Shown here: piece by piece, positions 1 through 64,000 of the stretch
Layout: the number at the start of each line of letters is the position of its first letter
How positions within the stretch are numbered: position 1 is the stretch's first letter
Origin: Magallana gigas
Lineage: Eukaryota
Reading direction: 5' to 3'
Length of the DNA: 64,000 nucleotides
NCBI RefSeq assembly: GCF_963853765.1
Contig: NC_088854.1
Span: 48,980,001-49,044,000, forward strand
Position numbers and translations under genes: made by a program
The notes under the pieces: model-generated
What the model saw: the letters and a program-made list of their open reading frames with translations, nothing else
What the model was told of the DNA's origin: nothing
Databases searched by the model: none

Positions 1-193
1 TCGTTAATGTAATTTGTAAGTCTTTTTTTCATATTTAATCATTTTAAAGAAATATTGCCGTTTAACACGTACATGAATGAAAAATATATTTCATTTGGTA
101 ATAAAGAGACGAATTTAGTACACTACAATATGAAAAAAAAAATGATTTTTCGAAAAAGGAAATAGACATGGCAGAATTGGGTGCGTCTTTTTA

Positions 194-325
194 CCCCAAT
201 GAACCCCAATGATACCCCAATGAACCCCAATGATACCCCAATGAACCCCAATGATACCCCAATGATACCCCAATGAACCTCAATGATACCCCAATGAACT
301 TTGAAATACCCAAATGATACTAAGT
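194..325 (+). repeat. Tandem 10-11 bp repeat (CCCCAATGAA/CCCCAATGATA) in left TIR
   Basis: About ten units read directly, degenerating inward. Confidence 0.95.
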
Positions 326-1577
326 ATGTTCATAATTGATACACTTAATGAATTTTATGTAACAACATGTTACACAAATGAAATTTCAACTACGTGCCGT
401 TTTTTCACCGATAGGGCCATATCTTGTAATGGGAAATGATTAGAATATTTTAAGCTAAAATTTGACTCAGAGATTGTGACCTGTAATTATGTCCTGATGT
501 GAGCTTTGGTCATTTGTGCTAGTTCAACATAACTTTAAGAAAAAAAGACGTATCGATTCTTTTCCATTAGAGAAAGACTTCAGTTTTGATATTTTCATTT
601 GTGAGCTTGCTCGCAGTACCTCAAGTTTCGTAAAAAAAATCAAACATGATCAAAGTACATTGTATAGATGTATTAAATTATACAAAACATATCCCCAATA
701 TTATTAACACAAGGCACCTTTAACGTGTCGGGTCTGATGTATAGATACTAAGCCAGTAAATTGAATAAATAGAGCACTGAAAATGGCTAACAACGCGGAT
801 TTTCACAATTTCAATTTTTCGTGTCGCTAGCCATTTTTAGTGCTTTATATACGAGCGGACCCATATACGAGGGTTTTTCAGTAATTATTGAGACATGTTC
901 TCTTATTCGTTTAGGAACAAAGATTAACCCTTGAAATTTCACAAAAATCGAAATAAGGATAAAGTTTATTGATGTGAAAAGTTTTCTGTCTACGGCATGA
1001 TAAGATCATCCCTAGTTAGCTGTTCAACGTGCCTTGGACCAGTGACCCGGCGCAAGTTCTGCAAATTTTTCGCAACGTCATTTTAACGCTTCTCATTGCT
1101 CCTGTGTTTTAAACACCTTACAAACGAACAGAAAGAAGACTTGTTCTTTATTTCTCATCTTTTGTTTTCATTTCAAGAAAATGTCATCATTTACATTTTC
1201 TCTCATTCTTGAATTTTTGTGGAAAAAATTTCGGGTTATTTTAAACAAAAGTCAAATTACTGTTAGTAAATGTCTCCTTCAGTCATTTTGTACATACATG
1301 CAATTATTTTAAAACTGTTGACAAAAGTTATCGTGTAAAAATGCTTGATATTTAGTCACTTTGTTTTAATTCTATTAAAACCATCAGGAAAAAAAAATAT
1401 GACGAACTGAAGCTCTCTATCCCTTGTCATCGTATAGTTTTTGTTTAAGCAATTGCTTGGCCTTAAAAGGTCTTCTTCTGATATTTCAACCAGTTTGAAG
1501 TATATTCGCTGCGCCGCCTTGACGTCAAATTCAATGTAAAGTCGTTGTCAGATTTCTATTGCTTGGTAAATATATTT

Positions 1578-4500
1578 CAGGGCTCGCGCTGCCCATCGCA
1601 TTTGTCGCTTTTTGCGATTTTTTGAAAAAAAAATGCGACAACAAATCGGAAAATGCGACACGGAGATTTCGTATATTTTAATACCGGCCGCCATTTTGAA
1701 TTTTGACCATCGCGTCTTTATCAGTACAACTGACCGATTACAGCCTTTAGGCTAATTACCTGTGCAGTGATGGGATATTGTGTCGCACGGAAAATAATAG
1801 ACACGTGCTGGCGTGTTTATTTAGCTGTCTTTCATGTCGATGGGGGAGATACTGGTCTATGATCATCGAGTCAATTACAGGTAGGTGTGAATTAACCATT
1901 ATTATCCACATCGCGTAGATCGCAACCCTCCGTTTAAGTGTTGTTTTTGTAAAAACAATTTACTATTAATTTGTCGGAAACATAGCGAGATAAAGGATTT
2001 CAGCTTGGGTTAAAATATTTTGCATCATTTAAATCGTCGGAATGCACGAAGATCAACGTTCTCCAAATTATGCTTTAATTTTGTCGGTAAAATGGTATAA
2101 AAAGCAAATGGAATATGATCACCACATAATCCCCAATAACTTTTGCATAGGTTATTATTGCATTTTCGGCATGGGGAAACGCAAAATTGAGGGTTCAACT
2201 GAACCTAACAAAATATCTAGGCTATCATCATTTGGCTTCACATCATCCAAAGCTGCCAGCTTATTAAATTCAGATCATGCTCACTCTATGTCTGAAACAC
2301 CTTGTAGTCCTCCTATAAAACGTGGCAAATTTTTGGAGTCATGGAAAATTAATAGGCCTTGGTTAAGATATGACTCCACACAAAACCTCATGTTTTGTGA
2401 CATTTGTATTAGGGCTCAAGTCACTAATGTGTTCACAACTGGTTGTGACATGTTCAAAAAAGAAGCTGTAACCAAACACGAAAAAAGAACAGGTACTATT
2501 TTAGGGTCAATAAAAATTACAACTTGCATTATACACCAGTAACATTATCGCACATTTTTTGAAATTTTGCAAAGTTCAGCATTTTTTTTTTGCATTTGAC
2601 TAATTTAGGTATTTTTTTGTTTATTTTAAGGTGACAACAGTCATGCTAAAGCCACCCAGGCAACTACAATTTCAACGGCCATGGTTAGGGCAAGAGAAAC
2701 TGCTTTATCCAAAAACAAAATTGCCATCATCTCCGCCATGAAAAATGTGTACTTTGCAGCTAGAAACAACATGCCCAATTGCTTGATTCCTAAACTCCAT
2801 GAGTTATGCATAGACCAGGTGATAATCATAGTTAATTTTTGGCAAATTATTCATAAATTATACTTCCGATCAATGCTAAGTTTATAATGATAATAGGTAA
2901 AGACTTTAGTTTAAACACTGGAAAACTTTTAGTTATTTTTTTTCTTTTTTTTTTCAGGGTGCTTCTCAGCTGAGAGACCTTGCAGTTGATAGTCGCACAA
3001 CTTACACTCACAATCAGTCGATACAGGAGTTTCAGCAGTCTATTGCAGGGGTTATTGAGGATAGGTTGTTAGACAGGGTTAGGGAATCAGGCTTCTTCAG
3101 TGTCATGATAGATGAGTCCTCTGATGTTTCAGTTCATCAAAACTTAGTGTTGTACATTAGGTACTTATCGGAGTCTTTGGGTAGGTTAGATGCAAAAACT
3201 TCCTTCATGGGTATTAGGCAGCTAGCCTCAGCAAATTCAAATAGCATTAGGGAAGAGGTTGTCAAGATTTTGTCAGATAAGGGCTTAGAAATTTCAAACC
3301 TTGTAGGCATAGCTACTGATGGGGCAAGTGTAATGACAGGTTGTAAGGCTGGTGTAGTTAAGCAGTTGAAGGATCTCTCCCCCTCTCTTCTCTCTACTCA
3401 CTGTATTGCCCATAGGTTAGCCCTTAGTTGTGGTGGTGCTGCTGATCAGATTCCCTATCTTGTGAAGTTTCAGGAAATTCTCAACTCTCTTTACAAGTAC
3501 TTTCACAACTCTCCTAAGAACACTGCCAAACTTGAGTCTATTCAATCCATTCTAAACTCTAGTTCTCTCAAGATGAAGGAGGTTTTTCACACTAGGTGGT
3601 TGAGTTTTGAAGGTGCTGTTGATGCTGTTGTCAAGACCTATCCCTCACTGCTATCTGTTTTCCTTGAGGAGAAGTCTGCTAAAGCTCTTAGCCTCCACAA
3701 GCCTCTCTCTTGCTACAAGTTTCTCTACTGTGCCCATTTCTTGTCTGATGTTCTTAAACAGCTATGTTTCCTTTGTAAACAGTTTCAGAGATCTGACATT
3801 GACTTCTCCTCTGTCAATCCTCTTCTGCATTCCACAGTTTCTGTTCTAGAGAGGTTAAGGGATTCTAAAGATGGAACTGTCCTGTCTTCTTTCCTACAGC
3901 AAGCTCCTTCTTCTCCATCTGTTGACTCCTCTGGACTCTGCACTTTTGATTTCAAAGGTCACTGTATTAGAGATAGTTCAAAACAGAGGGCTGAGGCTGT
4001 TTCAGCATGTGAGAAGTTTGTTTCAGGTGTCATTGCTAACTTAAGGGATAGGTTTGTTAGTGAAGGGGATGGTAAGGTCATGTCAGCTTTGTGTTCTATC
4101 TTTGATCCTTCTTTCATTTCTTCCACAATCCCTCCTTCTCAGGAGACTTTGACTACTCTGTCTGATTTCCTACAGAAGTGTTCTTTTTCAAATTCAGAGG
4201 ATTTATGTTCTGAAGTAGTTGGGTTTCATGAATTTGTTAGGCATGTAGGTAGTAGTGCAGGATTGGCCTCAGTTAAGGATATAGCTCAGTTTAGTTTTAG
4301 GCATAGTTCAGTTTACCCAGTGGTAGGATATTTAGGTAGGAGACTGTTGGTTCTTCCTGTATCGACTGTTGACTGTGAGAGGGGCTTCTCCAGACAGAAT
4401 CTCATCAAAACAGACCTGCGCAACTCATTGAAGATAGAGTCCCTATCCAACATTATGATGATAGCCCTAGAGGGACCCACATCAGAATCTTTCCCATTTG

Positions 4501-5007
4501 AGGATGCCTTCAGCAAGTGGGCCAGTGTGAAGACAAGAAGAATATTGTGAACAGTGAAATGTGACTGATGTGATTATCTATTGGACTTTTCATAGACTTT
4601 CTTGATCTTAACTGTGAAATGTGTGACTTTGGTGTGTTATTTATTGACTATTTCCTTTTGTTGTGCTATGAGTTTATGAATGAGATTAATAAATAAAATT
4701 ATTTATCTTTATTTGGTCTTCTTTTTTTGTTTTAAGGTTTTGTTTAGAATGATCAAAGATCAGTATATTCTATTATTCAATTGGAGAAATATTAATTTTA
4801 TTTAAGAATAATTTCTGATAGCAACTGTGAACATATGCATGCTGTTGCAGTGTGAGTTAAATTATGGTAAAAAAAAACAGCTGCAAAAATAAAGGTTAAG
4901 TTGTTTAGTTGGTTATCAGTAAAAAGAATACATGTAATAAGATATGCGGATAGTCCGATACGCCGCGCAAGGTTGCGACACATTATTTTGGTCCAGTGTG
5001 AGCCCTG
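1578..5007 (+). mobile_element. Full-length hAT DNA transposon with 5-bp TSD (hAT5-like)
   Basis: 14-bp TIRs CAGGGCTCGCGCTG (1578) and CAGTGTGAGCCCTG (ends 5007), 2 mismatches. TATTT at 1573-1577 and 5008-5012. Subterminal TGCGAC/GTCGCA motifs. Encodes a spliced transposase. AATAAA at 4688. Confidence 0.9.
2171..4550 (+). CDS. hAT transposase, ZNF862-like, 3 exons (2171-2492, 2631-2818, 2958-4550), 700 aa
   Basis: GT-AG introns of phase 1 and 0 join the exons in frame (2103 nt including stop). N-terminal TTF-type zinc finger (W..RPWLRYD...MFCDIC...H). Catalytic motifs IDESSD, ATDGA, HCIAH, TRW and DCERGFS (C-terminal dimerisation region) are all intact. Confidence 0.9.
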
Positions 5008-6319
5008 TATTTGTACCATATTCCTATTTCAACTCAAACATCAGTGAAACTTGGTCAAAAGGTAGTCGCAAAAATTGTAAAATAACATATATTATTTGAT
5101 TTCTTATAACATTAACTGTAAGTGTACGGGCACTTAGAAAGGGGATGTTCAAGTTTTTAATCTTCAAATCCTGGATCCGCCCGGCCATGGAAGTAATCCC
5201 GGTACCTATATTCAATTTGACATCATTTAAAAGAGGAGGTCAAGAGCTTGTTCAATGCCGTTTTTGGAGAGACTGTAGGCATTCTATATATAAATGGACA
5301 AAACTCCTAGATATGTTGCTTTTATCCTTCATACTTCATAGAAAATGGTTGTTTAAAACAAGATGTTTATTGCGCTTACCAAAAATCTAAGCCCCGGTAC
5401 ACCCTATGAAACAAAGATATTGTTATGAAGCATCATTAAAAGAATTTATATCTTGAATTTCATAAACCTGTAGGCACCTTTCATTTACTAGATCTTGACC
5501 TTAAAAAAATTTGACGACATACAGTCGGAGATCGGAGTTGAACGTCGCATACCGAACTGTACGTCATAATAGCCAATGCTTTGTGGAAAGGGGTGCGTAA
5601 TAACAATTGAAGATTGTCGGTGGGGTGTGTATAAATTTTCATGAACGCGGATGTTTAAGGCGAGTTAACAATTGGACTGATACTTTGGATCAAGCAAATC
5701 TGATGCAAGTAAACACGCATACGCTAGCGTTTAATAATTTCATTTTTATACCATGACAGACATCTTCCCAATTCAAGAGTTTCTGATCCGCTCCGCTATA
5801 TATAAACCGATTTTTGAGAAGCTTTGCGGATCAGAAACCCTTGAATTGGGAAGATGCACGTCAGATTGGTAGTTAATACTTATACTTTAGTTGTAAACAA
5901 TGAACGGATTGTGTTCTACGTCTTCACGAATAAATGATGAATGCAGAAAAAGGAAAGTTGAATGAGATAACCCCCTCTCTCCCCAATTGCTTTTTAATTT
6001 TGCTCCCCAATTGCTTTAAATTCTTATTTGGGACAGTAATAAATAATTATAGAGAAATTTGACATTGGAACAAATTGTATATATCATCCATTTCAGTGTT
6101 TAAAACCCTGCCAGCTCCTCTAAATATTCAACCATGGTTTGGATTTTTTATTTTAATTTTAAAGAATAGTTTTTAAAAAAAGAATTAAAAAAACTTTCGG
6201 TCAAAAATGAACAAAAACAAAAAGGAAAAAAAAAAACCCTTGATATTAATTATGTACATGTCCGGTGTTTATTCACATGCTTGCGCGGAAGATCTTTTAA
6301 CTATGCACACATTTAGTTT

Positions 6320-6542
6320 CATTGGGGTATCAATATTTCAAAGTTGATTAGGGTATCATTGGGATATCATTTGGTATCATAGGGGTATCATTAGGTGTAT
6401 TTGGGTATCATTGGGGTAACATTGGGGTAACATTGGGGTTCATTGGGGTATCATTGGGGTTCATTGGGGTATCATTGGGGTTCATTGGGGTATCATTGGG
6501 GTTCATTGGGGTATCATTGGGGTTCATTGGGGTTCATTGGGG
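6320..6542 (-). repeat. Tandem 10-11 bp repeat in right TIR (inverse of 194-325, longer array)
   Basis: (TTCATTGGGG/TATCATTGGGG)n read directly. Confidence 0.95.
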
Positions 6543-6786
6543 TAAAAAGACGCACCGGCAGAATTTTATTTTCTGAAAAATCAAACGGGTAAAAGTTATA
6601 TTTTATAGTATGTTGTATAGTTTGATATTCCGTTTTCTAAGAGTTTTCTAAGAATAAGAAAGTAACAAATGGTCTGTTTAACTAAACACGGCCATTTGAT
6701 CCGCTCAGGTAGACTTTTGTATGGAGGGGTGATACTTCTTTGAAATGATTTTAGAATCGATTTGAATTAATCATTTGTTATTTTAG

Positions 6787-9700
6787 ATCAACCTGCCATA
6801 GAGAACAGACAATTACAAATAGTAAATGAGAGTGAAACAGTCATATTAACTCGAAATATTTCCGGCAACCCGGTGTCAAATGTATCCTGGTTTAATAAGA
6901 CGGAGCTGTTGAAAACCGAGACCTCAGTGACAACCACTTCTTTCTTCATAGAAAGAGCCACGTGTAGTGATACACAAAACTTTACTCTTGTGGCCAGTAA
7001 TGGAGTAGGAAGCAATGCGACAGCAGTGGTGGAGTTAATCGTTAACTGTAAGTTATCATCAACTAGTTTCAGCACTAGTTATTTTTTCAGCTAAATATTT
7101 CAAACTTTGTCAAATTTTTACATAAATCAAAACCAGGTCTAGACCGCATTGTCGTTTAGTTTCAATATACTATTTGTTGTTATTATACTTTCATGTTAAA
7201 CACTGAAATCTGATTGGTTTAGACGCAGTTGGTAATCCGTTCTATTACCCTCAGCGTAAGCAACACACTTGGCAACGGTAACACAACGAATTGTTACATG
7301 CGCGTAAATTATGCGCGTACAATTCGCCGTAGAATTCAGTTCATTTCTTCATAAAAGCAGTAAAATTTTCTTTAAAAATAAAACATTCAGTATGATAAAA
7401 TAAATAGAGCCTGTTAGGGAGGGAAACTGTTGAAATTGACACCCCTCGAAAACCATTGCCAACCTCCGCTTTGCGTCGGTTGACAATGGTTCTCTCGGGG
7501 TGTCAATTTCAACAGTTACCCTCCCAAACAGGCACTATTTATATAATGTACAGATCTTGAAAATTGCCCGTCATAGTAAATAATCATTATTTATTTTCTT
7601 ACGATAACGACGTAATTTAGTTCTAAATATAAGACTTTTTTTTATATAAACAAACATTCGATTTCGTGTCGCCTGGCTTCTACTTCGTCATTTTCTTTGT
7701 TGTTAAGTAAATATCAAATGTGTAAAATAAGCTAGACAGCATTCTTACATATAACAATAATTTAAACACAAGCAAATTATAAAAGTGATCACAATAAATC
7801 ATTTTTAAGTGAAGAGGTGAAATCCTAATTTACTGTTAATAGCTTGGAATCAAAGCACATTGTTTATATTCTATTCAATAATTTTTTTAAATATTGATTG
7901 AATTTGAAAGTTGTCATTGATTTTACCATTTTCATTCCCAATTATTAGTTGTACATGCATATTGTATATTACTTTGTACTGATGGTATCTCAAATACGTC
8001 GTTATCATATACTTCATATCTTAATATTGTCCCATAGAACGTTAGTATTAATATTGTTTATGTACCTTCGTAAAATATTAAAACGACTTTGTTTTGAAGT
8101 TTTATTTAATGTTTCTTTCATAGGCAAACCTATACCAGATAAGACAAATATTACACTAGGAGTTACTTTTACAACGGGAATTGAATTTTCAATTAAGATA
8201 ATTGCATATCCGGTGCCTCAATATGAATTAGTGTATGAAAACGGAACAAGGAACAATCAGATGCTGAATAATATCACACGAAATGCAGTGAATAATTTCA
8301 CTGTTTATTACAGACAAGTAGTTGTTGATCAAAGTAGTTTTGGTCTTTATTATCTAACAATGCGCAATCTTTTTGGAGAATCAACAGTTACCGTGAATGT
8401 GATCGAACAAAGTAAGTGACTAGATATTTCAAGTCTAAAAGAAAAACTTAAACAAAAAGCATGTATATCGAGTTCAAATTATTCTAGTTATCCTAACAAA
8501 AAGTGTCAGTTGTTATAAGTAAGATATTCTGGAATTACAAAACGACACGTATACTGATGTGGAACAAATTAAATGTCGTACTGTGGTATCATTAATATTC
8601 AAGGGTATCAATTTTCGTGGATGAAGTGAAAATCACAGTTTCAAGGATAGGTAAAATCGTGGCCAATGACCATATCAATACAAAATGTTAATTGAAATTG
8701 CACTTCGATGAACATTTAATTTCGTGGATCAATTAAACAACGAAATCCACGAAAATTGGTATTCAATGAATATTGATGAAACCACAGTATTTGACATATG
8801 GGAGGCAAAATAATTAAAACAAAATTCGTTAACTCTTTTTGCATGATAAAAATCAATTAATTCTTATTTAAGGAACAGGAAGACCAGAAACACCCAGAAG
8901 CATTGCAGTAGTATGTGAGATAACACAAGCCAGAATACAATGGATATCTTCTTTCAATGGCGGCGATCAACAGTACTTTACAGTTGTTATTTTGAATTTT
9001 CAAGATGGAACTAATATCTCTTATCGTTTTCACGACAAAGGTGAAAATGAACTTCATGCTGCACACATAAGCAATCTTCAACCATTGGTGACTTACTGGT
9101 TTGTTGTGTCTGCAAAGAACAGTTATGGATCTAGTCCGTCAGAAATCACCAGATGCAAGACAGTACAAGGTTATATTGAAGTAGTTGTGTAGATTAATTA
9201 TAGCTATCTGTTTTATCTTACATAAAGTATCTTATATAACACTTATTGCTTTTTCGTAGGTGAATACAATGATTTAGCTACCAAAGAAGTACGGTATTCA
9301 TCGAGCCCGAAAAGCGAATTGAGTTTTGCACTTCGATAGTAGCCGCATGTATATCATAGTTTTGATCGGAGGAATAATTTTGTTTTTTATTATATGATTC
9401 AGTAACAAACTAATACAGACAGAACATATTGAGCGGAACATACGAAAGCCGAGAAGGATCATTCGAGATTCGAGATTCGAAATACGAGATTCGAAATACG
9501 AGATTCGAGATTCGAAATTCGAGATTCAATATCTAAATTAACCAATCAAATCAAGGATCTAAAAATATGTATCCTAGCGACATCAAACTGTTCTAAATAA
9601 AAATCATACGTACATGCTCTTATATACAAATAAATGCTATGTTCACTTCTCCCTACCTAACTAAATAATTATTTGTATTTACTTTTACACAGAATATCTA

Positions 9701-11910
9701 AGTAGACTAGTAATAATGCAGTGTGCTTCGCGGATCTAAGTGATTTTGTTTGCCCTGGTGCATTTCCACCTGATGCGTTTGAACCCTAAGGTATTTCACC
9801 ACCAGTAATAGTTTAAAACCCGGGTTTATTCACCCCTTTTGTGTAAAAATGCGGTTATGGTAGAGAACTTCATAAGCGTAGCTAATTTTTTCTGTAGGGG
9901 GTCCTAGGCCAATTTTTAAAAATTTTACTATGTAAATTTAATAAGCTCCAATTTTCCCAAGGAGGGGGTCCAGATCCCCGACCCCCTCCTTTCTAGATCC
10001 CCGCATGAAGAATAGTACATGTATCGTAATAATCTAAATATAAATAATCTGTCCTGTTTAACTAATAAATATAAGCATTACTTATCGTTTTTATGTATGC
10101 ATACAGTGATACACTAGTACTATGATTATAAACAAATCATTGAGATATTATCACATCATACGGAATTATTAATAAATAAAAAAATTTCCCTTTCCTCAGT
10201 AAACAACTTATTATGAGTCTTACTTTTGGAATTGTTTTCAATATAGAAGGATACCTACTCTCTACAATTAAAGGTAGGGATGATAGGGTGCCAATTTGTT
10301 CACATTGCCGAATTTCTTGTGCAGAGAACAGTAAAACCCTTTATTTGATTGTGCATGAATATTTCAAAATTAATTGTTGTACATATATTTTGTTATAATT
10401 CATTCATTGATATATCAACAGGAAAGAATAAAAGCATATGTTTCTCAGCCAAGTTAAGTTTCTCTGTAGTTTCCTACCCCCCTACCCCCACCGCACCAAA
10501 ATTGACAATAATTACATATAAGTCATACAAATTTTTACTTTTTTTGTAAGTAAATCTCTAAAGATGTAAATAAGCACTGCAAACAAAGATGTGTGTATTT
10601 AATATACTACTACATTACACTTAGCCAGATAAAATGTAATCAGGATGAAGCTACAAGGGGTGAGTGGTGCAAATTTACCAATTTGTCGCCATACACACAG
10701 AACACCAAATAAAGAAACTGAGTGGTGTGTGGAATGCATAAAAGATGGCGGCAAATTATCTCAAATAATCAGTGCCAAAACCCACAAATAGGCTGTTATT
10801 TGTTACATATCCTGCAAAAACATTGATAAAAAATGTTATCGTCCCATAACATAGCCGATTAAGTTAATGTGTACATATGGTCAACGTACATGTAATTCTA
10901 ATATACAAGAAGGCGGACGTATCAGGCGGGGATCCAGAAAATTAAATTTCAAAAATGATCGGTTGAATTACATTAAATGCTTTGAATTTTTTTTTAAACT
11001 ATCGCACGGGTCAAAATGCGTGATAGAAGCTATGTACAGTGTAATTGGAAACTTTCATTTTATATCAATATGTAGTATTACCTATTATAACAAATGAGAG
11101 TATAGCACAACTGCCACAAGCAATACATGTCCTTTACCGGCACCACCTCCCTCCCCATAAAAAATGAAACAATTGTCGTTTTATTTGCTAAAATGTGTGT
11201 GGTTCAAGATTTTTCTAAAGGACATACCCGATTAGAATTGAAAAAAAGAGTCGTACGTTTAAAACTAATTTTGTCAAAACTTTTAGATTCATTTGGTTAT
11301 ATTTTGGTCCATTTGGGTAAATATATGCACCAGCGCAGCTCTCATTTATATATAATCAGGCCATAAATTCAAAATATTTTCAAAAATTAATAGCTTTAAA
11401 TCCAGTGGATGAAAGAAAAGGAAAGCAAGTCGAACTCGATGAATGCTAATACCTCTGTTGAATGAATGGTACAGTAGGATATGCGCAAAAAAGTCCCGTC
11501 TACTCTTTCCTACCCTATAATTATTGGAATATTAAATCCGATTATAAGAGTCAAATTAAAAATCAAGTACGGATATGTACCTGTTTATCAAAAGTAAAAC
11601 TACTCATAATTTATCTACAGTGCATCGTTATGGAGCTACACAGAAAGTTTTATATTAATTTGCCGAGCCAAATAAAAAAACCCTGGAAAACGAAGAGAAA
11701 ACAAAGTGGGGACAGAATAACCGACAAATTAATTAGGACTATATAGCCGCCCCCCCCCCCTCTTGAAATGTATATACTGAAAACAGATTATTGGCGTATA
11801 ACATCCGCACACAATTTAAAGAAAATTTCATGTTTTTTTTATCATTTTCGCTAGTTAATGTAAGACATCACAAATACCCCAAGCCCCCTCACGGAAAAGG
11901 AAATGCTAGG

Positions 11911-11992
<82 letters not shown>

Positions 11993-12176
11993 ATGTAAAT
12001 CACAGGTGCGCTAACACCGTTAAAATTAAAGCTTGCTAGTTGGTCTGCCCTACCCTAGCTACCTCCTCTCTTTTCTCGTTTTAGAGGCTTAATTATTGTC
12101 TATATATGCTTGTAACAAATCAAATCAATTTCAAATTCTAAATCAAACTGAATTTGACACTACAAAACTCTCTCTG

Positions 12177-12262
<86 letters not shown>

Positions 12263-15200
12263 CGACAATGGCATTGCCATACCCTACAATACACTATTCT
12301 TATCTGGATTTTAGTCTTTGAGGTTGTAAATCATTATATCTTCTATGGTTTAAAACTTTATCTTAACCTATATTTTGACATGTCGATTATTTTTTTTGAG
12401 TTTTGTTTCATAGCTAAAACATTTAGATTAAACAGATCTTTTTTCGCGAGCCGATTTTTACACAGTTGGGGCGAATACACTTCGGGTTAAAATTGTTCGG
12501 GGGGGAATACATACAGGGCAAACAAAACCACTTAGATTCGCAAAGCCAACAGTGTTATTTCTAATTTAATTGTTTATACTGTGTGGGGTTAATTCATCAA
12601 TGTTAATTTAACCATTTTATAACCACTATATAAGAGCTATTAAGACATTTATTTGTAGGAAAGAGCATATACGAATGATCTTTATTTAGAACAGTTTGAT
12701 ATTGCTAGGATACAGGTTTCAGATCCATGATTTGATTGGTTAATTTAGATATTGAATCTCGAATTTCGAATCTCGAATCTCGTATTTCGAATCTCGTATT
12801 TCGAATCTCAAATCTCGAATGATCCTTCTCGGCTTTCGTAGGAACACGATGCAAAACGTACATTTTCTTTGGGTGACAGAATTGATAATAACCAATCGTA
12901 ACATATTGAAAATCCCCCGACATCATTTTAGTCCAATGTAGATAATAGGGATGTATTACTCACCTCAAAAGCAATGTGTTGAGTGAATTTTAAACAGTTA
13001 TTTATGTTTTTAGATCAATACGATTAGTACTCGAGAAAAAACATTATTGTAATTCGAGGGTAGATAAATCTTTCATCCACCCTCCCCCAGCAATAGTTGT
13101 TTAGTTTAATGGTTCAGAAACAAATTGAAAGAGACATATCAAAATCAGTGTTATATCACCCTGTAGTTCGTTAACGTCTGGTTTAAGTCACTGCCAAACA
13201 ATAAAAAACGTGAAGATTCATCGGATGACAGAAATGATAAAAACTAATCGTCGCAATGTAGGGAAAATCAAATGATATATTCACATCATACAAATAGGTA
13301 ACGTGCAGGTGAACATTTTCGAGCATGTTGGATTTCAGCCAATCAGAGAGCAAGGAATTAATCAAATAATAAAGCATTTTATTTTGTCTAGTATTCGATA
13401 TCATTAAATCAGAGAGCTGGGATTTATAAATCAAGCATATATATGTATTCATATTTGTAGATGTTCATCTCCTTTTTAAAAAGCTTTTCAAGGAATTCGG
13501 GCTTTTTAAAAAAGATAGTTTTTTGTCGCCTCAAATGTCATGAACGAAGATTACGTGTAAAAACATATATCTTAAACCGAAAAACATTATGATAAATAAG
13601 AGTTAAAGAAAAATGAATAACCTCTTTAAAAATTATCATTGGACATAACTGATTGCATTGAACTATTCACAAAAGTTAAAATTTTACGACTCATTTTATA
13701 AGAACAATGTATTTTTAGCGTTATTTTGTCTCTTCAGATATGTTAACTTGTCCGTAAAAAAATCCTTCTCTTAATATTGAATTAATGTGACAAAACTTTT
13801 TTCAGTAAAACCGTTTCATATAACTACACAAGTAAATTTAATGGAATCTTGATTTTCATCACAGAGAAAGCAAGCTCTAAAACAGGAATGGTTGTCGGAA
13901 GTGTTGGAGGGGCTCTGGTGTTGATCACAATTGTACTGATTCTTGGGATTGTTCACAGACGCTTCACATGTATCTGTAAAATAGGTAATCATTCAACAAC
14001 TCTTCAGGGTTTTTATGAGCAATTTTATGTCGCAAACAACAGTTTAAAGACTTGAATACGATTAAGAAATTCTACAAAATCTTCCAAAAGGTAGATTTTA
14101 CACCGTTTACATTGTCTTTGACTCAGTAAACGTTCAGATAATAAGTTTTAGAATGGCGTACAATTTTCTAAAATGCTTTTGTTGTTGTAAAGAATAGTTT
14201 GATTTGTGCAATACATGCTAGTCCAATATTTTTATGAATAATTCAACGGTGTCACTAATTGGATTGGATTTCTTTCATAAATGATTATTTTTTTCTTTCA
14301 TAAACATCTTGAAGTACAAGCATTTAAAAAAGTATAAATAAAAATAATTTTCATTGATATTTTTAGTAGAAATGCTTCTGAAATCAAAACAAATGTTTCT
14401 ATTGATTTTTTTTTAGCATTGGAGAACAAAGATAGGTAAGGTTTATCGTGTAAAATCAGTATTTAAACATTGGGATATAAAAGTATTTTTTTATTGTGGA
14501 AAAAAGCATATTAAATTTTGCTTGATTATTAATAAAAATTGCTGATAAATATAATCTGAATTTTATGAAATAAAATATGATACTTGAGCTTAAATACCTA
14601 GCTGAACATTTTTTGTGTTTCTATTGACATATAAACTTTCTGCTTGTTGGTCATTTGTTTGATGTCTTATTTTTCTTATAAGATTAAGAAAAAAAACTCG
14701 ATAAAGTTATATACAGTAAATTATATTAAAAAATCCTCTGGGTAATAAGTATACGTTCATAAACGCGCAATATGTATTTAACAACAATGAATCGTTTATT
14801 AAATATTTAATTCAGAAATACAACAGTTGCAGCAAACAAAGATAAATCTAACTATTCAACCATACAAGGTAAAGACAAGCTCTGAATGTACAATTTCAGG
14901 GGTTTTTTTCAATAAAACTTATGCTTCAAATGTCATGTAAGCTATAATTTTCTTATAAAAACAAGGAAATACAATATTAAAATTCATGATCATGAACTAA
15001 TATCTTTTTCCAAAACGCAAACACAAAATTAACTATAAATACTTTATAATACTTCTCAAGATAAATGCAGATATTGTCAATGTAAAATGCTCTATTTAAA
15101 CGATTCTTGAAAGTCCGTTTGTTTAATTTCAGAACAACAAGAACATTCAGAAAGGTGTGTTAATTTGTATATCTAATAGCTATATTGTAAGTTTTAAACT

Positions 15201-17449
15201 AAAATGCTTAATTTGTCAATGCATTGTTTTGACTAATGTTGGTTACGATTACTTTTAAAACTGACAAAAATTTTAAATATGCTTATTTTCCTATTGCTGT
15301 GCTGTATTCCGACAACCGCCATTTTAGTTTTTGATTTTTGTTGTTACGCTCTATACAAGTCATGCTTTACTTCATTCTTATTTCATTCCACACGCTACTG
15401 TGGAAAGAAAGATAAGTAGAAATGCGTTTAAAAACATGACAGCCACTTCGCTGGTAAGGAAGACTTAGTTCCAAGCACACATAGCCATATTGTCTTCATA
15501 TTTTTTAAATCCTTGTATATAGAGAAACATCTTTAAATACTTGTTTATAAAAATTATTTGCCAAAAAAGCTGTAACTTATGTGAAAGCATCCTTAAGTAA
15601 TGTAGATTCACAGTTGTCAAATTTATCTTCGGGGGTATGGGGCAAACGCGGGGATAAGGGTCAAGTTCTTACATAGGATTAAAAAATTATTCTCAAAATT
15701 TCAATTTTTATAATTCATGGTAGATGTATCACTTAGATGCAAACATCTTAACATATGTTTAATTCTCAATAACTGTAAACGAACTTTTATTTGCGACGAA
15801 TTTACTCCGCGATTAACCACCGAAAAACCGAATCACTACGTCTCATGTTTGCGACCAAACTTATTAAGATCAATGTTGTTATAAAATTATATACGACAAG
15901 GACCAGTTCACGGCGAGAAATATTCAAGGAAACGAGGTATTCGCTAAACGCGCAAAATTTTTTGCTTGCGAATAAAAGTTGGTTTACAGTAGTTAGAATG
16001 TGGCCCCTGGATATTTCTTTGGCCCCGCAAGAGGTGAGAGTTTGATGTAGGTTTAATTGTAAAAATAATGAATCGTTATCTCAGAGATTGCAAGAAAAAC
16101 AAGAACGCTTTTGTGAATTATTTATTGGCGATAATGGGCACGGCTGATAAATACATAAATCTTTAAAACTGCAATGTTCAATACATGATTTGACTTCATG
16201 AAAAGAACAATCCTACTGCAAAAGAGGCTCAATACATAAGAAAATTTGAAAAATTTGTTCATAGAGGATCTACTCTACTACTTTGTCGAGATATTTCGTA
16301 TATGACTCCACATAACTGTCTTTATTATCACTAGTGTTGCTTAGGTGAGGTGGCCCACGAGCCTCCTGGTTTCTATTGTGTTTTTCTCCCCCTTAACAAA
16401 CTATAGCATTGCAAAGTACAATGCATGTATTTAGAAATAATTACAACCCGAATGCCTCGATCGGGACGGAACCGACGGTTACTTTTTGTCCAGTATATAT
16501 ACCCCTGTAGCAGTAGAGGAGCGATCAAAAATTGAATAGCGACCAAATGCTTTTATGGGTTTATGTCAGCTTTATGTACATAGTTATGTTTTGATTATGC
16601 AAACACAAGCACTCTTACCTATTATAACAAATAAATATATTTAATTTATGTGATTTTCCCTTAATCAAAAAATAAGTTTTATATTATTTTTACACATTGG
16701 CTAAACTTAAGAAAAACGAACATATTTCATTTCCAACACGGTGTGCAAATTTACATTATTTTAAAGAGTTGTGCTGTTTAAAGAACTTTATTTGACCGTT
16801 TAAAATTTTTGAATTTTATTGTATACATTTAATAAAAACATAGAAAAATATTAATATGCATTTAGCATTTAAATATATGATTTTCTTGTACAAATCAATA
16901 TAATAAGTTCATAAAAGTGTTTTCCCGAGAATAAACAGCAAGTGAAATTAATTTCACAAAAGCATATACAGGATTTTTTTTTTTACAATATTTATTAATT
17001 TAATGATCAATGAATTTTTTTTATGGATGTAAATTGTAGGAACATGTATGACGCGTTAACATCAACTGAAAATGCAAACCAATACGAAGATATTTTGAAG
17101 AAAGGTACGGCAGACTAAGAACTAATGTACAGTTTATTTCGATAATTTGAATTAAATCAAATTTTTCATTTCTCTTTCATTTTATGATATAACTGTTCAA
17201 TTGTCTATACGAAAGCTTTTTTTCTTCTAAAAAATGTAATTATACAATGTAATTCAAGAACCTAAATCATTTTTTTAAAGTGAAAGCTTTCGGTTGATAG
17301 CAATTTCTACTTGTTTTAAATGAAAATTTTCAAGAATAACTTTATTAGAATCCATGATCATTTCATTTAAACTTCTGATAAAGATTTGTATTTGCATATT
17401 ATCAATTGATATGATTATTTTCATTACAGATAATAATGGATATGATGAG

Positions 17450-17497
<48 letters not shown>

Positions 17498-20400
17498 ACT
17501 GTCTCTTTTTCTATCATTCTCTATCTTTTCATCTCTATTTCAGTCATCACAAAGTTATAAGGTATCCGATCCATAATAGCCTCAGATTCAATGAATCTGG
17601 GTGCATAACAGATATGTATGGGCTTAACACTCAGTATACTTGAACATAATGTTCCTATTTAAGTATCAATATGTAAGTGTGGAATGTGTCCTAATTAATG
17701 TCCTTTTCCTTTTTTTGAAGAGTTGTCCCCCTTTGCTTTTATTCTATAAAAATTTATTCTAAAAAATCTACACGGTATTAAATTTATTTTCAATAGTTTT
17801 TGTATTTCTATTGATAAAATACAGCTTTCCACCAAAGCATTTTTTAATACTCCTAGTAATTACTTTTTTATCTTAAAAAATGTGCTTGTCTCCATAGACC
17901 TTAATGCTATCTTTATTAATTAATTACTGCTTAGTTAATAATATTTTTGAAAATTTCTCTCGGTAAATCTTTTTTCTACTCTTAAATGCTTTAAATGAAT
18001 ATCAAAGTATTAAATCCATGATGAATATTTAAGGTTGGAAAAATTTGGTCCTAATATGGATCGGGTACCTTATAATTATCAATCTGTTTGTAGAAAGTTG
18101 TATGAAAAACTGCAAAGCAGTGCTGATAAAGACAATGAAGCAAGTTCCTCTAAACGGAGGATACCATTGAAAATTAAAGGTAAATGCACTTCTAGATTTT
18201 ACCGAACAATTGAATTATCAATTTCAGTTGAAATACTGTCTAAAAAACTTAATATCATGTTAAAAAAGGACAAAGTGAGAAGACATGTCAGAAAAATTCC
18301 ACACAATTTTTGTAGCGGTATTGATATAGTGTTCAATAGTAAAGTGATATAATAATGATTAATTTAAGAAAATCGAAGAAATCGAGCAGTAAAAGTAATT
18401 ATGATAAAAGAAAAACCCAGAACAATAACAGTAAACAAGTGCTTTAATGACTGACTGAATTCTTAAAAAGTATGTAAAGGTTGTTACACGGCTTAACAAG
18501 GACGCGAGGGACCTAGGCAACCGTGTAACAACCATTTTGTCGCATGGTCTTTCTTTCTAGATTGAATGATGAAACTTATTAGGGTTTGATCGGTAAGGAC
18601 TAAATAGATAAACAGTCAACAGTGTTCTGAGATATATTCACTCTGATTAAATCTTAAAGCGGTACACAAAATGGCAGAGGAAAAGTTTTGTTTTATGGAC
18701 ATACAAGAAATAGGAGTGTGATAAAAAATACAACTCTAAAAATCCATCCAATGTAAAAGGTTATCGTATAACTGATGATTTAGTGATTGGTTCAATGATT
18801 AATCACTTAACACTTTTCGTTCATCAGTGATATACCATGGGCAATCAAATTAAAATTTGTGGTCGTTAGAGTGTAACCATGCAACAAATTCGCTTCTCTT
18901 ATCACTGTTTTTCTACATGTATATCTTGTTTTATCGTAAATTACCGATTTTACTTGTACAATATTGTATTTGACTATTCAACATTAAATTGAAATACTTG
19001 TATAAAAAGATGTTAACTATACTACTATGGAGAGAACATTAACAAAATAAGATCTATAAAACATTTTGAAGTTATGCCCAAGCTGACATGAAAATATCTG
19101 ATCACTTATTGATATTCATAGTTTTATTTTTTTCGGTTTTTATCCTATTGCTGGTTTTTTTTATGTCTGACTTATCCAAGATACCTGATGAATAAACTAA
19201 GAGAGATTGATTAGGACTAAATACTTTATTATGGTTTGGCGTTACTGGCCGCAGTGACTTTAGGCTACCAATGGGCTGCCTCACAACAATTCAAACAATA
19301 CAACAATACGTGACGGCCCATCAATAGGCTCATTGCGCAGTGGGTGAGCACAAATGCACAAACGTCACAAAATATAATATTCTGTACAGTGGGTAAGTGC
19401 AAATGCACAGACATACAAATGACAAAGTTATACACAAGGTTTGTGCGAATGGGTAAACGCAAATGCACAAGTTTCAAAGTTCAAAACACATTAAAATTGT
19501 CAAAGTTCTTGTGCAGCAAGTATGTGCGCGAATGCACAAGCATGAATACACAGCATTTTAAACACATTAACAGCATTATAAACACATTATATTGACAGTA
19601 AAAAACTGTATCCTTTGATAATTTGAATGATTGCACTCTTCCATTGGAGTTGGGGTGCGACGATAGCCCATAAATCAACGACAATGTCAGGAATAGAACG
19701 AGTGTCACTGCGACGATTTTTTGTTCAGAACTGCAGGTATCACAAAGATTACGTGGGTGTCACACCGGAACTGAAGGTATCACAAAGGTTATGATGGTTG
19801 ACCTGAAAAAAATAATGTAAAGAAAAGCAGTATGTGGTTCTAAGGAAAGGAAATGGGAGAGGAAGGGAGGGTAAATTAATCTAAAGAGTATACTTTATTA
19901 CGGAGAATTAAAACATGTCTTACCAGTTTCAAGAAGAATCCAGAAATGATGCAAAAGGAGGCCTAATTTTAAAGCGAGTATATTCAACCGGAAAAATTCC
20001 GGAAAAACATAAACACTATTTATAGGTCCTTGGATAAATTTGCATATCTTTGACAAGCCAAGATATGCCGTATTATCCAAGATACCTGATGAATAAACTA
20101 AGAGAGATTGATTAGGACTAAATACTTTATTATGGTTTGGCGTTACTGGCCGCAGTGACTTTAGGCTACCAATGGGCTGCCTCACAACAATTCAAACAAT
20201 ACAACAATACGTGACGGCCCATCAATAGGCTCATTGCGCAGTGGGTGAGCACAAATGCACAAACGTCACAAAATATAATATTCTGTACAGTGGGTAAGTG
20301 CAAATGCACAGACATACAAATGACAAAGTTATACACAAGGTTTGTGCGAATGGGTAAACGCAAATGCACAAGTTTCAAAGTTCAAAACACATTAAAATTG

Positions 20401-23400
20401 TCAAAGTTCTTGTGCAGCAAGTATGTGCGCGAATGCACAAGCATGAATACACAGCATTTTAAACACATTAACAGCATTATAAACACATTATATTGACAGT
20501 AAAAAACTGTATCCTATGATAATTTGAATGATTGCACTCTTCCATTGGAGTTGGGGTGCGACGATAGCGCCACTTGCAAGGGTCATGAACGTTTGTTTAT
20601 GACACTGCAACCGCCACCAATGGAGTGCGCCACTTTCCAAAAGTAACATTGGTGACGGCGGCAGGACCGCAACTCCAATGGTCACCACGAGCCAGTAGTA
20701 GTTAATTGTGATGTGGTTAGTCCGGAAGGCCAACACCGCCACAATTTAATAAATCTTGCAACGCACCTTGAATGGTATTTAAAAGGATATCATTACCCAG
20801 CTGGGACAGGTGAACTCCATCAGGGTCAAACAACGTAGGTGGTTTTGGGGAAAACTGAGGGTATTTGATGTAATGACCGCCCCTCGATGTTACAAATTTT
20901 ATCGCTTCTCTATTCATTCGACCCCTTATTTCATTCATTGCTTTAACATTGTCTGAAAAGCGCCAAGCTAATCTAGGCAGGGCAGAGGACCAAACTATCG
21001 TTGTGGTAGGGAACATGTCACAAATTCGGGACAAGGTTGTGAAAAGGAGCTCCAGCAGCTCTTCAGTGGTTTTCTGGCCAACATTGTTTGCTCCGCAATG
21101 AATGACGAGAAACTCAGGACGATCTTCTAACCTTAGCAACGTTGATAGCCTAGTATTAAGGTCTTGTAGCTTCATGCCACTATATCCCTGCCATAAGACT
21201 GAAGTATTCTCGAGATTAAGATTAAGCCCCCCCCTGTCTTGATACTGCACTCATAGCTGCTCGTTTGATGATAGAAGATCCGACAATCCAAACTCTGACA
21301 GGACCTAGAATTATCTTGTTTATGGTTAGTAAGATAGATACTGTTGGAATGATAAGGTTACCGAATGTATGTACGAAATGCATTAGAGCGCCATCGTCCT
21401 GACCCTTGGATGACGTCACTGTGAACGCCTTGAATAGCAAGGGTTGTAGCTGCACCTATTCTAAATGAATGGGAATTATAATTGGAGCTATCAACCCCTA
21501 TTGCATTAAGACAACGCTTCAATATGGTGATAAATTGATAACGGGTCAATGGTTGACCTTCAAAATGAATAAACAATGGGCCAGTTTGAGATGTGCGCAT
21601 GTGTAAGTAGGCATGCATGGCGGCAAAAGGACAAGCAACACCATTTGAAGCAGGAATCTGCAAGTTTGCCCCCACACCTAATTGGTCTGTTTTTGAATGA
21701 CAAATTGTCAATTGAATGTTGGTCTGCTGCATTGTTATGTCATGAAATTGGATGATAGTTGCTGGTGTGTTGCCTTTAGACACTGTGAATTCCCCTATGC
21801 GCAAGAGGGCGTGAAATGCTAAAGTGAAAGCTGCAGTGAATAGTTTGGTTTCGTATATGGTGTTGCATACGGTTTGCAATGTTGGTATAATTTTGTTTAA
21901 GAGCTGTAATGTAATAGGCAAACGAGTGTCCTTGTGTAGTGTTGTTCTTTGCATGCCCTGAAGTAGCTTTCTTATAATAAAATGATTAGTAGGATCTACA
22001 TTGTAAATTGCTTTGCTGTAAAAACTGATGGCTGCAATGTATGACTGAGCTGTGGAGTATTTGTAACCTGAAAGTGACAGGTAAGCGATAAACCTTGTAA
22101 TGTGAGTGTCGAGAGGTGGCCACAGACTGGGTAGGTTATGAGACCGGCGAAATGTTTCAAATGAATTGATGCCTGCTGTGTGTGTTTGCCTAGTGTTTAC
22201 AGCAACTGAAGCGTTGAACAATGATTGGATGTGACTTGTGAGAGTAATGTCTGGAATAGGGCTGGAATGGCCTGCGGATGAAGGTCTGCATAAGGTGCTG
22301 CTGCTCGAAAGACTTCCCACTGTTTGCGAGATATAGAATCAGCAATAATGTTTGATTTTCCCGGAATATGTTGTGCTTTAAATTGTATGTTGTGTTTTAA
22401 AGCCATTAAGACTAACGATCTGACAAGTACCATTACTCTTGGGGACTTGGCTGACTGTTTGTTGAGAATATGTACAAGGGAAATATTATCTACATGGAGG
22501 ATGACTTTTTTGTTTTGCAAACGCAATCCCCATATCATGAAGGCTAATACAATAGGTACTAATTCGAGAAAAGTTATGTCCCGCAAAATTGGCTTGTTTA
22601 ACCATGAAGATGGCCAGGTAAAATGAACCCACTGACCCTGAAAGAAACTGCCGCAACCAAGGTGGCCAGAACCTGCACTATCCGTGTAAAGTTGCAAAGT
22701 ATCTAGTGTAACCCATTCAGTGTCTGGGAAGTATACAACGCCGTTAAAGTTGTCTAAAAATTGTAGCCATGTGAACATGTCTTCACGGATAGGGTTCGTA
22801 ATTCTGATGTGATGATAGGGAGAGGGCACCCCGGACATAACATTGTAAAATCTCCTATTGAATGCACGGCTACCTGGGATGGCTTTACTAACGAAATTGA
22901 GCTTGCCCACTAAAGATTCTAACTGGGAAAGAAGAATTTTTTTCTGTGTGACCCAATGCTGCAACAAAAGTTTAAGTTCTTGAACCTTACTAACGGGAAT
23001 TTGGACCAGCATATTCACAGTGTCGATTTCTAAACCAAGAAATGTAAGCTTAGTGGTTGGCTCAATAGTTTTGTCTTGGTTCAGGGGGACCCCTATTTCT
23101 GAACAAATGTCCTGAAAAGTGTGCATGAGAGCTGAACAATTGTCTGAATTGGACTTGCCAATAAAAATAAAGTCATCCAAGTAGTGGTGAACTGTATCGA
23201 GTTGTGTTTTAAATTTGACAGCCCATTCTAAGAAAGTGGAAAAAGTTTCAAATATTTTGCATGATATTGAACACCCAAAGGGGAGGCATTTGTCGATGTA
23301 ATAAGCCCCATTAATGTAAATTCCTAGAAGTTCAAAGTCCCCTGGGTAAATTGGCAGAAGACGAAAAGCATTTTTAATGTCCACCTTAGCTAATAGAGCC

Positions 23401-25857
23401 ATAGGACCTAGTGTGCTTATGGTTTGGACCACTGTGTCAAAAGATGTATAGGTAACTGTAGTGAACTGTGGGTCTATGTGTTCATTAATACTGAAAGAGG
23501 GTGGGTAGGATAAGTGTGTTATCATACGCCATCCACCGTCAGCTTTGGGTACAACACCTATGGGAGATACATGTAAATTAGGCATGGGTGGGAGTAAGTA
23601 TGGGCCAGACATTCGACCTGCCGTAACTTCACTATATATTTTTTCCAAGAGAACCTCCTCGCTGTCGGAAGCTGAACTCAAGTTTTTTGAGAAAACTGAA
23701 ATGCGTGGTCCAGAGTATTGCAATTTAAAGCCATGTTTTAGACCATCCTCTAAATACCTTGCCGAGACCCTATCTGGGTATTGACTCAAATAATTGCTAA
23801 TTGCGCTAATGATTATGGGAGAATACCCTAGGACCCAAATGTCTCTGGGGTTGACGAGGGTTTCCTGCCCAATGTTGGTTGGTGCGTGTTTGGTGTGCTG
23901 GTGTCTGATACCTGAATGTGGCATAAGAGTTGTTGCGGACTGGAGTGGATGCCCGAAAGGAATTATTTGCATGACCCGGGGGTGGGTTAGCACTGTTGCA
24001 CAACATAGATGGATGGGTGCCATTGCATTTAAGGCATCGGTGTATGTACGGACAATGGGGCTTGTAACAGTTTGCTTTGAGATTGTAATCAAAGCACTTG
24101 TGGTGTTGGGTACTAGAAGATTTATTTGAATTGGCAGTCATGTATAATAACCAAAGCTCATTATCTATGATTCCCCAGTTCTGTGACGGGTTGTGTGCGA
24201 TCCTTAGCCTAAATTGTTCATCGTACGAAACCCACCCATTAGAATTCTGTGCCCCTAAGCGAACGTCGTGCATATATTTAATAAGCTGTTGCGATCTAAG
24301 TGGGTGCACTGCAGTGTAAATGCTGAAATAAATGAGAAATGCATCTGTCCATTTTTCGATAGATGTTATTCTGGTTGTGGGTTTTGGTTGTGATATGATG
24401 TTACCCTGCGCATCAATTGTGAGAGTAGATGTTGCATGGGCATTAGTGGGGTCCCTTACCAATAATGTTCCCAGATTGACAAATTCGCCCTTGATGATTT
24501 TTTGCTTAATTGGTTGGTTTACATGATACCCAATGGGAACTGTAATAGAGTTGATTGGTTCGGGAGTAGGCTGATGGGTTGAGGTGATAATGGAAGTTAT
24601 CCCTGTATCTGTACATGAAGATGTGAGACTAGAATTGACAGGCGAAATGAGGCCGGGCATTAGAGTGGTGGATTGTTGTAATGTTGCTACAGGGGGGTTA
24701 AAAATCTCATTACCCGCCTGATCCTGGGCTTGCTGTGGTGGGGCTGCCTGTTGTAACAGTGCCGCCTGATGCTGTGGGGCTGCCTGGGGTAGTTGGACTG
24801 CCTGGGGCTGAGGGGGTGCCAGTTGAGCCTGGACATCTTGTTCGTTATTGTTGGTCTGTTGGCGTTGAGCCCTGCGCCGGCCTGGCCTGCGTGCTTGTCC
24901 TGGGTCTTGAGTATCACGGGCAGCCGCCCGTTTAAGTTGTCTCTTCGGCCTTGGCATTGACCCCGTTGATCTCGTGGTATTTTAAAACAAAAGCGAAAAT
25001 TGTTACCTAATTAATTTGTAAATAAATCAATGTTAATCAATTTCATAAAATTCTATTGGTATATTGGTAGCTAAGCCGAAAAAAGCAGTAAATTTAAGAT
25101 CAAGCTAAAATAATGTGCGCCATTGAAGATTGCACTCGAGAGATTGTTGCATCTAAATCCATACAATCAAAGGACCTCAGTGGCCATCGAGCGGAAATCG
25201 GTGGCAGATATGCCTTTTCTCGACTTAATAAAATTGATAAAAGTATTTGAACGACTAAATTAATCTAAAGAGTATACTTTATTACGGAGAATTAAAACAT
25301 GTCTTACCAGTTTCAAGAAGAATCCAGAAATGATGCAAAAGGAGGCCTAATTTTAAAGCGAGTATATTCAACCGGAAAAATTCCGGAAAAACATAAACAC
25401 TATTTATAGGTCCTTGGATAAATTTGCATATCTTTGACAAGCCAAGATATGCCGTATTATTTGCAAGAAACTTACGGCATTTGCCTGGGTGCTTGATATC
25501 TAACAACATATTTTTTCTGGGGCAAAGTCATCGTGCTGAATAAAGACCACATTTATCATTATCAGGATAATCTATCCTAAAAACCTATGGAGTTAGATTC
25601 AATGATATTTAAGCTAGATAACGGTTTGTTAGTACTAAAGATAAATTCAGTCGTATTGGTTTCCTTGACTATTGTAAGGCATGTTAATGGCATGTTGATA
25701 CTGTACTGTAATAAATGTCGCTTAAATTGTTGCACCCATCGCTTTTTCAGTTTTTATCAATCTTTTTATTTGAAATATCTTTTTTATAGATTTAAAGGAT
25801 GACAAATTCGTTACTCAGAATACTGAGGAATATGCAAACACATCATTTATGGAGTAA
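6787..25857 (+). CDS. Ig/FnIII single-pass receptor, copy 1, 3' portion (nephrin/hemicentin-like IgSF; 5' exons outside the window)
   Basis: Exons: 6787-7047 (Ig), 8124-8411 (Ig-like), 8879-9169 (FnIII; alternative acceptor 8873), 13865-13984 (TM GMVVGSVGGALVLITIVLILGIV then HRRFTCIC), 14417-14435, 14816-14868, 15133-15154, 17040-17104, 17430-17448, 18094-18179, 25790-25857 (TAA). All GT-AG and phase-consistent with no stops. Nearly every exon has a same-sized or near-same-sized counterpart in copy 2. Confidence 0.85.
7170..7547. mobile_element. Short non-autonomous element with a large terminal hairpin (Crypton-like, family uncertain)
   Basis: Hairpin 7400-7542 with ~65-bp imperfect arms (ATAAATAG..CCAACC / GGTTGAC..CTATTTAT) and a CTGATTGG motif near the 5' end. 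The family assignment is from memory of bivalve repeats only. Confidence 0.5.
8581..8787. mobile_element. MITE with TA TSD (Tc1/mariner-type)
   Basis: TIR CTGTGGTATCATTAATATTCA vs TGAATATTGATGAAACCACAG. TA at 8579-8580 and 8788-8789. Confidence 0.8.
9871..10007. repeat. Short interspersed repeat ending GATCCCCGCATG (same family as 28493-28674)
   Basis: Shares the TTTTACTATGTAAA core and a GATC..GCATG end with the 28.5-kb copy. Confidence 0.45.
11915..11989 (+). repeat. (GA)n microsatellite
   Basis: Read directly. Confidence 0.97.
12168..12258 (+). repeat. Compound (CTGT)n(CT)n microsatellite
   Basis: Read directly. Confidence 0.97.
15465..16372 (+). mobile_element. Degenerate Helentron/HINE-type non-autonomous element with a satellite-like monomer
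   Basis: The 3' end TGTTGCTTAGGTGAGGTGGCCCACGAGCCTCCTGGTTT and the internal GAAAGCATCCTTAAGTAATGTAGATTC..CAAGTTCTTACATAGG resemble oyster HINE/Cg170-type repeats as recalled, not searched. 5' boundary is approximate. Confidence 0.55.
15773..15989. mobile_element. MITE nested in the HINE-like element
   Basis: TIR CTGTAAACGAACTTTTATTTGCG vs GCGAATAAAAGTTGGTTTACAG. TA on the right, AA on the left. Confidence 0.75.
17449..17497 (+). repeat. (TATC)n microsatellite directly after a 19-nt microexon donor
   Basis: Read directly; a degenerate counterpart lies at 53441-53515 in copy 2. Confidence 0.95.
20717..21383 (-). CDS. Ngaro ORF4, SGNH/GDSL hydrolase; split by a +1 shift in a G8 run (21227-21234)
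   Basis: Block I VWIVGSS is in the 21222-21455 frame. Blocks II WQGYSG, III HCGANN and V DGVH are in the 20717-21250 frame. G7 instead of G8 would join them as SRQGGLNLNL. Confidence 0.85.
21358..22320 (-). CDS. Ngaro ORF3, tyrosine recombinase (320 aa)
   Basis: Complete catalytic set: LLRIGE (R), SKTDQ (K), HSFR (H-x-x-R), GRW (W), TYIR (Y). Confidence 0.95.
   Translation of the reverse strand: MGSLSSSSTLCRPSSAGHSSPIPDITLTSHIQSLFNASVAVNTRQTHTAGINSFETFRRSHNLPSLWPPLDTHITRFIAYLSLSGYKYSTAQSYIAAISFYSKAIYNVDPTNHFIIRKLLQGMQRTTLHKDTRLPITLQLLNKIIPTLQTVCNTIYETKLFTAAFTLAFHALLRIGEFTVSKGNTPATIIQFHDITMQQTNIQLTICHSKTDQLGVGANLQIPASNGVACPFAAMHAYLHMRTSQTGPLFIHFEGQPLTRYQFITILKRCLNAIGVDSSNYNSHSFRIGAATTLAIQGVHSDVIQGSGRWRSNAFRTYIR
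22197..24092 (-). CDS. Ngaro ORF2, reverse transcriptase-RNase H
   Basis: RT motifs KVDIKNAFR, LPFGC and HYLDD. RNase H motifs YTDS, FLEL, HVDN and IADSISR. Overlaps ORF1 and ORF3 in other frames. Confidence 0.95.
   Translation of the reverse strand: MITISKQTVTSPIVRTYTDALNAMAPIHLCCATVLTHPRVMQIIPFGHPLQSATTLMPHSGIRHQHTKHAPTNIGQETLVNPRDIWVLGYSPIIISAISNYLSQYPDRVSARYLEDGLKHGFKLQYSGPRISVFSKNLSSASDSEEVLLEKIYSEVTAGRMSGPYLLPPMPNLHVSPIGVVPKADGGWRMITHLSYPPSFSINEHIDPQFTTVTYTSFDTVVQTISTLGPMALLAKVDIKNAFRLLPIYPGDFELLGIYINGAYYIDKCLPFGCSISCKIFETFSTFLEWAVKFKTQLDTVHHYLDDFIFIGKSNSDNCSALMHTFQDICSEIGVPLNQDKTIEPTTKLTFLGLEIDTVNMLVQIPVSKVQELKLLLQHWVTQKKILLSQLESLVGKLNFVSKAIPGSRAFNRRFYNVMSGVPSPYHHIRITNPIREDMFTWLQFLDNFNGVVYFPDTEWVTLDTLQLYTDSAGSGHLGCGSFFQGQWVHFTWPSSWLNKPILRDITFLELVPIVLAFMIWGLRLQNKKVILHVDNISLVHILNKQSAKSPRVMVLVRSLVLMALKHNIQFKAQHIPGKSNIIADSISRKQWEVFRAAAPYADLHPQAIPALFQTLLSQVTSNHCSTLQLL
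23806..24957 (-). CDS. Ngaro ORF1, gag-like (383 aa)
   Basis: Basic and Gln/Pro/Ala-rich N-terminus, W..YDEQFR motif, Cys/His knuckle CFDYNLKANC..PHCPYIHRCLKCNGTH. First ORF after repeat A1. Confidence 0.85.
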   Translation of the reverse strand: MPRPKRQLKRAAARDTQDPGQARRPGRRRAQRQQTNNNEQDVQAQLAPPQPQAVQLPQAAPQHQAALLQQAAPPQQAQDQAGNEIFNPPVATLQQSTTLMPGLISPVNSSLTSSCTDTGITSIITSTHQPTPEPINSITVPIGYHVNQPIKQKIIKGEFVNLGTLLVRDPTNAHATSTLTIDAQGNIISQPKPTTRITSIEKWTDAFLIYFSIYTAVHPLRSQQLIKYMHDVRLGAQNSNGWVSYDEQFRLRIAHNPSQNWGIIDNELWLLYMTANSNKSSSTQHHKCFDYNLKANCYKPHCPYIHRCLKCNGTHPSMLCNSANPPPGHANNSFRASTPVRNNSYATFRYQTPAHQTRTNQHWAGNPRQPQRHLGPRVFSHNH

Positions 25858-27365
25858 ACCATTTTCCAAACAATGCACACACAAACATGTGAAAAGGGTC
25901 TGGACCATTCCTTCAAATACTGTGCGGGAATTATCGTTCTCTAATAGGACATTGTTTTGATTTAATTAAAAACATGAGTATTGTCTCTACAATTAAACTA
26001 GTTTATTCATTTTGAGTTACTTTTATGATATTTATAATGTATAAATAAATATGTCTTCCAGATATTCAAACTGCGATGATATTTATTTTGTTGTTTTGAA
26101 GAACTAGTTTTTGTCCTTCTACATTTTTGTTTTCTAGATATGTATATATTTCAAATTACAATGCCTCTTTATCATTTAATAATTATCTGATTTGTTAAAA
26201 GAAACACTGTTTGTTTTTGCCTTGTTTTCTTGTTTGGTAATAAAATATAGGCTGTCACCAAAGGCCAATGTGGGCGCTGAAAAGTTAGACATGTCATCAT
26301 GATACATACAAAATGTAATTTCGCAAAAACGTTTAAATATTGTCAATATAAGATGAAAATGCTTAGTCGACAAAAACCGGATTTACTGTGCTTTAAATGG
26401 AGATGTGTTTTAGTGATTTGAAAAGGCATGCTCTGTATTCCTCTAACATTGACCGGTGGTAAACGTTTGTGACAGTTAGACATGAGTAAACGCCATATTT
26501 TTACTGTCCGTGAGAGTATATCAAACCGATATCACACAGTTCATCAGTTCCTGATGCGTAGTGGATTTGTATTTCCCGGTAATTGTTTGTTATTCAAACG
26601 TTGAAGACTGAGATTAACCAATTTAAAAACCAAAACAAACTTTCATACTAGTTTTATTTGCTTGTTTGCTACTACAATGACATTTTTATTAGTAGATTTC
26701 CGTTTATTTTTTTGTTTTACAACAGTCAGTTATTTGTCAGCTTTATCGGGTGAGGTATGATTGTATGTTCAGAAAAAATACATTCTTTTTAGTATTAATA
26801 TAACTTTTACATTGTTATTTCTCTGTCTAAATGTTGATCGGAGTTTTCCGTATCCTGTTTCGTGTGAACTGGACAGATGCTTTGAAAATGTTTAAGCTAA
26901 TAATATTGAGCTTCATTCAAGTTTCTGTCTGCATGCTTTGTTTATATGTACATTATGTTGATATTGTTGATCGATAAAACAATTGTTCTGTACAGTGGGC
27001 AGAGAAGTGTTTTGCATCGCATACAGTTAGTGTATTGTTAAAGAATACATTATTATACTGTATTTGTCCATATTATATTACAGTAGAAATTTTATGACCT
27101 AGAGGAAAAAATGATGTTTGTATTGCAAAATGTTGACTTTTAGCGTTTCTTTTCCTTTATAAATAATATTGAAATACGTCCTCATTTCTTTTTTATTTAA
27201 TAACGATTATTCATTTGAGAAGAAACCATTTAACAATGCAAGTGTCATTTAAAAGTAAGGTAGATAAAAAGAGCAATGCATTCAAGATCTGAGTTTAAAA
27301 AACCATTTATTTCCTTTTGATTACAATAGGTGCATTTTACCCTATTAAACCTGCTTTAAAAATAA

Positions 27366-27500
27366 NNNNNNNNNNNNNNNNNNNNNNNNNNNNNNNNNNN
27401 NNNNNNNNNNNNNNNNNNNNNNNNNNNNNNNNNNNNNNNNNNNNNNNNNNNNNNNNNNNNNNNNNNNNNNNNNNNNNNNNNNNNNNNNNNNNNNNNNNNN
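27366..27500. other. Assembly gap (135 N)
   Basis: Run of N. Confidence 1.
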
Positions 27501-27559
27501 ATATCACACAGTATAAATAATCAAAAAAGAAAAAGAAAATGAACAGTTCCAAAGTTTCT

Positions 27560-27602
27560 ATTCACTAGCGCTTTCTGGATTTACATCCTTCTTCAGGTGA
27601 AT
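27560..27602 (-). ncRNA. Mirror copy of the hammerhead motif on the minus strand
   Basis: Exact reverse complement of 27627-27669. Confidence 0.7.
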
Positions 27603-27626
27603 GTACATAAGTTATGACTTATGTAC

Positions 27627-27669
27627 ATTCACCTGAAGAAGGATGTAAATCCAGAAAGCGCTAGTGAAT
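27627..27669 (+). ncRNA. Minimal type I hammerhead ribozyme motif (Penelope-like element type)
   Basis: Stem I ATTCAC/GTGAAT; core CTGAAGA; stem II GGAT-GTAA-ATCC with an extra A on each side; GAA; palindromic stem III AGCGCT; CUA triplet with predicted cut at 27663/27664. Confidence 0.7.
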
Positions 27670-27707
27670 AGAAACTTTGGAACTGTTCATTTTCTTTTTC
27701 TTTTTTG

Positions 27708-27709
<2 letters not shown>

Positions 27710-27777
<68 letters not shown>
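27710..27777. repeat. (TA)n microsatellite
   Basis: Read directly. Confidence 0.97.
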
Positions 27778-27780
<3 letters not shown>

Positions 27781-28492
27781 CAAATTTGTTTTCATTTTTT
27801 ATAATGGAAAAAAGCCGGTTGCTGAAAAGTTATTTAAGCGGGCAGGGATCGGATAGATTATCTATTCTGAAATTGATCATAATTCATGTAATCTGAATTC
27901 TTTTTCTTGCATCCGACTGAAAAATTACAAACGTTTTCTGCTCCTACCTGTTATGTTTTTAATTTAATGTTGCTACAATGTTCCAAAAAATATATTAATT
28001 TATCAGAGATACAAAAACATATGTTATATGTTTTGATTTTATAATTTTAAACCTGTAGCCATTGGGCACTATTTATAGCGTATAGCTTGTTGAACAGGTA
28101 TTCAAGTTAAACACGATCTTCACTTATTTGAAGGCTTTTCTTTGCCGCATTTACACAATTCCCACCCACCCACCCGCTTATTAAGTGACATTTTAAAATC
28201 AAAGAACTGTGCATAATAAAATGTGATTTGCCTTATTTCAGTAAAAAGTTTAAATACTAGTAATCTTTATATGTGCATGTATATGTATAGATAATTTTTA
28301 TTCGGTTGAGTGAAACAAATAAGGACATAATTTCCTTTTTTGTTTTGAAAATGTAAACCCCATGATATCGCAAATATCTGTATGTTCATATTGATTTTGT
28401 TTCAAAACGGGAGTGGGGGTGTTGTGCATTATTTCTTTTTTCTAAGTTTAATTTTTATGGTAAATTTTACTATACTTTTTAACACTCTCAGA

Positions 28493-28674
28493 CATACGCG
28501 GATCCAGAAAAAAATATTTCGATGGAGGGGGAAGGTTCAATGAATATTTTTGTTTGCCGGAAAATTACGAGGTCCGTTGACTATTTTCTGTTATTTTACT
28601 ATGTAAAAATGATTAAACTTGAACATTCTATGGTGAAGAAGACCCCCTCCAATCCTCCTCTTGATTTGCGCATG
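28493..28674. repeat. Short interspersed element with imperfect CATGCGCGGATC-type terminal inverted repeats
   Basis: CATACGCGGATC at the 5' end and GATTTGCGCATG at the 3' end; related to 9871-10007. Confidence 0.5.
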
Positions 28675-29729
28675 TCCAAAATAAGTTTCATAAGTGTAGA
28701 TTTAGGCAAACGCATGTTTTTAAATAAAGAAGGTTGAAGCTTTCTTTCCCCTTTCCTTGTGCAACGCTACTACACATGTATTATAAAGCGTGCACTATTT
28801 ATTTAAAAAGAGTCATATAATATATTGTACGCGTGTGCGAAGTACAGTGATATGGGTGTTATTGTAATAACTGGAGATTTTAATAGTCGTGTTGTTGAAT
28901 CAAAAGATTATGTTGAATATGATATTTTGTCAAACGATTTGTTAAATAACATGCCTGCATTTTTGTCATATGATAAGGATTATATTTGTTCACTTAAATC
29001 GAAAGGAAAACATGTCAATAATTTTGGTCGTAGATTACTCGAACTATGTCGAGCCTCTGGTCTTAGAATATGTAATGGCAGGGTTTCTGGAGATACTCGG
29101 GGCAAATATACATTTTTTAATCATATATGTTCGAGTGCCGTAGATTATGTTTTAATTAGTAAAGACAATTTTGATGCCATCGAGAGTGTTACTGTGAAAG
29201 ATTTAAATGAATGGTCAGACCACGCTCCAGTTGAATTGTGTATTCATAATGTTAAAAGCTATCAACGATATAACAATAAAAACATTTTCTGTAGTAATGT
29301 AAGTACGGCTGGCAGTGTATTTAGATGGAATGAGGAAGCTGTTTAGTCAATGAGATGTATTTTATACTGTAAGGTGTCTTTTTGAGAAAATGGACTGTGG
29401 GATCCTTAGTTTAGATCAGGTTGTGAATAATTTCACTAGTATATTAAACAGTGCTTTTATGCCTTTTTGGGAGTTGATTTTAATAAATTCTCCTATGCAG
29501 TTACTCAGACAAACCGAAAGTAAACAGTGTTTGGACCTCAGCACAAATCATTCCTGCTGACAAGACTTAGTTCTTGAAAATAATTGATAAACTCGATGTA
29601 ATGTATGCTACAGCATTGTTTTTCAAGGAAACTTATCTATAAATACCTTGAAAATAGTCAGATTTTAAATGGTACGAACAATTTAAATATTTTTTGTAGT
29701 CGTATGTATTCCTACGCCAGAGTTCAATA

Positions 29730-29819
29730 AAGTCTCGTTTAACTCGACGCTCGGCTTTCTCCGTAAATCCTTGTCGGAGATATACGGTGTATAGCCGAGC
29801 GTTTGGTTGAACGAGACTA
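29730..29819. mobile_element. ~90-bp hairpin mini-element within the insertion that interrupts the LINE
   Basis: Imperfect ~26-bp arms AGTCTCGTTTAACTCGACGCTCGGCT / AGCCGAGCGTTTGGTTGAACGAGACT. Confidence 0.65.
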
Positions 29820-32229
29820 GAGTGTAATATTGCTTGGATCCATACAATTTTCGAGAAATATTTCTATTACCTATATATAGTTTGATTGAATTAATTTTAT
29901 CTTTAAATATAATTCAACATGATTCATATGGGGGTTTCTCGACATTATCGTCAAAATATTATAAAAATGTGCGTAATTCAGCTTCCTGAATTGGAAACTA
30001 CATGTACTTGTCATGCAAAATAACATATCATTGATTTTAAAATGAATAAACATCGACAAAATCAACTCCGGTCAGTTCTTCAGTACTTTGATTGTAGTGT
30101 ATCTAACTTTTCATGTGGTTCGTCTATTAACACTATGTCTTCTAGTAGTAATAAGCAATGGTTCGATGACAAGTGTAAAGAACTCTGCATAGTATCTAAA
30201 AGCTCCTTACGTATTTTAATTGGAAAAGGTCTGTTCAAAATCGTATCACTTTATGTGAACATAAAAAGCATGTACTTTGAAAGAGGTTTGTCAGACAAGA
30301 AGGTAATAAACTCAACTATTTAAGAAAATACACTCCAAAACAGTTTTACAAGGTTTTCAAGAAAAGAAAAACAATCAACAGTACTTTAGATTTAGATGCT
30401 TTTTATCAACATTTTAAGAGTGTTTGTTACGTTGATGAAAATACTGTATACATTGAAAGTCAATTTTCTGTGCAGGCGAGTACTGAGGCTGTTTTTAGTG
30501 AATTAGATAAAGCTATAGACGAAGAGGAATTACTTTCTGTATTAAAAAAATTAAAATGTGGTAGAGCTGCTGGAACAGATTATCTGTTAAATGAATATTT
30601 TGTTACATTTAAAGATTTTTTTCTACCAGTTTAGTTAGACTTCTTAATAAAATTTTTGATGCAGGTACTTTCCCAAGGAGCTTGTCTGTGGGTGTAATAA
30701 TTCCACTTTTTAAAAAATATAACACCAATGATGTAAACAACTACATGGGAATAACTCTGGTTAGTAATCTAGCAAAAATATTTACCAATGTGTTGAACAA
30801 TAAATGATTTCGCTGGTCTGACGACAATGGTATTATAAGCGATGCACAATTTGGGTTTTCAGCCAGGGTATAGTACCATAGATGCCATTTTTGCACTTAC
30901 GAGTTTAATATCTTTGTATTTGAAAAAGAGAAAGAAATATATTGTTGTTTTGTTGATTATAGAAAAGCGTTTGATAGTGTGAATAGAAACAAGCTATTGT
31001 ACAAACTTGCCAAGGTAAAATCATGTGTCAGATATAAGTCTGTACCGTCAAATCATTTTACGTCTACAACTGGACTTATGCAAGGGGAGGCATTGTCACC
31101 TTTTCTATTTTCTCTATATATCAATGATTTTAAAATGGATTTTATACGAAGTCGCTGTTAACCTGTTGATCTCAGAGACCTTTCGCTTTGTTTTTTAATG
31201 TATGCTGATGACACTTTCTTAAAAGCTAATTCACGAGAAAGTCTGCAGAGTATGTTGAATCAACTGTATCAATTTAGTAATGATTGGAATATTGCAATTG
31301 GTGTGAACACTGATAAAACAAAAACAGTTGTTTTTCGACATGCGGGCAAATGTTTAAAAATGATGTTTGGACTAATGACCATAAGCATATTGAGGTTGTT
31401 AATTGTTTCAATTATTTAGGAATGAACCTTAATTTCAATGGGAATTTTAATGTTACACAGAAAACAATTGCAATGCAGGGTAGGAAATGTATGTTTTGTA
31501 TTCAGAAGGTGTGTAATGAAACTTATTTAAATATTGAGACTAAATTAAGCATTTTTGATACATATGTATCTAGCGTCCTTAACTATGGCTCCGAGATATG
31601 GGGTTTTCATTCTGGTGATGAAATAGTTCGAGTTCACACAAAATTTTGTAAAAGAATTTTGAAAGTTAAAAAATCTACGTCAAACTTCATGGTTTATTAA
31701 GAGTTACATGTAGGTTGTCTATCCATGATTATTATGCGTAAATTGCGCATCATTAAGTATGGGTTGAAATTGATTAAAACAGAAAATTGTATATTACACA
31801 ATATTTATGATTGGCTTCACAATTGATACCAAATACATGGTGTTTTAATGTCACAGAATTATTTGTATCACTGGTACATGTATGCATGAAGTATGGCTTT
31901 TATGGAGTGTGGCTAGCACTAATGTTTTCTTAAAAATTGTAAAGCAGAGGTTGTCTGATATTTTTATACAGGATAGAGATGCATTTTTCGATTCATCCTC
32001 TAAACGTTTATTGTACACCTGCTGGACACTTTTTCCTTACAATTTTATTTGCGTAAAAATATTTTGGAAAACCTTGTTGTCCTTTTAACAAAACATCGAC
32101 TGTCATCGCATATGCTTTTGGTAGAGCAAGGCCGTTATAATGGAATTGTCAGATCGATGCGCATCTGCAAATATTGTAGCTTAGGTGAAGTCGAGGATGA
32201 ATTTCATTTTATACTAATCTGTCCTTTTT

Positions 32230-32540
32230 AAAGCGCTAAGCATAGCTCAGCGCTTTATTGTCGTTAGACTTCTACTTCCGGTGCAAGGAATAACCGCCCC
32301 CTATGAGCAGAAGTTTACATCATTTAAACTGGTTAGGGAACCAGTTTCAGGAGCTGCACGGGCTAGTACGGGCTACTGTGAATTTGATGTACAGGGCTTA
32401 CATACATCATTGCAGGGGCTGCCACGCAGTGATGAGGAAATATATCGCGTATACAGAAACTAAAATGTTATATACATACATGTATATCTTTTACAAACAG
32501 AAGCTGGGTTGGCGCTTTTCAGTACTATGAGTACTTTGAT
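32230..32540. mobile_element. ~310-bp insertion into a T-run of the LINE, Helentron-type non-autonomous candidate
   Basis: Removing it restores LINE coding (CPF-YKCLR..). No TSD. Terminal hairpin AAAGCGCT-11nt-AGCGCTTT and a small palindrome AGTACT-ATG-AGTACT near the other end. Confidence 0.5.
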
Positions 32541-46000: not shown

Positions 46001-49000
46001 TATATTAATTTATTTTATTTTATAACTTTTCCTTCTATGTGATTTCTTATTACGTACTCCTGCACAGCTCCATTTTATCATAACGTCGTTAATGCACAAT
46101 GGCAACGCGCAAAAACAAGCGAAACGAAAAATACTGTTGGCCCTCTTAAATGATAGGACCTGACTTGAAACAAAAGACAGTCCAAAGTAATTTACAAAAG
46201 AGCTCCTTAATTAATCAATGAAAAACATCTTTAAATAAACTGACAAATAAATTGCTAATATTCTACCTCATATATGATTTTAGAGTTTGATGCATTTTGC
46301 TTCGGATTAATTTATTTATCACTAAGCATTATCAAAAAATCTGATTTTCTATGAAAAAAATAATGTTGACATTCTTTTTTTCACGCTTTACGAAGGTTAT
46401 ATATTCATGAAAGTGTTGGCATGTATCTTATAATGGAAACGTTTTAAATTACAAATTTGATTAATGCCAATTCATTTAATTTAGTTAATTTGATTGCTAA
46501 TGGAGTTATCCATGAAATAATGTAATTTATAAGAAAAATTGTTGAAAAATATTCTGTATCTTTATCAAATTGATAAATTGCGATTGTATTTTAGACAGCC
46601 CTACGATAGAAAACAGATCACTGCAAACAGTGAATGAAAGTGAGTCAGTCACATTGACTCGAAATATAGTGAGAAATCCGTTGTCAAATGCGTCTTGGTA
46701 TATTGGAACACAACTGTTGAAAACCGAGTCTTCAGTTCAAACCACCACACTCACCATAGAAAATACCAAGTGTACAGATACCAACAACTATACGGTTGTG
46801 GCCAGTAATGGGGTAGGAAACAATGTTACAAGATTGGTGGAACTAATTGTGAACTGTAAGTTTGAATACAAGGTATATTTCCTGGTCTGAATTTGAAGAA
46901 ATATCAAAAGTATCTTAAAGTTATTGATTTTTATCATTATATATTTAATATTTGAAGTAATTTGATGATATTTAGAAATAGTATGTACAATCCGACAACA
47001 TTACATATTGAATGACTTCAATACATTGCTAACTGAAAGCAAAGTAAAGTAAGCAGTTATTCATATAAAATCAACCTAGACTAAACCAAGTTAAAAAAAA
47101 AACTTCTCTAATGTTTGTAGACAGGGATTTCTTTACTTGCAGATTTTATAGTAATGCGATACTTTGTGCATTTGTATCAAAATAAAAGCTAAAAGTATAG
47201 GAGCAATACAACAGCTTAAAGCTGCTTGGTCCGATTTTATATCAAATTTTATGCACGCTCTTAAACAATGGTTATGCTTAGTATATGTATAATAATAGAC
47301 ATTGCAGTAGTTTTTTCTAGTCAATTAAGCCAAATTTCAGTAAAGGAAAATACGTACAAAATATGCTAACAAACAAACGACATAAAAGGGTACCGCGTTA
47401 TTTCGCCTCATTCAAAATGTTATCCCTGACGACGAGACTTGTATAGTTGTATTACGACTTTGACATCGCATTAAATAAAGGTCTGAATAATCAGACAAGT
47501 TACAAATAAACATGTGTGCGTTTTGTTCGCTAATATTTCTGAAGTTTGGTTTCTTTACAATCGATGCATAGCATGCGGGTTGAATAACCCCAATCATTCG
47601 GGGGACGAAACCAAACGGTTTCCTACTTAAAAAAAATCCCGTGATGCACTTTGGTTTGTTTTTTCGTTTGACCAAAAAGAAATTATTTTTATTTACTTTG
47701 AATATTTCTAACTTTGAAAGGAGACCGATTCTGCTCGTGTAAATAGGAGAAAGTCCATAACTTTCTAAGATGATTGGTTTGTATGAAGAAAATTTAATGC
47801 TGTAATAACAAAGAAATCGGACCAAGCAGCTTTAAACTCAAATCATTTCGACGGTGATTAAATTATCTTTTATTGTTTTTCTCAAAAGCCTCTGATGTTT
47901 TAACAAGTTAAGGCTGAATGCATTTTGAACCTTAATGGGGTAATATTTTAATAAAAAAGCAAAGATCTAATCCTTGTTCTTTCTATTTCTTGTTTTAGAG
48001 AAGAACAAAATGTCTTTTTATCAATTCTTTCTAATTATTAGATATAATATTGTAAACCAATGTGTACAAAATAAATTGCGAATATAGCTTTTAAATTATT
48101 TGATACATTGGTTAAGATGTAAGCTATAGTAACAACTCTTATATTCGTAGATTTATTTCCATGTTGAATGGAATAAAGTGAATATCTTAAATGCAAGTAA
48201 TTTATTATATATACAAAAAGATGAAATTATGTTTTAAGAAATGATTAAACAACTGTTTATAGAAAGATGAATTAGAAAACACTTCTCTTCTCAAAGAAAA
48301 CGATGATACAGGTCTTTGGTATATTTCAAAACTTAAAGTATAGACACGTTTGACCTTATGTATTTTGCTACTTCATAGGTAAACCGATGCCAGATAACAC
48401 AAATATTACAATAGGAGTTACATGCACCACTGAAATTGAATTTTCAACCACAATAATTGCATATCCAGAACCTCTATACGAATTACAATAGGAAAACGGA
48501 ACAAAAAACACTCAAATGATGAGTTATATCACCAAAAATGCAGTGAATAATTTCACTGCTCATTTCAGCCAAACAGTTACTGATCAAAGTACTTTCGGAA
48601 TTTATTATCTAAGAATGGACAATATGATTGGAGAATCAACAGTTATTGTGAATGTAATCGAAAAAAGTAAGTTATAAGGTTTTTCAAGCTTATATATCCT
48701 GTTATTAATTTGTTTTATGAGAACAGTTTTTAACAAATAATTAAACGTAAAAAAATTGTGGAAGGTATAATGAAAGATATTTTGATGCAAAAAAATCAAT
48801 GCCGTAATATTTTTAAAATGTGTGACAAAATATGATATATACATATATGGTGTCGTCGTGTATTCAATAAAATGAACCAATTCTTTAATTAGAAAGAAAG
48901 CCGGATACACCAAGAAACATAACAGTTGTTTGTGAAATAACACAAACCAAAGTACAATGGATATCTTCTTTCAATGGCGGCGATCCACAGTCTTTTACTG

Positions 49001-52000
49001 TAAATACTTTGAATGGTCAAGATGGGACTAATCATTCTTGTCTTCGTGACAAGGGTGAAAATAAAATGCATTCTTCAGCAATCTTCAACCCTCTGTGACG
49101 TACTGGTTTTATGTTTCTGCAAAGAACAGTTATGGATCGAGTGTCTCAGAAGTCACCAGTTGCAAGACAGTACAAGGTTTAATTGAAAATTCTAGCATTG
49201 GTTTTCTTCACTTATCACTGTTCTGTTTTGTTTATAAACACTGACTCTTGAATAATTAATATTACATTTGTTTACCTGTTTTTTAACTGCTCTATACTTT
49301 ATCTAGTGTGAACAGCTTATCCATAGACCTCTGAAACAACTGTTAATTTTCTTTCACGTCAAAGGTCATGAGAAATGGTTCATTGAAAAATAAATGCATC
49401 TACAATAAGATATGCTTATAATATATGAGTATTTAATAAATAAAAACCACCTCTTCAAAAGTTTTATTGGACACAACTAGTTGCAGTGAAATATTTACAA
49501 AAGTGAACATTTTACAATGACTCTTTGCATAAAAGCAGCAATATATCCTTGAGCGTTACTTAGTCTCTTCGAATATGTTCACATGTTAGAGAATTTATTA
49601 TACCTTCTCTTCTACAATCATGAAGAAACGTATGCATACAAACATGTATGTGTTGGTTAAATAAAAATGTTTGATTTAACCAATGATATCCTGACACTCT
49701 TTTTTCTACAGAGACAACAGGCTCTCAGACAGGAGTAGTTGCCGGAAGTGTTGTAGGGACAATGATGTTTATCACGATTTTATTGATTTTTGGGATTGTT
49801 TTTCACAGACGCTACTCATGCATATGTAATATAGGTAACACTTCTACCACCTTTATGAGTTTTCCATAAGCATTTGTGTTTACGTATGGAATTGTAACTG
49901 TATATTATTCACCATGAAAACCTTTTTTGACATAGTTAGTTTTAAAGAATTTTATTAATAATGACACCGAAACCCAAAATCAAGGAATTCTTTTACAGCT
50001 CCAATACTATTTCATACCTCTAAGCAAACCTATTGTTTATAGGTCCGTACAAATTATCAGGACTCTCGGATGCTTCATATAGATCCTTCAGATATTAATA
50101 TTCAATGGCTTTCACGTATTTAAAGGTCTTCAAAAGACCAAAGTAATAAAATAAGAGGTTTATGTCATTAATCATGTTCCACAAAAGTATTAATACAATA
50201 TGAACGATGTGTTTAAATAGCAGCTAGCTAGATTTGATTTTAAACAAATGTAAATACATATATTTCTGTAATATTTCGCTTAAAGTGGACACTTCATTAA
50301 TTTCTTTTTTATCCACAAAAGTCAGCTTTTTTCGGTAACTAAATAAAACAGAAAATCCTTGCTTATTAAATGAGAAAGTTTTCAATTTTTGAATGGTTTT
50401 CAACATTCTGAATTGTATTCACTTTAAGATAATAGTAAAATTGTTGCGTTACATGCAAGAAAAGAATTAAGAGGTAAGTTTTTTTTCTACAAAATCTAGA
50501 AAATAAAAACTCAAAATTTGGTTTTTTTTTCAATTTTAGAATTCACTTAACTTATAATAAAAGAATGATAAAAAGACAAATCTTATACTGTGTTTGATAA
50601 ACTAGCACCTGCCACTTTTTCAGCTTTTGTACGTACATGTACTAGACTTACAGAAATTAGGTATCATTTAAGGGCTTACATGTACTTTGGTAGTAAAAGA
50701 ATGTTGAAATTCGATATTTGACGAAGATTAAAATAGGGTGTAATAAAGTTTTTGAAATGTACAATGTGTTTGCTTTTCCTTGTAAATTTATTTTTTTGTC
50801 AGAAAAAATTAGACCATTTAAATAATATATTAATGAACATATCTTATCTAAAAATACAATATTGATGTAGTCTTCAACCGAATTGAGAAGATCCGACGTA
50901 CTCGAAATAAAACGTCCAACATACAAAGTGCACATGTAATAAAGAAAATGTATACTTTACTGAGTTATAAACATTGAATTTGATCCTCCACCATAATTGA
51001 ATATCTGGCTCGACATTTTTGTTCGTTTCCATAAACATTTAAGCCTTTTTGCTATGTGGTTCATTTGTTTTTTGACTAATTGTTTTATAGTTTGTAGATT
51101 AAAAATAAGCAAATAGGTTAAGTTATATCTGGTCAAAAGTATGTTCAAACCGTATGCATTTAGATTCTCGCAATGTGTGTTTATCAATCAATATTTACAT
51201 TTCCCATAGTCGTTGTCTGTAATTAAACTGCGAATCGATTATATCATGTGTTGACCAATGTATTTCATTAATGACTTATTTAATATGTAATCGTGCAATG
51301 GCTGAAAATTATATAATATATTAAGTAATAAGGAATCATTTTTTGAATATCATAAAGTGATCAAATACGGTCGGGGGTAATCAAAACTATCATGAAGTTC
51401 TTCGGGTTTTCTTGTATTTGATTACTTCTAAATACTAAAAGAACGATTCCTTAATTATATGTTGTTTTATCTAATTTAAGGGATACAGCAGATGAAACAA
51501 ATAAAGATTTATCCAACTACACAACTATAAAAGGTAAAGATTTGCTAAAAAAGTACAAAATGTCACTGTTACCTAACCCTTTGATGTAAATAAAATGCAA
51601 AAAAAAAATATTATTGATACCTAAACAAAAGAGATAATTTAAACTTTCAAAATCATAACATTAACTATCATCTATATTTTTTGAAAATTACTTTAAAATG
51701 CAACACATAGGTCACGATGATTTCTTTATGCGTCTATTTTAGTTATCTTTCTATATATATGAAATGTGAAATGTTGTTTTGAAAAAAAATCTTGAGTGTC
51801 CTTTTTGTTTAATTTCAGAACAACAAGAACACACAGAAAGGTGTATGAATTTATATAAAAAATAATCTAGATTGCCTAAATAATCATTACATTAAATTGA
51901 CTAATATTAATTACGATAACTTCCTAGTATATTTCAAAACTTTACAAACACTATCACTGATTAAAACACATTATAATACATAAAATCAAGTGATTTATCC

Positions 52001-55000
52001 CTTAATTAATTTATTTAATTAATATGCCGTTTCTTTCTTTCTCTTCAGAACTTTACTGAAGAAAACAAATATATGTCATGTTTAATACGACGTGCACGTT
52101 ATGTATATAATTGCTTAAAATAAATTACCAAAATTCATAGCTGAAAAATCTTGTGTTCAATTTCGCGGTTTAAATACCTTTGACTGACAACTAAAACATG
52201 ACGGACCATTAAAATCTCTGACTTAATTGATGGACATTTTAAAAATAAAAAAATGCAATTAGCATTTAAATATCATTTTTTTCGTGGACAAAACACTTCT
52301 GTAGATGTGTATTTTTTCAGAACCAAATTACAACCGAAGTTAAAAAAAATAATTTGTGTTAGATTATTTACAATTTTCATCGTTTCAATGATAAATAGAA
52401 ACTTATTTATGGATGGTTATTGCAGGAACATGTATGACGATTTAACATCATATGAAAATGCAAACCAATACGAAGACATTTTGAAGAAAGGTTGTGCAAA
52501 TTGATATTTATGAACAGCTTTTTATATAATCTAAATTAATTTTATTCATTTCTTTAACTCTTTATCTTGAGACATTAAAGGACTGCGAACGATAGCATTC
52601 TCTAGCCGCCTAACTAAAAGTCATTTTTTGAAAGTTGTCTAATTAAAGTTATATTTTTATAATAATGTAAACATTTATGTATATTTTCATTAAACATAAA
52701 TTATTTGGTGAAACAAAGCGAGATAACTTTGTATTTTGGGTTAAAATAGCTCATTTCATAATAGAAAATAACGGAAAACGGAAATGTTTTTTAAAACATC
52801 TCCCCCCCCCCCATATGTCTACAGACCGAAATACATTCCAAAAAAAGAATTTTGCTTTGTAAATTTTCGAAAACTAAATAACAGATATGAAATAAAATGA
52901 AAAGTTACTTTAATACATATCGTAAATATGTTATCATGAAGTTTTTATGCACATATTGGCCGCTAAATAAAATTTTCCTCACTCATAGAGAACGATTTCA
53001 ATGACATTTTTTAGACCCCGCGTTAGCAAAACTTTTGTTTAAAAATAAATTATTTTATTACCAATTTTGTTTTGATATAAATTGATTATGATTTGATTAT
53101 ACTTTTTAGTAGAAAACTTAGTTTTTGAATATCTAACAGAAATTCCGACATATTTGGATGTAAAATGTAGGCGGGAAACGGGCGTTAGCGTTCGCAGTTC
53201 TTTGTTGATATGGAAGTAATTTTTGGGAAAGGTAATCATAAAACTCCTTCTTGGATAACGATAACAATTGCTACCGTCGATAGTTATTAAAACATAAATT
53301 TCCAATAATTTCACTAGTGAATATTTAGATATGAATTATTTCGGATTCATACTCATTCTGTTTGATCTCATTGTAGATTTTTGCATCTGAACTAATTATA
53401 AATGATTTTTTTCTATTACAGAAAATGATGGAAACACTAAGTATCTATCTATCTACCAATCTATTTATCTGTTTTTTTATCCATCTATCAATCTGTCCAT
53501 CTATCCATATATCTGATAAAATGTCATTTATGTTGTTAAGAACATTTAGGAATTTTTTGTTTGTAGAAATCTTTATGAAAAATTGCAAAAAAGTGTTGAT
53601 AAAACTAAAGAAGGAAATTCCGCCAACCAGTCGATACCATTCAAAACTAAAGGTAATCCCTTTTTGTTGGATTTATTTCAGCTGGTGCTGTGTAAGGTCA
53701 TTTATTAAAACTGAAAAATCAATCTCATAAATATAATGTCATGTAAATAGAAAAGGTACAAAGACTCATAAAGGTAGATCCAAACAACAATTATTGTCGC
53801 AGTGATTACTACATTGTTCTATAAGAGAGGGATTAAATATTACTTGATTTAAGGAAGGGGTATTCTCATACTTTTTATATTTAGATATGCATGAAATGAC
53901 AGACAGTCAAAAAATAATATTATCAAGTGATGGTATCAGTTTAATATTTGACAATCTTGTATTCGCAGCCCAGTGAAGTCAAGGTCATTATCGTTCCTCT
54001 TAACTTAAAGAATCATAAAACAAGATGTAGTTATAATTATGCAAATGACACTGACGTCTTTTATAGAATATAGAATAGTTTCTTTTGTACAACGATATGA
54101 TAAAATCGCACCCTGTCTATCAGATTATACTTCTAAATCATATAATTACACTAAAATTGACATTGCCACGCCCCCATTTCCATTCTCTTAAATTTTGACG
54201 ATGGTTTGATAATTTTTTATGCTACTAATAATGAATATATTGTGAAGACTTTCTATAAAGATATAAAATTGCCAAAAATTAATTTAAGAGAATACTAATC
54301 AGAGAGAAATTCGGCTTAAGTGACGTTTTGATATAAATTTATTTAAGCCTATCATGTCGGTGGTACAGTCAGTAGAATAAAATAATAACCAACTGGAGCA
54401 TCTCAAACAACTGTAAAAGAGTGCTCTAAATTACTGAAATCACCAAGTTCTCTATTTGCCTTTTTTTCAAAACTTTTTTAGCTATCCTTATTATATTTTA
54501 AAAGCTTTCAAAGGTAGGGAGGAGGTAAAAGTCTATGAGGAGTAATTGGAAATAATTTACCCCTACCATACATAATCGTACATATCTTCAAAAAGGATAC
54601 AATTGTATTTAAATTTTATACTTTTGCTACTTTCTTTAACTGCAAGAAGCTTACAACGAATAGCATTTGCTTGGAATTAAAAAACCTTAATTAAATAAAT
54701 ATTTTAACACTGTGCCTAATAATTATACAAATGCCAAGGTGGTAGTTTTGTACTTTTGTAATTGCTGTTTCTTGCCTGAAAGGACCTGAGATTTAGGAAT
54801 AATAATGAATTCATCATTTATACAATGATTGATATATTTTTAATCAATTGGGAGTTAGATTAGATGTTTTATGAATGATGCATCATAACATACCTCATTC
54901 ATGTACAGTTTATTGGTTTCAATTCTCTTGAATATACGCTGTATTTGCTAAAATCTATTATCGCCATATGTGTACTTTTGTTCTCTTAAGTTTGTATTAT

Positions 55001-57799
55001 TATCCTTAACATTGTGATTTCAATAATATATGAAAGGAACCTATGCATGTTACTAATACATAATCATCTTTATTTCTTGTGATTTATTGTCTATTGTACA
55101 TTAAAGAGGTCTTGATTCCTTGAGCTATAGGTAGATTTTATTCATCCCAATGCCAACATTTACTGTTGTTTGTTTTGCTACTCACCGTTTCGTATTTTCA
55201 ACATTAAGATTTTTTCTTTAATAGCAAAGTTTTTAGTGTATGAAAACTTTCTTTAAATTCATTTTTATTATCCATGCGTAATTTTACTGAGAACTAGTCA
55301 TCATATGTGATTTAAGTAGTACTTCCTTTATTATAGCAATGTAAATGTCTAGGACATCGTATGCTAGACGATGTCTCCATTCTATAAATAAAGCAAAGCA
55401 ATTACAAGTTAATGTTATTTTTGTTCCGATCATATTGGTTTATAATTAGAATTTGTTGTAGCCGAAAATTTACATTAATAACATAGTAGAATAGTTTTAT
55501 CTGGTTTCAATCGTATTGTAGCTACTTTACTACAATTTATAAATAAAGAACTTAGTTTTGAGTAGATAAAGCGCATTCTAATATTACTTAAATACGTAGG
55601 ATATTTCAAATAAGCTTAAGTTTGCTGGTAATTTCTCAATATGGTAAAATTGATAATCTACAAAATACTATAAATCCATTAAAGGAAACATAGGGACAGT
55701 GTCACTTATGTATTAACCATTTCACATCATCACGCTAGCCCCAGTCATTCACTGCTGCTGTCCAAACTACGTCAACGTGGAGCTTGTTTTACGCTTGATC
55801 GGTTGCGTGAACAGATACCTCTTAAAGTTATCATGAGTGAAAAACAATAAAATGTGTATAACAGGACCTAGATTTCACTTTGAGTGATCAAGAACTTCAA
55901 GAGATCGGAGTTTGAGAATTGAAGATAGATTAAATTTGCTTAGTTATATTGAGAAAATAATCTGGAATGTGATTTTACTTTGAGTGGTCACGAAATTCGA
56001 GAAATCAAAGTTCGTGCCATCGAGCGTCAACTGCATAATTGTTTTCGTACCTGCATCTTAAAGCCACCTTGGTACAGGAACTTGGTACTCTCTTCATTAT
56101 CCGACACAGTGTTTTATGTTTTTGAAGCAAATGTCATCGTACCAAAAAAAATAATTTGATTATAAAACTGTCAGGATAAGAAATCCTTCGAACCTATCAA
56201 ATTAGATTTAAAGATAAAATGGTTAACAGCTTTTTCGAGCTTTTTTCAATTAATTAAAAACATGCTGATACTGTAATGAATAAACATTCAGTTTACATCA
56301 ATACATTCATTAAGTATTTAGTTCATATTAAAGTATCAACTTTTTATTATTATATTTTTTTAGAATCAAAGGACGACAAATTTTGGACCAAGAATACTCA
56401 AGAATATGTAAACACGTCATTTCGGAAGTAAATCATTACCCATGCTGAAAGCTGAAGTTCCCTAAGCTAGTCTGAAAAAAATCCCTCAAATGCCGTGCAG
56501 AAAACCCATATATTCTGAGAAGACCATGTGATGATTTTAAAAAACTCGTTTGTTCTGTTATCAGTTTATTGATTTTAAGTTTACTTTTTATAACGAATTA
56601 ATACCTTTGTATGTCAGGACTTTAAATAAAACTTAAATGTTTGCTATTAGGCAGAATTAGTTTGTGGAGTTTAAATAATTAAGTCCTATTTCTACATTTT
56701 ATTTTGTCCAGATATGTACACCAATTAACACGCAGAGCATTTAATTGTTCTTTATCAAAACTTACTTTCTGATTAATTAAAATTCTCGTAAGAAAACACT
56801 CTGTGTATTTGCTTGGTTTTATTCTTTAAAATCAGTATCAACATTTTACCAAGGACCGAGTCTGAAATCTAATACATGTCATCAATATGCATAAGCCAGC
56901 TCTATTTAAGCAAATGCGTTTCAATATCTTTAATATCATACTTAAAAGTGCTTAATTGACAAAACAGGATATGCTTACTTTGAAAGAGATATGTGTGTTT
57001 AATATATGAAAATGCAAGGCGTATTTTTATGACTGTTTGGACTTCTTCCGTTTATGACAGTTTTATTTGAGTTATTGTTATTATAGTACATCTACCCTTA
57101 ATGACAGAATTAAGCGGAATGAAAATTTTTGTCAGTTTATTATGCGTTGTGAATTCATATTTCCCGGTAATTGTTGGTTTTTTAAACGCTTAAGGCAAAA
57201 TGAAGTTCATATTAAGGGATATGTAAAAAATCTGGCATAAGCTTAAAACTTATACAAGAATAAACGGATCGTTAAAATATTCAACAGTTGCCTTGATTTA
57301 TTAAAGATAACAGCTAAACACAAGCTGGCACTTTGGTCATGGCTTATTTATTATAATTAACAATAAATATAACAACCGACCTGTCACCCACTTGATGAAC
57401 AGGTATTTGGCTGCACAATAAATCAAAATTTTTAGTTCACCAATAAATTATTCAATCAATCAGTCAATCAATCAATAAATCAAAGTTAAATCATGAAAGT
57501 CATTATCAATATCGCTTTGCATTAGGCGGGGTTCCGGCTAGGTTAGGTGGATACTGGGAGAAGTTGAACACCTATTCCAAAACTTTAAGCAGGCCCTGGG
57601 AACAGTTACCTGCATCAAAGACAAAAAAACCCTTCCACGATACATATTCCTCATGAAAAACAGCTATACCAAACTTAAAGTGTTTGTCTGCCAGACAATT
57701 TGCAACCCTAAACCAATAGAGAGAGGTGGAATGTGTTCGAGGCAGTTAGGGGTAGGATTAAGGTTAAGCCATAACTAGGTTATGGGAGATGAAGTGAAG

Positions 57800-60700
57800 G
57801 GAAAGGGTAGGGGTTTTGATAAGGTTGTATTTGTGGCGAGGATAAACTAATACAAATGATCGGGATAAATTGATGAATGAGTTTGTGAGAACAGATAAAG
57901 TGCACCCTGCAATATGTCAGAAAAACATTATTGTCCAGTTCAGATACATGCACTCCGTCTACACAAAACATTTGGCCGTTATATTTATTTTTATTCAAGT
58001 TTTTCAATATAAGCCCCTCCCAAGTTCAAACATGAGTTGCAATTGCATTGTTAAGACGATTTTTGCACTTTTCTGCTGCAGTAGTACTAAACAAATAACG
58101 CCAACATGCCCGTGGCAAAATTTCAGACCAAACTAACAAAGTGTTAGGCAAAATTTACCGAGTTCAGATATAGTGTCAAACATTTGGAGTCGAAGGTCCA
58201 AGAAAGGTAATGCGCCATTACTATTGCCTCCGCAATGTATCACTAACATGTCAGGAGGAGTACTGTACAAAAGCTGTGTAGTGTGCATGATAAACCTCCC
58301 CCACCTCTTACCAGGTCTGCTTATCCAGCCTACCTCGACCCTAATCAAGCAATGAAGGCCCATTGAATTGCCTCCAGCGCGGGCTGTGAGTTTTAGCCTT
58401 GGGATAATTGATGATCAGACTATCCATATGTATGGCACTTAACCTGAAATAAATTCTTGTTATATGTTAGCATTGCGGGTTAATGGATGCAATAATAGGA
58501 CAAATAGTCTTATGTATTTCTTGTAACACGTTGACTTTCAACACCCTTTAGACTGGATTTGGTGTTTTAGGATACCTTAAATAAAAGCTGCCGGGGCAGA
58601 ACCTATGTGGAAAAAAGTGGGATTCAAAGGCTGCTTGAGGGATCTTAAGATGATGTAAAGTCTTGGTAAGGACTGCGGAAAATTGGTATGGTGTAAAGGG
58701 TTTATTATCGAAATGGGAAAGTAAAGGGTCTTCCACAGGTGGTCGTACAGAGATAATTTTTTTCAGAGCTTGTTGTAATATTGAATAATTGTGGTCGTTA
58801 GGTTTAACTATAGTAGCTCCCTTGCCCGTTTGGTCTGATTTTGAAAACTGCAGCAATAATTTTATGGTTTGACATGTAATTGAACCTGCAATAGCTTGCG
58901 AAACTCTATTAGGGGATGTACCAAATGTGATTGTTAATTCACCAACACGAAAGAAGCCAAAATAAGCTAAAAGGTAAGCAGAAGTGAACAGAGTTGACTC
59001 GTAAACGTAGTGATATGTGTGTGGTAGGTCCTGAATTATTGCATGGAAAAGAGGTAATGTGATAGGTCTACGCATGTCGAGAGAAGGCTTTTTCCTGGAA
59101 AGGCCAATCAGGAGTTATTGAAGTATGAAGGATTTAGTAGTGTTTTAGATTAAACGCTATTATTGACATGTATGTTTTTATGGTAGACGGGGCTATGTTT
59201 GAGGCAGACATGTAAGCTATGAAATTGATCAAATGGTCCAAGGGGGGATTGGTGTGTGGTAGATGATAAGAATCACAAAACTGGAAAAAGGCAGTCGATC
59301 CCTGGGAATAAGTGAGCTGAGTATTTGTTGAAATCGATGCCGACAAAAGTGTTTGAACCTCATCTACAAAGAAACCGTAGAACTCGTATGGGATTGGTTT
59401 CGGGTTGGTGATGCTGCTTTTGCCAGCTGTCGAAAGCGGTGCAACTGAAATCGAGAAATAGAATTGTCTATTTCATTAAGTTTGCCCGCTATATATTAAG
59501 CCTCAATTTGAAGGTTTAAATGTAAGAATATTAGGATCAATTGCTTAATGAGGAACATGACGCGTTGAGACTTTGATGAATTGGAGTTGATGATAGATAC
59601 CAAGGTATGAAGTATGGTACCAAGAGTTTGGAATTTGGCAACTGTCAGCCCCAAATGTAAATGTCCCTTACAATTGGAATTAATTTTCCGTAGGATATAC
59701 CTTGCCGAGTCCCAATGTTCAGGCCATGAGATGTAAGCCCATTCCCCATGAAAATAATACCACCACCTGTTTATTTAGCACTATCTGTGAAAAATTCCAG
59801 ATCCGTCAAGAAACCACGACTGATCAGGGAAGGGGCGGGTTCCATGAAAGGAGTGAATAAACTCTCGAATAATGAGTGCATCTTGCCGCATTCCAGAGGT
59901 CACTCTAATCATGTGTTGACTTCTCTAAGTGCTAGACACAGCGCCATAGAATCTTCTGATTAATGCCCGAGCTGCCGGTAATGCTCTGCCACAAAGTGCT
60001 AATAACCCACAGAGTGATTGTAACTGTTGAAGAGCGATTTTTTTCACGGTTGCAGAGATTCCTTAGTTGGTCATTGAGGGATGTGAGTTTATCATGTGGG
60101 GAAAATGTGTTGAGATACTGTATTCATTCCTAGCCCTTAATGGGTTATGTTAGTTTTGGGATCTTTAATCTTGTCAGCCGCAATCGGCACACCCAAAATT
60201 TTACAAATGTGGCTGAATTGCTGTATCAATCTAATGCACTCATTTGAGGCATTTGGGCCGACAAAGAGAAGTAATCAAGATAGTGACAAATGTTACTGGA
60301 CTTTGTAGTATGGCTTTATGTCCAGTGTAAGAATTTTTAAAATCTTCGAATAACGCTCATGACAGTGCACAACCGAAGGAAGGCATTTATCAAAATAATA
60401 CATGTAGTAATCTTGGAACTTGATACCAAGTAAGCAGAAATCATTGGGATGGATCTTGGAACCTGATACCAAGTAAGCAAAAATCACTGAGATGGATAGG
60501 AAGTAGCTAAAATGCGGACTTTAGGTCTATCTTACCAATCAGCCAAGCTAGGCCTTGCGACTGTACAAGAGCAACTGCTTCGTCAAAGGAAGAGTACTTA
60601 AGTGAACAATATTTGGGGTCAATGAAGTCAGTACTACTGTTACCTTCCGGAGCAGACAAATGAATATTTAACTTTAAGCCGCCCGATTTTTTGGAACAAT

Positions 60701-61530
60701 TCCAATTGGTGAAATGCGCAAGTTTGAGAAGGGTCTGACAGGATAAGGACAAGCTATTCTACCTATCTTAATTCCTTGATCTTATATATTTTTAATTTGA
60801 TCAGGGTTTTGCTAAGCGAATTTTCATTTTTTTTTATTCAGTGAGGGTTTTAGGGCCTGCTTAGTTGAGTTTTAAACCTTTTAAAAAACCTTGCAATAGA
60901 AACTGCTTGTCCTTTTAAAAGGGTTATCTTGGATGTACATATGTAACTGCTCAATTATTATTGGAGTAGCTCCTAGTTGCAATTTGCCTATATTGTCTTG
61001 GATCTGAACTTTATGGTGGGCGAGGTCTGGTGAAGTTGAAGCGTGGAGGGAGGGGGGGGGGTTGATAGACCAGATATTCTAAATTGTGCAGAGCCTGGGC
61101 TCCGAAAGGGCTAATTTTAGGCAGGTGATGCATTGCTATGAGCTTCTCGCTTTTGTCGAGGACATTGAACTTAGGTTTGTGAATCAAATCAATACATGCA
61201 TTTGTGAGAGTAAAAGCAGGACTGTCAAGAACAATAGCCCTTACAATTCTAATCGTAGCACTTGTGTGAAGCTGTAGGGCTGTTTCTTTTTTAATTTGAA
61301 GCCATGTGGATAAGCCAAAGCTCTGAGTCGATTGCTGACCAGCGTAATTGATGGATCAATAGACTTGCAAAGCCTAAATTGTTTATCATTATCAAGCCAG
61401 CCTTGATTGTTAGGGTTGCGGGATGCCCCTGGTCGAATTGTGTAGATATATTTAAGCAAATGGGGGAGGTTAAGTCAATGTGGCCAGAGATGTAAATGCA
61501 GGCGAACACGAGCATTGCGTTGGTCCACCT
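57800..61530 (-). mobile_element. Old, heavily degraded Ngaro-type YR retrotransposon with an SGNH remnant
   Basis: Collinear minus-strand remnants: gag (GWLDNDKQFR, ~61250-61460), RT (KIDLKSAF, YFDKCLP, ~60290-60750), YR (FFRVGE, SKSDQ, ~58550-59350), SGNH (LVIHCGGN, DGVH, ~57900-58360). Many stops and frameshifts; terminal repeats not resolved. Confidence 0.85.
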
Positions 61531-63689
61531 ATCTAAGGTAAGAATAATTTTTTATGTGCAAGTTTGTTTTTCACTCTCAATGTCGGTCAGATTTTTATGT
61601 ATTATATTTCGTGTGAACTGGGCAATAGCTATTTGCATCCTTAAATTCATTATCAACATCTTAATTCAGGTTTAGTTTTGTCTACTTATTCTCTTTGTAC
61701 ATTCTGTTGACATTGCCGATCAAAATGACATAGTTTGAGCTGGATGAACATATGTGTGTAGTGTATAGCATGCAACTTAAGTGTTGTATATGATAAATCA
61801 TTAGATTTATCCATATTATTCAGGGTTTTTTTATTTTACACTAGACAATTAATAGAATAATTATTTTGAGGAAAAAATTATGTTAATATAGCGGATTTTT
61901 ACGTCGTCTGAATGGTCACGTTTTTTGTTCCTTTATTCACAAGGATGTTTAAATGATGTAGAAAAAGTCCTTAATATTTTTTCAAATCTCTTTAACAAAT
62001 AGTCATTTAATTCGGGGGGGGGGGGGTCATTATACATTTCAAATGTCATTCAAATGTAAAGTAAGTAGAAATAGCGATATATTTAATACCTGATCTAAAA
62101 CCCACTAGAAAAACTTCCTTATTTTTATGATCATGTGCCCCAATTAAATATGTGTTAAACGATTGCAACTTTAATGTTCGTGAAATGCTCAAACCTTTTT
62201 TTATAATATTGAAAGAAAAATATTTTTCATTCTTGGTTGTGGTTGACTTTAATTTTGTTTTCAACAGAAGGTATGGAAGACATTCAGCGCTTCTAGCTCT
62301 TGGACTACATTTTGATTTTTCTTCCTTATTCAATTGGAAATTACGTAGACTCAAAAAGGTCTGGTGTCAACACGTTATATATCAGATATATTAAACATGT
62401 TAACATTTTATATCAATATCATATAGGACGATAAGATGATCATTGTATCATGGTTGCGTTAAGGAAATGATCAAAACTGTTTGAACGGAAGCTATTAGAA
62501 GTTTCAGATTTTTATGATTTTCTTTTTCATCTGATTCTTTATCTGTAATCAGGTATCATTTGATAAGTGTAGTCCCTATCCCGTGGAACTGCATTACTTT
62601 GCAGACATTGACTGTAAACAAATGCTTCATGTTTGATATGATCAAATTATAGGTCAAAATGTATATCACTAGAGTAAATTTTAGGTCTTAAGACTTCAAA
62701 TGCTATTTACACTTCCTTCATTTGTTTTATAAAAAATAAAACAACACTTTTCTTTTATTCAAGGTTCATTAAATCCGTGGTAGAGACCTGTAATACAAAT
62801 CGACCGACAGAAAAATAAAGGGTTAACCCATTAGCCAACCAGTGTTTGTAGGAAAATTTGTATACCTTACTCTATTGTATAAGTATTATCTGCTGTCTCC
62901 GCGAACGTTATCTCCTGTCTTCTTCAGTTTACCTATTAGGATAATACTTCCATGCATCCAGATATTCCGGGCATTGCTGTTTACTGTAGAGTTGCATCTC
63001 AGCCATTCTCATTTATATGACTCCATTTTGAAATATCACTGTCGCTCAAGCTTAAGTTAAGATAGTTTTTTCTTGAAGTAACGTGATAATATTATACATG
63101 TTATGGTGTAAATAATTTTGGAAACTTATATCCAATTTATATACAACAAATTGCCGTTTGTTATTTAAATGAATTATTTTTATTTTAACAGCCAAATTAT
63201 AAATGACACAGTAATTTCCATATGTCGCCACATAGGGTAGTGATAATGTTTGTCCAATTTTCAGCTACTGAAGTCGGTAAAGGAAAAAATAAAAATATAG
63301 ATTTTTGATGTAATAAATATCCTACATTTTAGCGACTACAGTATTTGCCACTTGTCAATATTTTTTTAACCAAGGTTTAATAAAACCTGTCGCAATGTTA
63401 GCATTAACAAGCGTTACCAAAACTTACCCTCCAATATGAACTAAACCAAAAAACGATCTTTTATGAATCAAGTTTCATTTAAATATATCTATTTTGTAGG
63501 CAATTAAGTATATAATCCGTTTTAGACGGGGTCACATGACCCTGTCTATTAGTTTACTGTCAGCCGAAGTCTCAAACCGGAAGGCACGTAGAACACATGA
63601 TTAGAGTCTAAGCGTAAGAAAATAGTGCAGAAAGTTTTCATGCATATCAGTAAATATATATTATAAAAACACGCATTAAATGTTTTTAA

Positions 63690-64000
63690 AGGGGCATGGT
63701 CACGATTTTGGTCAAATTCTGTTTTTATGTTTTTATTATTTACAATGCTTTAGAAATGCATTTCTAATAAACAAATAAAACTTAAGAGTCATTCGTAGAG
63801 TTATAAGCTAGATACAGGGCTCACAATTCTTTGTCATGTAAACAAGGCTCGTGCCCTGTTTTTGTTTACATATTCAATATACCAGTAAAAAATCTTTTTC
63901 CAGTGTATTTGTCTATCTTTTATTTAGTTTGAGCATAGATAAACAGTTCCTAACATTTAAAACATTCGTTTTAGGTTTAAAACTGAAATGTTTACTGAAT
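63690..64000 (+). mobile_element. Left end of a Kolobok-like non-autonomous DNA transposon (runs off the window)
   Basis: TTAA (63686-63689) followed by AGGGGCATGGTCACG. A TTAA target with RR terminus fits Kolobok. The other end is not in the window. Confidence 0.55.

What the first reader, a model, noticed from the sequence alone, without database searches (positions are those of the whole stretch)
13865..25857. Invertebrate IgSF receptor tail combining ITIM-like, ITAM-like and YxN motifs
The spliced tail of copy 1 reads HRRFTCICKIALENKDRNTTVAANKDKSNYSTIQEQQEHSERNMYDALTSTENANQYEDILKKDNNGYDEKLYEKLQSSADKDNEASSSKRRIPLKIKDLKDDKFVTQNTEEYANTSFME. It contains SNYSTI (ITIM consensus S/I/V/L-x-Y-x-x-I/L/V), YDAL-x8-YEDI (ITAM consensus YxxL/I-x6-8-YxxL/I), LYEKL and YAN (GRB2-type YxN). 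These motifs recur in the diverged copy 2 (SNYTTI, YDDL-x8-YEDI, LYEKL, YVN) while the flanks drift, which suggests selection. None of this shows in the ORF track because the exons are 19-86 nt. Inference: a tandem family of immune-type receptors with both activating and inhibitory motifs in a bivalve.
Basis: partly seen in the sequence, partly recalled or inferred. Interest (0 to 1): 0.78.

Follow-up and report, generated by a model that had tools for sequence, protein, structure and literature searches.

The report
Oyster Ig receptor's tyrosine-motif tail
The microexon-encoded tail is real, expressed and already in the public Pacific oyster gene models, and its five tyrosine motifs are conserved across an oyster-only family of clustered immunoglobulin-type membrane receptors. 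This makes it a new member of a kind of receptor already described in oysters, and its immune role is unproven.

Summary
Spliced RNA contigs from three studies show every junction from exon 1 to exon 7. The whole tail, exon 8 included, is identical to RefSeq XP_065933048.1 of Magallana gigas, which is automatically named "neural cell adhesion molecule 1 isoform X2".

The gene belongs to an oyster-restricted family with at least 13 paralogs within about 2.2 Mb of one chromosome. The protein has an N-terminal domain without a Pfam match, three Ig domains, a family-specific domain, an FN3-like domain, a transmembrane segment and the tail.

Across 20 non-redundant tails, five of the six tyrosines of copy 1 are among the 15 best-conserved of 120 positions (p about 9e-5). 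The motifs are S-x-Y-T-T-[I/M/L], Y-D-x-L, then 6 or 8 residues, Y-E-x-[I/V/L], Y-E-x-L, and a C-terminal E-Y-x-N-T-S-F.

It is probably a young pseudogene.

Oyster IgSF receptors with ITAM or ITIM tails are already published (CgIgR, CgIgIT, CgNCAM1), but they are other loci. Immune function, SH2 binding and the sign of signalling remain untested. The scan holds a note on another ITAM/ITIM receptor cluster elsewhere in this genome.

The parts
6787..7047 (+). Copy 1: last canonical Ig (I-set) exon, 261 nt, phase 1-1
   Evidence: Pfam I-set E=7e-10. AG/GT borders and residues 317-407 of P0082.
8124..8411 (+). Copy 1: family-specific domain 'b' exon (no Pfam match), 288 nt
   Evidence: 100% match to P0082 residues 407-501. 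Only 57 hits in 1.84 billion representative proteins, and the named full-length ones are from oysters. No Pfam family.
8873..9169 (+). Copy 1: FN3-like exon, 297 nt. An alternative acceptor 6 nt downstream gives the older NCBI model.
   Evidence: fn3 E=6e-4, below the Pfam cut-off. 100% match to P0082 residues 503-600. P0082 reads RTGRP where P0090 reads RRP.
13865..13984 (+). Copy 1: transmembrane exon, 120 nt, ending in the juxtamembrane HRRFTCICKI
   Evidence: The spliced contigs begin here.
14417..14435 (+). Copy 1 tail exon 2, 19 nt
   Evidence: Junctions 13984>14417 and 14435>14816 in runs X5 and X6. Appears as 'letters between' in X4.
14816..14868 (+). Copy 1 tail exon 3, 53 nt; carries SNYSTI (ITIM-like)
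   Evidence: Tyr conserved at weighted identity 0.82 across 20 tails.
15133..15154 (+). Copy 1 tail exon 4, 22 nt
   Evidence: Junctions 14868>15133 and 15154>17040.
17040..17104 (+). Copy 1 tail exon 5, 65 nt; carries MYDAL-x8-YEDI (ITAM-like twin tyrosine)
   Evidence: Y45 and L48 are invariant and Y57 is at 0.90.
17430..17448 (+). Copy 1 tail exon 6, 19 nt; its Tyr is not conserved
   Evidence: The 19 letters sit exactly between 17104 and 18094 in X5 and X6 contigs (table 5c). Y68 is at 0.03.
18094..18179 (+). Copy 1 tail exon 7, 86 nt; carries LYEKL
   Evidence: Y73 is at 0.94.
25790..25857 (+). Copy 1 last coding exon, 65 nt plus TAA; carries EEYANTSF (YxN)
   Evidence: Identical to the C-terminus of P0082 and P0090. 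Y113 0.94, N115 0.94, F118 1.0. The junction from exon 7 was not covered by reads.
19172..25460 (-). Ngaro-type retrotransposon inside the last intron of copy 1. It is not part of the gene, but it explains the 7.6-kb gap before the last exon.
   Evidence: RVT_1, Phage_integrase and GDSL hydrolase ORFs on the minus strand. Absent from the matching intron of the paralog at C2:48.694 Mb.
37358..49187 (+). Copy 2 ectodomain exons. Ig exons lie near 40608-41000, 43540-43854, 44590-44988, 45099-45494 and 46546-46887. Domain b (48381-48671) has an in-frame TAG at 48489-48491. The FN3 exon has a 7-nt deletion near 49075.
   Evidence: Pfam Ig hits; stop codon and frameshift.
49712..56431 (+). Copy 2 transmembrane and tail exons: 49712-49834, (50228-50249, uncertain), 51481-51533, 51819-51840, 52426-52490, 53422-53440, 53567-53652, 56364-56431
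   Evidence: blastn and splice-aware reconstruction; the chain is open and ends in a stop. No RNA evidence was obtained for copy 2.

Best explanation
Positions 6787-25857 are the 3' part of an expressed Magallana gigas gene (product XP_065933048.1, 750 aa). It encodes a type I membrane protein: signal peptide, an N-terminal domain of about 110 aa without a Pfam match, three Ig domains, a family-specific domain, an FN3-like domain, one transmembrane helix and a 120-aa polar tail. The tail is split over seven short exons.

The gene is one of at least 13 paralogs of an oyster-restricted family clustered on one chromosome.

The tail most likely works as a phosphotyrosine docking scaffold. After the ectodomain is engaged and clustered, a Src-type kinase would phosphorylate up to five conserved tyrosines, and SH2 proteins would then bind. 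The proposed partners are:
- Grb2/Drk at the C-terminal E-Y-x-N-T-S-F. This is the cleanest motif.
- A tandem-SH2 kinase of the Syk type, or Src-family SH2 domains, at Y-D-x-L-(x6 or x8)-Y-E-x-[I/V/L] and at Y-E-x-L.
- An SHP- or SHIP-type phosphatase (or p85, in relatives with Met at +3) at S-x-Y-T-T-[I/M/L].

Shown here: gene structure, splicing, family membership and motif conservation. Inferred: phosphorylation, the binding partners, the tissue and the net effect on the cell.
For: - Exons and reading frame.
- Spliced contigs in three RNA runs from three studies show every junction from exon 1 to exon 7.
- The tail is identical to P0082 (XP_065933048.1) and to XP_011442936.1.
- Pfam Ig hits on the ectodomain.
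- 13 close paralogs lie at C2:48.43-50.62 Mb.
- The same eight-exon chain is open in 10 paralogs.
- Domain b is found only in oyster proteins: 57 hits in 1.84 billion.
- Five of six tyrosines fall among the 15 most conserved of 120 tail positions in 20 non-redundant tails, p = 9e-5. Y45, L48 and F118 are invariant and N115 is at 94%.
- The twin-tyrosine spacing is 6 or 8 residues in the 18 of 20 tails that keep both tyrosines.
- A distant same-genome paralog (P0103, 55% identical in domain b) keeps SHYTTL, YEIL, YEAC, YESL and YINLSF.
- All three motif types together occur by chance in 0.14% of shuffles.
- CgSyk and CgSHIP2 exist in the oyster and bind other tyrosine-motif IgSF receptors (PMC6994640, PMC11841013).
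Against: - No phosphorylation or binding data exist for this protein.
- The tail as a whole is only moderately constrained (dN/dS 0.35-0.7).
- Motif 1 has Met at +3 in many C. virginica members, and its Tyr is replaced by His or Cys in three tails.
- The second ITAM tyrosine has Val, Phe or Cys at +3 in 7 of 20 tails, and the motif is missing in 2.
- One paralog (C2:48.427 Mb, P0081) has lost two of the five motifs.
- A poly-A RNA run sampled at 1% showed no exon reads, so expression may be low or tissue-restricted.
- The tissue of the runs that do hold the transcript is unknown.
Confidence: 0.6

Rival explanations
1. The chemistry is the same, but the biology is the reader's. The family is a set of haemocyte immune receptors that combine an inhibitory ITIM (SHP/SHIP recruitment) and an activating ITAM (Syk recruitment) in one tail. 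They would work like vertebrate CD22 or FCRL proteins and tune antimicrobial responses.
For: - The consensus sequences are met in copy 1.
- The family is lineage-specific, tandemly expanded, and has pseudogenes and gene conversion, as immune receptor clusters typically do.
- A second tail type in the same family and chromosome region ends in LLYVEV and TDYATVEF, a classical ITIM/ITSM pair.
- Other oyster IgSF receptors with an ITAM or ITIMs have published immune roles (PMC6994640, PMC11841013; J Immunol 2020 205:2402, as cited in PMC11999971).
Against: - No expression, challenge or binding data were obtained for this gene.
- The characterised receptors are other loci: C2:52.44 Mb and C1:74.35 Mb.
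- The motifs are degenerate in many members.
- No activating partners with a short tail and a charged transmembrane residue were seen. The transmembrane segments of the reconstructed paralogs carry no charged residue.
Confidence: 0.3
2. It is a cell-adhesion or morphogenesis receptor of the nephrin / Kirre / NCAM functional type, expressed in epithelia or neurons. Its tyrosines would recruit Src-family kinases (Y-E-x-I), Nck-like adaptors (Y-D-x-L) and Grb2 (Y-x-N) to couple adhesion to the actin cytoskeleton. It would have no immune role.
For: - The Ig-plus-FN3 ectodomain is typical of adhesion molecules.
- Automatic names of paralogs are nephrin, syg-2, Kirrel and NCAM1.
- Asp at +1 of Y45 (83%) and Glu at +1 of Y57 and Y73 (82-84%) are conserved. 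From general knowledge of SH2 specificity, these resemble Nck-type pYDxV and Src-type pYEEI preferences more than they are required by ITAM or ITIM definitions.
Against: - The family has no ortholog outside oysters. The best non-oyster hits have E-values of 1e-15 to 1e-6.
- It is rapidly duplicating, which is unusual for core adhesion molecules.
- The automatic names are inconsistent with one another.
Confidence: 0.25
3. The conserved YxxL/I sites are tyrosine-based sorting signals (YxxPhi) read by the AP-2 mu2 subunit. They would drive endocytosis or recycling of the receptor without phosphorylation.
For: YSTI, YDAL, YEDI and YEKL all fit YxxPhi. Position +3 is hydrophobic in nearly all 20 tails.
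Against: - The best-conserved motif, E-Y-x-N-T-S-F, has Thr at +3, so it is not a YxxPhi site. It is instead defined by Asn at +2, the Grb2 determinant.
- The fixed 6 or 8 residue spacing of the twin tyrosines and the conserved acidic +1 residues are not needed for AP-2 binding (established knowledge).
Confidence: 0.12
4. The motifs are chance matches of short degenerate patterns in a Tyr-containing polar tail.
For: A single ITIM (14%) or YxN (47%) is common in shuffled tails.
Against: - All three together occur in 0.14% of shuffles.
- Position-specific conservation across 20 diverged tails gives p = 9e-5.
- Motif versus flank identity between copies 1 and 2 gives p = 4e-4.
Confidence: 0.03

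Closest known systems
CgIgR (Crassostrea gigas 'BCR-like' IgSF receptor; Sun et al., iScience 2020, PMC6994640)
   Same: Same species. It is a type I receptor with several Ig domains, and its tail has a twin-tyrosine ITAM whose second half is YEKL. It was reported to dimerise, bind bacteria and recruit CgSyk to activate ERK.
   Different: It is a different gene on another chromosome; its ITAM coding sequence maps to C1:74.35 Mb. It is described with five Ig domains and no FN3 domain, ITIM-like site or C-terminal YxN. It was not among the family members retrieved here.
CgNCAM1 (XP_034303240.1; Cell Commun Signal 2025, PMC11841013)
   Same: Same species and same chromosome. It has an Ig + FN3 + TM architecture and carries the same automatic RefSeq name type (NCAM1). 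Its tail has two ITIMs and was reported to bind CgSHIP2 and dampen IL-17 and TNF expression in haemocytes.
   Different: It is a different locus, 3.4 Mb away; the reverse cloning primer maps to C2:52,436,275. It is 617 aa, and the primer implies a C-terminus of EEDERL rather than NTSFME. No ITAM-like or YxN motif is described for it.
CgIgIT / CgIgIT2 (J Immunol 2020 205:2402; Dev Comp Immunol 2023 144:104708; known here only through citations in PMC11999971)
   Same: They are oyster IgSF transmembrane receptors described as immune inhibitory receptors.
   Different: Their sequences and loci could not be checked, because the papers are not in the searchable library. Identity with this family is therefore neither shown nor excluded.
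Vertebrate CD22 (Siglec-2) and FCRL receptors (from general knowledge, not tested here)
   Same: They are multi-Ig type I receptors whose tails combine ITIMs, an ITAM-like pair and a Grb2-binding YxN site. Their tails are split over several short exons. Some paralogs of this family are automatically named 'B-cell receptor CD22-like'.
   Different: There is no orthology. The best vertebrate hit is a skate 'CD22-like' protein at E = 1e-13 over a third of the query. A sialic-acid-binding V-set domain was not examined. The FN3-like domain and domain b are absent from CD22.
Hydractinia Alr family (bioRxiv 10.1101/2022.03.04.482883, also PMC9546547)
   Same: It is an invertebrate, lineage-specific, clustered family of single-pass proteins with unusual Ig domains plus an FN3-like fold. 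Some of its tails carry ITAMs or ITIMs.
   Different: It is a cnidarian allorecognition complex. In Alr, ITAM and ITIM sit on different proteins and the tails are too diverse to align. Here one alignable tail type carries all the motifs. No allorecognition role is known in oysters.
Drosophila Draper (from general knowledge, not tested here)
   Same: It is an invertebrate receptor whose tail ITAM recruits the Syk-like kinase Shark. An alternatively spliced isoform converts the tail to an ITIM-like inhibitory form.
   Different: Its ectodomain is EGF-repeat, not IgSF. No alternative tail isoforms were seen here, either in the RNA contigs or in the public isoform models.

Membership tests
Immunoglobulin superfamily type I receptor | Ig-fold ectodomain(s), a single transmembrane helix and a cytoplasmic tail | tested here: met
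   Pfam Ig_3, I-set and Ig_2 above cut-off on P0082 and on window exons. A 23-residue hydrophobic segment is followed by HRR.
ITIM-bearing receptor | [S/I/V/L]-x-Y-x-x-[I/V/L] in the tail | tested here: met
   SNYSTI in copy 1. Across 20 tails, position -2 is Ser in 15, Tyr is present in 17, and +3 is I/L/V in 15, Met in 4 and Thr in 1.
ITIM-bearing receptor | The phosphorylated motif binds SHP-1/2 or SHIP and inhibits signalling | not testable with these tools
   Needs phosphopeptide binding and cell assays.
ITAM-bearing receptor | YxxL/I-x6-8-YxxL/I | tested here: met
   YDAL-x8-YEDI in copy 1. The first half, YxxL, is invariant. Spacing is 6 or 8 in 18 of 20 tails. The second +3 is I/L in 11, Val in 5, Phe or Cys in 2, and the motif is absent in 2.
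ITAM-bearing receptor | The doubly phosphorylated motif recruits the tandem SH2 domains of Syk/ZAP-70/Shark | not testable with these tools
   CgSyk exists and binds another oyster receptor (PMC6994640). Nothing is known for this tail.
Grb2/Drk docking site | pY-x-N | tested here: met
   EEYANTSF at the C-terminus. Tyr 94%, Asn 94%, Phe 100% across 20 tails. Binding was not tested.
NCAM1 (the RefSeq name of the gene) | Orthology to NCAM: five Ig plus two FN3 domains, found across bilaterians | tested here: not met
   The architecture is one unassigned N-terminal domain, three Ig, domain b and one weak FN3. Domain b is found only in oysters. Paralogs carry a dozen different automatic names.
Nephrin / IRM family (name of paralog P0103) | Orthology to nephrin/Sns: eight or nine Ig domains plus FN3, and YDxV Nck sites | tested here: not met
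   The only nephrin hit is at E = 6e-6 with 21% identity. There are fewer Ig domains. The tail has Y-D-x-L, not Y-D-x-V.
Paired activating/inhibitory receptor cluster (KIR/LILR type) | Activating members with short tails and a charged transmembrane residue that couples to an ITAM adaptor | tested here: not met
   All 10 reconstructed paralogs have the long tail and an uncharged transmembrane segment. Two long tail types exist instead. More distant members were not searched exhaustively.

The most novel reading that the evidence does not exclude
The C2:48.4-50.6 Mb region would be an oyster counterpart of a leukocyte-receptor-type or allorecognition-type complex. It would be a fast-evolving cluster of IgSF receptors with two conserved tail programmes: type A (ITIM-like + ITAM-like + Grb2 site) and type B (multi-tyrosine, ending in an ITIM/ITSM pair).

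In this reading the type A tail is built from frame-neutral exon pairs (19+53, 22+65 and 19+86 nt). These pairs can be lost, shortened or duplicated to retune signalling between paralogs and species. Examples seen are the loss of YEDI in P0081 and the duplicated twin-tyrosine block in two C. virginica proteins.
Probability: 0.15. Interest if true: 0.65.

Novelty: new member of a known kind. Interest (0 to 1): 0.36.

Why it matters
Oysters lack antibodies but have hundreds of IgSF genes. Only a handful of these have been tied to Syk, SHP or SHIP signalling.

This report defines a whole uncharacterised, oyster-only receptor family that is misnamed NCAM1, nephrin, hemicentin, CD22 and so on in databases. 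It gives the family a precise five-tyrosine tail signature that is conserved between Magallana and Crassostrea.

That gives experimenters concrete peptides and Tyr-to-Phe targets. It also gives a cleaner test of whether a single invertebrate tail can carry both activating and inhibitory docking sites.

The gain is incremental. The gene is already annotated, and the concept is already published for other oyster receptors.

Tried and rejected
- **Same gene as CgNCAM1?** No. The published reverse primer maps 3.4 Mb away, and the forward primer is absent from the window.
- **Same gene as CgIgR?** No. Its ITAM coding sequence maps to another chromosome and is absent from the retrieved family.
- **Chance motifs:** rejected.
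- **Alternative tail isoforms that switch motifs:** none were seen in the RNA contigs or in the RefSeq isoforms of this gene and two paralogs. The only differences were a 6-nt alternative acceptor and skipping of the transmembrane exon in a paralog.
- **Public gene calls around the gene:** The look-up of encoding contigs for P0082 returned nothing, because records of the window's own genome are withheld.
- **Literature by accession number:** nothing found. A search for a description of this family as an expansion with ITIMs also found nothing specific.
- **Poly-A raw-read run X21:** only 1% was sampled and there were no exon reads. This is uninformative.
- **Exon 2 of copy 2:** no convincing homolog of the 19-nt exon was found. 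The 22-nt candidate at 50228-50249 only satisfies frame and splice rules.
- **Complex prediction:** no job was sent, on my judgement that the proposed contacts depend on phosphotyrosine and would not be captured.
Full report
**Observation**

The window comes from chromosome-scale contig C2 (48,980,001-49,044,000) of a 564-Mb genome. That contig's length, 61,469,542 bases, is the contig length recorded for RefSeq proteins of Magallana (Crassostrea) gigas.

Each sits in a short open stretch bounded by AG and GT. The exons are 13865-13984 (120 nt, the transmembrane segment), 14417-14435 (19), 14816-14868 (53), 15133-15154 (22), 17040-17104 (65), 17430-17448 (19), 18094-18179 (86) and 25790-25857 (65 nt plus TAA). 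Joined, they translate into exactly the peptide quoted in the finding.

**RNA evidence**

Oyster RNA runs hold the region. I laid four runs on 13700-18400. Spliced contigs in X5 (2,792 nt, word depth 118), X6 and X4 come from three different studies. They show joints 13984>14417, 14435>14816, 14868>15133 and 15154>17040. They also show 17104>18094 with the exact 19 letters of exon 6 lying between. All of these joints except X4's have GT..AG ends. X4's single joint, 13984>14814, is listed as GT..TC and carries a variant of exon 2 as 'letters between'.

The microexon chain is therefore used as predicted for exons 1 to 7. Junction 7-8 lies outside the stretch laid. It rests on the public protein models.

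A poly-A run sampled at about 1% showed no exon reads, which says little.

**What the gene is**

Window exons 6787-7047 (I-set Ig), 8124-8411 (called domain b here; no Pfam match), 8873-9169 (weak FN3) and the tail chain reproduce residues 317-750 of P0082 at 100% identity. The first 316 residues lie upstream of the window.

Pfam finds three Ig domains in P0082. It finds nothing for the N-terminal ~140 residues, for domain b or for the tail. All ectodomain exons and the transmembrane exon are multiples of three in length and phase 1-1.

The 7.6-kb gap before the last exon is explained by a Ngaro-type retrotransposon on the minus strand, with reverse transcriptase, tyrosine recombinase and GDSL hydrolase ORFs. 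This element is missing from the matching intron of a paralog.

**The family**

- Domain b finds 13 close copies on the same contig between 48.43 and 50.62 Mb, and four distant ones at 58.0 Mb.
- Against 1.84 billion representative proteins it finds only 57 hits.
- A search with one full-length member returns almost only Crassostrea, Magallana, Saccostrea and Ostrea proteins. The best non-oyster hits have E-values of 1e-15 or weaker.
- The automatic names in that list contradict each other: hemicentin, titin, CD22, syg-2, NCAM1, nephrin, Kirrel, CEACAM, contactin and Dscam. None of them should be read as orthology.
- I fetched 20 kb downstream of each paralog. In all ten paralogs of the 48.43-49.08 Mb block, the same eight-exon chain could be rebuilt as an open frame with conserved exon sizes.

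**Are the motifs more than chance?**

- In shuffles of the copy-1 tail, an ITIM pattern appears in 14%, an ITAM in 0.8%, YxN in 47% and all three in 0.14%.
- I aligned 20 tails that are less than 85% identical to each other, from M. gigas paralogs, C. virginica and C. angulata proteins. Fifteen of the 120 positions of copy 1 reach a weighted identity of 0.8 or more. Five of its six tyrosines are among them (hypergeometric p = 9e-5).
- The other conserved positions are motif partners: T32, R42, D46, L48 (invariant), E58, E74, N115, S117 and F118 (invariant). The juxtamembrane Arg is also conserved.
- The family signature is S-x-Y-T-T-[I/M/L]; R-N-x-Y-D-x-L, then 6 or 8 residues, Y-E-x-[I/V/L]; Y-E-x-L; and E-Y-x-N-T-S-F near the C-terminus.
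- The tyrosine in the 19-nt exon 6 is not conserved.
- A distant paralog in the same genome (P0103, 55% identical in domain b) keeps all five sites.
- Overall the tail evolves about as fast as the membrane-proximal ectodomain (dN/dS 0.35-0.7 against 0.32-0.44). The constraint is therefore concentrated on the motifs.

**Copy 2**

The tails are 62% identical, with motif residues at 89% against 54% for the rest (p = 4e-4).

However, copy 2 has an in-frame TAG at 48489-48491 where copy 1 has TAT. It also has a 7-nt deletion near 49075 in the FN3 exon. A twin copy at C2:48.73 Mb shares the TAG and is 99.3% identical over 15.7 kb, introns included. This twin is either a very recent segmental duplication or an uncollapsed haplotype.

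Exons are 75-87% identical between copies 1 and 2, while introns do not align. Selection therefore acted for most of their history, and the damage is recent. On its own, copy 2 is weak evidence. The wider family carries the argument.

**How it probably works**

What is shown is an expressed type I IgSF protein whose disordered polar tail keeps five tyrosine sites. The rest is inference from established SH2 specificities:

- Asn at +2 defines Grb2 binding.
- Paired YxxL/I sites 6-8 residues apart define Syk-family tandem SH2 binding.
- [S/I/V/L]-x-Y-x-x-[I/V/L] defines SHP and SHIP binding.

The conserved acidic +1 residues also resemble Src-type (pYEEI) and Nck-type (pYDxV) preferences. Relatives with Met at +3 of the first site fit the p85 YxxM motif.

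Oyster Syk and SHIP2 exist and bind other tyrosine-motif IgSF receptors (PMC6994640, PMC11841013).

I therefore favour a phosphotyrosine docking scaffold (0.6). Whether the outcome is activating, inhibitory or both, and whether the setting is immunity or adhesion, is open. A purely endocytic YxxPhi role is less likely. The best-conserved site, Y-x-N-T, has Thr at +3 and is not a YxxPhi signal, and the twin-tyrosine spacing is fixed.

**Comparison with what is known**

Oyster IgSF receptors with an ITAM (CgIgR) or ITIMs (CgNCAM1, CgIgIT, CgIgIT2) are published. The two I could check are different loci:

- The CgNCAM1 reverse primer maps to C2:52,436,275, and its forward primer is absent from the window.
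- The CgIgR ITAM coding sequence maps to C1:74,351,082.

CgIgIT and CgIgIT2 could not be checked.

The same family also has a second tail type of about 205 residues. It carries YxxV sites, two YxN sites and a terminal LLYVEV plus TDYATVEF pair. A gene of that type lies at C2:49.59 Mb.

No members with short tails and charged transmembrane residues were seen, so this is not a classical paired-receptor cluster.

**Verdict**

This is a new, uncharacterised member, or rather a family, of a known kind of invertebrate receptor. It is already present in public gene models under misleading names. The useful new content is the family definition and the conserved five-site tail signature. The immune and dual-signalling claims remain hypotheses.

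Noticed in passing
window 19172-25460 (- strand): Ngaro-type retrotransposon in the last intron of copy 1, with ORFs for reverse transcriptase (22200-24137), tyrosine recombinase (21361-22338) and a GDSL hydrolase (20720-21250). It is flanked by repeated segments at 19314-19592 and 20215-20493. It is absent from the matching intron of the paralog at C2:48.694 Mb, so the insertion is young.
   Followed up: partly
window 2033-4547 (+): hAT-type transposase remnant: a zinc finger of the C17orf113 type, DUF4371 and the hAT dimerisation domain. It lies in the intron upstream of the 6787 Ig exon of copy 1.
   Followed up: partly
window 48489-48491 and about 49075; G000:C2:48729786: Copy 2 has an in-frame TAG and a 7-nt deletion in two ectodomain exons. 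A twin 300 kb away is 99.3% identical over 15.7 kb and shares the TAG. This is either a recent segmental duplication or an uncollapsed haplotype in the assembly. The pair at C2:48.516 and 48.644 Mb is 98.6% identical in the same way.
   Followed up: partly
L028/L029 (G000:C2:48694000-48713999) versus window 17430-25857: The paralog at 48.694 Mb has tail exons 6-8 that are 97-98% identical to copy 1, while its exons 1 and 3 are only 78-79% identical (exon 4: 86%). This suggests gene conversion or unequal crossing-over within the tail.
   Followed up: partly
window 17468-18095: An intronic stretch with very high word depth (400-860) in all RNA runs and many variant letters. It is a transcribed high-copy repeat just upstream of tail exon 7. 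A (TATC)n microsatellite starts directly after the donor of the 19-nt exon 6 (about 17449-17508).
   Followed up: no
window 8873 / 8879: Two acceptors 6 nt apart at the FN3 exon give RTGRP (XP_065933048.1) or RRP (XP_011442936.1).
   Followed up: partly
P0111, P0120 (Crassostrea virginica); P0081 (M. gigas, C2:48.427 Mb): Tail modules vary between members. Two C. virginica proteins carry a duplicated twin-tyrosine plus YEKL block. P0081 lacks the YEDI half and has His in place of the first motif's Tyr. The exon pairs 19+53, 22+65 and 19+86 nt each sum to a multiple of three.
   Followed up: partly
P0145 and P0066 (M. gigas paralogs): Public isoform models skip the transmembrane exon, joining the ectodomain directly to the tail. 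This would give a soluble form.
   Followed up: no
window 28807-32228 (+) and 58136-61551 (-): Degraded ORFs lie between the two copies; from their sequence they look like a non-LTR retrotransposon (endonuclease/reverse transcriptase type). Beyond copy 2 there are further degraded ORFs that may be a second tyrosine-recombinase element. The three ORFs scanned had no Pfam hit at E <= 0.001. An assembly gap lies at 27366-27500.
   Followed up: no

What the first reader, a model, noticed from the sequence alone, without database searches (positions are those of the whole stretch)
27517..27712. Perfect palindrome carrying two mirror-image minimal hammerhead ribozymes
The 96-bp perfect arms each contain a full minimal type I hammerhead: ATTCAC-CTGAAGA-A-GGAT(GTAA)ATCC-A-GAA-AGCGCT-A-GTGAAT. 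The stem III is tiny and palindromic, as known for Penelope-like element ribozymes that act as dimers. There are atypical extra As on both sides of stem II. Inverted truncated pLTRs are a known Penelope insertion footprint, and the structure abuts a (TA)n tract. A read-through transcript would form a long dsRNA stem competing with the ribozyme fold. It lies 16 bp from an assembly gap, so a fold-back artefact is possible.
Basis: partly seen in the sequence, partly recalled or inferred. Interest (0 to 1): 0.7.

Follow-up and report, generated by a model that had tools for sequence, protein, structure and literature searches.

The report
Head-to-head Penelope retroelement ends with hammerheads
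The palindrome is two very short, mirror-image end pieces of a young Penelope-like retrotransposon inserted in a TA repeat, each carrying that element class's usual minimal hammerhead ribozyme motif; this is a known insertion footprint and most likely not an assembly error.

Summary
In detail: window 27517-27612 and 27617-27712 are perfect 96-nt inverted arms around a 4-nt centre.

What it is:
- Each arm is the last ~100 nt of a multi-copy retroelement (at least 199 copies in this 564-Mb genome).

Why it looks like a real insertion, not a fold-back artefact:
- The locus has the published PLE footprint: two 5'-truncated copies head to head, a (TA)n target, and a ~40-nt "tail" on one side only.
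- The 16 nt between the palindrome and the N run are the start of that tail.
- Twelve other head-to-head loci have a one-sided tail, with varied centres.
- Public short-read contigs could not confirm this particular locus.

The hammerhead:
- The 43-nt motif has the full catalytic core.
- At least five PLE families here keep the same core (585 pattern matches, 0 in the control) while stems I and II covary.
- The extra A 5' of stem II is typical of PLE hammerheads. The extra A 3' of it is not, but one other family has a U there.
- Cleavage is untested. Copy 5' ends cluster upstream of stem I and at the predicted scissile bond (manual count), which hints at cleavage in vivo.

It is a new member of a known kind.

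The parts
27501..27516 (-). First 16 nt of the PLE 'tail' extension, attached to the left arm and cut off by the N run
   Evidence: The reverse complement of 27501-27516 equals the first 16 nt of the 40-nt tail found after the 3' end of other copies.
27517..27617 (-). Left arm: the 3'-terminal ~101 nt of the PLE, in reverse orientation. Its 5' end is at TCATAAC, 5 nt longer than the right arm.
   Evidence: 100% identical to other copies. Compared with long copies.
27560..27602 (-). Minimal type I hammerhead motif of the left arm. Predicted cleavage is between 27566 and 27565 on the - strand.
   Evidence: Mirror of 27627-27669.
27613..27616 (.). 4-nt centre (TATG). The junction GTACATAAGTTATGACTTATGTAC is unique in the genome.
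   Evidence: Pattern search of the whole genome: 1 match, at this locus.
27617..27712 (+). Right arm: the 3'-terminal 96 nt of the PLE, ending ...CTTTTTTGATTAT with no tail
   Evidence: It has the same orientation as the RT/GIY-YIG ORF in long copies, about 210 nt after the stop codon.
27627..27669 (+). Minimal type I hammerhead motif. Stem I: 27627-32 with 27664-69. Core CUGAAGA: 27633-39. Bulged A: 27640. Stem II: 27641-44 with 27649-52, loop GUAA. Extra A: 27653. GAA: 27654-56. Palindromic stem III AGCGCU: 27657-62. A17: 27663. Predicted cut: 27663/27664.
27710..27778 (.). (TA)n microsatellite, the insertion target
   Evidence: Most other copies of this and sister families also abut (TA)n. 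(TA)n is a published PLE target.

Best explanation
The palindrome is a compound insertion of a young Penelope-like retroelement (RT plus C-terminal GIY-YIG endonuclease, with a CxxxxCxxC motif before the endonuclease as in the Neptune/Nematis clades) into a (TA)n microsatellite. Two copies of the element's 3' end, each cut down to about 100 nt, lie 5' end to 5' end. The left copy carries the optional ~40-nt tail; the right one does not.

Shown here:
- the origin of the arms;
- the head-to-head build and the one-sided tail, also at other loci;
- the TA target;
- a conserved hammerhead motif whose stems covary.

Inferred:
- The element's protein cut both strands of the TA target and primed reverse transcription on both, as shown in vitro for an Anolis PLE.
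- One cDNA started at the inner RT start site (...GATTAT) and the other at the outer one (end of the tail).
- Each cDNA ran to the 5' end of a short RNA that begins 11-14 nt upstream of hammerhead stem I, most likely the transcription start in the pseudo-LTR.
- The two cDNA ends were joined with 0-5 nt of microhomology, which gives a perfect inverted repeat.

The hammerhead in each arm belongs to the PLE minimal class. Its 2-bp stem III cannot hold as a monomer, but two copies pair through the palindrome AGCGCU into a 6-bp stem III. In the element's life cycle it would cut the transcript between A17 and G1.1. At this locus the two copies are passive passengers. A read-through transcript would fold into a 96-bp hairpin, not into ribozymes.
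For: - The arm is multi-copy: 54 scored matches at >=96% identity and 199 copies of a 16-nt anchor.
- Long copies have RVT_1 (E 1.7e-9) and GIY-YIG (E 3e-8) on the same strand as the motif.
- All five composite copies fetched in full (L031-L035) are (-)arm ... (+)arm with the tail at one end only. 12 of 12 short head-to-head loci also have a one-sided tail.
- Every close same-family pair I saw is head to head; none is tail to tail.
- Centres differ between loci and this one is unique, so these are separate events and not copies of an assembly error.
- Literature: an inverted 5'-truncated copy, a tail at one end, (TA)n targets and a hammerhead in the pseudo-LTR; the PLE protein cleaves and extends both strands, and two internal RT start sites bracket the tail.
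- Hammerhead: the pattern CTGANGA-N(9-22)-GAAAGCGCTH has 585 genome matches against 0 for the reversed control, in at least five families.
- Stem I: 6 of 6 pairs have compensatory changes, 91% of cells are paired against 19-37% when slid, and 0 of 500 shuffles reach the score.
- Stem II changes from GGAU/AUCC to GCC/GGC to GCCC/GGGC while G10.1-C11.1 is kept.
- The dimer cofold forms the 6-bp stem III: -23.9 kcal/mol against 2 x -6.9.
- Copy 5' ends cluster at 27606-27620 (56 of 163 arms) and at the predicted cut +-2 nt (16 arms, 14 loci; about 3.2 per nt against about 0.5 per nt in the core). This is from my manual reading. A smaller replicate in family C agrees.
Against: - No public contig that I could see bridges the centre of this locus, so its reality rests on analogy and on the asymmetric flanks.
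- The N run hides the rest of the left flank.
- Rfam reports no hammerhead at E <= 10. It also misses sister families with canonical junctions, so this says little.
- The extra A between C11.1 and G12 lies next to the general base G12 and might impair catalysis.
- In the 96-nt arm the minimum-energy fold is not the hammerhead.
- The few RNA reads laid (20) cross the cut site uncleaved.
- PLE minimal hammerheads cleave poorly in vitro. In Anolis the ribozyme was not needed for insertion in vitro, and no RNA ends at the cut site were found.
- The 5'-end histogram was read by eye, not by script, and microhomology blurs positions by +-2 nt.
Confidence: 0.88

Rival explanations
1. Assembly fold-back artefact: a chimeric long read or a mis-join next to a gap made one arm into a palindrome.
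For: The palindrome is perfect and lies 16 nt from an N run. No listed contig from three public DNA runs spans the centre.
Against: - A fold-back would mirror the flanks as well. Here the arms stop exactly at the element's 3' terminus on both sides, with tail on the left and (TA)n on the right.
- Twelve other loci on other chromosomes have the same build with a one-sided tail, and PLE literature describes it.
- My inference: contigs built from 31-letter words cannot cross a perfect palindrome of a multi-copy repeat, so the blank is expected.
Confidence: 0.06
2. The motif is hammerhead-shaped and conserved but is not mainly a self-cleaving ribozyme here. It may serve as an RNA dimerisation element or a protein-binding/RT-positioning element of the PLE, and the variant with an extra A 3' of stem II may be catalytically dead.
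For: - There is an extra nucleotide between C11.1 and G12 in families A and B.
- The RNA reads cross the site uncut.
- In vitro activity of PLE minimal hammerheads is low, cleavage depends on protein, and it was dispensable for insertion in Anolis.
- The motif always sits about 45-60 nt upstream of the RT start site, where a positioning element would be expected.
Against: - All core residues are kept across at least five families while the stems covary. That pattern fits selection for catalysis, not only for pairing.
- There is an excess of copy 5' ends at the predicted scissile bond in family A (manual reading). A few arms in family C also start at or within 2 nt of it.
Confidence: 0.3
3. A non-autonomous DNA transposon (MITE or foldback element) with long terminal inverted repeats that inserts at TA.
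For: Perfect inverted arms, TA-rich flanks, many short copies.
Against: - The arm is the 3' UTR end of an RT/GIY-YIG retroelement.
- Solo single arms are common, the inner ends of arms vary widely, and the outer ends carry a one-sided tail.
- None of this fits cut-and-paste terminal inverted repeats.
Confidence: 0.02
4. A hairpin RNA gene (microRNA or endogenous siRNA precursor).
For: Rfam microRNA models align at 54 bits or less. The hairpin energy is -159.7 kcal/mol.
Against: All scores are far below the gathering thresholds (84-211 bits), and several unrelated microRNA families match, which is what any long perfect hairpin gives. The origin as a PLE fragment explains the sequence fully. A by-product role as a small-RNA source is not excluded.
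Confidence: 0.03

Closest known systems
Minimal type I hammerhead ribozymes of Penelope-like elements (Cervera & de la Pena 2014; Lunse, Weinberg & Breaker 2017)
   Same: - Full core CUGANGA...GAA, A15.1-U16.1 and H17.
- Stem I of 6 bp with no loop.
- G10.1-C11.1, and an unpaired nucleotide between A9 and G10.1.
- A tiny palindromic stem III that implies action as a dimer.
- Location in the repeat at the element's end, many dispersed truncated copies, and pairs on opposite strands about 100 bp apart.
   Different: - One extra A between C11.1 and G12. Family B here has a U at that place; families C and D have none.
- Stem II is only 4 bp, against the 7-8 bp described for Schistosoma and 6 bp for D. 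virilis PLE hammerheads.
- Activity was not tested.
- The Lunse paper could not be read here.
Canonical EN+ Penelope-like elements: compound inverted insertions with a one-sided tail (Evgen'ev & Arkhipova 2005; Arkhipova 2006; Craig et al. 2021)
   Same: RT plus C-terminal GIY-YIG, heavy 5' truncation, an inverted 5'-truncated copy upstream, a 30-40-bp tail at one end only, and a (TA)n insertion bias.
   Different: Here both copies are truncated to about 100 nt, so nothing but the two hammerhead-bearing ends is left. In the paper read here, the (TA)n bias is stated for Naiads, which lack canonical hammerheads. This family has a C-terminal endonuclease and a hammerhead.
Poseidon element of Anolis carolinensis (PAc; Frangieh et al. 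2024)
   Same: The hammerhead lies a short distance upstream of two internal RT start sites whose interval is the tail. The target is AT-rich. Both DNA strands are cleaved and extended, which offers a mechanism for head-to-head copies.
   Different: - In PAc the ORF starts inside the hammerhead; here the motif lies about 210 nt after the stop codon of the preceding ORF.
- The cut-to-RT-start distance is 49 nt (89 nt with tail) against about 85-92 nt.
- Nothing was tested biochemically here.
Animal non-LTR retrozymes
   Same: Short non-coding units with type I hammerheads related to PLE pseudo-LTRs.
   Different: Retrozymes are direct tandem repeats that give circular RNAs. This is an inverted pair, which cannot give a unit-length circle by double cleavage of one strand.

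Membership tests
Hammerhead ribozyme (type I, PLE minimal class) | Conserved core C3 U4 G5 A6 N7 G8 A9 ... G12 A13 A14, the A15.1-U16.1 pair, and a non-G at position 17 | tested here: met
   CUGAAGA at 27633-39, GAA at 27654-56, A27657 pairing with U27662, A27663. The core is invariant in 13 aligned members of five families.
Hammerhead ribozyme (type I, PLE minimal class) | Stems I and II supported by covariation | tested here: met
   Stem I: 6 of 6 pairs compensatory, 91% paired against 19-37% when slid, 0 of 500 shuffles. Stem II: GGAU/AUCC, GCC/GGC and GCCC/GGGC by inspection. MAFFT did not align stem II in register, so it was not counted by tool.
Hammerhead ribozyme (type I, PLE minimal class) | Short stem III with a palindromic sequence that allows a dimer | tested here: met
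   AGCGCU is its own reverse complement. The cofold of two 43-mers forms the 6-bp intermolecular helix, -23.9 against 2 x -6.9 kcal/mol.
Hammerhead ribozyme (type I, PLE minimal class) | G10.1-C11.1 and an unpaired nucleotide between A9 and G10.1 (Cervera 2014) | tested here: met
   A27640, G27641-C27652.
Hammerhead ribozyme (type I, PLE minimal class) | C11.1 directly followed by G12 | tested here: not met
   A27653 is inserted. Family B has a U at the same place; families C and D have none. The effect is unknown.
Hammerhead ribozyme (type I, PLE minimal class) | Match to a curated Rfam hammerhead model | tested here: not met
   No hammerhead family at E <= 10. The control is also blank for sister families C and D, which lack the extra nucleotides, so the test is uninformative for this class.
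Hammerhead ribozyme (type I, PLE minimal class) | Site-specific self-cleavage after position 17 | not testable with these tools
   Only indirect evidence: an excess of copy 5' ends within +-2 nt of the predicted bond (manual reading). The 20 RNA reads show no ends there.
Penelope-like element (canonical EN+) | One ORF with a reverse transcriptase followed by a C-terminal GIY-YIG endonuclease | tested here: met
   RVT_1 and GIY-YIG in L031 and L032 ORFs. The RT match in the 410-aa ORF alone is below the Pfam cut-off, but the 309-aa RT ORF passes (38.1 against 29.6 bits).
Penelope-like element (canonical EN+) | Compound insertions: an inverted and/or tandem 5'-truncated copy (pseudo-LTR) and a 30-40-bp tail at one end | tested here: met
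   (5 of 5 composite copies and 12 of 12 short pairs have a one-sided tail). Direct pairs are also seen.
Penelope-like element (canonical EN+) | Phylogenetic placement of the RT within PLEs, next to telomerase RT | not tested
   No tree was built. The CGDSRCGTC motif before GIY-YIG fits the CX2-5CxxC motif of Neptune/Nematis described.
MicroRNA precursor (Rfam mir-3688 and others) | Score at or above the family's gathering threshold | tested here: not met
   54 bits against 84 needed. Several unrelated families match the same hairpin. No hit at gathering thresholds in the whole window.

The most novel reading that the evidence does not exclude
The copies of this oyster PLE family may record the 5' ends of the RNAs that were reverse transcribed. 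One class begins 11-14 nt upstream of the hammerhead, a candidate transcription start. A second class begins at the hammerhead's predicted scissile bond.

If that second class is real, it would be genomic evidence that a PLE minimal hammerhead cleaves in vivo and that cleaved RNA is used as template. That has not been shown for PLEs; the Anolis study found no such RNA ends.

A further possibility is that the palindromic stem III pairs the two RNAs of a dimeric RT/EN complex. That would tie ribozyme dimerisation to the head-to-head insertions.
Probability: 0.3. Interest if true: 0.55.

Novelty: new member of a known kind. Interest (0 to 1): 0.3.

Why it matters
For this locus, little: it is a dead fragment of a known kind of retroelement, probably in non-coding DNA.

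For the field, the genome offers a clean natural data set:
- several young PLE families share one hammerhead core but have different stems;
- they have three kinds of stem II/core junction;
- there are hundreds of near-identical copies whose 5' ends can be mapped to the nucleotide.

That makes two open questions about PLEs testable. Do their weak minimal hammerheads cleave in vivo? How do the inverted, one-tailed insertions arise?

For genome annotation, such perfect palindromes next to TA repeats should be masked as PLE fragments, not called as microRNA hairpins or assembly errors.

Tried and rejected
- **Rfam at gathering and at E <= 10.** No hammerhead hit for this family, nor for sister families with canonical junctions, so the blank is uninformative. 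The microRNA hits are generic hairpin matches.
- **Public reads.** Three DNA runs are held only as short contigs and none of the listed pieces bridges the centre. The one raw RNA run gave 20 reads, too few to see ends.
- **Scripted histogram of truncation points.** 27 R-first rows were never listed.
- **Lunse et al. 2017.** Not held.
- **Protein Atlas.** It only confirmed metazoan RT/GIY-YIG clusters; no clade name.
- **MITE and microRNA readings.** Considered and rejected (see rivals).
- **Stem II covariation by tool.** MAFFT put the families out of register because of the bulged nucleotides, so only stem I was counted.
- **The N stretch.** I do not reproduce or use them, and I left L020 and L021 out of later scripts.

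Full report
**1. The observation**

The sequence and the repeat finder confirm a palindrome. The arms 27517-27612 and 27617-27712 are perfectly complementary, around a 4-nt centre (TATG). With one mismatch the symmetry runs on to 27512/27717.

The 31-nt heart of the proposed ribozyme occurs exactly twice in the window, once per arm, with none expected by chance. N runs from 27367 to 27500 and a (TA)n tract follows the right arm to about 27778.

**2. What the arm is**

A search of the window's own genome (564 Mb, 29 contigs; window = C2:48980001-49044000) with one arm gave 54 scored matches at 96-100% identity on many chromosomes. A 16-nt anchor from the arm occurs 199 times.

Several matches come as a (-) copy and a (+) copy 1.3-4 kb apart. 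The DNA between them (L031-L035) has ORFs with the YLDD reverse-transcriptase motif and a GIY-YIG endonuclease at the C-terminal end. Pfam confirms RVT_1 (E 1.7e-9) and GIY-YIG (E 3e-8).

The arm has the same orientation as the ORF and begins about 210 nt after its stop codon. It is therefore the 3' end of a canonical endonuclease-bearing Penelope-like element (PLE). The motif CGDSRCGTC before the endonuclease fits the CX2-5CxxC motif that Craig et al. 2021 give for the Neptune and Nematis clades. I built no tree.

The public runs that hold this stretch are labelled oyster or mollusc metagenomes.

**3. The build of the insertion**

All copies end ...CTTTTTTGATTAT. After that comes either (TA)n or a 40-nt extension (TTATACTGTG...GGATTAT) and then (TA)n.

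- In the five long composite copies, an inverted 5'-truncated copy precedes the main copy, and the extension sits at exactly one of the two outer ends.
- In the window, the 16 letters between the N run and the left arm are the reverse complement of the first 16 letters of that extension. The right arm goes straight into (TA)n. The window's palindrome therefore has the same one-sided build.
- All close same-family pairs that I saw are head to head; none is tail to tail.

This matches the published description of PLE insertions: heavy 5' truncation, an inverted 5'-truncated copy next to the upstream end, a 30-40-bp tail often at one end only, and (TA)n targets (Craig et al. 2021).

Frangieh et al. 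2024 showed in vitro that a PLE protein cleaves and extends both strands of an AT-rich target. They also showed that reverse transcription starts at two internal sites whose interval is the tail. The window's palindrome is the extreme case in which both copies are only about 100 nt long.

**4. Artefact or not**

A fold-back error would mirror whatever lies beyond the arm. Here the symmetry stops exactly at the element's terminus on both sides, and the flanks differ (tail against TA repeat). The centre junction is unique in the genome. Other loci have other centres: a 5-nt TTATG/CATAA microhomology at eight or more loci, and spacers of 4-25 nt at others.

I tried to confirm the locus with public data. 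The three DNA runs are kept only as short contigs, and no listed piece bridges the centre. I read this as uninformative. Contigs built from 31-letter words should not be able to cross a perfect palindrome made of a multi-copy repeat (my inference). I put the artefact reading at about 6%.

**5. The hammerhead**

The motif has every core residue. It has a 6-bp stem I, a 4-bp stem II with G10.1-C11.1 and a GUAA loop, A15.1-U16.1 and A17. Its stem III, AGCGCU, can form only 2 bp within one molecule but is palindromic.

- Folding: two 43-mers fold together into the dimer with a 6-bp stem III (-23.9 kcal/mol against 2 x -6.9).
- Genome-wide pattern: CTGANGA-N(9-22)-GAAAGCGCTH has 585 matches and none for the reversed control. 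The matches fall into at least five families.
- Sister families: flanks fetched for 20 of them show that each sits about 45-60 nt before an element 3' end that abuts (TA)n or a tail.
- Stem I differs between families but always pairs: ATTCAC/GTGAAT, ACTGT/ACAGT, AATCCA/TGGATT, ATCTA/TAGAT, ATAGCTT/AAGCTAT.
- Counted on an alignment of 13 members, all six stem I pairs have compensatory changes. 91% of cells pair against 19-37% when the partner is slid, and no shuffle of 500 reaches the score.
- Stem II also changes (GGAU/AUCC, GCC/GGC, GCCC/GGGC) while the G-C next to the core is kept.

This is the pattern Cervera & de la Pena 2014 used to argue that PLE minimal hammerheads are real. They list the nucleotide between A9 and G10.1, G10.1-C11.1 and the palindromic 15.2-16.2 as conserved features. 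The A at 27640 is therefore typical. The A at 27653, between C11.1 and G12, is not in their consensus. Family B has a U there and families C and D have nothing.

Rfam finds no hammerhead here at E <= 10. It also finds none in families C and D, so its models simply do not reach this minimal class.

**6. Does it cleave?**

This cannot be tested here. Known PLE minimal hammerheads cleave poorly in vitro and only as dimers. The Anolis one needs the element's protein and was dispensable for insertion in vitro. The 20 RNA reads laid on the stretch run through the site uncut, continuing into the element's 3' UTR on one side and into the tail on the other. That shows transcription of the family but is far too thin to show ends.

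One indirect signal is new. I read the 172 listed copies of family A by eye and placed the 5' end of each arm. After counting segmental duplicates once, 163 arms remained.

| Position of the arm's 5' end (window-equivalent) | Arms |
|---|---|
| At or before 27605 (long copies) | 38 |
| 27606-27620, mostly at CATAAC/AACTTATG, 11-14 nt before stem I | 56 |
| 27621-27632 | 14 |
| 27633-27661, the ribozyme core | 14 |
| 27662-27666, the predicted cut +-2 nt | 16 (14 loci) |
| At or after 27667 | 25 |

The density at the cut (about 3.2 per nt) is several times that on either side (about 0.5 and 0.9 per nt).

In family C (57 copies), ends again cluster 8-13 nt before stem I. Two loci have an arm that starts exactly at the first base after the predicted cut, and two more start 2 nt later.

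The reading was manual, microhomology blurs positions, and the numbers are small. It is a lead, not a result.

If it holds, the first cluster would be the 5' end of the transcript. PLE transcription is known to start in the pseudo-LTR, and long copies have a perfect TGACGTCA about 40 nt upstream. The second cluster would be the 5' end left by self-cleavage. Both arms of the window's palindrome end in the first cluster.

**7. Mechanism**

Shown:
- PLE origin of the arms;
- the head-to-head arrangement and the one-sided tail;
- the TA target;
- a conserved hammerhead with covarying stems.

Inferred from Frangieh et al. and the copy structure:
- both strands of the TA target were cut and used as primers;
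- one cDNA started at the inner start site and the other at the outer one;
- both ran to the 5' end of a ~100-140-nt RNA;
- the ends were joined with a 1-nt overlap.

A snap-back of a single cDNA is an alternative for the second arm. It explains the recurrent TTATG centre well, but it does not by itself explain the one-sided tail.

**8. Comparison and verdict**

This is a member of two known kinds: a PLE compound insertion and the PLE minimal hammerhead class. One junction feature departs from the published consensus. I found no paper in the held library on oyster PLE hammerheads, so I file it as a new member of a known kind.

Interest is modest for the locus itself. The genome-wide pattern of 5' ends is the part worth following.

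The N stretch was not filled. Letters for it appeared once, unasked, in the flank printed for the window's own locus. They are neither used nor repeated here.

Noticed in passing
G000 genome-wide; examples L036-L051: At least five distinct hammerhead-bearing PLE families share the same core and stem III (CUGAAGA...GAAAGCGCU) but have different stems I and II and three kinds of stem II/core junction. This makes a natural series for testing what the bulged nucleotides do.
   Followed up: partly
L049-L051 (C1:8164668, C1:3917483, C2:33720183): In family E, stem II is replaced by an A/U stretch that is itself palindromic in some copies (AUUUUAAAAU). Both stem II and stem III could then form between molecules. 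Stem I is irregular in two of the three copies.
   Followed up: no
C1:15571856, C3:29309545, C6:6513587, C8:39661094 and others: Eight or more loci share the same palindrome centre (...GTACATAAGTTATGTAC...). Four of them have the same pair of unlike arms: ACGTTC on the tail side and ACATTC on the other. This is either recurrent microhomology-guided formation or re-mobilisation of a palindromic unit.
   Followed up: partly
L040 (C2:20562572-20562793); L004:1889-1931; L009:1777-1818; C1:59692374/59693928: Ends of different PLE families lie within 0.2-1.5 kb of each other in or next to the same TA tracts, so (TA)n microsatellites act as nests for several PLE families.
   Followed up: no
Long copies, about 40 nt upstream of the equivalent of window 27613: A perfect palindromic TGACGTCA (CRE-like site) precedes the main cluster of copy 5' ends. 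It is a candidate promoter element of the pseudo-LTR.
   Followed up: no
C8:46956125-47076726 (six copies); C4:27703782-27736742 (three copies): Identical truncated insertions with identical flanks recur at 5-47 kb spacing. These are segmental or tandem duplications that carry a PLE fragment, not separate insertions.
   Followed up: no
window 27602 (and its mirror): Public runs show T or C here at roughly equal depth. This matches two subfamily variants (ACATTC and ACGTTC) seen among genomic copies, not a polymorphism of this locus.
   Followed up: partly
I did not read or use the letters.
   Followed up: no
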